From assembly GCA_963809895.1 (NCBI GenBank), contig CAWELD010000003.1, positions 640,001 through 704,000 of the forward strand: a stretch of 64,000 bases of DNA. Direction: 5' to 3'. The DNA comes from an uncultured Gemmatimonadales bacterium. Lineage in GTDB: Bacteria > Gemmatimonadota > Gemmatimonadetes > Longimicrobiales > Gaopeijiaceae. Positions 1 to 64,000 of the stretch are shown here, in pieces (the stretch's first letter is position 1; each line of letters opens with the position of its first letter). The notes below the pieces were generated by a model. That model was not told the origin of the DNA, made no database searches, and saw nothing but the letters and a program-made list of their open reading frames with translations. The position numbers were made by a program, and so were the translations under genes.

Positions 1-538
1 GCCCTACGTCCAGGCCGGCGAGGACGGTGCGCCGCGGGTGCGCTGGACCGGCGGGACCGGGCCTCGCCTCGTGGTGTCCCTCAGCCACAGCCACGGGGCC
101 GGTTTCGCGGCCGTGGGGCCGGGGCCGGAGCTGGCGCTGGGGGTCGATCTCGAGCGGGTGGAGCCACGCAGCGCGGCCTTCATCCGCGACTACCTCACGC
201 CCGCAGAGCAGGCGACCATCGCCGCCGCACCCGAGGATCACGTGCGGGTCCTGGCCAACCTGGCGTGGAGCGGCAAGGAATCGGTGCTCAAGGCGCTCCG
301 CGAGGGACTTCGCATGGACCCGGCGACGGTCGAGGTGGATCTGGAAGGGCCGGCCCGCGCGCTGGCGGACGCCGGCTCCGGGGTCTCCGAGGTCCCGTGG
401 CAGGGCCTCTCCGTGGTGCGAGCGAACGGTGGCTCGCTCCACGGTTGGTGGCGGCTGGAGGACGGTTTCGTGTGGACCATCGCCTGCGACGCCAGCGTGC
501 AGCTGCGGGAAGAGGCGCCGGTCGCCCGCGGCGCCTGA
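1..538 (+). CDS. 4'-phosphopantetheinyl transferase (Sfp-type), 5'-partial
   Basis: VSLSHS, GVDLE and WSGKESVLKA motifs; frame open to the window edge. Confidence 0.85.
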   Translation, partial: PYVQAGEDGAPRVRWTGGTGPRLVVSLSHSHGAGFAAVGPGPELALGVDLERVEPRSAAFIRDYLTPAEQATIAAAPEDHVRVLANLAWSGKESVLKALREGLRMDPATVEVDLEGPARALADAGSGVSEVPWQGLSVVRANGGSLHGWWRLEDGFVWTIACDASVQLREEAPVARGA

Positions 539-622
539 AGTCCCTGCGCTCTTCATCCCCGGGCCGGATTGCGTAGGTTTCGGGCTGGATGCCCTCCCCC
601 CACCCGAGCCCGCAAGGTGAAC

Positions 623-2976
623 GTGAGCGACACGGCTTCCGATGCCGGGCGCAGCGCCGGCAAGGACTTCATCCGGTCCATCATCGACCGGGACGTGGCC
701 GAGGAGCGCTACGACGAGATCGTGACGCGCTTCCCGCCGGAGCCCAACGGCTACCTGCACATCGGCCATGCCAAGTCCATCGTGCTCAACTTCGGTCTCG
801 CCGGCGAGTACGGCGGACGCTGTCATCTGCGCTTCGACGACACCAACCCCCTCACCGAGGACGAGGAGTACACGGCCTCGATCCAGAGCGACGTGCGCTG
901 GCTGGGATTCGACTGGGGCGAATATCTCTATTTCGCCTCGGACTACTTCGAGCGCATGTACGAGGTGGCGGAACGCCTGATCCGGGCGGGGAAGGCGTAC
1001 GTGGATTCGGCGACCGAGGAGGAGATTCGCGAAGCCCGCGGTACCGTGACCACCCCCGGGCGTCCCACCGCCTATCGCGACCGGTCGGTGGAGGAGAACC
1101 TGGATCTGTTCCGGCGCATGAGGGCTGGAGAATTTCCCGACGGCGCCCACGTCCTGAGGGCGCGCATCGATCTGGCGCATCCGAACATGATCATGCGCGA
1201 TCCCGTCTTCTACAGGATCCGGCACGCGCACCACTACCGCACCGGCGACGACTGGTGCATCTACCCGCTCTACGACTTCGCCCACTGCCTCGAGGACGCC
1301 TTCGAGGGCGTGAGCCACTCGCTGTGCACGCTGGAGTTCGACAACAACCGCGAGATCTACGACTGGATCCTGGAGCACGCCGGGTTCACCGAGCCGCGCC
1401 CCCACCAGTACGAGTTCGCCCGTCTGGAGCTCGAATACACGGTGCTCTCGAAGCGCAAGCTCATTCGCCTCGTCAAGGAGAAGCACGTCGACGGTTGGGA
1501 CGATCCGCGGCTGCCCACGCTGGCGGGGCTCCGGCGCCGGGGCGTGCCCCCCGAGGCCATCCGGCGGCTGTGCGAGATGGTGGGCGTGGCCAAGGCGGAC
1601 TCCACCGTGGACCTGGGCAAGCTGGACTACGCCATCCGCGACGTGCTCAACGACACGGCACCGCGGCGCCTGGCGGTGCTGGACCCGCTCAAGGTGGTGA
1701 TCACCAACTGGCCCGCGGGCAAGCAGGAAATGCTGTCGGCGCCCCACTTCCCGGATCGCGGAGCCGAGGATGGTACCCGCGATGTCCGACTCGGCCGGGA
1801 GCTGTACATCGAGCGTGACGACTTCGCCCTGGATCCCCCACCGGGCTGGAAGCGCATGGCGCCGGGCTGGGAGGTGCGCCTGCGCTACGCCTATGTGGTG
1901 AAGTGCGAGGAGGTGATGACGGATCCCGACAGCGGACGGGTGACCGAGCTGCGCTGCACCTACGATCCCGACACCCTGGGCGTGAATCCCCCGGACCGGC
2001 GGGTGGCGGGAACCGTGCACTGGGTGTCCGACCTGGACGCCGTCCTCGCCGAGGTGCGGCTCTACGACCGCCTGTTCTCGGTGCCCGATCCCGACGACGT
2101 GCCGGAGGGGGGCGACTTCACCGACAACCTGAACCCCGACTCCCGCGTGGTCATGTCCGAGGCGCTGGTGGAGCCGGCGCTGGCGGCCGCCGAGGGTCCG
2201 GAGCGGGTGCAGCTCGAACGGTTGGGGTTCTTCGCCCGCGATCCCGACTTCGCGCCGAGCCATCCGGTCTACAATCGCGTGGTGACGCTGCGCGACAGCT
2301 GGGCTCGCCGCCGCGCCGAGGCGGACGCGGAGCGGGGCGGGCGGTCCAGCAGGCGACCACGCCAGCGCGCCGCCGCCTCCCCAGACGCCCGAGGAGCGCA
2401 TCTCCCACGAGCGGCGCGAAGCGCGCCAGGGAGATCCGGAGCTGGCCGAGCGTTTCCGCCGGTACCAGGACGAGCTGGGGCTCTCGCTGGAAGACGCCGA
2501 CATCGTCACCGGATCCCGTGCCCTCTCGGACTTCTTCGAAGCGGCGCTGGACGTGCACGACGATGCCGCCTCGGTGGCGTCGTGGGTGACCAACGATCTC
2601 CAGGCCGAGCTCAAGGATCGCGAGCTGGAGGCGCTGCCCTTCGGGGGCCGCCAGCTCGGGCGGCTGGCAGCGCTGGTGGACGGAGGCACGGTCTCGCGCA
2701 GGGCCGCGCGTCAGGTCCTCGAGGAGATGGCGAGCCAGGGTGGCGATCCCGAGGACCTCGTGCGCAGCGCTCGGTCTGGAGAAGCTCAGCGACCCCGAGG
2801 CGCTCGCCGCGGTGGTGGCCGAGGTGCTGGAGGCGTGGTCCGAGAAGGTGGAGGAGTACCGAGCCGGCAACACCAACCTCCTGGGCCTCTTCATGGGGCA
2901 GGTCATGAAGCGCACCGGTGGCACGGCGGATCCGGCCCTGGCGCGCCGGCTGCTCCAGGAAGCGTTGCAGGACTGA
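623..2976 (+). CDS. glnS: Glutamine--tRNA ligase with C-terminal YqeY/GatB-like domain (apparent frameshifts near 2340 and 2765)
   Basis: RFPPEPNGYLHIGH, HSLCTLEF, LSKRKL; the C-terminus continues in other frames (VASWVTNDL; KVEEYRAGNTNLLGLFMGQVMKRTGG). Confidence 0.92.
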
Positions 2977-3046
2977 GCGCCTCGCGCCTGCCCGGCCGTC
3001 CCCGACCTCCAGCCAACGACTCGCTCACCGAGAACGAGGATTCCGC

Positions 3047-4502
3047 GTGTCCATCCGCGTCCGCTTTCCACCGTCTCCCACCGGCTACCTGCACGTGGGT
3101 GGCGCCCGTACGGCCCTCTTCAACTGGCTGCTCGCGCGACAACAGGGTGGCAGCTTCGTGCTGCGCATCGAGGATACCGATCGCGAGCGATCCGACGAGG
3201 CGCACGTCCAGGCGATCCTGGAGGGCCTCACCTGGCTGGGCTTGGACTGGGACGAAGGACCGTTCTTCCAGAGCCGGGGCGTGGAGCGGCATCGTGCGGC
3301 GGCGCGCCGCCTCCTGGAAGAAGGGAAGGCGTATCGGGACTTCACCGATCCCGCCGAGCTGAGGGCGGAGGCCGAGGCGAGAGGCATCGGGCATCCCAGC
3401 GTGCTGGCCCGGGAGAAGGCCGACGCCATGAGCGCCGACGAGATCCAGGAGCGCGTGGACAGGGGCGAGCCCCATGCCGTTCGCCTGCGGGTGCCGGAAG
3501 GCGAGACGCGCTGGCACGATCTGGTCCATGGCGACATGGTCTTCGCCAACGCCGACCTGGACGATCTGGTGATCCTGCGCAGCGACGGCTCGCCCATCTA
3601 CAATCTGGCCGTGGTCTCCGACGATGCCGAGCAGGGCATCACCCACGTGGTCCGGGGCGACGACCACCTGTCCAACACGCCGAAGCAGATCCTGATCTAC
3701 GAGGCGCTGGGGCTCGCCGTGCCCACCTTCGGGCACGTGCCCATGATCCTCGGACCCGACGGCAAGCGCCTGTCCAAGCGTCACGGCGCCACCGCCGTGG
3801 CCGAGTACGCCCGCAGCGGAATCCTCCCGGAGGCCATGGTCAACTTCCTCGCGCTCCTGGGCTGGAATCCCGGCGACGAGCGCGAGGTCATGGATCGCGC
3901 CGAGCTGGTGCGGTCGTTCGCCATGGAACGGGTGCAGAAGAAGAGCGCCGTCTTCGACATGGCCAAGCTCGAGTGGCTGAACGGGCAGTATCTGGCCGAG
4001 AAGCCCGCCGAGGCGCTGGCGCCCCTGGTCACGGAGCGTCTGGCGGAGCGCGGAATCACGCCGGAGCGCTGGAGCGCGCGGGGTGAGGCGTGGTTCGAGG
4101 CGTTGGTGGATCTCCTCAAGACCCGGTCCCGGACCGTCGAGGAGCTGGCGGCTCAGGCCGTGCCGTACCTGGTGGACGATCCGGAGCTGGACGCCGATGC
4201 GGTGGCCAGGCACTGGAACAAGGATCCCGAGGGCGTGGCCACCCGCTTGCGCCGATTGCGCTCGGTCTACGAGGACTGCCCATGGCAGGCGCAGGCCCTG
4301 GAAGAGCGCCTGCGGGCGCATGGCAGCCGAGCTCGGGCGTCGGGGCGGGAAAGGTGATCCATCCGCTGCGGGTGGCGCTCACCGGTCAGGCTGCGAGTCC
4401 CGGGATCTTCGACGTGCTCCTGGTTCTGGGGCGCGACACGTCGCTGCACGGATCGACCGGGCCCTGCACAGACTGGGCGCGGAGCACGAAAAGCTTTCTT
4501 GA
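3047..4502 (+). CDS. gltX: Glutamate--tRNA ligase (apparent frameshifts near 4330 and 4445)
   Basis: [37 protein letters not shown]-terminal [14 protein letters not shown] lies in a shifted frame. Confidence 0.93.
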
Positions 4503-4528
4503 CACCGATTCGGAGCGCATAGTAGAGT
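4499..4528 (+). promoter_or_regulatory. Putative sigma70 promoter of the lexA-like gene
   Basis: TTGACA (4499-4504), 18 nt spacer, TAGAGT (4523-4528). Confidence 0.55.
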
Positions 4529-4645
4529 AACCATCCGTTTCCGAGCCGGTATCAGGTGTCCGGAGCGGACGGCGAAATCGGAACCGCGGATACCGTTTTG
4601 CCGCGGGCTTCTGCCCCATTGGGGCGTTTCAGTACGGAGTCCGGG

Positions 4646-5290
4646 ATGTCCTTGAGCCTGAGCGAGATCGAGAGAAAGATCCTGGATTACATGGTGTCGT
4701 ACCTGCGTACGAACACCTATCAGCCGTCGATCCGGGAGATCGGCGAGCGCTTCGGCATCAAGAGCACCAAGACCGTCTCCGAGCACCTGCAGGCGCTGGC
4801 GGAGAAGGGCTTCCTCGAGCGCGACCCGTCGCGTTCCCGCGGGGTCCGCATCCTGGGCGTCGATCTCAGCCCCGACGCCGTGTCCGTTCCCCTCTTCGGC
4901 GACCTGCCCGAGGACCGCATGGCGCGCTCCGAGGGCAACCTCACGGTGGATCGCCGCTTGGCCGGCGCGAAGGGCGGGTTCTTCGTCCGGGTGCGTGGCG
5001 ACGAGATGGCGTTGGTGGGCATCCAGGACGGGGATCTCCTCCTGGTGGAGCCCGCGGCCGTGGACGAGGTGCCCGATGGAAGCCTGGTGGCGGTCCGCAG
5101 CAACGGGTCCCGTCCCACCTTCCAGCGCCTGGGCAAGAACGGGCGCAGCGTCTCCCTGCAGCCGCTGTCCGTGGGAGCCCCGGCGACGGTGGTGGAGGAG
5201 CCGGGCCGGCTGAATCTGGTGGGACGCGTCGCCGGCCTCTTCCGGCGCATGGACCGTCCCGACACCACGGTGAGTCTCACCGCCCACTGA
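4646..5290 (+). CDS. lexA: LexA-family repressor homologue with degenerate S24 peptidase domain
   Basis: LexA wHTH (QPSIREIGERFGIKSTKTVSEHLQALAEKGFLERDPSRSRG) plus S24-like C-terminus with GDEM and TFQRL. Confidence 0.8.
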   Translation: MSLSLSEIERKILDYMVSYLRTNTYQPSIREIGERFGIKSTKTVSEHLQALAEKGFLERDPSRSRGVRILGVDLSPDAVSVPLFGDLPEDRMARSEGNLTVDRRLAGAKGGFFVRVRGDEMALVGIQDGDLLLVEPAAVDEVPDGSLVAVRSNGSRPTFQRLGKNGRSVSLQPLSVGAPATVVEEPGRLNLVGRVAGLFRRMDRPDTTVSLTAH

Positions 5291-5294
5291 CCCC

Positions 5295-5762
5295 GTGTCC
5301 GCGGGGGAGCCACGAGCCGGCGACCGGGCCTGGATGGCGCGGGCGCTGGAGCAGGCACGGCTGGCGGCGCTTCGGAGCGAGGTCCCGGTGGGTGCCGTCC
5401 TGGTGCGCGACGATCGCCTGGTGGCCGAGGGCCACAATCGCACCGTCACCGATGCCGATCCCACGGCCCACGCCGAGATGGTGGCGCTGCGCCGGGCCGC
5501 CCGTGATCAGGGGGATTTCCGACTGGAGGAGGCCACCCTCTACGTCACGCTGGAGCCCTGCGCCATGTGTGCCGGTGCCGTGGTCCTGGCACGGGTGCCC
5601 AGGGTCGTCTACGGCGCCACCGATCCCAAGGCGGGCATGGCGGGCACGCTCGGCAATCTCCTCCAGGATGCACGCCTGAACCACCGCTGCCAGGTGACGG
5701 CGGGCGTCCTGGCTGGCCCGTCGGGGGATCTGCTCCGGCGCTTCTTCCGGGCGCGTCGCTGA
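5295..5762 (+). CDS. tadA: tRNA adenosine(34) deaminase
   Basis: EVPVGAV, DPTAHAE and TLEPCAMC motifs. Confidence 0.93.
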   Translation: MSAGEPRAGDRAWMARALEQARLAALRSEVPVGAVLVRDDRLVAEGHNRTVTDADPTAHAEMVALRRAARDQGDFRLEEATLYVTLEPCAMCAGAVVLARVPRVVYGATDPKAGMAGTLGNLLQDARLNHRCQVTAGVLAGPSGDLLRRFFRARR

Positions 5763-5783
5763 GGCGACGCTCCGCTTCCGGGC

Positions 5784-7761
5784 TCAGCCCGTGGCCGGTG
5801 ACGCCGGCGGCGCATCCCGCTCCAGCGCCACCTGCTCGCGCACCGAGATCCCTCTCAGACGCAGGAAGAGCCACAGCACGAAGACGCCCCCGGTGAGCGC
5901 GAGCCAGTTGGGGAGCCCGTAGGCCGTGCCGATGTCCCCCAACACCATTCCCACGACCGCCACCAGGAAGGCGTAGGGCAGCTGCGTGCGCACGTGGTCC
6001 ACGTGGTCGCACGCCGAGGCCGTGGACGACAGCACCGTGGTGTCGGAGATGGGCGAGCAGTGGTCGCCGAAGATCGCGCCCGCCAGCACCGAGCTGATGG
6101 AGCCCAGCAGGATGGAATAGTGGGCGCCACCGGCGAAACCCGCCGCGCCGCCCAGGCCCACGGTGAGCGGGATGGCCAGCGGGATCAGGATCGCCATGGT
6201 GCCCCACGAGGTCCCGGTAGCGAAGCTCATGGCCGCGGCTGTGACGAAGATGAGCCAGGGCAGGAGCTGGAGGGGGATGCTGCCGGCCAGGAGCTGCGCC
6301 AGGTACGACGCGGTGCCGAGCTGCTCGGTGACGGCGCCCAGGGACCAGGCCAGCGTCAGGATGATCATGGCGATCACCATGGCCTTGATCCCCCCGAGCC
6401 AGGCTTCGATGGCCTCGCCCTTGGTCAGGAGCCCCTGACCCACCGACAGCAGGAAGGCCACCAGGCACCCGGTGAACGATCCCCACAGCAGCGTGGCGAA
6501 GGGGTCCGCGGCCCCGAAGACGTCCATGAGCGAGGCGTCCTCGCCCACGCCGGCCTTGCCCGTGGTGTAGAGGCCGATGAGCACCACCAGGATCACCGAC
6601 AGCACCGGAATGGCCGCGTTCCACCAGCGGTGCGTCACACCGGGCTTGGCCTCCATGGCCTCGGCCCCGGTGTCGACGGCGAGCTGAGCACCCTCGCGGT
6701 AGAGCCCGTTCCCTTCGATGGCCCGCCGCTCGGCGGCCGCCATGGGTCCGAAATCCCGGTCCATGAGGGTGGTCAGCAGGACGAAGACCAGGGCCAGGAG
6801 AGGATAGAAGAGATAGGGGATGGTGTGGATGAAGATGGTGAAGGGGCTGGATCCCACGAGCTGGTCGAGGATGGCCGAGTTGCCGGCGTTCTGTTGCTCC
6901 GCGATGCGGATTCCGTCGGCGATGAGGCTGATCTCGTAGCCCACCCAGGTGGAGATGGGCACCAGCGCCGCCACCGGCGCCGCCGTGGAATCCACGATGT
7001 AGGCCAGCTTCTCGCGGGAGATCTTCAGGCGGTCCGTGATGGGCCGCATGGTATTGCCGACGATGAGCGTGTTGGCGTAGTCGTCGAAGAAGATGCCGAG
7101 CCCGGCGAGCCAGGCGGCGAACTTGCCGCGCCGGGGGGTTCGTGCGAAGGGCGTCACCGCCTCCACGATCCCCATGGTGCCGCCGTTGCGGGACATGATC
7201 CCCACCATCCCCCCGAGCAACAGCGAGAACACCACGATCTGCGTGTGTCCACCCTGCACGTCGCCCAGCGCGGGCACCACGAAGGTGTCGATGACCCGGC
7301 CCGTGGCAGCGATGGGGTTGAAGCCGGCTACCGCCAGCGCGCCCAGCCAGACCCCCGCCAGCAGCGCCGTGATCACCTCGCGGAAGACCAGGGCGAGGAT
7401 GATGGCCACGATGGGCGGAAGCAGCGAGAACCATCCGCTGGTGAGCGTCGGCTCGACCACGTGCTCGGCGTCGCCGATGTGCACGGTGATGGGGAGCTGC
7501 TCACGGACGTTGACGGTGAGGTCCCGGAGCGTCGCCGTGCCGTAGGGCTCCACCGTGCCCTGGCCGATCTACCTGTCCCGTCGCGTCCTCCACCCGGATC
7601 GACAGGGCCGGACCGCCCTCGGCCCCCTGCACGGTCAGATCGAAGGGCACGCCCTTGAGCACGACCCGGGGCGCGTCCTGCACCTCCTGGGCCGGCAGCA
7701 CGGTGGGAAGGGTGGGAAGGGCCAGAAGCAGGGCGAGAACCAGGCGCGTGAGCGTCTGCAT
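5784..7761 (-). CDS. Na+/H+ antiporter NhaC-family transporter with N-terminal exported domain (apparent frameshift near 7565)
   Basis: IFFDDYAN, SREKLAYIVDSTAAP, FATGTSWGT, GDHCSPISDTT; signal-peptide-like MQTLTRLVLALLL in the upstream frame. Confidence 0.85.
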
Positions 7762-7849
7762 GCAGGTGGTCTCCCGTGAGGCGGGTGGATGCGGGCGTGG
7801 AGGGAGGGGATGGGACCGGTCATGATGCGGGCGTCGGGGTGGCGTGTAA

Positions 7850-8516
<667 letters not shown>

Positions 8517-8520
<4 letters not shown>

Positions 8521-9489
8521 ACCATCCCAACTCGCCCCTGGGCAAGGACCTGGTCGGCCTGGAGCCGCTCTCGGCCGAGCAGATCCGGACGATCCTGGAC
8601 ACGGCCGAGCCCTTCAAGGAGATCAGCGAGCGCCGCATCAAGAAGGTGCCGGTGCTCCGGGGCCAGACCATCGTCAACCTTTTCTTCGAGCCGTCCACCC
8701 GGACGCGTATATCCTTCGAGTTCGCCGAGAAGCGCCTCTCCGCCGACACCGTGAACATCTCGTCCAGCGGCTCGTCGGTGGTGAAGGGCGAGACGTTGGT
8801 GGACACGGCCCGCAACCTGGAGGCCATGAAGATCGACATGGTGGTCATGCGCCACGGGTCGTCGGGCGCCGCCCGCTTCCTGGCCGAGCGCATCCCCTCC
8901 AATGTGATCAACGCCGGCGACGGACGTCACGAGCATCCCACCCAGGGGTTGCTGGACATGCTCACGATCCGGGACCACAGGGGCACGCATCGAGGGCCTC
9001 AAGGTCTGCATCGTCGGCGACGTGCTCCACTCCAGGGTGGCCCGCTCCAACATCTTCGGACTCCTCAAGCTGGGGGCCGAAGTCGCCGTGTGTGGGCCGC
9101 GCACGCTGCTGCCCGTGGGGATCGAGCAGATGGGCGTGGAGGTCTTCGCCCGGGTCGAGGACGCCATCCAGTGGGCTGACGTGCTCAACGTGCTCAGGCT
9201 TCAGCTCGAGCGCATGCAGGGCGGGTACGTGCCCAGCCTGCGAGAATACAATCGCATCTACGGCGTCTCCTCGGAGCGGCTGGAGCGCGCGCCGCGGGAG
9301 CTGCTGATCCTGCACCCGGGCCCCATGAACCGGGGCGTGGAGATCGACTCGGACGTGGCCGACGGCCCCCATTCGGTGATCCTCAATCAGGTGACCAACG
9401 GCGTGGCGGTGCGCATGGCAGTGCTCTATCTTCTGGCAGGCGGCGCTCCCGAGAAGGCCGAAGCGGCCAAGCAGGGAGGCGGATCGTGA
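8517..9489 (+). CDS. pyrB: Aspartate carbamoyltransferase catalytic subunit (apparent frameshift near 8985)
   Basis: [35 protein letters not shown] across two frames. Confidence 0.93.
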
Positions 9490-10778
9490 CTCCCCGGCCC
9501 ATCGTGCTCACCGGCGGCCGCGTCGTGGATCCCTCGCAGCGGATCGACGAGGTGCGGGACGTCTTCCTGGCCGAGGGCCGCGTGGTCGGTACGGGGCCGG
9601 GCCTCGGCCGTCCCGACGATGCCGAGGTATTGGACGTCTCGGGCAAGGTGGTGACGCCGGGGCTCATCGACGTGCACGTCCACCTGCGCGAGCCCGGCCA
9701 GGAGCACAAGGAGACCATCGCCACCGGCGCCCGGGCGGCGGCGGCAGGGGGATTCACCTCCATCGTGGCCATGCCCAACACGGATCCGGTCATCGATTCG
9801 CCGGCGTCGGTGGGATACGTGCTGGCCGCGGGACTGCGGGCGGGGGCGGCGCGGGTCTATCCCACCGGCGCCATCTCGGTGGGGCTGAAGGGCGAGCGCC
9901 TGGCCGAGATCGGCGAGATGGTGGAGGCCGGAGCGGTGGCCGTCACGGACGACGGGAATCCCGTCATGGATTCCGGACTCATGCGCCTGGCGCTGGAGTA
10001 CGCCCGCGGCTTCGACATTCCGGTGGCGGATCACCCTGAAGACCTGGGGCTGTCCCGGGGCGGCCACATGAACGAGGGGCTCGTCTCCAGCCGCCTCGGG
10101 GTCGGCGGCAAGCCCAACGCCAGCGAGGACGTGCACATCGTGCGCGACCTCCTGGTGGCCGAGTTCACCGGGGGCCACATCCACCTGCAGCACGTGTCCA
10201 CGGCCTTCGGCGTCGAGATGATCCGGCGCGCCCGCGAGCGCGGCGTGCGGGTGACCGCCGAGGCCAGCCCGCACCACCTGCTCCTCACCGACGAAGCGGT
10301 GGAGGGCTACCGGACCGAGGCGAAGATGAACCCGCCGCTCCGGAGCGCGGCGGACCGTGCGGCGGTCATGGAAGGCCTCAGGGACGGTACGCTCGACGTG
10401 GTGGCCACCGATCACGCTCCGCACCATTACGACGAGAAGGAGCAGGCCTTCGACGACGCGCCCAACGGCATCGTCGGCCTGGAAACGGCGGTCGGCCTGA
10501 TGCTGACGCATGTGGTGGGGAAGGGGATCCTGGACCTGCCCACGCTGGTGGAGCGCATGAGCTGCCAGCCCGCCCGTGCCTTCAACTTGCCCGGGGGGAC
10601 GCTGGAGGCCGGCAGCCCTGCCGATGTCACGGTGCTGGACACCGAGGCTCGCTGGACCGTGGACCCGGCTCGCTTCCGCTCCCGGAGCCGCAACACGCCT
10701 TTCGGTGGTTGGGAGCTGACCGGCCGCGCCGCGCTCACCATCGTGGGCGGGACGGTGATCCACCGGGCCGGGGGCTGA
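9486..10778 (+). CDS. pyrC: Dihydroorotase
   Basis: [28 protein letters not shown]. Confidence 0.95.
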
Positions 10779-10896
10779 CGCGCTCGCCTGGCCACGACCG
10801 TGGCTATAGGCCAGAAGGAGAGCAGGACCGCACGAAGAACGAGTTGGCGAAGTCGTCCGCTTGCCTGTATGATGTGATTACTGCGGACAAGTGACG

Positions 10897-11319
10897 ATGA
10901 AGAAGATCCGGTTGGTCCTCGGACAGCTCGTGCGGCGACTGCACTTCCGCTGAAGAGCAGTCCCCCCCCGTCCGTCACCGGCTCGCCAATCGAGCAGGTC
11001 GCGGCGTCGGGCTACGTGGTCTTCATGGATCCCCGGGAGCGCCTCCCGCGCCAACGTCCTTTCCAGGAGGGCGGGGCGGTCAACCTGGCGGACGCCGACT
11101 TCAAGTCCTATGTAATGAGCTTCGAGGTGCTGCACTCGGCCAGCGTCGGCTGGTATCGCGAGATGATGCACGCCCCTGCGCTGCACGCCTCGTCCACAGG
11201 CACGCGGCCATCGGCGCCACGCGCACCTTCCTGGTCTCCAGAATGCCCAGACCGAGCTGCGACGAGGGGCGGGCCGCGCCCAGCCTCCCATGGACTTTGG
11301 AGAAGCGGGAAGACGCGTT
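10897..11319 (+). pseudogene. Frameshifted, IS-truncated hypothetical (possibly exported) protein remnant
   Basis: MKKIRLVLGQLV start; a one-base shift gives an open frame (..SPIEQVAASGYVVFMDPRE..) running into the IS3 end. Confidence 0.3.
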
Positions 11320-11422
11320 TGTAGTGGTTCAGCCGCTTTCGGACTTTTCGGAGGGATGAGGGAGTGACAGGTTGGACCTGGTCGGGCGGCGGGAGCCGCG
11401 GTCACCGAACAGGGAGACGAGG

Positions 11423-11731
11423 GTGGCGAAGAAGCGAAAGGGGACGAGGCAGTTCACGGTCGAAGAGAAGCTCCGGATTCTGGAGGAAGCGCGGCAGCCG
11501 GGGACGACGGTAGCGGAAGTGCTGCGCCGGTATCAGGTGGACGGGACGACGTTCTATCGGTGGGAGAAGCAGGCGAAGGCGGGGATGCGGGAAGCGCTGA
11601 GCGGTCGGACGCATCGGCACGGGAAGGCGAGCGAGCGCGAGATCGAACGCCTGGAGGCGGAGCTGCAGAAGAAGCGTCGGATCATCGCCGAGGTTGTGGA
11701 AGAGAACCTCGAGCTAAAAAGGGGGCTCTGA
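11423..11731 (+). CDS. IS3 transposase OrfA (HTH)
   Basis: RQFTVEEKLRILEE...TFYRW plus coiled coil. Confidence 0.88.
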   Translation: MAKKRKGTRQFTVEEKLRILEEARQPGTTVAEVLRRYQVDGTTFYRWEKQAKAGMREALSGRTHRHGKASEREIERLEAELQKKRRIIAEVVEENLELKRGL

Positions 11732-12708
11732 AGCTGGGGTCGACGAGCCGCCACACGGCCGCCGAGAAGCGAGCGGCGCTGAAGCTGGTGGCGAGGACGA
11801 GGGCCCGGACGGGGTGGACGATTCGGCGGATCCTGCGGCAGTTGGGCTTCCCGAAGTCGCGCTACTACGACTGGAGGCGACGATGGGAGAAGGGATTTCT
11901 GGAGGATCTGTTCCCGGGCGCGAGGAGCTCGCCCCAGGCGATCTTGCCGGAGGAGAAGGAGGCGGTGATCGACTTCGCGCTTCGGCATCCGAGGGAGGGC
12001 TACCGGCGGCTGGCCTGGATGATGATTGATGCGGACGTGGCCTACGTGAGCCCCTCGAGCGTGTACCGGATCCTGAGCGACGCGGATCTGTTGTACCGAT
12101 GGAAGCGAAGTCGTCGGTCGGGGGAGCCGCCTCCGGAGCCGACCGGGCCGAACGAGCGGTGGCATACGGACCTGATGTACCTGCGGATCGAAGACACGTG
12201 GTACTTCCTGGTCACGGTGCTCGACGCCTACAGCCGGTACGTCGTGCATTGGGATCTGCTCACGACGATGACGGCGGCCGAGGTTCGGGTGGTGATCCAG
12301 GACGCCCTCGAGCAGACGGGCGCGAGCCCGGAGATCGTGACCGACAACGGCAGCCAGTTCCGGGCGAAGGACTTCAAGGAGCTGGTCCGCGACTTCGAGC
12401 TCGAACACATCCGGATCCGAACCTATCACCCGGAGTCGAATGGCAAGATTGAGCGGTTCCATCGGAGCACGCGGGATGCGCTCGACGAGCAGGACCTGAC
12501 GAACCTGGCCCGAGCGCGGGAGATCATCGGCCGCTGGGTCGACTTCTACAACCACGAGCGGCTGCACGCGTCGCTCCACTACCTCCCTCCCGCCGAGTAC
12601 TGGGCCGGCGAGCCCGAGGCTCGCATCGAGGAGCGAAGAGAGAAGCTCGCACGCGCCCGCCAACGGCGCGAAACCATCAACCGAGCGCGGCTCGCTCAGG
12701 CCGCCTGA
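11728..12708 (+). CDS. IS3 transposase OrfB (rve DDE), reached by -1 frameshift
   Basis: WHTD, VLDAYSR, TDNGSQF, NGKIERFH, YNHERLH. Confidence 0.9.
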   Translation: MKLGSTSRHTAAEKRAALKLVARTRARTGWTIRRILRQLGFPKSRYYDWRRRWEKGFLEDLFPGARSSPQAILPEEKEAVIDFALRHPREGYRRLAWMMIDADVAYVSPSSVYRILSDADLLYRWKRSRRSGEPPPEPTGPNERWHTDLMYLRIEDTWYFLVTVLDAYSRYVVHWDLLTTMTAAEVRVVIQDALEQTGASPEIVTDNGSQFRAKDFKELVRDFELEHIRIRTYHPESNGKIERFHRSTRDALDEQDLTNLARAREIIGRWVDFYNHERLHASLHYLPPAEYWAGEPEARIEERREKLARARQRRETINRARLAQAA

Positions 12709-12771
12709 CCGGGAAACGACCTGTAACTCTCAAGCCCTCGCCATTTGTCCGAAAGGCTCTGAAGCGCGACA

Positions 12772-12795
12772 TTCAGACCCCTGTTAGAACGCTTG
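12772..12795 (-). other. Truncated attC (R'' half) of the TA cassette, cut by IS3
   Basis: Minus-strand CAAGCGTTCTAAC is a 12/13 complement of GTTAGCACGCTTG at the other cassette end (13410-13422). Confidence 0.6.
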
Positions 12796-12821
12796 CGCCG
12801 GTGGTTATACCGAAGTATACT
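12793..12821 (+). promoter_or_regulatory. TA operon promoter/operator, probably giving leaderless mRNA
   Basis: TTGCGC, 17 nt, TATACT ending 7 nt before the ATG at 12828; overlapping GGTTATACC and GTATAC palindromes. Confidence 0.6.
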
Positions 12822-12827
12822 CATGGT

Positions 12828-13064
12828 ATGAAGACAGCGATCTCCCTTCCAGACGACCTCTTTGAGTCGGCCGAGGCCCTTGCCGACCGACTCGGCATGT
12901 CCCGGAGTCAGCTCTACGCTCGCGCGGTTGAAGAGTACTTGGCCAAGCACCGAGACCAGGACGTCACTGCACGGCTCAACGACGTGTTCGGTGATGAGGA
13001 CAGCGGACTCGACCCGCTCCTTCGCCGCGCCCAGGCTCGCTCCCTCAGGTCCAACGAGTGGTAG
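12828..13064 (+). CDS. Ribbon-helix-helix antitoxin (ChpI/MazE-like)
   Basis: MKTAISLPDDLFESAEALADRLGMSRSQLYARAVEEYL; overlaps the toxin start. Confidence 0.88.
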   Translation: MKTAISLPDDLFESAEALADRLGMSRSQLYARAVEEYLAKHRDQDVTARLNDVFGDEDSGLDPLLRRAQARSLRSNEW

Positions 13065-13402
13065 TTCAGCGCCGCGAGATTTGGTGGGCAGAGTTGGACG
13101 ACCCCCGAGGGTCCGAGCCGGGATTTCGCCGCCCCGTGCTCGTCGTTCAGGCCGACGCGTTCAACCGAAGTAGGCTTCGCACAGTGCTGTGTGTGGTGCT
13201 CACTTCGAACGCTAGGCTCCTCGATGCCCCCGGGAACGTCCTGTTACCTGCGTCGGCCACGGGTTTGTCGAAGGACTCGGTCGTAAACGTCACGCAGGTG
13301 GTAACGCTAGATGAGGACTACCTTACGGAGCGTGTCGGCCGTGTCACGCGCAAGCGGATGGCCCGTGTAGACGCTGGGCTGCGCCTGGTGTTGGATGTCT
13401 AG
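13058..13402 (+). CDS. PemK/MazF-family endoribonuclease toxin
   Basis: GSEPGFRRPVLVVQ, LTSN, GLSKDSVVNVTQV. Confidence 0.92.
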   Translation: MVVQRREIWWAELDDPRGSEPGFRRPVLVVQADAFNRSRLRTVLCVVLTSNARLLDAPGNVLLPASATGLSKDSVVNVTQVVTLDEDYLTERVGRVTRKRMARVDAGLRLVLDV

Positions 13403-13414
13403 GTCCGATCAAGC

Positions 13415-13521
13415 GTGCTAACGACTTTGCGATTCTGCTGCGTGCCGCATGATGTCGATCGCGCGCCTCGCGCGCGACCCTTTCGATCGTTAAGCACGCA
13501 GCAGGAATCGCTGGTTAGCAC
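13415..13521 (-). other. Integron attC recombination site
   Basis: Minus strand GTGCTAAC..GCGATTCCTGCTGCGTGC....GCACGCAGCAGAATCGC..GTTAGCAC: complementary R boxes, long imperfect palindrome with one unpaired base, about 18 nt after the stop at 13540. Confidence 0.85.
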
Positions 13522-13539
13522 TCTGCGCAGCTCACCAGT

Positions 13540-14745
13540 CTACCCACCGATAATCCTATAAACTCGCACACGTTCGAGCCCTACTGCATCGACCTCGATG
13601 CCGGCAATCAGCGAACCGTCGACATCTTCCAGCTGGAATCCATCAGGGACCGTCAGGCGTCCTATCGGCATCCCGCCAGCCGTGAAAATCCACCAAGTGC
13701 CGCCGTAGTTGCGCGTGAACCCGGGGCCACTTTCTCGGATCCACGGCGAGTCCGTTTCAGGACGATACTCCCGTGCCCAGATTCGACCTCTATCATCGAC
13801 CAAGAGCCCCATGAAGGCTGGGATCCGCTTCACGTCCGGAACTGGGCCGGCGCGAATGGATCGATCTCCTCCCACACGCGCAGAATCGAGTAGCCGCAAC
13901 GCCTCGGAGGGGGATAGCCTAGGCATGTCCAGTTGGATCTCTCGCACGAACGAGCCGTTCTCGGTATAGAGCTGGACCTTGGAGTCCAGGCTCAGGCCAA
14001 TGTAGAACGTATCTGAAGCAACCAGGCCTCGAGGCTTTGGAGACAGGGGATGCCTCGCCGCGCCACCCCCCGGATTCGATACGGATGTCGTCTCTGGACG
14101 ATAGAACATGGCCCCATCCGTCTCAGCCAGCTGCCCACCGGGTACACCCTCGGGAGTGATGAGGTTGTGCGGCATCCTTCCGATACCAATGCCGTCCTGG
14201 AACGTCTCTGGATACGCAAGCCTGGAAACGACGAAGCTCCCATCCGAGAACCCTCCCTCGAACATATCGCCACCTCCCTCGCCGGGAGTGAGGTGCCGAT
14301 CATCGATGAGCTCCCCATCCAAGTGGAAGAGGGACAATCGTTCAGAGTTCAGGTCGAGCACCGCGACGGAGTCTGGTGCTCGGAGCCAGGCCGCCCAGAT
14401 GGCACTGAACTCTCCTGGGCCCTGGCCCTCCGCGCCAAATCGCGAGCGCAACTCACCACTGAGGCCATAGACTCGGACCGAGTAGCTCCCTCCGTCCGCC
14501 ACGAGGACCGCATCACCGTCAAGCAACTCGACGTCGCGAACCGCCGAGAGCAGTTGGTCTTCAGACCCCTCCAACTGCCCAATCGATAGAATCGGAGTGG
14601 GATCAAGAGCCCACCGGGCTGGGGCCGCCCCTCGATCTGAGATCGCCCCATCTCCACGGCAGGCTCCGAACGTCGCCAGACCCGTGAGGACACAGAATGT
14701 CGCCAGAGGCGAGGTTCGTCTGTTTGCTCGGGCCTGGATGCCCAT
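13540..14745 (-). CDS. 6-bladed beta-propeller lipoprotein (integron cassette gene)
   Basis: Lipobox-like TFGAC; FGAEGQGPGEF, VDDRGRIW, DAVGLERVRVY. Confidence 0.75.
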   Translation of the reverse strand: MGIQARANRRTSPLATFCVLTGLATFGACRGDGAISDRGAAPARWALDPTPILSIGQLEGSEDQLLSAVRDVELLDGDAVLVADGGSYSVRVYGLSGELRSRFGAEGQGPGEFSAIWAAWLRAPDSVAVLDLNSERLSLFHLDGELIDDRHLTPGEGGGDMFEGGFSDGSFVVSRLAYPETFQDGIGIGRMPHNLITPEGVPGGQLAETDGAMFYRPETTSVSNPGGGAARHPLSPKPRGLVASDTFYIGLSLDSKVQLYTENGSFVREIQLDMPRLSPSEALRLLDSARVGGDRSIRAGPVPDVKRIPAFMGLLVDDRGRIWAREYRPETDSPWIRESGPGFTRNYGGTWWIFTAGGMPIGRLTVPDGFQLEDVDGSLIAGIEVDAVGLERVRVYRIIGG

Positions 14746-14758
14746 GCCTTCAACCAGG

Positions 14759-14790
14759 GTGCTAACGGGTTAGGAGATAACACAGTGACC
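14759..14790 (-). other. GTTAGCAC core site in front of the first cassette, attI-like
   Basis: Minus strand TGTTATCTCCTAACCCGTTAGCACCCTG; 11/12 complement of the cassette R'' region CAGAGTGCTAAC; no upstream palindromic partner seen. Confidence 0.5.
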
Positions 14791-14878
14791 CGCTTCCATG
14801 CCGGTAACTCGGGAAACCTCGCAACACAACTTGCTTCCTGTCCGCCTCAGTCTGCGCATCCCTTACCGGATCAAGGAT

Positions 14879-15877
14879 CTAGGGGCTCTCGCAGAGTGTG
14901 GGGATCTCCCGCCTGCCGAAGTGGGCCGTGAGTCCATGGAGAAACTTGGCGCCGAGCCTTGGAATGGGCGCGCCGTCTTCGCCGGCCGCTGTGATCTGAT
15001 CCAACTTGAGATCGTCTGGCCGCCCCGTCCGGAGATCATAGCTGCAACTCCCTTCGATGGCCATCTTCGCCGAGCGATCCTCTTCAAGATCCACTCGATA
15101 CACGAGAAGGAAGTCCACGGCGAGCACTGAGGGCATTTCAGTGAGAAACAACTGGACCTCGGAGCGGAGGACCGGGCCTAGGAGGCCTCCCTCCCTCTCC
15201 GCACGCTGCTTCACGGGAGGGGTGACCAATCCAATCACAGCCTGCACTAGAGGAGCTTCCTCGACCGATGGCAGATCCTGCTGAATGACAGAAAGGAATG
15301 AGTCCGCGCCCCAATGGACATGAATCTCGGTCGCCCGCGCTGCCAGTTCTTCTTTCAGATTCAGCGCAAGACCCTTGGACGGATTCCGCTCATCGAAAAA
15401 ACCCTTGTCGCGTGTGATAAAGTGGACCGGGCCGCGCGATGCCGCTTCCATTGCAGCTTCCCAGATTGCTGAGTCCTTGAACTGTTGGTTCTTTGTCCCG
15501 TTGGGGGGCGAACCTTCTATGACGCGGCTGAGCGCGCCCCGCGCGTGGTCAAGCGTGAATGGCAAGCGTACAAGTCTGTCGTCAAGCTCGTTAAATCGTT
15601 CGACGACTGCGGCAGAATAGTCCTCCGGGGTGGGTATTCGATAGTCATCCCGCCGTCCCGCCAGCATCTTGATCTGCCTATAAGTAGCCTCTATCTGCTG
15701 GTCGGCTTCGATACCAAACCTGAGAACGTGCTTCAGAACCTCCCTCTCCACCACCTCGGGAAGCAAGAGATTGGCGTCCATCTGTTCTACGGCGAACAGT
15801 AAAGCGGCGCCAATAGGACTCCGCATCAGCCAAGTGTCGCCCAGCCATATGTTCGTATCGGGGAGGATGCTGTTCAT
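14879..15877 (-). CDS. PIN-like domain protein (DUF4935-like)
   Basis: ILPDTNIW, PEVVERE, FKDSAIWEA, FITRDKGF. Confidence 0.75.
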   Translation of the reverse strand: MNSILPDTNIWLGDTWLMRSPIGAALLFAVEQMDANLLLPEVVEREVLKHVLRFGIEADQQIEATYRQIKMLAGRRDDYRIPTPEDYSAAVVERFNELDDRLVRLPFTLDHARGALSRVIEGSPPNGTKNQQFKDSAIWEAAMEAASRGPVHFITRDKGFFDERNPSKGLALNLKEELAARATEIHVHWGADSFLSVIQQDLPSVEEAPLVQAVIGLVTPPVKQRAEREGGLLGPVLRSEVQLFLTEMPSVLAVDFLLVYRVDLEEDRSAKMAIEGSCSYDLRTGRPDDLKLDQITAAGEDGAPIPRLGAKFLHGLTAHFGRREIPTLCESP

Positions 15878-15911
15878 GACTGGAAGGTGGCGACCGAAAA
15901 ACCCCGCTGGG

Positions 15912-16247
15912 TCATCGAGAACTACTGAGAGCGCCCTCAAACCACTTGAGGATCTTCTTCACCACGTCCGCGCAGAAGCCTTCTCCGAAGTACCTAAACT
16001 GCCCTCTCCGAAGTGGGTTCTTCCCTGGTTCATCGCCTAGGCCAACTACGGCAATTGGAATTCCAGAGGCGGGGCGATCAACCAGCAACTCGTTGATATA
16101 AGGGTCACGAAATGCGAACCCCACGAACACGATCGCCTCCGCGAGGCCGAGACAGAGTCTGAAGTACTCATGGAATGTGGCGAACGGCTCGACTGTGGGA
16201 GTGCCCTTGAAACCGGGATAGATTATTGCGTGCTTCTGGTGCGACCC
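15912..16247 (-). pseudogene. C-terminal remnant of a SIR2-like protein, truncated by IS256
   Basis: IIYPGFK..EPF..F...L..AEAIVFVGFAFRDPYIN resembles the SIR2_2 C-terminal G(F/Y)xxxD motif. Confidence 0.6.
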
Positions 16248-17683
16248 GGAGGGTGTCCCAAGTTTAGTTGAAAAGTTGAGTGGCCTCCGACCTCGGGGTA
16301 AGGTGGAGTTGCGAGACAACCACCGAAACCGAGAAGAGGAAGGAGGCCAGCGATGGGAAGGGTGCCACAGCTTGTCGAGCGAGGCAAGAAGGACCGGAGG
16401 ATGGGCGAGCCTCAGGGGGTCGGGTGGGAGGTGATCGAGGCGATGGAGGTGGACGCGCGGATCGAGCTGATCCGGGAGCTGATCCCGCTGGGGCTGGCCG
16501 AGGTCGGACGGATGCTGGACGAGGAGGTGGAACGGCTGGCGGGGCCGAGACACGGGCGCAAAGGCAGTGCCGAGGAACGCTACCGCCATGGGAGCAATCC
16601 CGGGTCGGTGAGGCTGGCGGGTCAGCGGCATCCGGTGCGAGTGCCTCGGGTACGGGGGGCGGAAGGCGAGGTGAGGCTGGCGACGTACGCGGAGCTTCAC
16701 GGCGGGGGGGGCGAGATCGACGATGGGCTGTTCCGGAAGGTGCTGCTCGGCATCAGTTGCCGGGACTACGAGACGGCGGTCGAAGCCGTGCCGGGGGCGA
16801 TCGGGCTGTCCAAGTCCAGCGTGTCGCGGGAGTTCAAGAAGGCCACGACCAAGCAGTTGAAGGCCTTCCAGGAGCGCGACCTCTCGGGGCTCGACGTGGT
16901 AGCGATGTTCCTGGACGGCAAGACGTTCGCCGACGACGAGATGGTCATCGCCTTGGGGGTCACGATGACGGGAGACAAGCACTTCCTGGGCTTCGTGCAG
17001 ACGGCCACGGAGAACGCCCGCACCATCACGGGCTTCCTCCGTTCGCTGGTCGAGCGGGGACTCGACCTGTCGGCCGGCGTCCTGGTGGTGGTCGACGGAG
17101 CGAAGGGGCTCAGGGCGGCGGTCAAGAAGGTGTTCAAGGGCCATGCTCTGATCCAGCGGTGCCAGTGGCACAAGCGCGAGAACGTCGTCTCCTACCTGCC
17201 TCGCGCGGAGCAGAAGGCGTGGCGCGGCAGGCTGCAGCGCGCCTACCAGAGGCCAACCTACGAAGAGGCCAAGCGTGACCTGGCCTCGATCCGACGCGAG
17301 CTCGTTGAGCTGAACCAGTCGGCGGTCGCGAGCCTGGACGAGGGCCTCGAGGAGACGCTGACCCTGCACCGCCTGGGCGTGTTCGCGCTCGTCGGGCGCT
17401 CCCTCAAGACGACCAACGTGCTCGAGTCCGTCAACGCGCAGGCCGAGCAGCGGTGCGGCCGCGTTGACCACTGGAAGAACTCCAACCACAAACAGCGCTG
17501 GCTCGCTGCGGCCCTCCTCGACATCGAACCGAGGCTTCGCAAGCTCCTCGGCCACCGCCACCTGGGCCAGCTCCGAACCGCGATCCAGAAGGACCTCGGG
17601 ATCACCGCTCCCGATAGCGCAGTTCACTCCGCCGCCTGAGACCGAGGGCCACTCGAGTTTCAACTAGCTTTGGGATTGACTCC
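16248..17683 (+). mobile_element. IS256-family insertion sequence
   Basis: IRs GGAGGGTGTCCCAAGTTTAGTTGAAAAGTTGAGTGGCC and GGAGTCAATCCCAAAGCTAGTTGAAACTCGAGTGGCC (rc); flanks not duplicated. Confidence 0.88.
16353..17639 (+). CDS. IS256 (mutator-type) transposase
   Basis: MFLDG, VVVDGAKGL, QRCQWHKREN, TTNVLESVN. Confidence 0.92.
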   Translation: MGRVPQLVERGKKDRRMGEPQGVGWEVIEAMEVDARIELIRELIPLGLAEVGRMLDEEVERLAGPRHGRKGSAEERYRHGSNPGSVRLAGQRHPVRVPRVRGAEGEVRLATYAELHGGGGEIDDGLFRKVLLGISCRDYETAVEAVPGAIGLSKSSVSREFKKATTKQLKAFQERDLSGLDVVAMFLDGKTFADDEMVIALGVTMTGDKHFLGFVQTATENARTITGFLRSLVERGLDLSAGVLVVVDGAKGLRAAVKKVFKGHALIQRCQWHKRENVVSYLPRAEQKAWRGRLQRAYQRPTYEEAKRDLASIRRELVELNQSAVASLDEGLEETLTLHRLGVFALVGRSLKTTNVLESVNAQAEQRCGRVDHWKNSNHKQRWLAAALLDIEPRLRKLLGHRHLGQLRTAIQKDLGITAPDSAVHSAA

Positions 17684-17997
17684 CGCTGCCTGCAGGAGCG
17701 CTGCCCGTCTACGACCGTCGACCGATTACAACTCAGCTGCGTGGGTTCGGCGACTCGATCTTCGGCATGTACCAGAGTGCTCTGATTCATGCTGAAGGTG
17801 AGGGAGGCGCAATCCAAGGCGAGGACCGAGTATGGCGGCTAGTCTCGATCTCGAGAGGCTATGTGGGTACACTCCGCCTCGCATCTGACTTTCAGCCGAT
17901 CAGGACCTCGCATTCACGTCTCATCATGTTGCACAGAGACACTCGAGGAATCGCGACGATCGAAATCTACCGCTTGGTTCCCCCAGTCGGAGAATGA
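17684..17997 (+). pseudogene. C-terminal remnant of a beta-propeller-family gene
   Basis: Open frame from the IS256 end to ..HRDTRGIATIEIYRL, matching the C-terminal motif of the other propellers. Confidence 0.5.
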
Positions 17998-18029
17998 GGC
18001 GACCCGTGCGGGAAGCTCGGAGACGATAA

Positions 18030-18064
18030 CGAGGGCCCCGCGAAACGAGCTCGCGAGGCCCTCG
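18030..18064 (-). terminator. Hairpin downstream of rpsT, putative terminator
   Basis: CGAGGGCCCCGCGA...TCGCGAGGCCCTCG inverted repeat. Confidence 0.5.
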
Positions 18065-18110
18065 CTGCGGTCCGGCGGCACGAGGGCCGGCGGACACTGT
18101 CAGAAGCCGA

Positions 18111-18368
18111 TCAGGCGGACAGCCCGTTGACGTGGCGCTGGAGCTGACTCTTCAGCCGGGCGGCACGATTGGGGTGCATGAGCCGCTTGCCGGCAGCCCG
18201 GTCGATGAGGGCCACGGCCTCGCGCTGCAGCTCGGCGGCCTCGTCGGCCGACGTGGCCTGATGGACCTTCTTCACCGCGGTCCTGAGCGCAGCCCGCTTC
18301 TGCCGGTTGGCGGCGTTCCACTTCCGGCTGAGCTCCATGCGCTTCTTGGCGCTCTTGATATTCGGCAT
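18111..18368 (-). CDS. rpsT: 30S ribosomal protein S20
   Basis: MPNIKSAKKR, LRTAVKK, IDRAAGKRLMHPNRAARLKSQL. Confidence 0.96.
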   Translation of the reverse strand: MPNIKSAKKRMELSRKWNAANRQKRAALRTAVKKVHQATSADEAAELQREAVALIDRAAGKRLMHPNRAARLKSQLQRHVNGLSA

Positions 18369-18427
18369 CTCGTCCTCGTACGGTTCCGGCTTGCTACGTC
18401 GTTTGGCCGCTGCTCGCGGAGCCACAA

Positions 18428-18456
18428 AAGATAACAGCGCGTGGCGAGGGGATCAA
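18428..18456 (-). promoter_or_regulatory. Putative sigma70 promoter of rpsT
   Basis: Minus strand TTGATC, 17 nt, TATCTT. Confidence 0.55.
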
Positions 18457-18770
18457 CGCCCGAGTTGGCCCACCACCGGTCCTGCGGTATGGGGGCGCTC
18501 ACGCATCGCCTGTCCTCCTACCGTCGCCTTGAAGGATGTCTATTGTGCACCGCGCGCCTTTCGATGAGCCGCGTCGGCGCTCTTTCTCGCGCATCCCGCC
18601 CGGATCCGTGCGGAATCCGTCCGGTTCTGTCGCAATTTGTCCGCTTCAGTCGGAATCTGGGAGATCGCGCACCTTACGCGGATGTGGACAGAGGGTGAAT
18701 CCTGTGAATGTCGGCGTTCGCGAGGAGAACGGGATACGGGAGGCCGTCCCGTGCATGGGGCGGGTGACGC

Positions 18771-19091
18771 ATGGCGGAATCGGAGCAGAGATCGGGTAGC
18801 TTCTTCCCGCACCTCGTCGTGCGTCTGGCGGGCCTTTCTGTTGACACCCTCGATGGCCTCAACGCGACCCGGTCCGTCCATGCTGCTGACGCCCTCATCG
18901 AGACCCGGAGTCGCTTGCAGGCTGACGCCGAATCGTTGTCGGCCGCGCTGTTCGAGCGGGTGCCTGGTGAACCGAAGCCTACCCGCCGGCGCTTGCTCCG
19001 CCTGCGCCGTGACCTGTACATTGATAGTGACGTCGTGGCCTACGAGCCACATGTTGCTGGGCGTGGAATGCCGATCTGGTGGTTTGACTGA
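18771..19091 (+). pseudogene. N-terminal remnant of a LanB-type (lantibiotic/thiopeptide) dehydratase
   Basis: PHLVVRLAGLSVDTLDGL...RRRLLRLRRDLY resembles LanB N-termini; ends after about 85 residues of similarity. Confidence 0.5.
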
Positions 19092-20060
19092 GCGCGTCTT
19101 CCAAGAGCCCGCCCGCAGAGGAGGAGGTAGGGGATATGGGTATGGGGGCCTTGCCGAACCTGGTTCCTCGCCGGCGATGGGGATGCCCGTCCGGCCCGGA
19201 GGTTCGCAGGCGAGCGGTGACGCTTGTCGGGGTTGTCATGCCCCTGCTGGCAGCCTGCGGAGGATCGAGCGCGCCCTCCGATCAGGTGTCTGCGGCTTGC
19301 GATAACCCAGGTCGGCTCGTCTTGGATCTGGAGAGCACCACCACCCTGGAAGAGTTCCTCCCGCCGAGGGATATCGAGGTGATGGATGGAGCGGCGGTCT
19401 TGGTGGCACAATCGGGTGCCATCAAGTCGCAGCCCTCGAACGTGATCGCCGTTCCTGGATTGCCTCGATCGGCATTACGTGGCGTCACTAGGACGAGCGG
19501 CGTGATCACGTACACGGATAACACGGCTACCAGGCTAGACAGGGGGGCGAGTACTTGGGAAGCCCTCGGATTTGACCCACCATTGCGGTCTGTTCGCACC
19601 CTCGAGGGGACGGACGAGGGGGGGGACCTCTGGGTCGTTTCTGGTCCGGAAGCCGAACTGATAGTTGGGCGGTACGCGCCCGCAGGCGAGCTTACCTATC
19701 GCATTGCTCATAGGTGGAAGATCCCAGGTGACTGGCGCATCATTCCAGGCATTCGGACTTCCGAGGACGCGATCCTGATCGCCACAAAGCCGCCGTTCGA
19801 TGTGACGTTGCTGAGTCAGGACGGAGTCGAGGATCTCGGGAGCTTGCGGGGTTTGGACGGCGGGTTGGATCGACCGGATTCCTCCTCCACTGTGATCCTT
19901 GCCGGCGCTTTGGCCCTCGATTGCGGCCGACTACTGCTCACGCTGAGTGACCTGCGCTCGACGAGCCGGCGGATCTTGGTGGTTGCCGCCGCCAATCTCA
20001 TGGTCGAACTCGATAAGCGCGTGGATGAACCCATGGCATTCTTCAGCGTGGACCGAGCTA

Positions 20061-21205
20061 GTGTAGCGTTTCTAAAGTTGTTAGCCCACGTTCAGATCTT
20101 CGCGAGAATCTCCTGAGCGGACTTTGTCCAGATGAAGGGTTTCGGGTCTTCGTTGCGATGGTCGAGATAGGCCTCGATGTGGCCGATGAGTTCCGGGACG
20201 CTATTGACGGCGAGGCGCTTGAGCTGGCGTTCGTCGAGCTCCCCGAACAGACGCTCGACGATATTGGCCCACGAGGCGCCCGTGGGTACGAAATGAAACT
20301 GGACCCGGGGATTGCGTTCCAGCCACCTGCGGACCTTCTCGTGCTTGTGCGTGGCGTAGTTGTCGAGGATCACGTGAATCTCCAGATCGGGATCGACGCT
20401 CTTCTCGACCTTCTTCATGAACGTCAGGAACTCCTGATGCCGGTGCCGAGGCATACACTCGTGAAGGACGTGGCCCGTGGCGACGTCGAGGGCGGCGAAC
20501 AGAGTCGTCGTGCCGTGCCGTTTGTAGTCGTGCGTCATCGTTCCCGCACGACCCTTCTTGAGTGGCAGACCGGGCTGGGTACGGTCGAGGGCCTGGATCT
20601 GGCTCTTCTCGTCGAAGCTGAAGACGACGGCGTTGTCAGGAGGATTCAGGTAGACGCCCACCACGTCATGCAGCTTCTCGACCAAACGAGGATCGCGCGA
20701 GAGCTTGAAGCGCCGGATCTGGTGGGGCTTGAGCCCGTACTTCCTCCACACCCTCCAGATGGTCACGTGGTCGAGCCCCATGGCCTCGCCCAGGAGCCGA
20801 CTGCTCCAGTGGGTCGAAACCTCAGGCGGCGGATCCTCCTCGACCGTCTTCCTGACGATCTCCTCCTCGAGCCTACGCGTGACTTTCGGGGGCCGTCCCG
20901 ACCGGGCTCGGTCGCCCTCGATCCCCTTGAGCCCTTCGGCCTCGTAGCGTCGCATCCACAGACGGGCGGTATCTCGGGCGATGCCCAGTGTGGCTCCGAT
21001 GGCGCGACTCGATTCTCCTCGGGAGGCGGCCAGAACGATCTTCGCTCGTTCGACCTGGCGCCTCGGCAACGTGCGGGATCGTGCCCAGGATTCGAGCGTC
21101 CTCCGGTCCCCGCGGCGCAGTCGCAACTTCCTGGTTGCAGTAGCCATGAACACCAATATAGCGCTCCCGGGCATCATGGGATAGATACTTTTGTAACAGT
21201 ACAGC
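20061..21205 (-). mobile_element. IS630-family insertion sequence
   Basis: TA duplication in CTAG context (20059-60 and 21206-07); imperfect IRs GTGTAGCGTTTCTAAAGT and GCTGTACTGTTACAAAAGT (rc). Confidence 0.9.
20092..21177 (-). CDS. IS630 transposase
   Basis: SFDEKSQIQAL, HDYKRHGTTTLFAALDV, ILDNYATHK, SWANIVE. Confidence 0.93.
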   Translation of the reverse strand: MMPGSAILVFMATATRKLRLRRGDRRTLESWARSRTLPRRQVERAKIVLAASRGESSRAIGATLGIARDTARLWMRRYEAEGLKGIEGDRARSGRPPKVTRRLEEEIVRKTVEEDPPPEVSTHWSSRLLGEAMGLDHVTIWRVWRKYGLKPHQIRRFKLSRDPRLVEKLHDVVGVYLNPPDNAVVFSFDEKSQIQALDRTQPGLPLKKGRAGTMTHDYKRHGTTTLFAALDVATGHVLHECMPRHRHQEFLTFMKKVEKSVDPDLEIHVILDNYATHKHEKVRRWLERNPRVQFHFVPTGASWANIVERLFGELDERQLKRLAVNSVPELIGHIEAYLDHRNEDPKPFIWTKSAQEILAKI

Positions 21206-21337
21206 TAGACACCGCGTCTACGCCTATCGTCAGAACGGAGAGCGGGGAGAGGTGCTGACCTATCGATGGAGGTGGGAGCTGAAGACGTAGGACGTGCTCG
21301 TGAAGCATAGTCAGATTCGACCTGCAAGGAGAAGCTC

Positions 21338-21733
21338 ATGAAGACCGTTGCGAAGACCCTGATGGTGGCGTTGGGCTTGGCCCTCGCCTACGTAGCAACT
21401 CCGGAGGCCGCTTCGGCGCAGTGCATTACGCCACAGCACTGCCACAATATCCCGAACGAGTCGGAGCAACAGTGCTTCGACGGCTTGACGTCGTTCTCCT
21501 TCGAAATATGCTACATTGCTGGGGGCATGTGCCAGATGTCTGGAAGGTGTGGCATGGCCTATCTGGACCTGGAAGGCGACGTGAACCTGACGCCCGCAGG
21601 CACGCTGGCCAGCCCGTCGGTCGCGAACGTCCTGGCCGCGTTCTCCGGCGAAGAACTGAAGAACTGTCGTGACTTCGTGATTCTGGTGGCGAAGCGCGAG
21701 ACAGCCGCTCCATCCCAGCTAGTATTAGACTAG
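21338..21733 (+). CDS. Secreted cysteine-rich small protein, possible precursor
   Basis: RBS AAGGAG; signal peptide ending AASA|Q; six Cys in the first ~44 mature residues and a seventh in the tail. Confidence 0.75.
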   Translation: MKTVAKTLMVALGLALAYVATPEAASAQCITPQHCHNIPNESEQQCFDGLTSFSFEICYIAGGMCQMSGRCGMAYLDLEGDVNLTPAGTLASPSVANVLAAFSGEELKNCRDFVILVAKRETAAPSQLVLD

Positions 21734-21806
21734 CGCGGACCCGGTTACCATCTCTCCCCCTCTCCGACGATCGATCATCCGTTCAACCGGCCCCGAGAGA
21801 CGATCC

Positions 21807-22934
21807 ATGTTCGCCGCTAGGTCTGCCACTACTCTTCTTGTCATGCTTGCGTTCACGTCTCCATACCCCGCCCAGGCCCAGCACCTCTCGCTTGAGCGGA
21901 TCTGGTCCGTCGGGTCGGCCTTCGGTTCAGAGTCAGAGACCTGGGTTCGCCTGGAGGACGCGACGGTGGTAGACGGCTATGTCGTTGCCGTGGATCCCTT
22001 CTTGCCAACCGTTAGGGTCTTTACGGTTCGGGGTGAGTACGTAGGCGAACTGGGTCGAACCGGGGCTGGCCCTGGAGAATACAGTGCTCCTGTTTCGGTT
22101 CACGCGGACGATGGTGGATTTCAGGTGCACGACCTTCAGCAGAGCCGTTCCGTTTGGTGGCGAATCACCGCCGATGGGATCGAGCACGACCAGACCACGC
22201 TGGAATACGAGCAACCGAACGCCCGGTGGCTTCGACCGGCGCGAGGTGGCGGGAGCGTCGTGTGGACCGTTCTGGTGGTGCGAAACAATCAACCCGAGGA
22301 CCACGTCGTGATGTTCGCGAACGGGTCGCGTGCCGACACCCTTGGGCATGTTGATCCAAACCCGATCCGGTACGTCCTGAGAGACATGGAGTCAGCCGGT
22401 GTAAGAACGAGCGGCAGGGCGAGCGCCTTCACGGCCGGCGGCGCCTGGCTATTGGGCGACTCACTGCTTGTTATCGTCGACGGGTGGACGAATCGTGCCA
22501 ACCTGTATCGGATGGACGCCGGTGGGCCGTCGCTCTCGAAGACTGTGACACCCCCGGCCGTGACAGCAGTCGCTCGCTCCAGGTCCGGCGACCAGGAGAA
22601 GCTCAAGCGCTGGTGGCTGCACCGAGGCGGAAATGAGAGCCTGGACGACACGGGGGTGCGCCGAGTCTTCATGCCCGACAGCGTCCCCATCTGGTCCAAA
22701 GTCGTCGGCGACGAAGAGGGCAACATCTGGCTCCGCGACGGCTCCGTTCAACGGCTACGAACTGAGAAAGGCGAGCACTGGCTGCGCTGGAACGTGGCGG
22801 ATGGCACGTTTACTTGGGTCGACGTGCCGTGGGGTGTCGAGGTCCTTCGCTTTCGCGACGGATACATGGTGGGTCGTGAAACGCTCGAATTCGGAACCTT
22901 GGGCCTCAGCCTGTTTCGTTTGATCGAGTCGTGA
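21807..22934 (+). CDS. 6-bladed beta-propeller exported protein
   Basis: Signal peptide ending AQA; LGRTGAGPGEY, GDEEGNIW. Confidence 0.75.
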   Translation: MFAARSATTLLVMLAFTSPYPAQAQHLSLERIWSVGSAFGSESETWVRLEDATVVDGYVVAVDPFLPTVRVFTVRGEYVGELGRTGAGPGEYSAPVSVHADDGGFQVHDLQQSRSVWWRITADGIEHDQTTLEYEQPNARWLRPARGGGSVVWTVLVVRNNQPEDHVVMFANGSRADTLGHVDPNPIRYVLRDMESAGVRTSGRASAFTAGGAWLLGDSLLVIVDGWTNRANLYRMDAGGPSLSKTVTPPAVTAVARSRSGDQEKLKRWWLHRGGNESLDDTGVRRVFMPDSVPIWSKVVGDEEGNIWLRDGSVQRLRTEKGEHWLRWNVADGTFTWVDVPWGVEVLRFRDGYMVGRETLEFGTLGLSLFRLIES

Positions 22935-23111
22935 AGTCGGAGGTCGGGGGGCACCTCTTGCGGCCCTTCAGCCGGCGCCACGGAACAGTGATTCTTGCGG
23001 CCGAGGTGCGATCCACGCAATCCTGCTCGCGGACCAGCCCCCCAGGACCGGTCCAAACCCTCGGTCGGGATGCGGGTGACTTCTCGGCACCCCGTTTCTG
23101 GTCCACTATAA

Positions 23112-24345
23112 CCCGGCTCATTCATGAGGGCAGGGACTGTTCGAGGATTTTGGCTTAAGGTTCCGGGAAGGGGGCGTGCGGTGGGAGTCTGAGCATCGCG
23201 AGGATAGAGACCCCCTTACCCCCATGGGGGTTGTGGAGGTGAGTGGATTCCCGGCCTGACTGGGGGACTACGCTGGAACAGGCAGGGCCGGGGCAGCGGG
23301 GGAACCGCGGGCGGGTGGCAGCGCCTGGAGGGCGGAGCGGAAGCGCTGCCAGAGGGGAGCACGAGCGGCGGCAATGACGACGGTGACATAGCCGCTGCCG
23401 AGGAGGACACGGGCGGCGGTCTTGAGGAGGAAGGTTCGGAACCGTTCGCGGCTCATGCGGACGTCGCGGTCGCGGCTGAGCAGATCGGCGCCGGCGGCGA
23501 GGATATTCGCGGCGAGAAGGCCCAGGAGGAGCTTTGCGTCGTTGGCGGCGAAGGTGTCGGGCTCGTCCTGCCGCGGCGTCCGGATCGGGCGTTCCCGGTA
23601 GTGGCTCTTGGGGCGTGGCGAGGAGGAGAGGGTGGGGCCGACGGTGCTCTTGAAGGCGCCGAAGTCGCCCTCGGCCGTGCCGCGACGGCGGTATCGAGCG
23701 AGGAGGTCGGACGCGCGCTCCTCGTGGGGCGAGGCGCTGGTGAGCAGAAAGAAGTGATCGAGGAAGAGATGCTGCTGTTCGTCGGGGCGCTCGAGCACGA
23801 CGAGGACGACGCGGCGCGCTCGGCTCCAAGTCCCGGCTTGGTAGGAGAGTTCGTGGAACCAGGTGCGGCCTCCGGCCGGAGGCCGCCCGGACGGGCGGCG
23901 CAGGAAGGGCTTGGCCATGCGCTCGAGCACGGAATTCGAGCGGAGGCGACAGACGTAGGGAATCCCCTCGTCCTCAAGGGTGTCGAGAAGGGTCGGGGCC
24001 GGGAATCCCGCATCGGCACGGAGCCAGACGCGGGGGACGAGGGTGCGGAGCCAGCGCAGGATCGGCAGCACAAAGTCGAGGCCGCCATCGGCCGTGTGCA
24101 CGTTGCCCTCCCGGAGCTGTCCGCCAAGGAAGTAGCGGCCTTCGACGCTGGCGACGAGAGGGTGGAAGCAGCGGATGCGGTAGTGGGCGTTGTAGGCCGT
24201 GCCGGGCTGATGGCCGTGGACCTCGTGGGGGAAGGAGTCCAGGTCCAGTGTGAACTCCCCGTCCGATCGGTTCAGGAGCGGCACGATGAGCTGACGGAGC
24301 AGGCACGCCAGACCCTCCCGGTTCGCCTCGCTGCCCAGGACGTAG
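23112..24345 (-). mobile_element. IS1380-family element, left end and transposase N-terminus deleted (transposase frame 23268-24345)
   Basis: LDLDS..HGHQ....NAHY, LRADAGF, YRRRG.AE, FAAN; IS1380-like end CCCGGCTCATTCAT at 23112. Confidence 0.8.
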
Positions 24346-25845
24346 CTCGCCAATACCCTGAGCGGCCACTACGGACAGGTGGTGTCAGCGCATCTGACCG
24401 CGGGTAGCACGGTGTTCATGGTCAACCACGTGCACCACCTGCCGCTTCGGTTCTTCGAGCGCATGCCCGTGGGCGACATCCTCTCACGCTTCGGAGACCT
24501 GCGCACGTCGCTGGCGTCCGTGCGGCGGCTCTTCGACCTGGTGTTCGTCCGGATGGTCTTCCTCGTGCTCATCCCCCCCATTCTCATCGCCATGAACTGG
24601 CGCCTGGCGCTGGTCGCGTTCGCGGCGGTCCCCCTCACCTGGGCCGCGAATGTGGCCACGGGTCGTGCCCTGCGGCGGAGATGGCGGCGGGTGGCGGAAT
24701 CCGGGGCGGAGCTGCGGGCCTTGAACATCGAGACCCTGAGTCACATTCGCCTCCTGAAGGGGATGGGCCTGGAGGGGGCGTCGTACCGGCGAACGGCCGA
24801 GACGGCCGGGGCGGCCAGAGCGGAGGCGCTGGACGCGGCTCGACTGAGTGTTGGGCTGGGCCTGCTGAACGGACTGGTTCGTACGGCCGGCTCCCTCCTG
24901 CTGACGTACGTGGGGTGGCGAATGATCCTCGCCGGGGGCCTTACCCTGGGCACCTTCATCGCGTTCATGGCCTACCTGGGGCGGGTACAGGGCCCCCTGT
25001 CGCAGATTTCATCGCGTTTCAGCGAGTTCCAACGGACGGCCATCACATTGGACCGCCTCTTCGAGCTGTTGGACGAGCCGACGGAAGCCGATCCCACGGT
25101 ACACTACGATGCGGCCTTCCGCCCCGCGCCGGTGCCCTTTGACGGGGCCATACGCGTCGAGAGGCTGCGGTTCGTCTACGAGCGGGGCGAGTTCTCCGTG
25201 GAGATACCCGAGCTGGATCTGCCGGCGGGCTCGGTCACGGGCCTGGTGGGGGCGAGCGGGTCCGGCAAGTCCACCTTGCTCCGCCTGCTGGCCGGGTTGG
25301 AGCGACCCACCGACGGGAGCATCCACTATGGCGCACACGCCCACTACGCGCTCCCACTTGCGTCGATACGCCGGAGTGTGGCGGTTGCGTGGCACACCCC
25401 GGACCTCCTCCGCGGCTCCCTTGGCAGCAACATCTTCTACGGCCTCGAGAGCGTGGACGACGCGCGGTTGGCGGAGGTGCTCGCGGTCTGTCGACTGGAA
25501 TCGTTGGTAGCGTCGCTCCCCGAAGGCCTGGACACGCCCGTGGCCGAGTGGGGCTCCACGCTCTCCGCCGGCCAGCAGCAGCGCCTGTCCCTGGCGCGGG
25601 CTCTCGTGCGGGACGCGCCAGTGGTCCTTCTGGACGAGGTGACGTCGAATCTTGATCCCGAAACCGAGGCCGAGCTCATGCCCGGTCTCATCCGACTGCT
25701 GAGAGGCCGGACGGTCGTGCTTGCCAGCCACCGAGCCTCGACCGTGGCTTTCGCCGACCGGACCTGCCGCATGGTGGGCGGCCGAGTGGTGGGAGTGACG
25801 GGCGAGGAGACGGCGCGGCGAACCCATGTGGCGGCCGCTGGCTGA
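24346..25845 (+). pseudogene. PCAT/bacteriocin-exporter-like ABC transporter, N-terminally truncated
   Basis: HLPLRFFERMPVGDILSRF TMD motif; GASGSGKST, LSAGQQQR, LLDE, SHR; starts mid-TMD at the IS1380 junction. Confidence 0.8.
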
Positions 25846-25859
25846 GCAAGGAGGTGACC

Positions 25860-26360
25860 ATGTCGGGGTTGCTCGTGATTTCGCCACTGCGTCTGCCCGA
25901 ACTCGGTCGCGATCCGGGCAGGGGATTCCCACTGCCTCGAAGCCTTCTGCTCGGCTCCTGCACCCTGCTGGTCCTGACACTCGGCGCTGCTGCATTGGTC
26001 CTTCCGGCTGGTCAGGGCGCTGCCGCCGTCACGATGACCGGACGGATCGAGCGTGCCACGCGGGTGAGATTCACACTTCCTCCGGGCACGTCGAGAAGAC
26101 TCACGCCGGGTGAATCGCTCATCCTGCGCCTCGCCACCAACCCAGCGGAGGAGGGCCGCCGCGTGCGGGGGCGCGTTGCGGAGGCCGCGCCCGTGCAGTC
26201 GCCTGAAGGGCCGACGACGACGGAAGTGGTCGTGGCTCTGGATGGCCCCGAGCGATGGGATTTCCCTCCTGGAGCAATGCTCACCGTCGAGCTTCCCGCC
26301 GGGCCGAACGTGGGGATGGGTGGTATGGTTCAACGTCTTCAGTCAAGGCTCCTTCGATGA
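25860..26360 (+). CDS. Short membrane-anchored HlyD-like adaptor (TM plus beta-barrel only)
   Basis: One TM helix, then GRVAEAAP..EVVVALD..PGAMLTVEL pattern; between the ABC and S8 genes, with RBS AAGGAGG. Confidence 0.45.
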   Translation: MSGLLVISPLRLPELGRDPGRGFPLPRSLLLGSCTLLVLTLGAAALVLPAGQGAAAVTMTGRIERATRVRFTLPPGTSRRLTPGESLILRLATNPAEEGRRVRGRVAEAAPVQSPEGPTTTEVVVALDGPERWDFPPGAMLTVELPAGPNVGMGGMVQRLQSRLLR

Positions 26361-27100
26361 CCAGCGCAGAAGCCAGCGCCGCGCTGGTGCGGGCGCGGGG
26401 TCGGGATGTCCGCGTGGCCGTCGTTGACAGTGGCTGGCCCGCCGATGTCACACACCCGCAGATCCTCCCGATGGCGGATGCGCCCGGCTCCGAGTCCGGC
26501 GACAGGGTGGGGCACGGGACCCTCTGCGCCCTCCGGGTGCTTCAGGTCGCGCCTGGAGCCCAGGTGGTGCCCGTGCGGGTCTTTCACAACCGCCTCGAAA
26601 CCTCTGTGCCGGAACTGTGCCAGGGAATCGAGGCGGCCGTGGAGTTCGGCGCCCGCATCGTCAATCTCAGCCTCGCCACCCGTCGCGAGGACGCGCTCCG
26701 CCCCCTCTACCAGCGCTGCGAGGACGCCAGGCGCCGAGGGGTGATCGTGGTGGCGGCGGCGCACAATATGGGCGGACGCGCGTTCCCCGCATACTTGGAG
26801 CCCGCGCTCTCCGTGGGAGCGGGCCCGCAGACGCATCTCCTGGACTTCACGTTCGAGCCGGATGAGGTCATCGAGTGCACGACAGCATCCTCTGGCGTGC
26901 CGATCGCGGGGGTGGACGGCCGACCGATCTGCCGGCACGGAAGCAGCATTGCCGCCGCTACGCTCTCTGGCATCGTGGCGCGCGTGCTGGAGATCGGCGC
27001 CGGCGATCTGGATGAGGTACGGATCTGGCTCGCCCGGGTCGCTCGACCGGGTAGCCGGCGCCCACCGACCGAACACAACTCCGTCGGGAGTGAACGATGA
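26357..27100 (+). CDS. Minimal S8 (subtilisin-like) serine peptidase, no signal peptide
   Basis: VAVVDSG, GHGT, VNLS, AAAHN, GSSIAA catalytic motifs; ATGA overlaps with both neighbours. Confidence 0.88.
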   Translation: MTSAEASAALVRARGRDVRVAVVDSGWPADVTHPQILPMADAPGSESGDRVGHGTLCALRVLQVAPGAQVVPVRVFHNRLETSVPELCQGIEAAVEFGARIVNLSLATRREDALRPLYQRCEDARRRGVIVVAAAHNMGGRAFPAYLEPALSVGAGPQTHLLDFTFEPDEVIECTTASSGVPIAGVDGRPICRHGSSIAAATLSGIVARVLEIGAGDLDEVRIWLARVARPGSRRPPTEHNSVGSER

Positions 27101-28395
27101 GCAAACGCAGGCAGCGCGGAGTGTACGTCGTATTCGTCACGACGCTTTTGGGGAGTGCATTGGTGAACTCCGGCTGTGAGTCCTCGGCAGGGGGGCCCGA
27201 GCCGACCACAATGGAAGAGTGGTCCACAGCGGGTGGCCTCCGTTTCGGTGATCTGGACGACCCGGACTACTCCTTCGGCGTCATGGGTGCGATCGCGGTG
27301 GCGTCCGACGGTTCCATGTTCACGGCGCACCCTCGTGAAGGCGAGATCCGCGAATGGACGGTGGACGGGAAGCCGGCGGGAAAGCTTGGGGGACGAGGCC
27401 AGGGACCAGGTGAGTTTACGGGGCTGGGCGACATCGGGCTCAGCGGGGACACCTTGTGGGCCATGGATCGACGGACGCAGCGCGTGACCTATTTCGATCC
27501 GGAGGGCAAGGTCGCTCGCACCGTTCCTCTCACCGTCGACACGCGGGGCCAGACGAGCGACCCGACACTGGGCAATCCCCGGCCCAGCGATCCGCTGCCT
27601 GACGGCACGTTCTACGGGCAACAGTCCGGCATCCTCCCGCAGATGGCGGGGCGCGACACGACCTTCATCCTCCACCTCCATCTCGATGCGCGCTCACGCG
27701 TCCTGGACACGGTGCTGGCGCAGCCCATCCTCCGGCGGGATCGCATGGCTGTCCAGCCGGCACCGGGTTCGCGCCGGTGGCTGTACGGCTCGCAGCCGTT
27801 CGCGGGGTCCCCACTCACCTCGTTCGAGCCCGGCCAGCAGGCCGTCGTGGTCGTGGATCGGCGAACGCACCAGGGTCAGGGGCTTGCCTCCTTCTCCGTG
27901 ACCAAGGTGTCCATGACCGGCGACACGATCTTCCGGCGGGAGATTCCGTACGTGCCCGAACCCGTGGACCAGGAGACGGTCGATCGCGTCGTGGACGCCG
28001 ACGTCCGCCAATGGTTGGCGCAACAACGCCCGGATGGCGACCTGGATCAATCAAGGCTCGAGGAACTCGCCCGGGGGGCGCTCTACGTCCCGACCTACTA
28101 TCCGCCGGTATCATTTGTCGTCATGGGGCGCGACGGGACGATCTGGCTGCGGGACGAGCGCCCCACATCCGCCGAGATCGGGTGGACAGTTCTGGACAGC
28201 GATGGCCGGCCTCTGGCCCGGATTCGCCTGTCGACGATCTTCCAGATGAAGGTCGCCGATCGTGACGCAGTCTGGGGTCTAACGTCGGATCGGGCCGGAG
28301 TGTCCTATGTCATCCGCTATGATCTCAGACACGCGCCGGCGCCTGCGGATGGCACTGCGGCCGGCGCGGGTGACTCGGACGGCGAATCCCCCTGA
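27097..28395 (+). CDS. 6-bladed beta-propeller lipoprotein
   Basis: Lipobox VNSGC; LGGRGQGPGEF, GRDGTIW, DRAGVSYVIRY. Confidence 0.78.
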   Translation: MSKRRQRGVYVVFVTTLLGSALVNSGCESSAGGPEPTTMEEWSTAGGLRFGDLDDPDYSFGVMGAIAVASDGSMFTAHPREGEIREWTVDGKPAGKLGGRGQGPGEFTGLGDIGLSGDTLWAMDRRTQRVTYFDPEGKVARTVPLTVDTRGQTSDPTLGNPRPSDPLPDGTFYGQQSGILPQMAGRDTTFILHLHLDARSRVLDTVLAQPILRRDRMAVQPAPGSRRWLYGSQPFAGSPLTSFEPGQQAVVVVDRRTHQGQGLASFSVTKVSMTGDTIFRREIPYVPEPVDQETVDRVVDADVRQWLAQQRPDGDLDQSRLEELARGALYVPTYYPPVSFVVMGRDGTIWLRDERPTSAEIGWTVLDSDGRPLARIRLSTIFQMKVADRDAVWGLTSDRAGVSYVIRYDLRHAPAPADGTAAGAGDSDGESP

Positions 28396-28487
28396 TCCGC
28401 CGCTGCCTCGGCGCCCGGAGAACCACACGTATTGGCGACCTGGGGGCAAGCACCGCTCACAAGGGACGAGCTCTCTCGGGCTTCTTC

Positions 28488-29348
28488 CTATCGGTCCATC
28501 CGGATGAAGCCGAGAGCATCGAGAAGCGGAGCCGCAAGCTCGATCAGCGGACGCTGCCGCAGGGTCGGAAGAGTTTGATCGTAGGTGCGGGCAATTCTCT
28601 TCCGCAGCGCAGCGGCCGAAGACACACCAAAGCGAGGATAGAGGGCCTTGAGCGAGATCTGGTTGAGGTAGACGAACAAGTGTAGGCACAGGTTCGCGCG
28701 AGCCATGTAGTCCAGCCGCACCCCCGCCTCCTTCGCGAAGCGCTCCAGGTCCCGCTGGCCCCACGCGCTCATCGCCACCAGGTCCCGCGCCACCTCGGAC
28801 GGGAATCCGGCGCGTCCTGTTGGAGGCGGCCACGACGTGATCGCTGTAGCCACGACGCGCTTGAGGGGCATCCTCCAACCTGATGCCTCCACCAATTCCC
28901 CAATACGGGTGAATAAGGCAGACGAAGCGCCTTCGATGATCCGGCGCCGAAGCTGATCGTCGTCTACGCCGGCAGCGAGAAACAGTCGGCCCGCCGAGGC
29001 TCCTGAACGCCTCGCGGCCTCACGGAACCGGCTCGGGTGGGCCCGTAGAAGAAAGGGCACGCACCTCTCTCTTGCACTGTCTGCGATCTTCGACAATCCC
29101 TCCAAAGCGGTATCAGGGCCGTCGCGTCCCATGTCGAAGATGACGATGGATGCCCCAGACACGCAGGCCAGTGCCCGGTCCGGGTCGGGCATGACCTCCA
29201 CCAACCACTCCCGTGGGAGGATCCTTGTGAGATCCGACTGGGAGTCGAGTCGCACGACCAAGACCTTCCCTGGGTCGCCCGGGCGTAGGCCACGATCGGT
29301 GATTCCGAGCTTCTTCAACTGTTTCCTGAGGTGTTGATGCATCCGCAC
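28488..29348 (-). CDS. Hypothetical protein, possible degenerate receiver plus AraC-like HTH regulator
   Basis: SIVIFD strand in the N-terminal part; C-terminal FGVSSAAALRKRIARTYDQTLPTLR resembles the second AraC HTH. Confidence 0.4.
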   Translation of the reverse strand: MRMHQHLRKQLKKLGITDRGLRPGDPGKVLVVRLDSQSDLTRILPREWLVEVMPDPDRALACVSGASIVIFDMGRDGPDTALEGLSKIADSARERCVPFLLRAHPSRFREAARRSGASAGRLFLAAGVDDDQLRRRIIEGASSALFTRIGELVEASGWRMPLKRVVATAITSWPPPTGRAGFPSEVARDLVAMSAWGQRDLERFAKEAGVRLDYMARANLCLHLFVYLNQISLKALYPRFGVSSAAALRKRIARTYDQTLPTLRQRPLIELAAPLLDALGFIRMDR

Positions 29349-29470
29349 CGCCGGCTATCCTCAGGGAGGGTAATCGCATCATACATGCACGTGAACGCGA
29401 GACACAAGTGTAGTGTTTATGCCGCCGTCGAAACGCCCGGGCCAGTCACCGCCCAGAGGCCGAACCCGTG

Positions 29471-30928
29471 TCATGCCGACCCCGGCTCCCTGGTGGAGGC
29501 CCACGGCCCGGGAAGCCTGACACGCCCGCCTGCGAGTTGCCGCGCGGCTCGCGCGTTCCACTCACCCCCTCGAAAGATCGAATCCACATCTAACACTCTC
29601 CGTCGGACGCGACATTTCTGCTTCGACCGCAACGGAGTCTCTCCGAGGCAACCAGTTGGCGCACGCAACCCCTTCAGGTAGGTGATGACGGGCGCCGCAC
29701 CCGAGGAGGGTTCCTCTGGGCCCGCGTCCTCGACCGCGTAGCGCAGGACGTAGGGCACGCCCAGCTCGTCGGTGGTGACGCCCCAGACCGCGTCGCGGGT
29801 GGCGTCCAGGATGCGGAAGTCGGCGGGCGCCTGCACCCGGGCCCCGAGCCGGCCGGCGGTATCGAAGACATCCCAATCCCGCACGGGGTCGCCGGAGACC
29901 TTTTCGCGCGCCACCCACACCGTGCCGTCACGTCCTACGGTCAGGTCGCTTGCGGGAGGATAGGTGGCCGGGAGGAAGATGGTCCGGCGCAGCTCCGACT
30001 CGCTCACGGTGGGATTGGCCCAGGCCTGGATTACCGTGTCCTGAAACGCACGATCGACCGGCCGAGGGTCGTACGGCACGCGCACCGAGAACGTCGTGTC
30101 GCCGGAGAGGGCGACTCGCGTGACCCCATAGGTGGGCCGAGGGTCGTCGGGGACCACACGCCGATCCACCAGGACCACGGATCGGCCATCCGGCGCGAGC
30201 TGCCAGAGCGTCACGTCGGACCAGAGTTGTGGAAAGACCGAGACTCCCTGAATCTCTCCACCGCTGAGCTGGGTGAAGACGGCGCGGTCATGGGCCGCGT
30301 AGCGCGTCGCGATCGGCGTCGTCCGGTTCTGGCTCGGGGACTGGAGTAGGAGCGGGAAGGGGTAATCCGAGCCTTCGAGATCGGAGCCGAACGCGGCGCT
30401 GGTGGCGATCACCACGGCGTGGCCGGGGGCCAGGACGCCGGATGGCCCCTGGACACCCTCGGCGAGCCCCTGGGCCTGCTCCATGGGAAAGTCGTTCAGG
30501 AAGGTCCCGGCCGTATCGAACAGGCTGAAGCGCCGAGCCCGGTTGTCCGCGACCCACAGCGTATCCCCGAGGAACCCCATGGCCGAGACGCCGGCGAACT
30601 CACCCGGGCCGTCGCCCCTGCGACCGACCCGGCGTACCAGCTGGCCCCGGGCGTCGAATACGCGGACCTGACCATCCGGGGGCTGTGCGACCCACACCCG
30701 CCCTCCGGGACCGACGGCCAGGGTGTTCACGTTCACGAGAGCCTGCGCGGTATCGTCGAGACTGCCGATCCGCACCGCCGGCTCCGTCGCCAGGCGGCGT
30801 CGGTCGGGAGCGGACGATGTGGTGCGGTCGCCGCCGCACGCAGCCAGGAGGAGGAGCGTCGGGCCGAACAGGGCCACGACGAGCCATGGAATCGGCGCGG
30901 TCCGAGGAGGTGTGACGAATTTTCGCAT
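29471..30928 (-). CDS. 6-bladed beta-propeller lipoprotein (last ~80 aa probably a non-homologous extension)
   Basis: Lipobox LLAAC; VGRRGDGPGEF, GRDGTVW, DELGVPYVLRY. Confidence 0.8.
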   Translation of the reverse strand: MRKFVTPPRTAPIPWLVVALFGPTLLLLAACGGDRTTSSAPDRRRLATEPAVRIGSLDDTAQALVNVNTLAVGPGGRVWVAQPPDGQVRVFDARGQLVRRVGRRGDGPGEFAGVSAMGFLGDTLWVADNRARRFSLFDTAGTFLNDFPMEQAQGLAEGVQGPSGVLAPGHAVVIATSAAFGSDLEGSDYPFPLLLQSPSQNRTTPIATRYAAHDRAVFTQLSGGEIQGVSVFPQLWSDVTLWQLAPDGRSVVLVDRRVVPDDPRPTYGVTRVALSGDTTFSVRVPYDPRPVDRAFQDTVIQAWANPTVSESELRRTIFLPATYPPASDLTVGRDGTVWVAREKVSGDPVRDWDVFDTAGRLGARVQAPADFRILDATRDAVWGVTTDELGVPYVLRYAVEDAGPEEPSSGAAPVITYLKGLRAPTGCLGETPLRSKQKCRVRRRVLDVDSIFRGGEWNARAARQLAGGRVRLPGPWASTREPGSA

Positions 30929-31114
30929 CGGGCTTTCACCAAGGTCGGGACGTGTTCATGAACACACGCAAACTACGAAGACATTCGTAATAAGACCAGA
31001 CATCGGGGGGATTTCCCTCATCGGGCCAGGTGCGACCGATGGGGCCCGAGGCCCGTGCCCGGAGGGCTGCCCGGGGGTGGCCCGGGACTCGCCGCTCCGG
31101 TACCTTTCGGCGTC

Positions 31115-31765
31115 ATGGCCCTTGCCTTCTTCATACCGCTTCTGCTGGTCTCGGTGGTGGCGCACGAGGTGGCCCACGCCTGGCAGGCCCGGAGGGAAGG
31201 GGACCGGACGGCGGAGGCCCAGGGACGCATCACCCTGAACCCGATCCCGCACCTGGACCTGTGGGGGTCCTTCCTGGTGCCCGCGCTCCTCTATGTGGGA
31301 GGCGGCGTGGTCTTCGGCTGGGCCAAGCCGGTGCCCGTGGATCCCCGGAACTTCCGCAGCCACCCATGGAGTGACATTCGCGTCTCGTTGGCGGGAATCG
31401 TCGCGAATCTGATCCTGGCGTGTGCCTTCACGCTGCTCGCGGCGGGAGCCGCATGGGGCGCCGGTGCCTTCCCGGCTCTGGCCGGGGCCCTGGACATCAC
31501 GCGCAGGGCCCTGTTCGACGGTATCTTCCTGAACCTGATCCTGGCCTTCTTCAACCTCCTGCCCATCCCGCCGCTGGACGGATCCCACGTGCTCTACCAC
31601 CTCCTGCCACCGGGGCTCCGGGACGGGTATCGCCGCATCGGTCGCGTGGGCATCCTGCTGCTCATGGCCATCGTGTTCTTTCTGCCCGGGCTCCTGCAGA
31701 CGCTCCTGAGCCCGGTCTACACGCTCATGGGCGTCGCCGACGCCTTCGTGCGCCTGTGGATCTGA
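31115..31765 (+). CDS. Site-2 protease (M50) family protein
   Basis: HEVAH, GRITLNP, FNLLPIPPLDG. Confidence 0.92.
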   Translation: MALAFFIPLLLVSVVAHEVAHAWQARREGDRTAEAQGRITLNPIPHLDLWGSFLVPALLYVGGGVVFGWAKPVPVDPRNFRSHPWSDIRVSLAGIVANLILACAFTLLAAGAAWGAGAFPALAGALDITRRALFDGIFLNLILAFFNLLPIPPLDGSHVLYHLLPPGLRDGYRRIGRVGILLLMAIVFFLPGLLQTLLSPVYTLMGVADAFVRLWI

Positions 31766-32610
31766 CCACGCCGACCACCGGGAGCCCCTTCCTGCCCAGG
31801 GAGGGGTTTCTCGTAGTGGACCTGGAGCGCTTCCAGGGTCCCCTCGACCTCCTGCTGCATCTGATTCGCACCCAGGACATCGACGTCTTCGACATCCCCA
31901 TCGCCCGCATCACGGATCAGTTCCTGAAGGCGGTGAAGGGAATCCACGCCGAAGATCTGGACAACGCCGGGGAGTTCCTGGAGATGGCCGCGTCGCTGGT
32001 ACGCATCAAGGCGCAGATGCTCCTTCCGCGGCACGGCGACGACGAGGACCAGGATCCCCGGGCCGAGCTGGTGCGCCGGTTGCTGGAATACGAGCAGATC
32101 CGGGAGATCGCGCAGCGCCTGGAGACCTCGGAGAGCGAGCGGGCCCGCCACTTTCCCAAGGGGTTCGTGCAGCCCCGGCCGCGCCCGGAGCCTTCGGACA
32201 CCCCGCTGGAGTCCACCTGGGACGAGGTCTTCGAGGCCGCTCTGGCCGTGGAGCTGCCCGAACGGGGAGAGCGCGGGCACCGGGTGCAGCTCCGCCCCGT
32301 GGCCATGGAGACCAAGGTGGCGCTCATTCTGGAAACACTCCGGGAGGCGGCGCGCGTGGAGTTCAGTCAGCTCCTGAGGGGCCTGGAGGGGCTGCAGGCC
32401 CGGATGCACGGAGTGATGACCCTTCTGGCATCACTGGAGATGAGCCGGCGCAGGACATTGTTTCTCAGGCAAGTACGGCCTTTCAGCGAGTTGTGGCTCT
32501 ACCGCCGGGACGAGGACGAGCTCGATCTCGACGGCGAGTCTGCGACGCCGTGGCTGGGGAAAGCCGCCGCCCAGGACGAACCCTCCGACGAGATGCAGGA
32601 GAATCCGTGA
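31756..32610 (+). CDS. scpA: Segregation/condensation protein A
   Basis: FQGPLDLLLHLI, EFLEMAASLVRIKAQMLLP, DPRAELVRRLLEY. Confidence 0.92.
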   Translation: MDLTTPTTGSPFLPREGFLVVDLERFQGPLDLLLHLIRTQDIDVFDIPIARITDQFLKAVKGIHAEDLDNAGEFLEMAASLVRIKAQMLLPRHGDDEDQDPRAELVRRLLEYEQIREIAQRLETSESERARHFPKGFVQPRPRPEPSDTPLESTWDEVFEAALAVELPERGERGHRVQLRPVAMETKVALILETLREAARVEFSQLLRGLEGLQARMHGVMTLLASLEMSRRRTLFLRQVRPFSELWLYRRDEDELDLDGESATPWLGKAAAQDEPSDEMQENP

Positions 32611-33332
32611 AGGCCAGCCAGATCGTGGAGGCCGTGCTGTTCGCCAGTGACGCACCGCTCAAGGCGGAGGAGATCGCCCGGGCCGACGAGTCGCTGGACG
32701 AGGACCGAGTCGAGGAGGCGCTGAGGGACCTGCGCTCCTGGTACGACGAGTCCGAGCGCGCCTTCCAGATCGTCGAGGTGGCCGAGGGCTACCAGATCGT
32801 GACGCGTTCCGAGTTCGCGCCCTACCTGGAGCGCTTCGACACCGTGCCCAGGCCGTCGCGCCTCTCCGGCCCGGCGCTGGAGACGCTGGCCATCATCGCC
32901 TATCGTCAGCCCATCGGCCGCATCGAGATCGAGTACATCCGGGGCGTGAGCTCGGCCGGCGTCATCCGCAGTCTCCAGGACCGCGCCCTGGCGGAGGTCG
33001 TGGGCCGGGGCGAGGGCTTGGGACGGCCGCTTCTCTACGGCACCACCTCGCGCTTCCTGGAGCACTTCGGCTTCAACTCGCTGGACGACCTTCCGCGCCC
33101 GGAGGAGCTCCCGGTGGTGCTGCGCGACCGCATCCCGCTGGGGGACGACGACGACGATGACGAGGAGCGCGAGGCCGAGCCGGCGCCGGAGCTGGCGCTG
33201 GACGGCGAGCCGGTCGAGGGCGACGAGCCAGGCGAGGAGGCCAGGACGAGCGGGGTCGACGGCGTGGCCGACGAGAGCGCGGAGGCGCCGGTCGACGAAG
33301 AAGAGCCCGTGGCCGACGCCGGCGGGAGCTGA
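32607..33332 (+). CDS. scpB: SMC-Scp complex subunit ScpB
   Basis: VEAVLFAS, LETLAIIAYRQP, IRGV, GRPLLYGTT; acidic tail. Confidence 0.93.
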   Translation: MKASQIVEAVLFASDAPLKAEEIARADESLDEDRVEEALRDLRSWYDESERAFQIVEVAEGYQIVTRSEFAPYLERFDTVPRPSRLSGPALETLAIIAYRQPIGRIEIEYIRGVSSAGVIRSLQDRALAEVVGRGEGLGRPLLYGTTSRFLEHFGFNSLDDLPRPEELPVVLRDRIPLGDDDDDDEEREAEPAPELALDGEPVEGDEPGEEARTSGVDGVADESAEAPVDEEEPVADAGGS

Positions 33333-33343
33333 GACCAAGGACG

Positions 33344-34070
33344 ATGGACGGGGAGGTCCGGATCCAGAAGCTGCTGTCCCGGGCAGGGCGTGGCCTCGCG
33401 TCGCGAGGCGGAGGCGCTCATGCTGCAGGGGCGGGTCCGCGTCAACGGCCGGGTGGTGACCACGCTGGGCACCCGGATCGACCCGGAGCAGGACCGCGTG
33501 GAGGTGGACGGACGGGTGGTCGAGGAGGCGCCGGTGCGCTGGGTGGCCTACCATAAGGTGCCGGGCCTGCTGACCACGCGCGACGATCCTCAGGGCCGGG
33601 CCACCGTCTACGAGGAGCTGCCCGGCGACCTGGCCGGTCTGGGCTACGTCGGACGGCTCGACCAGGATACGGAGGGGCTCCTGCTCCTCTCCAACGACGG
33701 CGATGTGGTGCACCGCTTGCTGCACCCCTCGTCCGAGGTGGAGCGGGAGTACGAAGCGGAGGTCGAGGGAGAGCCCGCGGCGCAGGCGCTGGAGCGTCTG
33801 CGCGCGGGGGTGGAGTTGGAGGATGGCCCCGCGCGGGTGCGTCGCGTCGAGCTGCGAGGCAGGCGTCACGGGCACGCGGTGGTGGGGCTGGTGCTCACCG
33901 AGGGGCGGAAGCGGGAAGTCCGCAGGCTGCTTGCGGCCGTCGGGCATCCGGTGGTCCGCCTGACGCGGATCCGGTTCGGACCGGTGACGCTCGGGGGCCT
34001 GAAACCGGGGCGCTGGCGCGAGCTGGACCCCGCGGAGATTCGAGCGCTGAGAACGCGGGTGGCCCCATGA
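33344..34070 (+). CDS. rluB: RluB/RsuA-family pseudouridine synthase (apparent frameshift near 33385)
   Basis: RIQKLLSRAG/ASRREAE S4 domain; VGRLDQDTEGLLLLSNDG. Confidence 0.85.
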
Positions 34071-34089
34071 CCGCCCGATTGGAGTCGAC

Positions 34090-35748
34090 ATGGATCTGAA
34101 GGATCGGACCGTCCTCATCCTGGGGGGCGCCGGACTGGTGGGCGTCGCCGTGGCCCGCCGGGTGCTGGAGCACGATGCGCGGCGCGTGATCCTCGCGTCG
34201 CTGCGCCCGGACGAAGCGCGCGAGGCCGTGGAGGCGTTGGCCAGGGAGTACCCGGACCACGCCGAGCGCCTGGAGCCCTTCTGGGGGGACATCTTCCTCC
34301 CTGACGCGCTCAAGGACCGGGACCGGGCGGCGATTCTGGGCGACGCCGAATCGCGGGCCCTGCTGGTGGACGACGTCTTCGGCGAGCTGACCCTGGAGGT
34401 GCTGGAGCGCTCGGCGCTGGGCCGGCTCCTCCTGGATGCGCGTCCGGAAATCCTGGTGGACTGCGTCAACACGGCCGGCGCCCTGGCCTATCAGAACGCC
34501 TTCGCGTCGTCGGCGGAGCTCCGCAGTCGAGCCCAGGAAGGAACGGTCGACACCGAGGCCGTGGATCGCCACCTGGCGACCCTCTACCTTCCCCGCCTCA
34601 TCCGGCACGTTCAGATCGTCCTGGAAGGGATGAAGCGTGCCGAGACCGCGGTGTACGTGAAGGTGGGGACCGCCGGCACCGGCGGCATGGGGCTCAACAT
34701 TCCCTTCACGCACTCCGAGGAGCGTCCCAGCCGCATGCTGTTGGCCAAGTCCTCGCTGGCCGGCGCCCACACGCTCCTGCTCTACCTCATGGCCCGCACG
34801 CCGGGCGCCCCGGCAGTGAAGGAGATCAAGCCCACGGCCGCGATCTCCTGGAAGTCGCTGGGCGTGGGGCCGGTCATGAAGGGCGGACGCCCCATGACGC
34901 GCTCCGATGCCCGGGGCCCGGTGTCCATCGCCGACGCCTTCGGTGCCGGGGCGAAGGATGCCTGGGTGCCCGTCGAGGGGCCCCTGGAGGGCGTCTTCCT
35001 CGACTCGGGCGAGAACGGTCTGTTCAGCCCCGCCGAATTCGAGACGCTCACGGCCCTGGGACTCATGGAGTTCGTGACGCCGGAGGAGATCGCCGAGAAC
35101 GTGCTGCGTGAGATCCTGGCGTACCCCACCGGCAAGGACGTGGTCGCGGCGCTCGACGGTGCTACTATGGGCCCCACCTACCGGGCTGGTGTGCTGAGAA
35201 GCCAGGTCCTGGATCGCATGGACGCCCTGGAGCGGGAGCGCGGCGCCCGCTCGGTGGCCTACGAGATGCTGGGTCCGCCTCGTCTCTCGAAGCTGCTCTT
35301 CGAGGGCGAGCTGCTCAGCCAGCTCTACGAAACCCTGGAGCGCGCCGCCGATCTCGATCCCGACGAGGCCGCCCGTCGGGCCCGCGAGCTGGTGGAGTCC
35401 GACGACGATCTGCGCCAGCGGATCTGTCCATCGGGCTGCCCATCCTGCTTCCCGACGGAGAGACCGTGCTGCGGGGTGCCGAGGTCAAGGTGCCCCCCGA
35501 GGCGGGGCTGCCCGTAGGACCACCCGCGCGTCGCCGACGCCGGCTGGGTCGACCTGCGCCCGTCGAACTGGGCGCGGTGGCGGGAGCGTCTCGCCGGCCT
35601 CCGGGACGACATCGCCCGCCGGCCGGGCCTCGAGGAGGGATCCCGGGCGGACGACGACTATGGCGACGGCGAGGGCCGCCTGCGGCCCGGGCGCCTGGCC
35701 GCCTGGATCTTCCGATACGAGGACAAGGGCGAGCGGATCAAGCGATGA
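34090..35748 (+). CDS. Short-chain dehydrogenase-like Rossmann protein (apparent frameshifts near 35425-35520)
   Basis: VLILGGAGLVG; the C-terminus continues in shifted frames to ..[15 protein letters not shown]. Confidence 0.65.
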
Positions 35749-36409
35749 GCGCGGAGACCGAGGTGACCCGCGGGGGGGTTCCCGAATCTGCGGGTGGTGG
35801 ATCATCCCCTCATCCGCCACAAGCTGTCGTATCTGCGCGCGCGCACGACGCCCACCAAGGAGTTCAAGGAGCTGGTAGACGAGATCGCCATGCTCATCAC
35901 CTTCGAGGCGACCCGCGACCTGGCCACGGAGCCGGTGGAGGTGACCACGCCCCTGGAGCGCACGACCTGCCACCGGATCCGCGGCAAGAAGCTGGTGCTG
36001 GTGCCGATCCTCAGGGCCGGCCTGGGGATGGTGGAAGGCGTGCTGCGCCTCATGCCGGGTGCCCGCGTCGGTCACGTGGGCCTCTACCGGAACGAAGAGA
36101 CGCTGGAGCCGGTGGAGTACTACTTCAAGATCCCCCCGAACCCGTCGAGCCGGGAGTTCCTGGTCCTGGATCCCATGCTCGCAACCGGAGGGATCCGCTT
36201 CGGCGGCGGTGAAGCTCCTCAAGGACCGTGGCGCCACCTCCATCCGCTTCCTCTGTCTGGTGGCGGCCCCCGAGGGCGTGCGGCGCATGCTCGAGGACCA
36301 TCCCGACGTCCCGGTGCTGGCGGCGTCGCTGGACCGGCAGCTCAACGAGAACGGCTACATCCTGCCGGGTCTGGGCGACGCGGGGGACCGCTTGTTCGGG
36401 ACGCGGTAG
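35745..36409 (+). CDS. upp: Uracil phosphoribosyltransferase (apparent frameshifts near 35775 and 36190)
   Basis: [44 protein letters not shown]. Confidence 0.93.
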
Positions 36410-36452
36410 TCGGGGGTAGCGGCGCGTCGGAGCGGCCGCGCCGCCCGGCCGC

Positions 36453-37121
36453 TCACCCACTGGGGTCGATCTCCCGGGTGAGGCGTGCCAGCGTCTCCTC
36501 GTGGCCGGCGACGATGGCGATGTGGGACTCCGTGAGCGGCGTGTCGGGGTCGGGCACCACGTTCCACGCCTCCTGGAGCACGTCGTAGAGGGCGACCACC
36601 TGGACGCCGTGACGGGTGGGCAGGCCGAGGTCGCGCAGCGTGCGGCCTACCCAGGCATCGGGAATCGCCATCTCCTGGATCGCGTGGTCCTTTCCCAGGT
36701 GGATGTAGTCCAGCACCGTCGTGGAGGCGATGCGCCGGGCGAGGCGCTCCGCCGCCTCACGCTCCGGAAAGATCATCTCGTCGACCTCGAAGCGCTCCAG
36801 CGCGCGGGCGGCCCGGGTGCTCGCCACCTTGGCGTGGATGCGGTTCACGCCCACCTCCTTGAGCGCCAGGATGGCCATGATGCTGGCCGCCAGGTCCTCG
36901 CCGGTGCTGATGACGGCGGCGTCGGCGTCGGCGGCTCCCACGCGGCGCAACACGTCGGGGTCGGTGGCGTCACCCACCACACCCCGCGTCACGCCGTCGG
37001 CGTAGCGATCCACCAGGGTCTCGTCGAGGTCCAGGGCGATGACCTCGAAGCCCTGGGTGTAGAGCGCCTGCGCCACCCAGGAGCCGAATCGCCCGAGTCC
37101 GATCACCACGAATCGCTTCAT
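36453..37121 (-). CDS. ktrA: KtrA/TrkA-family K+ uptake RCK protein
   Basis: [21 protein letters not shown]. Confidence 0.88.
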
Positions 37122-37140
37122 CGTCGTCTCCAGAAATGCA

Positions 37141-38552
37141 TCAACCCAGAATCACGTCTTCGTGCCCGTAGCGAAGCTCGGCGCCGCCGTGCCGGGCCGA
37201 CACCATGGCCGCCACGATGGCCGCCGGGCCGACCCTTCCCAGGAACATGAGCAGGGTGATCACCAGGCGGCCCGGCACGCTGAGCACGGTCGTGGCGCCC
37301 ATGGAGAGCCCGACGGTGCCGAATGCGCTGTGCGTCTCGAACAGGATGCGCACCAGGCCGTCGCGATTGGAGGGTCCGTGGGCCAGTGCCTCGGTGGCCA
37401 TGAGCACGAACACCCCGATCCCCAGGATCGCGGCCCCGCCCACCACCAGGCCGACGCCCCGGTGCACCGATTCCCAGGGCACGGTGCGGTCGAAGATCGC
37501 CACGTGACGGCGGCCGCGCAGGCGGCTCCACAGGAGCAGCGTGAGCAAGGCCGCCGGCACCGTCTTGATTCCGCCGGCCGTGGAGCCGGGCGAGCCCCCG
37601 ATGGTCATGAGAATCAGGGTGAGCACCACCGCGGGGTTGGTGAGATGGTCGTAGTTCACCGTGTTGAATCCCGCCGTCCGGGGCGTCACGGACAGGAAGA
37701 CCGCGTTGAGCAGCTTCACGGGCCAGGACATGGGGCCCAGCGTGCGCGGATTGCGTGCCTCGAAGAGGAGGTACAGGAAGAATCCCGCCAGCAGGAGGAC
37801 GCCGGTGGTTACCAGCACCAGCTTGGAGTGCACCGTAAGTCGACGGGTGGCCTTGCGCACGTAGCAGGCCCGCAGGTCCTCCACCACCACGAACCCCAGC
37901 CCGCCCGCGATGATGAGCGCGCTCACGGTGCCCACGGTGAGCGGTGAGGTGTTGAGGCTCACCAGCGAATCGGAGAAGGTGGAGAAGCCGGCGTTGCAGA
38001 AGGCGGAGATACTGTGGAAGACGGCGTGCCACGCGGGCGGCGAGCGCCCCGAAGCGCGTGCGCCACTCCAGCCACAACGCCGCGGCGCCGATGGCCTCGA
38101 CGGTGATGGTGAGCATCAGGACGGTCCGGAGCAGCGAGCGGAAGGACACGTTGCGCAGGTAGGCGGCGTGCCCGCCGGCGGCCTCCTCCATCTCCAGGTG
38201 GCGGCCCCCCATGATGGCGATGATCAGCGTGCTGAAGGTGAGGATGCCCAGGCCACCGGCCTGGATCAGCGCCAGGATCCACGCCTGCCCCAGCGGCGTG
38301 AAGTAGGTGGCGGTGTCGACCACGATGAGGCCGGTGACGCACACGGCGCTGGTGGCGGTGAAGAGGGCGTCCACGAAGCCCAGGCCCTCACCCCGATAGA
38401 GCCCCGGGATCACCAGGAAGCCCGACGGTGCCCACGGCAATCAGGCCCAGGAAGGACAGAACGAAGAGCTGCGCCGCGCTCAGGGCCCGGCTGCCACGGG
38501 GCCGGCCGGTCTCGTGGGGCAGCGTCAGCCGCAGACGTTCTCCCAGGATCAC
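37141..38552 (-). CDS. ktrB: KtrB/TrkH-family K+ transporter (apparent frameshifts near 38420 and 38040)
   Basis: SAVCVTGL, SAFCNAGF, PRTAGF, GSTAGGIK, SAFGTVGLS. Confidence 0.85.
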
Positions 38553-38571
38553 GACGGAATCGACCCGCGCT

Positions 38572-40054
38572 TCAAGCCACGGCTCCCCGCGTACGCCGGC
38601 GAGCCCAGGTCTCGGGGAGGAAGAGGAGGAGGACCGTGTAGATCTCGAGGCGTCCTGCGAGCATGAGGAAGGTCAGGATGCCGTGAGCCGGCGCCGGCAT
38701 CCAGCCGTAGTGCTCGGTGGCGCCCACGTTGCCCAGGCCGGGGCCGATGTTGCCCACGGTGGCGGCGCTGGCGCCCAGTGCGGTGACCAAGTCCATGCCC
38801 AGGAAGGTGAGGGCGATGGCGCCGGCGAGAAAGAGGAGCAGGTAGAGCATCACGAAGCCGATGACGTTGGCCAACACGTCTTCGCCGACCACGTGACGCC
38901 CCACCCGCGCCAGGAACACGGCCCGGGGATGCAGGTGCTTGCGCAGCTCGAGCCAGCCCTGCTTGAGCACCAGGAGCACGCGTACCGCCTTGATGGAGCC
39001 TCCGGTGGAGCCGGCCATCCCTCCGACGAACATGAGCGCGAACAGGATCATCTGGGCGGCCGGCACCCACTGCTCGTAGTCGGCGCGTGATGAATCCCGT
39101 GGTGGTGACCACCGAGGTCGCCTGGAAGAGGCCGTCCCGGAGCGCCCGCTCCATGCCCGCTCCATTCAGCGCGTAGGTGCCCGCGGACAGGTTGATGGCC
39201 GTCAGCACCAGGCCTCCGCCGAGCACCACGGCGGTGAAGAAGCGCCATTCATGGTCCCGGAAGTAGTCCAGCTTTCCGGTGGCAGCCCGGAAGTGCAACG
39301 CGAAATTCACGCCGGCGAGGTACATGAAGACGATGGTCACGTACTGGAGATAGGCCGACGGATACGCGCCCAGCGAGGCCGTGCGCGTGCTGAATCCCCC
39401 CGTGGCCAGGGTGCCGAAGGTGTGGGTGACGGCGTCGAAGAGCGTCATGCCGCCGGCGAGATAGAGCGCCGTCTGGATCACCGTCAGCCCCACGTAGACC
39501 AACCACAGGAGCTTGGCCGTCTGCGTGATCCGCGGGCGTAGACGCTCCGGCGTGGGCCCCGGGACCTCGGCGCGGAAGAGCTGCATCCCGCCCACGCCCA
39601 GGAAGGGCAGCACCGCGATCACCAGCACGATGATCCCCATGCCCCCGAGCCAGTGGGTCAGGGAGCGCCAGAAGAGGATGCCGTGGGGCAGCCGCTCGAT
39701 GTTGTCGAACACGGTGGCGCCGGTGGTGGTGAACCCCGACATGGACTCGAAGAGCGCCGCCCAGAAGGAATGCAGCACGCCGGTCCACAGGTAGGGCAGG
39801 GCACCGGCCACGGCGGTGCCGAGCCAGGCGAAGGTCACGATGAGGTAGCCTTCGCGGGGGGTGATGTCTCCCTCCACACCGGTCAGGCGCCAGACGACCC
39901 CGCCCACGGCGGTCGTCACCAGCCCCGAGAGCAGGATGCCGGTGGCGTCGCCCTCGCCGTACCCCAGCGCCACGAGCCACGCCAGGCCCATGGCGATACC
40001 GACGAAGACCAGGAGGAGGCCCACGACGTTGAGGACGTGCCGGAAGGACATCAC
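38572..40054 (-). CDS. trkH: TrkH K+ uptake membrane protein (apparent frameshift near 39088)
   Basis: FESMSGFTTTGAT, WLGGMGIIV, GSTGGSIK, NIGPG, GRLEI. Confidence 0.9.
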
Positions 40055-40091
40055 ACGCCCGCACGCATGTCGAGATGCCGGAGCGCCGGAG

Positions 40092-41437
40092 TCATGCGAA
40101 CTGGCGCTCGATCTCGGAGATGGCTTCGGGCAAGCGCGAACACGATCACCTCGTCCCCGACGAGAATAGCGTCGTCGCCGCCGGGGATCAGGATCTCACC
40201 GTCGCGGAGGATGGTTCCCACCAGGGCGCCGGCCGGGAAGTCGAGATCCCGAAGGAGGCGGCCGGCCACCCGGGCGTCGGGCCCCACCGCGAACTCGATG
40301 GCCTCGGCCTCGATGCCCTTGAGCGCCGCGACCGTCATCACCCGGCCCCGGCGCACGTAGCGCAGGATCGCGTTGACCGTGGACATGCGGGGAGACACGG
40401 CGGCGTCGATGCCCACCTTGGGCACGATGGGCAGGTAGTCGAACTTGTGGACCATGCTCACCACCTTGCGGGCGCCCACGGTCTTGGCCAGCAGAGAGGC
40501 CAGCAGATTCGTCTCGTCGTGCCCGGTGCAGGCGACGAAACCGTCGATCCCGGCGACGCCCTCCATCTCCAGGAGCTCCAGGTCGGTGGCGTCGGCGTGG
40601 AGCACCAGCGAGCGTGGCAGGCGCTCGGCCAGCTCCAGGCAGCGCCGGCGGTCGTGGTCCAGGATGGTGCATTCGATCCCGTGCTTCTCCAGAAGCTCGG
40701 CCAGGTATTCGCCCTCGGCGCTGCCGCCGGCGATCATCACCCGGCGCAGCGTGAAGCGCTCGTAGCCCGCCAGGGGAGGGATGGCGGCCACCTCCTCGGT
40801 GGGCGCGAGAGTGTAGATCTGATCGCCGGCCTCGATGCGGTCATTACCCCGGGGGATGATGGTGCGGTCGTTGCGCACGATGGCGACGGTCACGTACCGG
40901 AACTCGCGCAGCTCCTGGCCGAGCTCGGCAAGCGTCTTCCCGGCCACCCGAGCGCCCTCCCGCACGCGGAGACCGAGGAGTTGCACCCTGCCGTCGGCGA
41001 ACTGCGCCACGTCGGTGGCCGCGGCGCTCTGCAGGAGCTGGTAGGTCTCGAACGCGCACTCCCGCTCGGGGTTGATGAGGAGGTCGATGCCCAGCGCCTC
41101 GCGCGACAGCACGCTCCCGGGCTGGTAGTACTCCGGGTTGCTGATCCGGGCGATGGTGTAGATTCACCCCCATGCGGCTGGCGGCCAGGCAGGAGATGAG
41201 GTTCACCTCGTCGGTGCTCGTCACGGCCAGGAGGAGGCGCGCGCCCCGGATGCCGGCCCGCTCGAGGACCGGAAGCGACGCCCCGTTGCCCACCACGGTC
41301 ATCACGTCGAGTTGCTGCCCGGCGAACTCGGCCCGCTCGGGATCGGCCTCGATGAGGATGACGTCCTGGTTCTCTTCGGACAGGCGCTGCGCCAGGTGGA
41401 ATCCAACCTCGCCGGCGCCGACGATGAGGACTTTCAT
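40092..41437 (-). CDS. trkA: Trk system K+ uptake protein TrkA, double RCK (apparent frameshifts near 41160 and 40130)
   Basis: IVGAGEVG, LINPE, IAGGS, VSPR; corrected C-terminus ..PEAISEIERQFA*. Confidence 0.9.
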
Positions 41438-41644
41438 GCGCGTCGTTGAGGGGGGGCGCGGGGGGCCGCCGGGCTCCCGGTGAAGGAGGGCGGCGACGGG
41501 AGTTCGGGAAAGCTAGACACGCCGCCCGTGGCGGGCAAAGGTCCGGGGAACTCCGGCGAGGTTCGGGGGCACCATAGATGAGACCCTTCCCTCCACTTGC
41601 CGTCGGGGCAGGTGTCCCGGCGGGCCGACGCGGAGAGTGTCCTC

Positions 41645-42754
41645 ATGATGACCCATCAGCGCCTCGTGGAACTGTACCGGGATCTCAAGGATCAACCGGT
41701 GCTCAGCGTCTACATGGACGTGGACCAGCACGATCCCGCCGAACGCGACGCGTGGCGCCGCCGCCTGGAGCGCGCGGTGGCGGAGGTGCGGCGGCAGGCG
41801 GAGACGGCGGGCAACGGGCATGGCGTGGACGCGTTCGACGCCGCGTGGGCCCGGCTGCGAGGGGAGCTGCAGAGCTTCGACGGCTTCCTCCCGGGCCGCG
41901 GATGGGTGGGATTCGCCACCCGTGACGACGTGCGCTACGCGGAGGCGCTGCCCGTGCCCATGCCGGACCTGGTGCGCTGGGAGCAGGGGATTCGCGCGGC
42001 GCCCTACGTGCGCGGGCTCAAGCAGCTTCGGCCGGTCGTGGTGGTGCTCGCCGATCGACAGCGCGCCCGTCTCCTGATCTATCGTGACGGCGAGATCCGG
42101 GAGCCCGAGGACCTGCGGGCCGACACCGCGCTCGGTGACCTGAGCGACGTGAACATGGGTAAGCGCGGTGCCAGGACCACGGGCATCCGGGGCGCCACCT
42201 CGACGGACCAGGCCCAGCGCCTGCTCGAAGTCAGCTCGGAGCGCATGTGGAAGGCGCTGGGGCAGCGCGTGTCGGAATACGCGGGCTTCAACGGTTATGT
42301 GGTGCTCGGGGGGACCCCGGAGACCGTGAGCAGGCTCGCAGGCTATCTGCCCGAGAGCTTCTCGGACCGGATTCTCGAGCGCCCCTCGCTCCATCTGGCG
42401 ATGACGCCGGCGCAGGTCCTGGAGGCTGCCGAACAGGCGGCCCGTGAGCTCACCGAGGCCCGGCTGGAGGTGTCGGTGGACGAGGTGGTGGACCGGGCCC
42501 GGAGCGGCGGCCGGGCGGTCCTGGGCCGGCAGGGGACCGAACGGGCGCTGCGTGAGATGCGGGTCGATCTCCTCCTGCTTTCGCGCGGGTTCATCGACGC
42601 CCACCCCGACTTCGCCGACCGCTGCGTCGGCACGGCGCTGGCGCAGGACGCCTCGGTGGAAGAGGTGCCCGGCGAGGGCGCCGCGCGCCTGGACGCCGAG
42701 GGAGAGGGGATCGGCGCCCGGTTGCGCTACCGGCTGGACGTCGACGGCGCCTGA
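41645..42754 (+). CDS. Bacterial archaeo-eukaryotic release factor (baeRF) family protein
   Basis: VLSVYMD, VVLADRQRARL, eRF1-domain-3-like C-terminus ending GIGARLRY. Confidence 0.75.
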   Translation: MMTHQRLVELYRDLKDQPVLSVYMDVDQHDPAERDAWRRRLERAVAEVRRQAETAGNGHGVDAFDAAWARLRGELQSFDGFLPGRGWVGFATRDDVRYAEALPVPMPDLVRWEQGIRAAPYVRGLKQLRPVVVVLADRQRARLLIYRDGEIREPEDLRADTALGDLSDVNMGKRGARTTGIRGATSTDQAQRLLEVSSERMWKALGQRVSEYAGFNGYVVLGGTPETVSRLAGYLPESFSDRILERPSLHLAMTPAQVLEAAEQAARELTEARLEVSVDEVVDRARSGGRAVLGRQGTERALREMRVDLLLLSRGFIDAHPDFADRCVGTALAQDASVEEVPGEGAARLDAEGEGIGARLRYRLDVDGA

Positions 42755-42788
42755 CCCGGGGACGAGGGAACCCGTTAGATTTCCCTCC

Positions 42789-43529
42789 ATGGAGCCACAT
42801 CTCGACTTCGAGATCCAGGCGCAGCCGGATGACGTGACGTGCGGTCCTACCTGTCTGCACGCCGTCTACCGCTATTACGGTGATGACGCCCGCATCTCGG
42901 ATCTGATCCGCGAGGTGACGGTCCTGGAAGACCGGGGCACCCTCGCCGTCTACCTGGCGTGCCACGCGCTGCGCCGGGGATACGACGCCACGCTCTGGAC
43001 GTACAATCTGGAGTTGTTCGATCCCTCCTGGTTCCCGGTGGGGCCCGAGGGCTTGGCCTCCAAGCTGCGGGCTCAGGCCGCGGTAAAGCACGAGGGGAGG
43101 CTTCAGGTGGCCACCGAAGCCTATCTGGAGTTCCTGGAGCTCGGAGGCCGGGTCGAATACCGTGAACTGACGCCCGACCTGATCCGCGGGCCCCTGAGGC
43201 GGGGGCAGCCGATCCTCACCGGGTTGAACGCCACCTACCTCTACGGGTGCGCCCGGGAGATCGATGAAGGCCGCATCGAGTACGACGACATTCGCGGGAC
43301 CTCCATGGGCCACTTCGTGGTGTTGCACGGCTACGATCCCGACACCCGCGAGGTCCTGGTGGCGGATCCGCTCCGGGACAACCCGCGCTACACGGGGCAG
43401 CGCTACCGTGTGACGGTGCACCGGCTGCTGGGCGCCATCCTGCTGGGCGTGCTGACCTACGACGGTAGCCTCCTGGTGCTGGAGCCCCCGGAGGTCGGGG
43501 GCGAGACCGCGGGACGGAGCTGGCCATGA
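42789..43529 (+). CDS. Peptidase C39-like protein
   Basis: QPDDVTCGPTCL, GHFVVLHGYD, VADP. Confidence 0.8.
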   Translation: MEPHLDFEIQAQPDDVTCGPTCLHAVYRYYGDDARISDLIREVTVLEDRGTLAVYLACHALRRGYDATLWTYNLELFDPSWFPVGPEGLASKLRAQAAVKHEGRLQVATEAYLEFLELGGRVEYRELTPDLIRGPLRRGQPILTGLNATYLYGCAREIDEGRIEYDDIRGTSMGHFVVLHGYDPDTREVLVADPLRDNPRYTGQRYRVTVHRLLGAILLGVLTYDGSLLVLEPPEVGGETAGRSWP

Positions 43530-45001
43530 GGGCGTTGGTGGTCATGGAGAGCCCGTCGCGCTGGCCCCTGGAGCTCGAAGGCGCCGAGGTCGTCCCCGCC
43601 CGTGCCTATCTCACGGAGCCTCGCTATTCCGAGTTGCGCCGGGCGACGGTCTACAACCTGTGCCGGGACTATTCGTACCAGAGCATGGGGTACTACGTCT
43701 CCCTCCTGGCCCAGGCCCGGGGGCACCGCCCCCTGCCGTCGGTGGCCACGCTACAGACGCTGTCCAGCGCCGCGGCCGTGCGCACCGCGGCGCAGGACCT
43801 GGACGACCGCATCCGGCGGAGCCTCGCCGCCACGCCGGGGCCGACCTTCGAGCTCCCCATCTATTTCGGCCGCACGCCCGTCGAGGGTCAGGAGCGGCTG
43901 GCTCGCGCCCTGTTCGCGCTCTTCCCCGCGCCCCTCCTTCGGGCGCGCTTCGCCTTCGACGACGACGACCGCGCCTGGGAGCTCCGCAGCCTGCGCCCCA
44001 TTCCGGCCCGGGACGTGCCGGACGGCGACCGGGATTTCGTGGCGGCCCGGGCTCGCGAGCACGTCCGGCATCCCGAGCGGGAAGGCACCTCGCCTCGCAA
44101 GGAGACGCGCTACGACCTCGCCATCCTGTGGTCGCCGGACGACGACGACGCCCCCTCCGACGAACGCGCCATCGCCCGCTTCCGGCGGGCCTGCGACGGT
44201 GTGGGAATCGGCACCGACATCGTGGATCGGGAGGACATCGGCACCCTGGCCGAATACGACGCCCTCTGGATCCGTGAGACCACCCAGGTCAATCACCACA
44301 CCTACCGTTTCGCCCGCCGCGCCGCCGCCGAGGGGCTGGTGGTGATCGACGACCCCGAAGCCATCATCCGCTGCTCCAACAAGGTCTATCAGACCGAGCT
44401 GTTCCATCGGCACGGCGTACCCTTGCCTCCGACCCTGGTCGCGCACCGGGACAACGCCGGCGAGGTCCTTGCCGCCGTGGGTCTGCCCTGCGTGCTCAAG
44501 CGCCCCGACGGATCCTTCTCGCGAGGCGTGGTCAAGGTGGCCACCGAGGCCGAGCTGCGAGCGACGTTGACGGAGCTGCTGGAGGAATCGGAGCTGGTGG
44601 TGGCCCAGGGCTGGGTACCCTCGGAGTTCGATTGGCGCATCGGGGTGCTGGACCGCAAGCCCCTGTTCACTGCCCGCTATCACATGGCGCGGGGCCACTG
44701 GCAGATCATTCGCCAGCAGGAAGGAAAGCAGGCGCGCTACGGCAAGGTGGAGGCCGTGGCGCTGGACGCCGCGCCCGAAGGCGTGGTGTCCACCGCCGTG
44801 CGGGCTGCCTCTCTGATCGGCGATGGCCTCTTCGGGGTGGACCTCAAGGAGGTCGACGGTCGCTTCCTGGTCATGGAGGTGAACGACAACCCCAACATCG
44901 AGGCTGGCTACGAGGACACGGTGCTCAAGGACGACCTCTACCGGGCCCTGGCACGCTGGTTCCTGGACCGACTCGAGGCTCGCGGCCGGGGGACGGCGTG
45001 A
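43526..45001 (+). CDS. RimK-family ATP-grasp ligase with N-terminal RLAN domain
   Basis: NLCRDYSYQSMGYYVSLLAQARGH; VLKRPDGSFSRGV, DWRIGVL, EVNDNP. Confidence 0.88.
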   Translation: MRALVVMESPSRWPLELEGAEVVPARAYLTEPRYSELRRATVYNLCRDYSYQSMGYYVSLLAQARGHRPLPSVATLQTLSSAAAVRTAAQDLDDRIRRSLAATPGPTFELPIYFGRTPVEGQERLARALFALFPAPLLRARFAFDDDDRAWELRSLRPIPARDVPDGDRDFVAARAREHVRHPEREGTSPRKETRYDLAILWSPDDDDAPSDERAIARFRRACDGVGIGTDIVDREDIGTLAEYDALWIRETTQVNHHTYRFARRAAAEGLVVIDDPEAIIRCSNKVYQTELFHRHGVPLPPTLVAHRDNAGEVLAAVGLPCVLKRPDGSFSRGVVKVATEAELRATLTELLEESELVVAQGWVPSEFDWRIGVLDRKPLFTARYHMARGHWQIIRQQEGKQARYGKVEAVALDAAPEGVVSTAVRAASLIGDGLFGVDLKEVDGRFLVMEVNDNPNIEAGYEDTVLKDDLYRALARWFLDRLEARGRGTA

Positions 45002-45051
45002 GCGGGGGTGACGACGTGGGGGCTCAGGGTCCAGCGCGCGCGGGGGCCGTG

Positions 45052-45834
45052 ATGGTTCCGGGAACCCGTGTTCCGGTACGAGCGTCGTACCTCGCCGAGC
45101 GCATCGACCCCGCCACGAGCGAGAGCCGTCGCGTCGGCGCCCGCCGGCCCACACTGGTGGACCTGGGCGACGGCCGCTGGGCGGTGACCTTCCGGCACGG
45201 CGCGGTGGTGACCTTCGGGATGAGCGACGCCGAGGAGGCGAGCTTCGTGTCGGGCCTGGGAGCCCGCTTGGTGGACCCCATCGCCACGCCCGAGGTGGAG
45301 GAGGCGGACCTGGTGGTCACGGGGAGCGAGGAGGGACCCGAGCCCGACGCCATCCGGGTTCGTGACCTGTCGGCCGGGCGGCTGCTGGTGGTGGCCGAAG
45401 TACTGGCCCGCAGCGCGGCCCTGGCCTACCACGAGGGCCGGATCGCCGAGGCCTTCGATCGCATGGAGCCGCTGGCCGAGCGCCTGCGCACGGGGCACCG
45501 CCCCGCCACCGGCGCGCGCGCCCTCCTTCGCCAGCTCGGCGACGCCCTCCTGACCCAGACCCGGACGGTCGGGCGCGTGGAGATCGCCGACAAGCCCGAG
45601 GTGTTGTGGGATCGTCCGGAGTTGGAGCGTCTCTGGGAGCGGTTGTCGGTAGAGTACGAGCTCAGCGAGCGCGACCGGTCCCTGGCCCGCAAGCTCGAAC
45701 TGGTCTCGCACGTCACGAGCACTCTCTTCGACCTGCTCCAGGAGCGCCAGGTGCTCCGGGTGGAGTGGTACATCGTGGTGCTCATCCTCGTCGAGATCTT
45801 TCTGACGCTCTGGGGCATGTTCGTCGGAGGTTGA
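45052..45834 (+). CDS. RMD1/DUF155 family protein
   Basis: FRHGAVVTFG, DKPEVLWD, EYELSER, RVEWYIVVLILVE. Confidence 0.85.
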   Translation: MVPGTRVPVRASYLAERIDPATSESRRVGARRPTLVDLGDGRWAVTFRHGAVVTFGMSDAEEASFVSGLGARLVDPIATPEVEEADLVVTGSEEGPEPDAIRVRDLSAGRLLVVAEVLARSAALAYHEGRIAEAFDRMEPLAERLRTGHRPATGARALLRQLGDALLTQTRTVGRVEIADKPEVLWDRPELERLWERLSVEYELSERDRSLARKLELVSHVTSTLFDLLQERQVLRVEWYIVVLILVEIFLTLWGMFVGG

Positions 45835-45895
45835 CCCCACGGCCCGGGCCGCCGCACGTTGACCCCCCTCGGTTTCACCTTCGCCCCGGGATTCC

Positions 45896-47392
45896 ATGCT
45901 CGACGCACTCCAGATTCGCTGCCAACCCCTCGCCTTCCTCCTCGTGGCCACCCTTGTGCCCCTGCGGGCGGCCGCGCAGGACCACCGGCTCCCGGTGGAC
46001 ACCATGGTGGTCACGGACCACGAGGTGACCATCGAAGGCCAGCAGGTGCCCTATACGGCCGAGGTCGGGACCCAGCCCGTCTTCGGCGAAGACGGCTCTC
46101 CCATCGCCTCGCTCCTCTATACCTACTACGAGCGCACCGACGTGCAGGACCGCGTGTCGCGTCCGCTGGTGATCTCGTTCAACGGTGGGCCCGGGTCGGC
46201 GTCGGTGTGGATGCACATCGGCTACACGGGGCCGCGCCACGTGATCATCGACGCCGAGGGTTTCCCCATCCAGCCGTACGGCGTGGAGGACAACCATCAT
46301 TCGATCCTGGACGTGGCCGACATCGTCTACGTGAATCCCGTGAACGTGGGCTTCTCGCGGATCGTGGGCGACGCGGAGCGGTCGCAGTTCTTCGGTGTCA
46401 ACGAGGATATCGCCTACCTGGCCGATTGGATCGGGACCTTCGTCAGCCGCCACGCCCGCTGGCGCTCACCCAAGTTTCTCATCGGCGAGAGCTACGGCAC
46501 CACGCGCGTGTCCGGGCTCGCCGAGGCGTTGCAGGCGAACCAGTGGATGTACCTGAACGGCGTCGTCCTGGTCTCGCCCACGGGTCTGGGGGTGGACCGG
46601 CAGGGGCCGGTCGGCGAGGCCCTGGCGCTGCCCAACTTCACGGCCACCGCATGGTACCACGACGCTCTGGAGCCCGGGCTCCAGGAGCGGGACCTGGAGG
46701 AGATCCTGCCGGAGGTGGAGCGCTTCACGCTGGACACCTTCCTTCCCGCGCTCGCCCGTGCCGGGTCGCTCACGGATGCCGAGCGCCAGGAGGTGGCCGA
46801 CCAGGTTGCGCATTGGGCCGGCGTTTCGGCGCAATGGGTGCTCGATCACAACCTGCGTCCGTCGGTGGGGGAGTTCCGGAAGGAGCTCCTGCGCTCGCGA
46901 GGGCTGACCGTGGGCCGTCTGGACGCCCGCTACCAGGGGATCGATCGTCGGGACGCCGGTGAGTCCTACGACTACGACCCGGCCCTGACGGCCTGGAACC
47001 ACGCCTTCGCTCCGGCCATCAACTACTACATGCGCCAGGAGCTCGGCTTCGACACCGACCTCCAGTACTGGATCTTCGGGCCGGTGAATCCCTGGAACCG
47101 CAACGGGGACCAGACCGGCGAGAACCTTCGCCAGGCCATGTCGGAGAACCCGTACCTGCACCTGTTCGTCCAGTCGGGGTATTTCGACGGAGGCACGGAC
47201 TACTTCAGCGCCAAGTACACCATGTGGAACCTGGACCCGGCGGGGCGCCTCCAGGATCGCATGCGCTGGAAGGGGTACCGGAGCGGGCACATGATGTACC
47301 TGCGCGCCGAGGACCTCGCCCAGGCCAACCAGGACATCCGGGACTTCATCCGGTGGTCCATGGAGGCGGTGGAGGGTCCGGCACGCTACTGA
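45896..47392 (+). CDS. S10 serine carboxypeptidase, exported
   Basis: FNGGPGSAS, GESYGT, SGHMMY. Confidence 0.9.
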   Translation: MLDALQIRCQPLAFLLVATLVPLRAAAQDHRLPVDTMVVTDHEVTIEGQQVPYTAEVGTQPVFGEDGSPIASLLYTYYERTDVQDRVSRPLVISFNGGPGSASVWMHIGYTGPRHVIIDAEGFPIQPYGVEDNHHSILDVADIVYVNPVNVGFSRIVGDAERSQFFGVNEDIAYLADWIGTFVSRHARWRSPKFLIGESYGTTRVSGLAEALQANQWMYLNGVVLVSPTGLGVDRQGPVGEALALPNFTATAWYHDALEPGLQERDLEEILPEVERFTLDTFLPALARAGSLTDAERQEVADQVAHWAGVSAQWVLDHNLRPSVGEFRKELLRSRGLTVGRLDARYQGIDRRDAGESYDYDPALTAWNHAFAPAINYYMRQELGFDTDLQYWIFGPVNPWNRNGDQTGENLRQAMSENPYLHLFVQSGYFDGGTDYFSAKYTMWNLDPAGRLQDRMRWKGYRSGHMMYLRAEDLAQANQDIRDFIRWSMEAVEGPARY

Positions 47393-47415
47393 ACCCGGCA
47401 CCCGGGGGAGTGACG

Positions 47416-49065
47416 ATGGCACGGGCACGGTCATGGATCCTGATACTGCTCCTGTCCGGCGTCACCACACCCGGACTCCGAGCGCAGGCGCCGGACGACC
47501 CGGTCTCCGAGGCCATCCGCCTCCGCCTCGAGCAGCTGAGGGAGCAGGGCGAGATGGCGCTCGCCGGGGTGGCGCTGGATGCGCGCTCGGGACTCGCGGA
47601 GCTCTACGAGCTGCGAGGGTTTCGGCCGCTCTGGACCAGCGCCGACCGGAGCGAGGCCCTGCGCCGGTTCGTGCATGGCGTGGAGGCCGACGGGCTCCGG
47701 CCCGCCGACTACCACGCCGGGGTCCTGGACGCGGCGGCACGGATCGGGGGATCCCTCGATGCCGAAGACGCAGCCGAGTTGGATCTTCTTCGCACCGATG
47801 CCTTCATCCGCGTCGCTCACGACCTTCACGGCGGACGCGTGGATCCCTCGGTCCTGGATCCCACCTGGCACGTGGACCGCGCTGGCGGCGCACTCTCTCC
47901 CGAGGCGCTGGACAGCCTGGCGTCCCAACCTTCGGTGTTGCGAGCGCTGGACTCGTTGCGTCCGCAACATCCCATCTATCGCGGGATGATGCAGGCGCTC
48001 GAACGGTACCGGCGACTTGCGTCCGACGGTGGCTGGCCGCGGCTCCCCGATTCGCTCTTCCTGGGGCCGGACTCGGTGGGACCCGAGGTGGAGGTGCTGC
48101 GACGGCGGCTGGTAGTGGAGGGGTTCCTGCCCCCGGGATCCCGAGGATCCCAGACGTACGATGCGCGCCTCGAGGATGCGGTGAAGGCCTTCCAGCACCT
48201 TCGGGGCCTCAACGAAGACGGCGTCGTCGGGCCCAGTACCGTCAGCGCGCTGAACGTGCCCGCGGCGGCGCGGGTCGAGGCGTTGCGCGTGAATCTCGAG
48301 CGGGCTCGCTGGGTGCTGCGCGAGCTTGAGGATACGGCGGTGGTGGTGAACATCGCCGGCCAGAAGGTCTACGTTCTGGAGGGAGACTCGGTGGCCCTGG
48401 AGATGCGGGCCGTGGTGGGCAAGGGGTACACGCGCACGCCCGTCTTCTCGGCCGCCATGCGCTATCTGGTCCTGAATCCCACCTGGACCGTGCCCAGGAG
48501 CATCAATGGTGAGATCCTCTCGCACATCCGTCGGGACCCCGGCTACCTCGCTTCTCAGGGATTCCAGATCCTGGACGCGGCGGGAGAGGAGGTGGATCCC
48601 GACTCGGTGGACTTCGGACGGTACAGCGGCGCCAGCTTTCCCTTCGTATTCCGCCAACGCCCCGGGCCCACCAACGCCCTCGGGCGAATCAAGTTCATGT
48701 TCCCCAACACCTACAACGTCTATCTGCACGACACGCCCGAGCGGAGCCTCTTCCAACGTGAGGAGCGGACCTTCAGCCACGGCTGCATTCGCGTGCAGGA
48801 TCCCATGGCGTTGGCGGCGGTGCTGCTGGGCCCCGAGAGCATGGCCCGGGCCCGTGAGGCGCTGGCGGGCCGGGAGACGCTGACGTTGGACCTGCCGGTA
48901 CCCCGGCTCGTGCTCGTGCTCTACTGGACGGCAGCCGTGGACCTCGACGGGGACGTGCACTTCTACCGCGACGTCTACGGACGCGACGGCGCCCTCCTGG
49001 AGGCGCTGGACGCTCCCGAGCCTCAGTCGTCGTCGACGTCGGGGAGCACGCCGGCTTCGCGGTAG
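47416..49065 (+). CDS. L,D-transpeptidase, YcbB/LdtD-like
   Basis: PG-binding AVKAFQ..GL..DGVVG; YLHDTP, SHGCIR, DVYGRD. Confidence 0.9.
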   Translation: MARARSWILILLLSGVTTPGLRAQAPDDPVSEAIRLRLEQLREQGEMALAGVALDARSGLAELYELRGFRPLWTSADRSEALRRFVHGVEADGLRPADYHAGVLDAAARIGGSLDAEDAAELDLLRTDAFIRVAHDLHGGRVDPSVLDPTWHVDRAGGALSPEALDSLASQPSVLRALDSLRPQHPIYRGMMQALERYRRLASDGGWPRLPDSLFLGPDSVGPEVEVLRRRLVVEGFLPPGSRGSQTYDARLEDAVKAFQHLRGLNEDGVVGPSTVSALNVPAAARVEALRVNLERARWVLRELEDTAVVVNIAGQKVYVLEGDSVALEMRAVVGKGYTRTPVFSAAMRYLVLNPTWTVPRSINGEILSHIRRDPGYLASQGFQILDAAGEEVDPDSVDFGRYSGASFPFVFRQRPGPTNALGRIKFMFPNTYNVYLHDTPERSLFQREERTFSHGCIRVQDPMALAAVLLGPESMARAREALAGRETLTLDLPVPRLVLVLYWTAAVDLDGDVHFYRDVYGRDGALLEALDAPEPQSSSTSGSTPASR

Positions 49066-50462
49066 GTCATCAGCTTGCGGTACAGCGTGCGGCGACTGAT
49101 GCCCAGCGTCCGGGCCGCCAGGCCCTTCTGCCAACGGCAGCGCTCCAATACCTGGAGGATGTACTCCTGCTCCAGGTGGGCCAGATCCCAACCCTCCTCG
49201 TGGGCCTTCTCGGTGAGTCCCGTTTCGGCACTGTCCAGCGCCGTTCGGGGCTCGAAGCGCAGGGGCTCCCCGTCTCCGGCCATGATCACCGCACGCTCCA
49301 TGGTGTTCTCCAGCTCGCGCACGTTTCCGGGCCACGAGTAGGCCATCATGCGGGAGAGCGTCTCGTGCGGCAGCTCAGGCGGATCCAGACCGTGCTCTTC
49401 GGCGAAGCGAAGACGGAAGTAGTTGGCCAACAAGGGAATGTCTGTCGGCCGTTCACGTAGAGGTGGAACTTCCACCGGGAACACGTCCAGACGGTAATAG
49501 AGGTCCTCCCGGAAGCGCCCCTCCCGGACCAGCGCCGCCAGGTCGGTGTTGGTGGCCGCGATGAGCCGGAAATCCACGGCCACCGGCGTGCGGGAGCCGA
49601 TGCGCTGAACACGCCGTTCCTGGAGCACCCGCAGGAGCTTGACCTGGATGTCCTCGGAGAGGGTGCTCACCTCGTCCAGGAAGAGGGTGCCGCCTGCCGC
49701 CTCCTCGATGAGGCCCGGCCGGCTCTGCACGGCGCCGGTGAAAGACCCCTTCATGTGCCCGAAGAGCTCCGACTCCAGCAGGGTGTCGGGAAGCGCCGAG
49801 CAGTTGACCGCCACGAAGGGGCGGCGGGACCGGTCCGAGAGGTCGTGGATGGCGTGCGCCACGAGCTCCTTCCCGGTGCCGGTCTCCCCGACGACGAGCA
49901 CCGTGGCACGCGTGGGGGCGACGCGCTCGATGGTGCGGAAGAGCCTGCGCATGGCCGGGGACCGCCCCACCAGGTCGCGTAGGCGATCCGAGGTCGCCAG
50001 GCGGCGGAGCTCGGCCACTTCGCGTCGCAGGGCCGCGTCTTCCGCGGCTCGCGACACCAACAGGAGGAGCTCGTCTTCCTTGAAGGGCTTCCGGATGTAG
50101 TCCCACGCGCCGAGCTTCATGGCCTCCACCGCGGATTCCACCGTGCCGAAGGCCGTCATCACGATGAAGCGGGCGTCGGTGCGCACGGACGGAAGCGCCG
50201 CGAGCACGTTCAGTCCGCTGAGGCGGGGAAGCTGGAGATCGAGGAGGACCACGTCGAAGGACTCCTGGTCCAGAGCCTTCAATGCTTCCTCTCCGTCGTC
50301 CACAGCCGTGACGCGGTAGTGGACCTCCTCGAGGACGTCGCTGACAAGCGACCGGATGGTGGCGTCGTCCTCGACCACCAGGACGCGGCCCGCGGACGGT
50401 GCCGTGCGGGGGTCGTCGGGTGCGGCGAAGTCGGACCTCGGCTGGTGATCGCGGACTCGCAC
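49023..50462 (-). CDS. Sigma54-dependent response regulator (NtrC family); start approximate
   Basis: REC (VVEDD, LLDL), GETGTGKE, ELFGHMKGSFTGA, WPGNVREL, Fis HTH. Confidence 0.93.
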   Translation of the reverse strand: MRVRDHQPRSDFAAPDDPRTAPSAGRVLVVEDDATIRSLVSDVLEEVHYRVTAVDDGEEALKALDQESFDVVLLDLQLPRLSGLNVLAALPSVRTDARFIVMTAFGTVESAVEAMKLGAWDYIRKPFKEDELLLLVSRAAEDAALRREVAELRRLATSDRLRDLVGRSPAMRRLFRTIERVAPTRATVLVVGETGTGKELVAHAIHDLSDRSRRPFVAVNCSALPDTLLESELFGHMKGSFTGAVQSRPGLIEEAAGGTLFLDEVSTLSEDIQVKLLRVLQERRVQRIGSRTPVAVDFRLIAATNTDLAALVREGRFREDLYYRLDVFPVEVPPLRERPTDIPLLANYFRLRFAEEHGLDPPELPHETLSRMMAYSWPGNVRELENTMERAVIMAGDGEPLRFEPRTALDSAETGLTEKAHEEGWDLAHLEQEYILQVLERCRWQKGLAARTLGISRRTLYRKLMTYREAGVLPDVDDD

Positions 50463-50687
50463 GGGCTCTGCCGGAGTGCGCACCCTGCCTCCTGCGTTGG
50501 GTGGACGTCTGGACACCTGAGACAATCTGTCCCCGTTGCGCGCCCGGAGACTGTCGGGTGGGGGAGGGTGGCCGGTGTGGGGAAGCTCCCCACAGCCGAT
50601 GCCGGGGCCGGGACGACAGACGCGCTGCCCGAGTCGGCCATACTCTCCTTGTGGAGCTTCTGCGCAGATCCACGGGCGGAGACACCC

Positions 50688-52910
50688 ATGAACGGGTCCG
50701 GCACCGATCGGCGCCCCTGGCGGCGTGCCGATCCGAAACGGCGCATGGCGGCGGCGGGCCTGGTCCGCACCGTGGCCGAGGTCGCCAACGCCGCCACCTC
50801 TCTGGAGGACGGTCTCGCCGGCGTCCTCCCGATCCTCTGCAGGCACCTGGGCTGGCCGGTCGGCCACGCGTTTCTCGTCGAGGGCGACACCCTCCGCTCC
50901 ACGGATCTCTGGTACCTGGAAGGCGATCCCGCGCGCTTCGAGCGATTCCGCGAGCGCACCGGTGCCACGCCGGGGTGCCCCGACGCCTGCCTGGTCGCGG
51001 GAGTCGTCCACAGTGGCCGCGCCTCGTGGATCCCCGACGCGCGCACCGAACCGGGCCTCCTTCGCGCCGGATCGGACGCTGTCATCCGTAGCGGGCTACT
51101 TTTGCCCGTCCGGTGTGACGGTGAGATACCGGCGGTGCTGGAGCTGTGGGCCGACGAGGTGGTGGAGCGTGAGGCGGAGATCCTGGAAGTCATGGAGGCC
51201 GTGGGGACCCAGCTCGGCGTGGTGGCACTCCGTGAGCGGTCCCGGGCGTTCCTGGAGGCGTCGGAGGCCCGTCTGGGAGAGATCCTGGACATTTCCGCGG
51301 ATGCGGTGCTCGCCCTGGACTCCGAGGGTCGGATCGCACTGTTCAACGCGGGCGCTGAAGCCACCTTCGGATACTCCCGGGAGGAGGTCCTGGGGGAGCC
51401 TGTGGAGCGCCTGGTGCCCGATGGGCTGCGAGACACCCGTGCGGAGGGAGTGCGGGCCGTCGTCTCGGCCGACCAGGACTCCGGATCCGTCGTGGGCGGG
51501 CCGGGGCTGGACCTCCGGGGCCGCCACCGCGACGGGCACACCTTCCCGGTCAAGGCCCGGATCGCGCGGGTCACGGGCCCGCCTGATCCACTGTACGCCG
51601 TGGTCCTGCGCGACGTCACCGAAGAGCGTCGGGTCGCGGCGATCCAGCGAGCGCTGGCTGAGGCGGGTGAGGTCTTCGCGTCGTCGTTGGACGCGGTCGA
51701 GACGGTAAGGGGCGTCGCTCGAGTGGCGGTGGGGCATCTTGCCGAGTGCTGCGGAATCTACCTGTTCGACGAGACGGGCGGCGTCGAGCGGGTGGAGTTC
51801 GCCTGCGCCGAGGGAGGCGCCGGCGATTGCCACCTCGCCCGAGGGTGGCGGGCGTCCGAGGCGACGTCGCGCCTCGTGTCGGGCAGTGCGGGGGGCGCTC
51901 CCGTGCTCCTGACCCGTGACGAGACGCGGAATCTGCTCGGGAGTGACTCGGGAGCAGTGGGTACGGTCCTTCTGGTGCCCGTGATCGCGCATGAACGCCC
52001 GCTGGGCAGCATGGTCTTGATCCGGCGGGCGGGTCGGGAGTCCTTCGGGGACGGTGAGGTGGAGTTGGCCACGGAGCTGGCCCGTCGGACCGCCATCGCC
52101 CTGGAGGCGGCCGAGCTCTTCCAGACCACCCGGCGGGCGGTGCACACCCGCGACGAGATCCTGGGGATGGTGTGCCACGACCTGGGGACGCCGGTGAGTG
52201 CAGTCGCCATGGTGGTGGACCGGCTGCTGCGTCAGGCGCCCGAGGACGACCGGCGCGTACGCACACGGAGCTATCTGGAGGGGCTTCGCACCTCGGTGAG
52301 CCAGATGGAGCGGCTGATCCGCGACCTGCTGGACGTCCGCCAGATCGAAGCGGGGCGCTTCGTGGTCGAGCCCATCGCGCAGCCTCTGAACCCGATTCTG
52401 TGGGCTGCGGTGTCGGGGATGGAGGCGCGGGCGGGCCAGGACGCGGTCGAGGTGCTCAGCCCGGACGATGGGCTGCGCGTGCGGGCGGACCGGGACCGGC
52501 TGATTCAGCTCCTCTGGAACCTGCTCAGCAACGCACGGCGCGTGTCGCCCCCCGACAGCCCCGTGCGCGTGGAGGCCATCGAGGCTGGCGACGAGGTGGT
52601 GATCACGGTTCTGGACAGGGGCCCGGGCATTCCTCCCGACCAGGTCCCGTACCTCTTCGACCGCTTCGCCCAGGCGCGCAGGGTTCGGCGCGTGGGTGCC
52701 GGGCTGGGGCTCACCATCGCCCGCGAGATCGCCGAGGCCCACGGCGGTCGGATGTGGGTGGACACCGAGGTGGGGGTGGGGAGCGCTTTCCGGTTCACCC
52801 TTCCTCGGGTGCGTCCCCAGGCGCTCGAACGGGTTCCGCGTCCCAAGGCGGTGGCTGGACGAAACGACCCATCACGGGTCAGGCGCCGGGGACGGAACGA
52901 CCCTCGGTAG
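50688..52910 (+). CDS. GAF-PAS-GAF sensor histidine kinase
   Basis: HDLGTP H-box, NLLSNA, DRGPGI, GLGL; PAS FNAGAEATFGY. Confidence 0.9.
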   Translation: MNGSGTDRRPWRRADPKRRMAAAGLVRTVAEVANAATSLEDGLAGVLPILCRHLGWPVGHAFLVEGDTLRSTDLWYLEGDPARFERFRERTGATPGCPDACLVAGVVHSGRASWIPDARTEPGLLRAGSDAVIRSGLLLPVRCDGEIPAVLELWADEVVEREAEILEVMEAVGTQLGVVALRERSRAFLEASEARLGEILDISADAVLALDSEGRIALFNAGAEATFGYSREEVLGEPVERLVPDGLRDTRAEGVRAVVSADQDSGSVVGGPGLDLRGRHRDGHTFPVKARIARVTGPPDPLYAVVLRDVTEERRVAAIQRALAEAGEVFASSLDAVETVRGVARVAVGHLAECCGIYLFDETGGVERVEFACAEGGAGDCHLARGWRASEATSRLVSGSAGGAPVLLTRDETRNLLGSDSGAVGTVLLVPVIAHERPLGSMVLIRRAGRESFGDGEVELATELARRTAIALEAAELFQTTRRAVHTRDEILGMVCHDLGTPVSAVAMVVDRLLRQAPEDDRRVRTRSYLEGLRTSVSQMERLIRDLLDVRQIEAGRFVVEPIAQPLNPILWAAVSGMEARAGQDAVEVLSPDDGLRVRADRDRLIQLLWNLLSNARRVSPPDSPVRVEAIEAGDEVVITVLDRGPGIPPDQVPYLFDRFAQARRVRRVGAGLGLTIAREIAEAHGGRMWVDTEVGVGSAFRFTLPRVRPQALERVPRPKAVAGRNDPSRVRRRGRNDPR
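52857..52903 (+). repeat. Direct repeat GGACG(A/G)AACGACCC x2, 33 bp period; candidate enhancer (UAS)
   Basis: Copies at 52857-52870 and 52890-52903, about 85-130 bp upstream of a -24/-12 element. Confidence 0.55.
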
Positions 52911-52986
52911 CCGGGAGGGCCCTTCATGGAGACGACGAACGGCCTGGCGACACGGCGTTCCGCGTCGGTCGGACCCGCCGGAGTTC

Positions 52987-53001
52987 TGGCACGATCGGTG
53001 C
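52987..53001 (+). promoter_or_regulatory. Sigma54 -24/-12 promoter
   Basis: TGGCACGATCGGTGC, GG-N10-GC spacing, close to consensus TGGCACG-N4-TTGC. Confidence 0.7.
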
Positions 53002-53012
53002 ACTCAATACGC

Positions 53013-53272
53013 GCACAGGCTCGCCGACCCGGTGAGGTCGCCCTGGTCGACGACGAGGTCCTCGGGAGTCTGACTCCGAGACCCGGTTGCGAGCGCGCCG
53101 GTCGCAACGCCGCCTTCTCGGAAGAGGAGGCCACCTGACCTCGTTGGAGGAAGGGCAAGACAGACCGATCAGGCCGCCGCACGCGACGGTGTCAGACCGA
53201 GCGGATCGGTAGATCGCCGGCGGTTGGAAGCCCTCGGGGGATGCGTGAACGAACCCGGGGGCTTCCTTCGTT
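53013..53272 (+). ncRNA. Candidate structured ncRNA of unknown family
   Basis: Sigma54 promoter upstream, nested helices forming a four-way junction, terminator-like hairpin at the 3' end. Confidence 0.5.
53226..53272 (+). terminator. Putative intrinsic terminator
   Basis: GGAAGCCCTCGGG/CCCGGGGGCTTCC 13-bp stem followed by TTCGTT (weak U-tract). Confidence 0.55.
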
Positions 53273-53451
53273 GTGGTCAGGGCGGGCGACGCACTCCCGT
53301 GGCGGGGCGCTTGCCCCCAGTGAGTGGTCCGCGTCAGTTGAGGAACATCGCTCGCCGCGCGCGGGCCAATCCCTCCTCGCTTCGCGTTGTCGTGGCTACG
53401 ATTCCTCCCACCTCCTCCGCTTCGGCACCGGGGCCACCCCCGGCGCACCGC

Positions 53452-54681
53452 ATGCCGCGACTCCCCAGGACCGTATGGGCTCTCGGCGTGGTGAGCCTGC
53501 TGACCGATCTGGCCAGCGACATGGCGTATCCGGTCCTGCCGGCCTTTCTGGTCGGGACGTTGGGAGCCACGGCCGTGGCCGTGGGGCTGATCGAGGGTGT
53601 GGCCGAGGCCACGGCCTCGCTCTTCAAGCTCGTCTCGGGCCGGCTGTCGGACCGGGTGGATCGGCGCAAGCCACTCGTGGTGACGGGCTACGGCCTGTCG
53701 GGGCTGGTGAAGCCGCTTCTGGCCCTGGTCACGGGCCCGTGGCAGGTGCTGGCCGTGCGCTTCGCGGATCGCACGGGGAAGGGGATTCGCTCGGCGCCGC
53801 GAGATGCGCTGCTGGCGGCGCACGCCCGTGGCGTGGGCCCCGGACGCGTATTCGGGCTGCACCGCAGCATGGATACCGCAGGGGCCATTGTCGGGCCTCT
53901 GGTGGCCACGGTCGTGCTGGCCCTGGCCCCGGGCCGCTTCCGGCTCCTGTTCGCCCTGACGCTGGTGCCGGGTCTGCTGGCCTTGGCGGTGCTGGTGGCC
54001 TTTGTCCGGGAAAGGCCCTATCGGCCACCGAGGGAGCCCGCCACCACGGCTGCGGTGGAATCGGACCGGCAGGAGCCGCGCCCGGCGGATCGCAGCCGTG
54101 TGCGCGACGTGCTCCGGCGGGAGCTGGTGGTCATCCTGATCATCACCGTGGTGTTCTCGGCCGGGAACTCCAGTGACGCCTTCCTTCTCCTGAGGGCCCA
54201 GGATCTGGGGGCCCCTGCCGGCCGACTCCCGCTGCTGTGGATGGTGCTCAACGTCGTGTATGCCTCCACGGCGTGGTGGGCGGGCCTGTGGAGTGACCGC
54301 ATCGGACGTCGTGCGGTCCTGGCGCTGGGCTTCGCGGTGTACGCGGGCACGTACCTTCTGCTGGCGAGTGGCACGGCGACCTCGGGACTCTGGGGCGTCT
54401 TCGCCCTCTATGGGCTCTACTTCGGCCTCACCGACGGTGTGCTGCGCGCGGCCGTCGCCTCGGCGGCGCCCCGAGCGCTGCGGGGGACGGCCTTCGGGAT
54501 CTACCACGCCCTCACCGGTGTCACGCTGCTCGGCGCCAGCCTGCTCGCCGGCTTCCTGTGGGAGCGAGTCGGGCCGCATGCGCCCTTCGTGGTGGGCGCG
54601 GCGACGGCCGGGGTGAGCGCGGTGCTGTGTCTCGTCCTGCTGCGGCCCCCCCGCTCGGAAGCCGAGGCCGTCGGCGCCTGA
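53452..54681 (+). CDS. MFS transporter
   Basis: SLLTDLASDM, SGRLSDRVDRRKP, DRTGKGIRSAPRDA, WSDRIGRR. Confidence 0.92.
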   Translation: MPRLPRTVWALGVVSLLTDLASDMAYPVLPAFLVGTLGATAVAVGLIEGVAEATASLFKLVSGRLSDRVDRRKPLVVTGYGLSGLVKPLLALVTGPWQVLAVRFADRTGKGIRSAPRDALLAAHARGVGPGRVFGLHRSMDTAGAIVGPLVATVVLALAPGRFRLLFALTLVPGLLALAVLVAFVRERPYRPPREPATTAAVESDRQEPRPADRSRVRDVLRRELVVILIITVVFSAGNSSDAFLLLRAQDLGAPAGRLPLLWMVLNVVYASTAWWAGLWSDRIGRRAVLALGFAVYAGTYLLLASGTATSGLWGVFALYGLYFGLTDGVLRAAVASAAPRALRGTAFGIYHALTGVTLLGASLLAGFLWERVGPHAPFVVGAATAGVSAVLCLVLLRPPRSEAEAVGA

Positions 54682-54748
54682 GCGGGTCCGGATCCGGTAT
54701 ATTGGGAGCGCAGCCTCGCGACCGCTCACCGCGCCCCTGCCATTTGCC

Positions 54749-57700
54749 ATGCCGAACCGCCGTTCCCGCAGGAAGAAGAAGCGTTCGGACAACACTCGCC
54801 CGGCCCCCGACGGCAAAGGGCGTCGTCGGCGGTACCTCCTGTGGGCGTTCGGGGTCGTGGTGCTCGTCGGGGGCGCCCTGCTGGTTCTCGAGCTTCGGAC
54901 CTCCACGCTCCAGGCACGCTTCCTCTCCAGCGTGGGACGCCGGCTGCAGTACGAGGTGGCGGACGGACCCAGCCCGCGAATCCGGTTCCCGAGCTCGGGC
55001 CCCTACGATCAACGCCTCGGCTACACGGCCATTCCCCGGCTGCAGGGCGTCCTGGACCAGGCCGGGTTCCACGTCACGCAGCAGGCCCGCATCTCGGAGG
55101 AGCTGGCTCGATGGGTGGATCGCGGCCTCTTTCCCATCTACGAGGAGAAGCTCCAGGGTGGACTGACGCTCCGCGACCGTTCCGGCGAGCCGTTCCACCG
55201 GACACCGAGTCCCGCACGGGTCTACGTCGCGTTCGATTCGATACCCGAGCTGGTCTGGCGCAGCCTGCTCTTCATCGAGAACCGGGAGTTCCTGGACGAG
55301 CGGCATCCACGGCGGAATCCCGCCGTGGAATGGGACCGCCTGGCCAAGGCGGTGCTGGAGATGGGACTGCGGGCGGTGGGGAGCGAACGCAACGTTCCCG
55401 GTGGCAGCACCCTGGCCACCCAGCTGGAGAAGTTCCGGCACTCCCCGGAGGGCCGCACGGGCTCGGCCAGGGAGAAGCTCCGCCAGATGGCGTCCGCCTC
55501 GCTGCGTGCCTACCGGACCGGACCCGTCACGCTGGACGAGCAGCGCAGGATCGTACGCGACTACCTGAACTCCGTCCCCCTGGCGGCTCAGCGGGGCCAC
55601 GGCGAGGTCATCGGCACGGCCGACGGGCTGTGGGCCTGGTACGGGGAGCCCTTCGAGCGCACCAATCACATCCTTCGCGGCGTGGATCTCACTCCGGCTG
55701 AGGCGGCCGAGCGTCCGCGGGTGTTCAGAGAGGCGGTGAGCCTCCTGGTGGCCCACAGGCGGCCCTCGTACTACCTGGCCCAGGAGCAGGGGCGCGCCGA
55801 GTTGCGCACTCTCACGGACAGCTATCTCCGGCTGATGGCGGGCTCCGGAGTGGTCGACGACTCGCTGGCTCGGGCAGCGCAGGAGGCGAGCGCCACGCCC
55901 TTGGTGCGAGCGCCGGAGCGGCCTCCGGTGCCGTTCGTGGAGCGCAAGGCCGCCGACCAGCTTCGCACGTACCTGTTGAGCCTCCTGGAGGTGGGGAGCC
56001 TCTACGACCTGGACCGCTACGATCTGACCGTGTCCGCGACCCTGGACATGCGGGTGCAGCGGGCCGTGGCGGCGCTCTTCGACTCCCTCACCGACGCCTC
56101 CTGGGTCCGGCGCAGCACCTTCGCCGGTGACCGGCTCCTGTCCAGGGGCGATCCGGCCCAGGTCATCTACACCTTCACGCTGCTGGAGACCACGCCGCTG
56201 GGAAACGCGGTCCGGGTGCAGACGGACAACTACAACGGACCCCTCAGCCTGAGCCAGGCCGGTCGTCTCGAGTTGGGCTCTACGGCCAAGCTGCGCACGT
56301 TGGTCACCTACCTGGAGGTGATGGCCGGTCTGCATGCACGTTTCTCGGTGCTCCCGACGGACTCGCTGGCCCGGGTCGTCGTCCCGCCCCAGGACCGTCT
56401 GGCGCGCTGGATGCTGGAGTACCTGCGAGCGAATCCCACCGTCGATCTGCGCACGACGCTGGCGGCGGCCATGCAGCGCACCTACTCGGCCAGCCCCGCC
56501 GAGCGCTTCGCCACCGGCGGGGGCGTGCAGACCTTTTCCAATTTCGATGCGGCCTACGACGGCAGGACCATGACGGTCCTGGACGCGTTCCGGAACTCGG
56601 TGAACCTGCCGTCGGTCCGGGTGATGCGGGACATCGTTCAGCACTACATGTACGGTGACGGGTCCACCGCCCGCATGCTCGAAGACGTGAACGACCCCGC
56701 TCGGCAGGAATACCTGGCGCGCTTCGCCGACCGCGAAGGGCAGACGTTCTTGCGACAGTTCTACGCCAAGTATCGGGGACACACGCTGGCCGAGATCATG
56801 GAGCTGCTGGTGCGGGACCGTGCCCTCGGGCCGCTCCGGACCGCCTACGCCTTCCGGGCCGTGGCGCCCGATGCGGACCTGCCGGCCTTCGCGTCGTTCC
56901 TGGAGACCCACACGCCCTACGCCACGCTCACGCCGGCGGCGGTGGAGGCTCTCTATCGCCAGAGCGATCCCTCCTCCTGGACGCTGAACGACCTCGGCTA
57001 CCTGGCCCGCGTGCACCCCCTGGAGCTCTGGCTCGTGCGCGAGCTGCTCGAGACTCCTGAGCTCACGGCGAGCCAGGTCGTGGAGCGGAGCGCCGACGTT
57101 CGCCAGGAGGTGTACGCCTGGCTCTTCCGAACCCGGCGCAGAAACGCCCAGGACCAGCGCATCCGCACCATCCTGGAGTTGGAGGCCTTCCAGGAGATCC
57201 ACCGCGGCTGGAAGCGGCTGGGGTACCCGTTCGACAACATCGTGCCCTCGTTCGGCACCGCGATCGGGAGCTCGGGTGATCGACCGCTGGCCCTGGCAGA
57301 GCTCGTCGGGATCATCCTGAACGGGGGAGTGCGCTACCCCGTGGTGCGGGCGGCCAGCCTGGACTTCGCCCACGGCACGCCGTTCGAGACCCGCTTCCGG
57401 CGGGATCAGGCCGCGGGCGAGCGGGTGCTGGATCCGGTGGTGGCCCAGGTGGCGAAGGAGGCGCTGTCCGAGGTCGTGGAAAACGGGACGGCGCGCCGCG
57501 TGAAAGGGGCGGTGCCCGGCCCGGACGGACGGCCCCTCGCCATGGGCGGCAAGACCGGGACCGGAGACAACCGTTATCGGGTCTTCGGTCCCGGTGGGCG
57601 CCTGGTGGAATCGCGCGCGGTGAATCGCACGGCCACCTTCGCCTTCTTCATGGGAGATCGCTGGTTCGGCGTCGTGACGGCGTATGTGCCCGGGGGTGCT

Positions 57701-57784
57701 TCGGCCGACTACCGCTTCACCAGCGCGCTACCCACGGAGATCCTCCGGGTGCTGGGCCCCGTTCTCGCGCCCCAGGGGCCGTGA
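54749..57784 (+). CDS. Large class A PBP-like transglycosylase/transpeptidase
   Basis: LLFIEN, GGSTLATQLEK, STAK (SxxK), SVN (SxN), KTG. Confidence 0.87.
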   Translation: MPNRRSRRKKKRSDNTRPAPDGKGRRRRYLLWAFGVVVLVGGALLVLELRTSTLQARFLSSVGRRLQYEVADGPSPRIRFPSSGPYDQRLGYTAIPRLQGVLDQAGFHVTQQARISEELARWVDRGLFPIYEEKLQGGLTLRDRSGEPFHRTPSPARVYVAFDSIPELVWRSLLFIENREFLDERHPRRNPAVEWDRLAKAVLEMGLRAVGSERNVPGGSTLATQLEKFRHSPEGRTGSAREKLRQMASASLRAYRTGPVTLDEQRRIVRDYLNSVPLAAQRGHGEVIGTADGLWAWYGEPFERTNHILRGVDLTPAEAAERPRVFREAVSLLVAHRRPSYYLAQEQGRAELRTLTDSYLRLMAGSGVVDDSLARAAQEASATPLVRAPERPPVPFVERKAADQLRTYLLSLLEVGSLYDLDRYDLTVSATLDMRVQRAVAALFDSLTDASWVRRSTFAGDRLLSRGDPAQVIYTFTLLETTPLGNAVRVQTDNYNGPLSLSQAGRLELGSTAKLRTLVTYLEVMAGLHARFSVLPTDSLARVVVPPQDRLARWMLEYLRANPTVDLRTTLAAAMQRTYSASPAERFATGGGVQTFSNFDAAYDGRTMTVLDAFRNSVNLPSVRVMRDIVQHYMYGDGSTARMLEDVNDPARQEYLARFADREGQTFLRQFYAKYRGHTLAEIMELLVRDRALGPLRTAYAFRAVAPDADLPAFASFLETHTPYATLTPAAVEALYRQSDPSSWTLNDLGYLARVHPLELWLVRELLETPELTASQVVERSADVRQEVYAWLFRTRRRNAQDQRIRTILELEAFQEIHRGWKRLGYPFDNIVPSFGTAIGSSGDRPLALAELVGIILNGGVRYPVVRAASLDFAHGTPFETRFRRDQAAGERVLDPVVAQVAKEALSEVVENGTARRVKGAVPGPDGRPLAMGGKTGTGDNRYRVFGPGGRLVESRAVNRTATFAFFMGDRWFGVVTAYVPGGASADYRFTSALPTEILRVLGPVLAPQGP

Positions 57785-57817
57785 CGTCGGCCTGTACCCA
57801 CCCGGAGGATCGCACCG

Positions 57818-58270
57818 CTACTTCTTGACGATGTCGATCTTGCGGCCCATGGCCTCCTTCTTCTTCGGAAGGTGGACCGTCAGGACGCCGTCGGCGAACT
57901 CCGCCTTGATCTTCTCCACGTCCACGGCCCTCGGCAGGGCAAAGCTGCGCTCGAAGGAGCCGTTGCTCCTCTCGAGGAGGTGCCAACGGCCCTCCTGCTC
58001 CTCGCGCTCGGTCTTCTTCTCACCCTTGAGCACGAGCATGTCCTTGTCGACGTCGATCTGCACGTCGTTGGCCGTCATGCCGGGCAGCTCCGAGGTGAGG
58101 AGGTACTCCCCCTCGACTTCCTTGAGGTCGGTGGCCGGGAGCCAGGCCACGGTCTCGGCTGCGTTGAAGGTGGGGAGCGAGAGCCCGAAGACCCGGTTCA
58201 CCCGGTCCTGAAGGCTCTCGAGCTCCTGCCACGGGTTCCGGGTGCGGGTCCACGGTGTCAGCGCGTTCAT
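57818..58270 (-). CDS. Hsp20/alpha-crystallin small heat shock protein
   Basis: ELPG, ERSNGSFERSFALP, AEFADGVLTVHLPK. Confidence 0.95.
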   Translation of the reverse strand: MNALTPWTRTRNPWQELESLQDRVNRVFGLSLPTFNAAETVAWLPATDLKEVEGEYLLTSELPGMTANDVQIDVDKDMLVLKGEKKTEREEQEGRWHLLERSNGSFERSFALPRAVDVEKIKAEFADGVLTVHLPKKKEAMGRKIDIVKK

Positions 58271-58341
58271 GATTCACTCCTGGTTCGGTCGGGTGCCGTC
58301 CGTCCTCGTGGACGGAGGCCGCATCAGCACCTGCAGGGAGC

Positions 58342-58356
58342 GCATCGAGCGTGCCA
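58342..58356 (-). promoter_or_regulatory. Sigma54 -24/-12 promoter upstream of hsp20
   Basis: Minus strand TGGCACGCTCGATGC, GG-N10-GC, about 70 nt before the ATG. Confidence 0.6.
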
Positions 58357-58493
58357 CGCGGCGGGGCCGGTGCGTAGCGCCGGCGTCGGGGCTCCTGTGG
58401 CGGAAGGGCTCGCCCTGGGACATCCTGGCACCGGGCTGCGCCGGGCTCTTTCGTACGCCTCGAACCGAGGACCGGGGCGCCGGATGCGTCGGG

Positions 58494-59915
58494 TCAGAGC
58501 AGAGGGGCCACGAGCCGCGTGAGGCGTTCCAGTAGTCGCTCCAGCCACGGGCGAGAGCCGTGGAGGGCCAGGGATTGCTCCACGGCACGGGTGAGATCGG
58601 CGTGGAAGAGTGAGTCCATGGTGGCACCCACCCCGGGGTCGTCCACCAGCAGCGCCGACTCGTCGTTGAGACGCAGGGAACGGTTGTCCAGGTTGAGGCT
58701 CCCGATGCTCACCCACCGCCCGTCGGCGACCACGGTCTTGGCGTGTATCATGGTGGGCTGGTATTCGAAGATGCGCACGCCGCCCGCCAGCAGCTCGTCG
58801 TAATAGGCCCGCCCGGCCCAGCGGGTGCTGGGCACGTCCGTACGGGCGCCGGGCACGAGAATGCGCACGTCCACGCCGCGATCGGCGGCCTCCAGGAGGA
58901 GGCGGCGCATGGTGGGCGTCGGCACGAAGTAGGAGTTCGTCAGGTACAGCGTGCGCCGTGCCGACGCCAGCGTGAGCGTGAGATAGCGGTCCGCGGGTCG
59001 GGTGCCGACGCCGGGACCCGACACCAGATACCCAGCGCGGACGGCGCCGTCGGCGGGCGGTGGGTCCTTCGGTACCCCCTCGAGCGTGGGCGCCGCGCCA
59101 AAGAGCAGCGTGTCGGCCCGGAGCTCTCCCGTCGCCTCGGCCCAGGCGGCCGTGAAGACTCCTTGCACGACGGCCACCACCGGCCCCTGCACGCGTGCGC
59201 TGGTGTCGCGCCAGGGCAGCTCCCCCGGCGCGTCGCCCAACCAGCGATCGTCGAAGCCGAATCCTCCCGTATACGCGACCGTCCCGTCCACGACCACGCT
59301 GCGGGCGTGATGCCGATGCTGGACGCGGTGGAGGGTGGACCAGCGCACGGGCCGCAGGGTCGCCACCCTGGCTCCCGCTCGCGTCAGGTCATCGGAGATG
59401 GCGTCCAGCATGGTCCGGCACCCGAATCCGTCACCCAGCAGCATCACTTCGATGCCGGCTCGGGCCCGTGCGGAGAGGACCGCACTCAGTGAGTCCGCCA
59501 GAGCGCCGGGGCCGCAGTAGTAGGCCAGGACCGTGATGGAGCGCCGCGCCGCACGCAGATCCTCGAGCATGCTCCGGAAGGTGTGGGCGTCGGTCAGGAC
59601 CTCGACGTGGTTCCCTTCCACGAGCGGAGTCTCCGCGACGCCCCCGGCGAGGGCCGCGAACCCCGAATCGCCGGGTGCCGGGAGCCCTGGGGTAACGACG
59701 CTTCGCACAGGCGATCCCCGGGTGATGTCGGAGACCCGATGCACCGCCTCGCCGGCCGCCACCACCGCGACCAGCGCGAGAAACGCCAGCGCCAGACGAC
59801 GTCGGACCGGGATCGGCGGCGGCACCGACGGGGTATCGCAGTCGACGGTCGCGTCTGCGGGCGCGGCCGAAGGGTCCGTGCCCGGACCTGTCGGATGGGA
59901 GTCCAGAGAAGACAT
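58494..59915 (-). CDS. Cardiolipin synthase-like phospholipase D protein
   Basis: HARSVVVDG (variant) and HAKTVVADG HKD motifs; WRDT, SYFVP, GSLNLDNRS. Confidence 0.88.
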   Translation of the reverse strand: MSSLDSHPTGPGTDPSAAPADATVDCDTPSVPPPIPVRRRLALAFLALVAVVAAGEAVHRVSDITRGSPVRSVVTPGLPAPGDSGFAALAGGVAETPLVEGNHVEVLTDAHTFRSMLEDLRAARRSITVLAYYCGPGALADSLSAVLSARARAGIEVMLLGDGFGCRTMLDAISDDLTRAGARVATLRPVRWSTLHRVQHRHHARSVVVDGTVAYTGGFGFDDRWLGDAPGELPWRDTSARVQGPVVAVVQGVFTAAWAEATGELRADTLLFGAAPTLEGVPKDPPPADGAVRAGYLVSGPGVGTRPADRYLTLTLASARRTLYLTNSYFVPTPTMRRLLLEAADRGVDVRILVPGARTDVPSTRWAGRAYYDELLAGGVRIFEYQPTMIHAKTVVADGRWVSIGSLNLDNRSLRLNDESALLVDDPGVGATMDSLFHADLTRAVEQSLALHGSRPWLERLLERLTRLVAPLL

Positions 59916-61008
59916 GGTCAGGATTCAATCACGTGTGCGTCCCCTCGTTCTCGGCACCGTGTTGGCGGCCTTGAGCGTCGTCAGCGGTTGCGCGTCGACG
60001 GGACTGCGCGCGCGCCCGCAGCGAATGGAGGTCCCGCCTCGCGCCGGCACCGGTGGCCTCACCTGGGTCAGCGCCGCCCCCGAAGGAGACAGCGCCGACC
60101 TCACTTCGTGGCGTGGGGCCGTAGGTCCGGCCGTCCGGCTCTCGCCCGGGGGGCTGACGGTTGCACCGCCCGCGGACCAGCTCGCTGTGGTGAGCTGGAA
60201 CGTCCACGTGGGCGGAGGGGACCTGATCCGCCTGGTCACCGACCTGCGCAGCGGTGAGCTCACCGGTGGTACTCCGGTCCACGACTTCGTGCTCCTTCTC
60301 CAGGAGGCCTACCGGGCAGGAGAACAGCCCCTCGGCCCGCTCTCGGGGTCGCAGGCCCCGCGGCGCATCGACGCGGCGCCGCCCCGGGGTCCCCGGCTGG
60401 ACGTCGTGGAGGTCGCCCGGACGCTGGGTCTCGAGCTTCTCTACGTACCGTCCATGGGCAACGGTGACGGGTCGTCGGGCGCCGAGGACCGGGGCAACGC
60501 CATCCTGTCGACGCGGCGGCTCTCGAACGTCACCGCCATCGTGCTTCCGTTCGAAGGCCAGCGGCGCGTGGCCGTTTCGGGCCACGTCGCCGGGCGTACG
60601 TCGTCGGGCTCGCCGTGGCGACTCCGGGTGGTGAGCGCCCATCTGGACAGCCGCACGCGCTGGAGTCGCATCCTGGACAGCTTCGGGTCGGCCCGGGCTC
60701 GTCAGGCCCGTGCACTTCTGGATGCGCTCCCGACCGATCCAACGGTTCTGGGCGCGGACCTCAATACGTGGGGCCCTCGCTTCACGGAGAACGCCCCCGA
60801 GGTGCTCGGTCGGCGATTCCAGGGAGTCCAGCGAGGTCCCGGCGGCACCTTCACGCTGGCCGGCGTCGTGCAGAGGCGTTTGGACTACCTGGTCTTCGAC
60901 CGGGCGGTGACCGCCTCCACTGGAATGGACGGCGCGGCGGTGGTCCGCGTGGAAGACCGTTACGGCTCCGACCACCATCCCCTGGTGACGATCCTCGACC
61001 TGGGCTGA
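59914..61008 (+). CDS. Endonuclease/exonuclease/phosphatase-family lipoprotein; start uncertain
   Basis: Lipobox VVSGC; SWNV, LQE, GNAILS, HLD, GADLN, LDY, SDHHP. Confidence 0.85.
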   Translation: MVRIQSRVRPLVLGTVLAALSVVSGCASTGLRARPQRMEVPPRAGTGGLTWVSAAPEGDSADLTSWRGAVGPAVRLSPGGLTVAPPADQLAVVSWNVHVGGGDLIRLVTDLRSGELTGGTPVHDFVLLLQEAYRAGEQPLGPLSGSQAPRRIDAAPPRGPRLDVVEVARTLGLELLYVPSMGNGDGSSGAEDRGNAILSTRRLSNVTAIVLPFEGQRRVAVSGHVAGRTSSGSPWRLRVVSAHLDSRTRWSRILDSFGSARARQARALLDALPTDPTVLGADLNTWGPRFTENAPEVLGRRFQGVQRGPGGTFTLAGVVQRRLDYLVFDRAVTASTGMDGAAVVRVEDRYGSDHHPLVTILDLG

Positions 61009-61017
61009 CCGGCCCGA

Positions 61018-61317
61018 TCAGTCCTCCGCCAGCTCCACTTCGATGGAGCAGTTGGTCACGAGGGCGGCGATGGCTCCCAGGGCTGCCCACACGGGCGCCA
61101 CGACGGCGCCGACCACGCCCACCGTGAGGGGCGCCTCGATGAGGGTGTTGCCGTCGTCGTTCTTCACGATGATCCGGCGCACGTTCCCCTGGTGGACCAG
61201 CTCCTTCACCTTGGCCAGCAGCGTGTCACCACGGACCCGATGCTCCTCGCGGGTCAACGTGGCGTGCTCTCCGGCTGATCTTCCGATCTCCGGGTCCGGG
61301 GTCGCATAGGTCTCCAT
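61018..61317 (-). CDS. DUF4342 domain protein
   Basis: KVKELVHQGNVRRIIVK..IEAPLTVG..AALVTNCSIEVE. Confidence 0.85.
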   Translation of the reverse strand: METYATPDPEIGRSAGEHATLTREEHRVRGDTLLAKVKELVHQGNVRRIIVKNDDGNTLIEAPLTVGVVGAVVAPVWAALGAIAALVTNCSIEVELAED

Positions 61318-62003
61318 GGTTCCTTCCTCGAGGGTGACGTGGAGAGGGTCGTGGACAGATAGCGCGAAAACCAGGCGGCGGCATGGTTCGCCACGGCGTC
61401 CAGGGCGCCCGGTTCCTCGAACAGGTGTGTGGCGCCCGGGACCACCACGACTTCGGTGGGCGCCTTCATCAGCGCCCTGGCCTGTCTGTTGAGCTCGAGC
61501 ACGGTGAGGTCGTGTCCGCCCACGATCAGGAGGGTGGGTGCGAGGACCGCCGGCAGCGCCGCGGCCGCCAGATCGGGGCGCCCGCCCCGGGACACGACGG
61601 CGTCCACGAGGTGGGGGCACCGGGCCGCGGCCACCAGCGCCGCCGCGGCGCCCGTGCTGGCGCCGAAGAGGCCGATCGGCAGCGCCTCGGTCACGTGCCG
61701 CCCCGCCGCCCACTCCAGGAGGTGCACGACACGGTCCGAGAGCAGGGCGATATCGAACCGGATGTGAGCGCTGGTCTCGTCCACGGCCTCCTCGGCCGGC
61801 GTGAGCAGGTCCGCCAGCAGGGTCCCCAGGCCGTAGGCCCGCAACTCCGCTGCCACGTGACGATTCCTGGTGCTGAAACGGCTGCTGCCGCTCCCGTGGG
61901 CGAAGACCACCAGTCCCCGAGGGTCTCGGGGAATGATGAGGTCGCCTCGCAGGAAGACGTCGCCGGCCGGGATGTGGGCTTCCATCTCCTCGTACGGGTA
62001 CAT
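61254..62003 (-). CDS. Dienelactone-hydrolase-like alpha/beta hydrolase
   Basis: FAHGSGSSR, FGASTGAAAAL, VSRGGRPDL, PGATHLFEE. Confidence 0.88.
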   Translation of the reverse strand: MYPYEEMEAHIPAGDVFLRGDLIIPRDPRGLVVFAHGSGSSRFSTRNRHVAAELRAYGLGTLLADLLTPAEEAVDETSAHIRFDIALLSDRVVHLLEWAAGRHVTEALPIGLFGASTGAAAALVAAARCPHLVDAVVSRGGRPDLAAAALPAVLAPTLLIVGGHDLTVLELNRQARALMKAPTEVVVVPGATHLFEEPGALDAVANHAAAWFSRYLSTTLSTSPSRKEPWRPMRPRTRRSEDQPESTPR

Positions 62004-62018
62004 GACATCCTCCTCGGG

Positions 62019-62483
62019 TCAGCGGGTGCTCTCCACCGTGGCGCGTCGGTAGGTCCCCTGCAGGCGCGCCTCACCCAGCACGTGCTCTCCCAGGGCCTTC
62101 TTCAGGTGGGCCGGGCTCGAGCCGGGCCGAAGCCCCAGACGGCGATCGAGGGCGAAGAGCTGGAACCGGTAGCGGTGCGTGCCCGGCGGTGGGCAGGGTC
62201 CCTGGTAGCGCGCGTTGCCCCAGGAGTTCGCTCCGTGGATTCCCGGTAGGCCGCCCGGTGCGGAAGCCGAGGGAAGGGAGCGCGTGTCGGGAGGGATGTC
62301 CCACAGCACCCAGTGGGTCCACAGACCGGCCGGCGCATCGGGGTCGTCCAACACGAGCGCGAAGCTCTTCGTGCCCTCCGGCACCTCGGTCCACTCCAGC
62401 GGAGGTGAGCGGTCTTCGCCGTCGCACGTGAACTCGGGCGGAATCGGACCGGCGTTCGGGAAGGCGGGGCTGGAGAGCTTCAT
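62019..62483 (-). CDS. YbhB/YbcL (PEBP) family protein
   Basis: SPPLEW, DDPDAP, HWVLWDI, GPCPPPGTHRY. Confidence 0.92.
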   Translation of the reverse strand: MKLSSPAFPNAGPIPPEFTCDGEDRSPPLEWTEVPEGTKSFALVLDDPDAPAGLWTHWVLWDIPPDTRSLPSASAPGGLPGIHGANSWGNARYQGPCPPPGTHRYRFQLFALDRRLGLRPGSSPAHLKKALGEHVLGEARLQGTYRRATVESTR

Positions 62484-63157
62484 GGCGTTGGCTCCGGGAG
62501 CTTGGGTTGGCGGTGGGTCCCGGCGCTCCGCAGCAGCCGGCGGACCTCTTCGTCGTCGAGTTGGGGGAATCGTTGGTACCACAGGCTGACCGCAGTCAGG
62601 GAATCCGCTTCGTGCACGCACACGACTTCGTCTGCCACGTCGCGCAGCGCGTCGGCAACCGCGGGAGCCGCCACCGGTGCGGCGACCACGACCCGGCGGG
62701 CTCCCCTCTGCCGCAATGACCGAATGGCGGCTCGCATGGTGGCGCCGGTCGCGATGCCGTCGTCCACCAGGAGCACGGTGCTGCCCTCCACGGATAACGG
62801 GGGACGCCCTTCCCGGTAGGCCTCTTCGCGTCGGCGGAGGTCCACCTCTTCGGAGTCCGCCAGCTGGTCCACGTCGGACGGCGTAAGCCCCAGATGCTGC
62901 ACCACGTCGGGGTTGAAGACCCGAACCCCACCCCGTGCCACCGCGCCCACGGCCAGCTCGGGCTGGCCCGGGGCGCCCAGCTTTCGCGCCAGGAGAATGT
63001 CCAGGGGTGCGCGCAACGCGTGGGCCACCTCCGCACCGATGGGCACACCACCTCGCGGAAGCGCGATCACCACCACGTCGTCACGACCCCGGAATGCGCC
63101 GAGCAGATCCGCCAGCTGGCGTCCGGCGTCGACACGATCCTCGAATTGCCGGAACAT
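62480..63157 (-). CDS. Phosphoribosyltransferase
   Basis: FEDRVDAGRQLA, LPRGGVP, LVDDGIATGAT. Confidence 0.9.
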   Translation of the reverse strand: MFRQFEDRVDAGRQLADLLGAFRGRDDVVVIALPRGGVPIGAEVAHALRAPLDILLARKLGAPGQPELAVGAVARGGVRVFNPDVVQHLGLTPSDVDQLADSEEVDLRRREEAYREGRPPLSVEGSTVLLVDDGIATGATMRAAIRSLRQRGARRVVVAAPVAAPAVADALRDVADEVVCVHEADSLTAVSLWYQRFPQLDDEEVRRLLRSAGTHRQPKLPEPTP

Positions 63158-63160
63158 GAC

Positions 63161-63583
63161 TCAGACGTGGACCTGCGTCTTCAGCAGCCGGCCGATCTCG
63201 GCCGTCTCGCCCACGAGCGCCTGCAACACGTCGTCCAACGAGAGAAGGCCCACGACCCTGAAGTCCAGATCCCTCACCACGAGCCTCCGGATCTCTCCGT
63301 CGGCCATGATGGCGAGCGCCTCCTGCACGTCGGCGTCGGCAGCGATGGACTTGACCGGCTCCGTCATGACCTCGGCCACCGATACGTCGGAGGGACTGAA
63401 CTCCCGCGCGACGCAACGGGTCACGATGTCGCGATCTGTGAGAATTCCCTCGGGCCGGCGCGCCTCGTCCACCACGACCAGCGTTCCCACGTGGTGGGCC
63501 GCCATCTCGAGCGCCGCCTCCAGCAGGCTCTGCATGCGCGTGATGGTCTGCACGTCGCGGGTGCAGATGTCGAGAACCGTCAT
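63161..63583 (-). CDS. CBS-domain protein
   Basis: GILTDRDIV, IRRLVV, GLLSLDD. Confidence 0.9.
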   Translation of the reverse strand: MTVLDICTRDVQTITRMQSLLEAALEMAAHHVGTLVVVDEARRPEGILTDRDIVTRCVAREFSPSDVSVAEVMTEPVKSIAADADVQEALAIMADGEIRRLVVRDLDFRVVGLLSLDDVLQALVGETAEIGRLLKTQVHV

Positions 63584-63617
63584 GGCTACCTCCAGCCCCT
63601 GCGGGGCTCTGCTCGGG

Positions 63618-64000
63618 TCAGTACGCGGCCGGCAGCCGGTTGGCTACCGTCAGCTCGTTGTGCACGAATGAGATCCCCGGCGCCGACCAGGCGGCCCGCC
63701 CGGCTTCCTGCTTCTCCGCCCAGGAGCCCACCATCCCGGTGAGCCACACCTCCGAGGCCTCCACCCGGACATCCACGTGCTCGGCGTCCACCTCGGCGCT
63801 GCGCGTGAAGGCGGCCCGGATCTTCTCCCGGATGTCGATGGGGCGGGCTCGCGGCCGGATCGCGATGCGGTTGCTCACCCCTCGTACGCCACGAAGCTCG
63901 CGGACCAGGCTCTCGGCTCGGGTGCGCTGGAACTGCCACTCCACCTCGCCTTCCAGGGCGACGAAGCCGTTGACGACGACGACCCGGATGCGGTCTTCCG
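63618..64000 (-). CDS. BON-domain (OsmY-like) protein, 5'-partial
   Basis: [21 protein letters not shown]; frame open to the window edge. Confidence 0.88.

Follow-up and report, generated by a model that had tools for sequence, protein, structure and literature searches.

The window analysed here, a stretch of 64,000 nucleotides (nt) from an uncultured member of the Gemmatimonadota, carries a noncoding RNA gene of about 258 nt on its plus strand (53013..53270, 3' end approximate), supported by covariation and RNA contigs. A sigma54-type -24/-12 promoter (52987..53002, +) with a predicted start at 53013 precedes it. Pfam assigns the surrounding genes to a GAF-PAS-GAF histidine kinase (50688..52910, +) and an MFS transporter (53452..54681, +), and, together with orthologues, identifies an NtrC-type sigma54 activator divergent from the kinase (49023..50420, -; start codon uncertain), with a receiver domain, an AAA+ domain containing GSFTGA and a Fis-type HTH.

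The segment 53013-53270 (+) is a real noncoding RNA gene, and one copy of a structured RNA family of Gemmatimonadota that is absent from Rfam. Its plus strand folds better than shuffled sequences (z -2.69, 1/200), the minus strand does not (z -0.46), and metatranscriptome contigs fall on the RNA gene and not upstream of it, in line with the discrete noncoding RNA of the original prediction. Expression contigs came from 3 of 12 RNA runs, the remaining nine carrying no evidence, and the RNA runs of three studies (3/3) had no contig over 52609-53012. Run X8 yielded a single contig at 53024-53236 and run X21 a single contig at 53051-53219, while in run X7 contig depth was 14,704-25,000 within the RNA gene versus 2-4 on pieces of the kinase and MFS genes, a contrast that is a hint only, because neither start nor strand nor level can be read from contigs. 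Unlike the RNA runs, a DNA run produced a contig spanning 52765-53159. Low cover at 53280-53411 was also seen in X7, and some read-through past the RNA gene is possible. The open reading frame at 52926-53138 has no Pfam hit, and its ATG is missing in 5/5 homologues, with an early in-frame stop in 2/5.

The RNA gene contains, in order, helices P2 (53021-53), P3 (53057-83), P4 (53086-108), P5 (53112-31), P6 (53134-54) and P7 (53159-215), the last enclosing P8 (53173-90), followed by P9 (53226-66), all on the plus strand. The hairpins predicted earlier at 53061-80, 53086-108 and 53112-31, the ACCGATC/GATCGGT pairing and the 13-bp last stem all exist; the helices thought to close them (GCCCT/AGGGC, CGACGAGGTC/GACCTCGTTG and the outer CCGGTGA/TCGCCGG) belong to the single-sequence minimum-energy fold. 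Across 28 homologues these three helices were paired in 50-53% of cells, with slid controls at 36-47%, and in the same homologues P4, P8, PK2 and PK3 were paired in 94-99%, P3 (44%) and P5 (58%) being also low in this register owing to alignment shifts. The outer helix, moreover, overlaps the PK2 strand 53217-22. A four-way junction is not the conserved fold, and covariation favours three long-range pairings instead.

In the first of these, PK1 (span 53068..53197), the P3 loop 53068-74 pairs with 53191-97, with double changes in 6/6 pairs and 85% of cells paired (5/6 pairs and 75.5% in the held-out set). PK2 (span 53096..53222) joins the P4 loop 53096-101 to 53217-22 and is the most conserved element, 95.6% paired (97.5% in the held-out set, with double changes in 4/6 pairs); the copy at 53013 carries a compensatory C-G where U-A is usual. 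In PK3 (span 53180..53247) the P8 loop 53180-84 kisses the P9 loop 53243-47, with 97.9% of cells paired and double changes in 4/5 pairs, own versus cross-pair scores being further evidence for it. Overall, 82.5% of 2315 cells of the conserved fold were paired, versus 69.8% in shuffled and 36-47% in slid controls, and both-side changes occurred in 69/81 pairs (29 sequences). In 60 held-out copies, where PK1 and PK2 were not contained in the nested model used, the two pairings were formed in 86.9% of cells versus 29-44% when slid, with 44 double-change cells versus 15.2 shuffled. Covariation therefore supports a fold in which hairpins are locked by three long-range pairings, one of them via the loop of the 'terminator' hairpin. 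That hairpin, P9 (53226..53266, +), is a 13-bp, terminator-like stem with a weak U-run in this copy, and is a structural part of the fold; a terminator scan found none, many homologues have a U-run after the hairpin, and some have a further hairpin after P9. The family alignment yielded no covarying 5'-3' closing stem.

A knotted fold with several pseudoknots, and sequence conservation that is concentrated around PK2, could also suggest a catalytic RNA with the PK2/P4 core as active site, and Soares et al., in the part that we drew on, argue that where the function of a large bacterial ncRNA is established, it is in most cases a ribozyme (PMC10861870). We consider catalysis unlikely, as there are few invariant bases: 2 columns are conserved at >=97% and 20 at >=90% (127 sequences in a MAFFT realignment that may undercount, leaving out five poorly aligned rows, L269, L282, L285, L299 and L303), whereas raiA is reported to have 51 highly conserved positions (PMC10861870). 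There is also no Rfam ribozyme match, and the RNA has been lost in many genomes.

Rfam 15 gave 0 hits in the window at the gathering threshold, in agreement with the earlier failure to recognise a tRNA, SRP, 6S or riboswitch consensus; at E up to 10 there were 3 chance matches below 18 bits in the window, and the RNA in 20 + 20 homologue loci gave 0 hits (E up to 1). The RNase P (C3:2168746), tmRNA (C3:1254663) and sub-threshold small-SRP match (C3:442986) of this genome map elsewhere and none overlaps the RNA, so it is none of these housekeeping RNAs. The GGA motifs noted earlier are present (8 against about 6.1 expected), and a role for them found no support, none being kept in more than 8/28 homologues; with a GGA count near chance, unconserved motifs and no CsrA found in the genome, the RNA lacks the marks of a CsrB/RsmY-type sponge.

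6S RNA is a rod-like promoter mimic, a long hairpin with a central bubble, and Ms1 is similar in size to the RNA at 53013. A stand-in for 6S/Ms1 that binds RNA polymerase, with the sigma54 copy as its stress-induced form, would suit a 95%-complete genome without a 6S match, in which no more than about 95 nt of the zapA-rny gap remain past its promoter-like site. It would also suit the size and apparent abundance of the RNA, which are like those of Ms1, itself an abundant stable RNA, as far as the sources at hand describe it (PMC4191392, PMC9130861). It seems improbable nonetheless, since the multi-knot fold is compact here versus the long rod of 6S, no scanned copy matches the Rfam 6S or Ms1 models, and the distribution is patchy.

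An exact pattern of 31 letters found 0 stretches in metagenome contigs; a shorter pattern found 26 genome loci, of which nhmmer identified only 2 as real, both Gemmatimonadota. Two weak BLAST matches (L030, L031) proved to be coding DNA, and five weak model hits (L098, L124, L150, L151, L307) were dropped as false. The family model has hits in 90/151 genomes of the bacterial family sampled (~60%). In samples covering other phyla it had none (0/5, and in three phyla 0/101 in a Myxococcota-centred set, 0/121 and 0/81 genomes), under strict filters and in samples without a positive control, and such model searches may miss distant homologues. Our literature search found no publication describing this RNA in the text it covered, and the main text of 2026 genome-language-model preprints contains neither 'Gemmatimonad' nor 'Longimicrob', though their supplements could hold the family as an unnamed cluster.

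Most family copies have a sigma70-type promoter, many of them at lipB-rnhA, and carry a fourth contact between a 5' segment and the P6b loop. These sigma70 copies are about 310-330 nt long, and TTG-16/18-xAxxxT precedes most of 60 further copies, its distance nearly constant, with a sigma54 box in one. This genome has its own sigma70 copy (C3:1350764-1351079, -), to which the shorter copy at 53013 is identical at 80/158 core positions. The fourth contact scored modestly above cross-pairs in sigma70 copies (own 5.0 versus cross 4.6 in 60 copies, 4.5 versus 4.1 in 56 copies) and therefore rests mainly on individual compensatory cases; in 11 sigma54 copies it was rejected (own 3.9 versus cross 4.0). 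The sigma54 form, without the fourth contact, is a trimmed paralogue. We found 12 sigma54 copies, mostly among stress genes; they do not form one clade in a weak 176-column tree, and in G004 and G009 the sigma54 copy is the sole copy found. The RNA was not found in three single-contig genomes (G015, G024, G051), and G004, G009 and G015 have a short or closed gap between lipB and rnhA, which indicates that the RNA is dispensable.

Frequent loss, and as many as 5 copies in one genome (G050), at sites unrelated to each other, might be expected of a mobile, selfish cassette of DNA or RNA without host function. This is the least probable of the alternatives and a very remote one, since paralogues within one genome have common sequence only from the promoter to the last hairpin, with no target-site repeats and no adjacent mobilising enzyme, and the lipB-rnhA site is fixed in two families. 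Plasmid and phage collections contained no match to the RNA family, and among 66 pattern matches in viral contigs (best 20 bits) none was real.

The sigma54 motif has the predicted GG-N10-GC spacing (GG 52988-89, GC 53000-01). The 5.3-Mb genome has 6 strict matches (TGGCACG-N4-[TG]TGCW), this one among them, and the box recurs at the same place, with constant spacing to the RNA, in 12 copies. An IHF-like motif, considered as a general stable-RNA signal, was present in 0/29 upstream regions of tRNA, tmRNA and rnpB. Further upstream, the direct repeat described previously does consist of two 14-nt units, 13/14 identical, at 52857 and 52890, but they are not tandem, as the 33-mers share 17/33 positions; a comparable 14-nt repeat pair occurs in 9/1000 random genome windows. 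Both units are imperfect GGGAC-N5-GTCCC palindromes and predicted activator sites, the first (52856..52870, +) with 2 mismatches and its centre at about -151, the second (52889..52903, +) with 1 mismatch and its centre at about -118. Sites with at most 1 mismatch to this motif, which was chosen post hoc, occur at 4/11 sigma54 loci (shuffle mean 0.38, max 3, 300 shuffles) and 0/60 sigma70 loci, and one held-out sigma54 locus has the palindrome at -65. They are absent at this threshold from 7/11 sigma54 loci, including G004 and G009 with their adjacent activator. The repeat units are likely binding sites of the neighbouring NtrC-type activator.

Orthologues of this activator, 58-69% identical, are present in 12/12 genomes with a sigma54 copy, versus at most 48% identity for full-length paralogues in this genome. 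Against a background of 50/151 family genomes, the activator occurs within that sample in 8/9 sigma54-copy genomes versus 24/81 other RNA-positive genomes, counts that come from related and not independent genomes. It is directly divergent from the RNA in G002, G004 and G009, and is also found in many genomes where no sigma54 copy was detected; this genome has many other sigma54 activators besides 49023..50420. We regard it as likely that the activator switches on the RNA, and the histidine kinase is possibly its cognate kinase. Kinase-like genes adjoin 4/6 regulator orthologues examined, and G265 has the same divergent activator-kinase pair, with the kinase at 45% over residues 20-246. Beside the RNA, a kinase orthologue was found at 0/10 other sigma54 loci, so that it adjoins the RNA only here, and the MFS transporter, absent by tblastn from the 10 other sigma54 loci, is an incidental neighbour. 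Neither the kinase nor the MFS gene is a conserved neighbour.

The tie to the kinase and the NtrC-type regulator originally proposed holds for the regulator link and the sigma54 promoter, but a dedicated output of the system like Pxr or GlmY is unsupported; the larger family of which the RNA is a paralogue has sigma70-type promoters for the most part. The comparison has a basis, in that the sigma54 promoter adjoins a sigma54-dependent response regulator, as for pxr and nla19 of Myxococcus, and paralogues occur in both cases (PMC5568312, in part). According to the same source, Pxr is about 108 nt long with three simple stem-loops and no pseudoknot described there; the RNA at 53013 has no match to the Pxr family sequence, and its own family was found in 0/101 genomes of the Myxococcota-centred set. 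As the conserved loops are all taken by covarying intramolecular partners, no conserved free seed is left, which makes a base-pairing small RNA serving as dedicated output of kinase and regulator quite improbable.

Most sigma54 copies have genes nearby for Hsp20, Usp, CBS, BON, PCMT, RtcB, LonB/DksA or PEP synthase/dikinase, the G069 copy having no clear stress neighbours. An HhH/PolX-N-like protein, with only a 31% match in this genome, was rejected as an obligate partner, the RNA being present in 0/14 metagenome loci anchored on the protein. Just 3' of several sigma54 copies lies a gene in the same orientation (for the HhH protein, PEP synthase/dikinase, RtcB, CMD or MFS), which, with the weak U-run here and the low X7 cover beyond P9, is what one would expect of a riboswitch or attenuator, a leader acting in cis on the downstream gene, with the last hairpin as a terminator tuned by PK3. 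We give such a leader little credence, because the downstream genes have no common function and the gene that follows the lipB-rnhA copies is encoded on the other strand. Neighbours of family copies vary in general and are often convergent (rnhA). The raiA RNA, too, was first proposed to be cis-acting and proved trans-acting, by the portion of the report available (PMC11706538).

Among the closest known systems is raiA/ModT, described in the published passages we used as a very abundant, independently transcribed RNA of 200-300 nt with covariation-supported pseudoknots, linked to growth-phase transition and acting in trans (PMC10861870, PMC11706538). Size class, own transcription and covarying pseudoknots are shared, and, as for abundance, contigs cover the gene alone and one run shows a large contrast in depth, although contigs measure neither level nor half-life. 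Unlike raiA, this family has no Rfam match, a helix map other than P1-P6 with two pseudoknots, three or four long-range contacts where raiA has two, a last hairpin that belongs to the knot, and no covarying 5'-3' closing stem in the family alignment. It lies not between raiA and comFC but at lipB-rnhA, among stress genes and at varied other sites, and belongs to Gemmatimonadota, with sigma70 and sigma54 paralogues, instead of Bacillota and Actinomycetota.

Our best guess, by analogy, is that the RNA would be stable and function in trans through its shape, as raiA/ModT does, without being a member of that family, and it likely acts by shape and not by pairing with messenger RNAs. The kinase would phosphorylate the NtrC-type activator, which may work via the -151/-118 palindromes, and sigma54 polymerase would likely transcribe 53013-53270 once the activator binds both. 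Docking of the P9 loop into P8 may protect the 3' end and explain a high stability, and the stable, abundant RNA would probably be a trans scaffold or decoy for a protein partner in stress or dormancy, partner and stress-physiology output both being suggested by raiA/ModT. We put this whole reading, of a knotted RNA gene driven by sigma54 and its activator and acting as a stable, shape-based scaffold or decoy in stress or dormancy, at slightly better than even odds (roughly 55%).

Bacteria have few large and highly structured RNAs, and those with solved function do basic jobs. The category of abundant, ornate RNAs of unknown function is known; this fold and this family are not, and some 60% of the genomes sampled from a bacterial family abundant in soil and sediment contain it. 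The sigma54 copy supplies what such RNAs usually lack: a context of stress genes and candidates for both the activator and its binding sites, which together make the inducing condition testable. OLE, ROOL and GOLLD, at 500-800 nt, are larger and come from other taxa, and this family has no Rfam match. Kissing loops were first seen in them by covariation, as here, and some proved to be intermolecular bridges, to judge from the available part of that work (PMC12286853). On a more speculative and rather doubtful reading, the family would be a new class of large knotted RNA with two interchangeable isoforms, one constitutive with four contacts, the other trimmed to three, belonging to a sigma54 dormancy regulon and becoming among the cell's most abundant RNAs; the terminator hairpin would be a docking module, and some kissing contacts would join molecules into an RNA-only assembly, as in ROOL/GOLLD. 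In addition, the sigma54 copy, which lacks the fourth contact, is a deletion variant made by nature and marks the minimal core for structure work.

The window RNA, a gene of about 258 nt at 53013-53270 (+), belongs, as a sigma54-promoter paralogue, to an uncatalogued family of multi-pseudoknot RNAs in Gemmatimonadota, and the element is almost certainly a functional noncoding RNA. The original prediction of a real noncoding RNA gene stands, although its fold and context differ from those proposed. The sequence does contain the sigma54 box (52987-53002), both 14-nt repeat units at a 33-base interval, and the local hairpins. Folding exceeds that of shuffled sequences for the + strand (z -2.69) but not for the - strand (z -0.46). 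For the overlapping ORF of 70 codons, Pfam gave no hit and conservation is lacking. No Rfam family matched anywhere in the window, nor the region at E up to 10, nor the RNA at 40 homologue loci; the RNA is none of the RNase P, tmRNA and SRP RNA of its genome, and our literature search, including preprint main texts, did not find the family named.

Three homologues (G004, G009 and G265) were found by BLAST, all of which retain the promoter, the RNA and its last hairpin. A four-sequence model gave hits in 28 of 151 family genomes, one hit being a second copy in the window's own genome (G000), and a core model built from 29 sequences, R2, matched 90 of the 151 (60 of 81 genera), 21 of 40 relatives, and 22 of 151 phylum genomes (families f1 9/16, f3 1/1, f5 10/31, f4 1/74, other families 0), with no match in samples centred on Myxococcota (0/101), Acidobacteriota (0/121) and Calditrichota (0/81). 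The second copy of G000 (L101; G000:C3:1350764-1351079, - strand, ~320 nt) is of sigma70 type and lies at the lipB-rnhA-carA site; it agrees with the window copy at 80 of 158 core positions, and the two separate on a weak tree, where the sigma54 copies do not form one clade. G050 carries five copies. Three genomes assembled as single contigs yielded none, and in G004, G009 and G015 the usual lipB-rnhA gap holds no copy, so the RNA is dispensable. A selfish cassette, which bears on this patchy presence, is nonetheless very improbable. In one subfamily (L291, L294, L301, L111, L117, L121, L135-L137, L143), the 5' domain is far longer, putting 135-260 nt ahead of the core, and the P6b loop is of GGARA type.

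Across 29 MAFFT-aligned copies, the 81 named pairs were 82.5% paired (shuffled 69.8%, slid 36-47%), with double-sided changes in 69, a test that favours the proposed structure because it was derived from the same alignment. As an independent test, 60 further copies were aligned to a nested model without any pseudoknot; here PK1 (53068-74 with 53191-97) and PK2 (53096-101 with 53217-22) were together 86.9% paired vs 29-44% when slid, with 44 double-change cells vs 15.2 when shuffled. PK3, joining the P8 loop (53180-84) to the last hairpin's loop (53243-47), reached 97.9% pairing, and 4 of its 5 pairs showed double changes. Covariation supports the PK1-PK3 architecture, and the supposed terminator stem (53226-66) is a real hairpin that PK3 makes part of the tertiary fold. 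The three closing helices of the original prediction reached a near-chance 50-53% pairing in homologues, and one of them overlaps PK2; this comparison is limited by alignment noise, since P3 and P5 were also low in the same register. A fourth contact, joining the P6b loop to a 5' segment, showed compensatory cases in sigma70 copies but just a modest bulk excess, and the 11 sigma54 copies tested lack it (own score 3.9, cross 4.0). Another subfamily (L287, L288, L261, L286, L296, L300) continues past the PK3 hairpin with more sequence and another hairpin. Covarying kissing loops can also be intermolecular, as described for ROOL and GOLLD (PMC12286853). A fold this knotted could also serve catalysis, and a ribozyme is one of the main rivals, albeit an unlikely one.

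The sigma54 box was present in 11 of 72 copies in set A10 and in 1 of the 60 further copies (G026); most remaining copies have a sigma70-type pair at near-fixed distance, contig ends cutting off 2 of the 60. Of the sigma70 copies, many are flanked by lipB and a convergent rnhA (f1, f3), and others have unrelated neighbours. Genes near sigma54 copies, G069 excepted, include Hsp20, Usp, CBS, BON, PCMT, RtcB, LonB, DksA and PEP synthase/dikinase, as is typical of regulons for dormancy and stress. Window positions 57818-62003 hold Hsp20, a cardiolipin-synthase-like PLD and two more genes, with homologues near relatives' sigma54 copies, which suggests a rearranged stress island. After the sigma54 copy of G004, G009 and G265 (L003:1682-2605, L002:503-1456, L029:1788-2729) lies a protein of 307-317 aa that has the PolX N-terminal domains HHH_8 and HHH_5 but no polymerase domain; its C-terminal part is unannotated, and it has no NCBIfam hit. 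In 21 of 52 sigma70 copies (L245-L304), an IHF-like CAA-N4-TTR word stands 50-54 bases ahead of the -35 box (shuffle mean 2.3, max 6); the word was seen upstream of 0 of 29 tRNA, tmRNA and rnpB genes of G000.

The RNA had been proposed as the output of the adjacent kinase and regulator; a link to the regulator is supported, and the kinase is not a conserved neighbour of the RNA. An orthologue of the NtrC-type activator (49023-50420, -), 58-69% identical, occurs in 12/12 sigma54-copy genomes (that of G117 partial, with one stop), against a background of 50/151 family genomes, and full-length paralogues in G000 are at most 48% identical. At E 1e-135 in the 151-genome sample, it was found in 8/9 sigma54-copy vs 24/81 other RNA-positive genomes, kin not being independent. 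It and the RNA are immediate divergent neighbours in G002, G004 and G009, and lie 11 kb apart in G162. The kinase (50688-52910, +) has no orthologue in the 10 other sigma54 loci; kinase-like pieces adjoin the activator at 4 of 6 loci examined, and G265 has the same divergent pair on a contig other than the RNA's. In G009, activator and RNA have no kinase between them, and the activator's receiver phospho-acceptor aspartate (L003:2-1303, -) is apparently glutamine (VVLLQL vs VVLLDL in the window). The repeat units, at -151 and -118, are imperfect GGGAC-N5-GTCCC palindromes and candidate sites; with at most one mismatch, this post hoc motif occurs at -118 to -156 in 4/11 sigma54 loci (shuffle mean 0.38, maximum 3) and 0/60 sigma70 loci, is absent at that stringency from the G004 and G009 loci, and lies at -65 in the held-out G026 locus. 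The gap that separates the divergent activator and kinase genes holds two palindromes (50519-50533, 50577-50593), one fitting the motif with one mismatch, which are possible autoregulatory sites. Overall, the window activator likely drives the window RNA.

Part of a 901-base query was present in twelve RNA runs; three, from three studies, were compared with one DNA run. Single contigs spanned 53024-53236 in X8 and 53051-53219 in X21, and X7 contig depth was 14,704-25,000 within the gene, 2-4 on kinase/MFS gene pieces, and 9-21 immediately beyond the last hairpin. The three RNA runs had no cover at 52609-53012, where the DNA run continues. As contigs reveal neither start, strand nor level, this is a hint, not a measurement, that the RNA is discrete and very abundant. 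A cis-leader, which these depths bear on, is quite improbable.

In the reading that we favour, with a probability of roughly 0.55, the GAF-PAS-GAF kinase probably phosphorylates the activator, which would switch on a stand-alone RNA whose loops would all be tied up in its own knots, with the 3' end docked, and which would act by shape on a protein partner. A base-pairing sRNA would instead use such loops on targets, and we give it as little credence as a cis-leader. CsrA was not found in G000. The presumed behaviour of the window RNA resembles that of raiA/ModT (PMC10861870, PMC11706538), and its promoter setting that of Pxr (PMC5568312), yet it fails membership of both.

A 6S/Ms1-like role, the other main rival, is about as unlikely as a ribozyme; G000 has no Rfam 6S match, and its zapA-rny interval (L308; G000:C3:803790-803950), a usual 6S RNA site, is too short for 6S RNA. 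The sole SRP RNA candidate (L102; G000:C3:442986-443084) scores 31.7 bits, below the Rfam cut-off of 40, and is a candidate divergent SRP RNA. G000 also carries tRNA-Sec and 17 tRNA genes clustered in ~2.1 kb (G000:C10:356346-358464).
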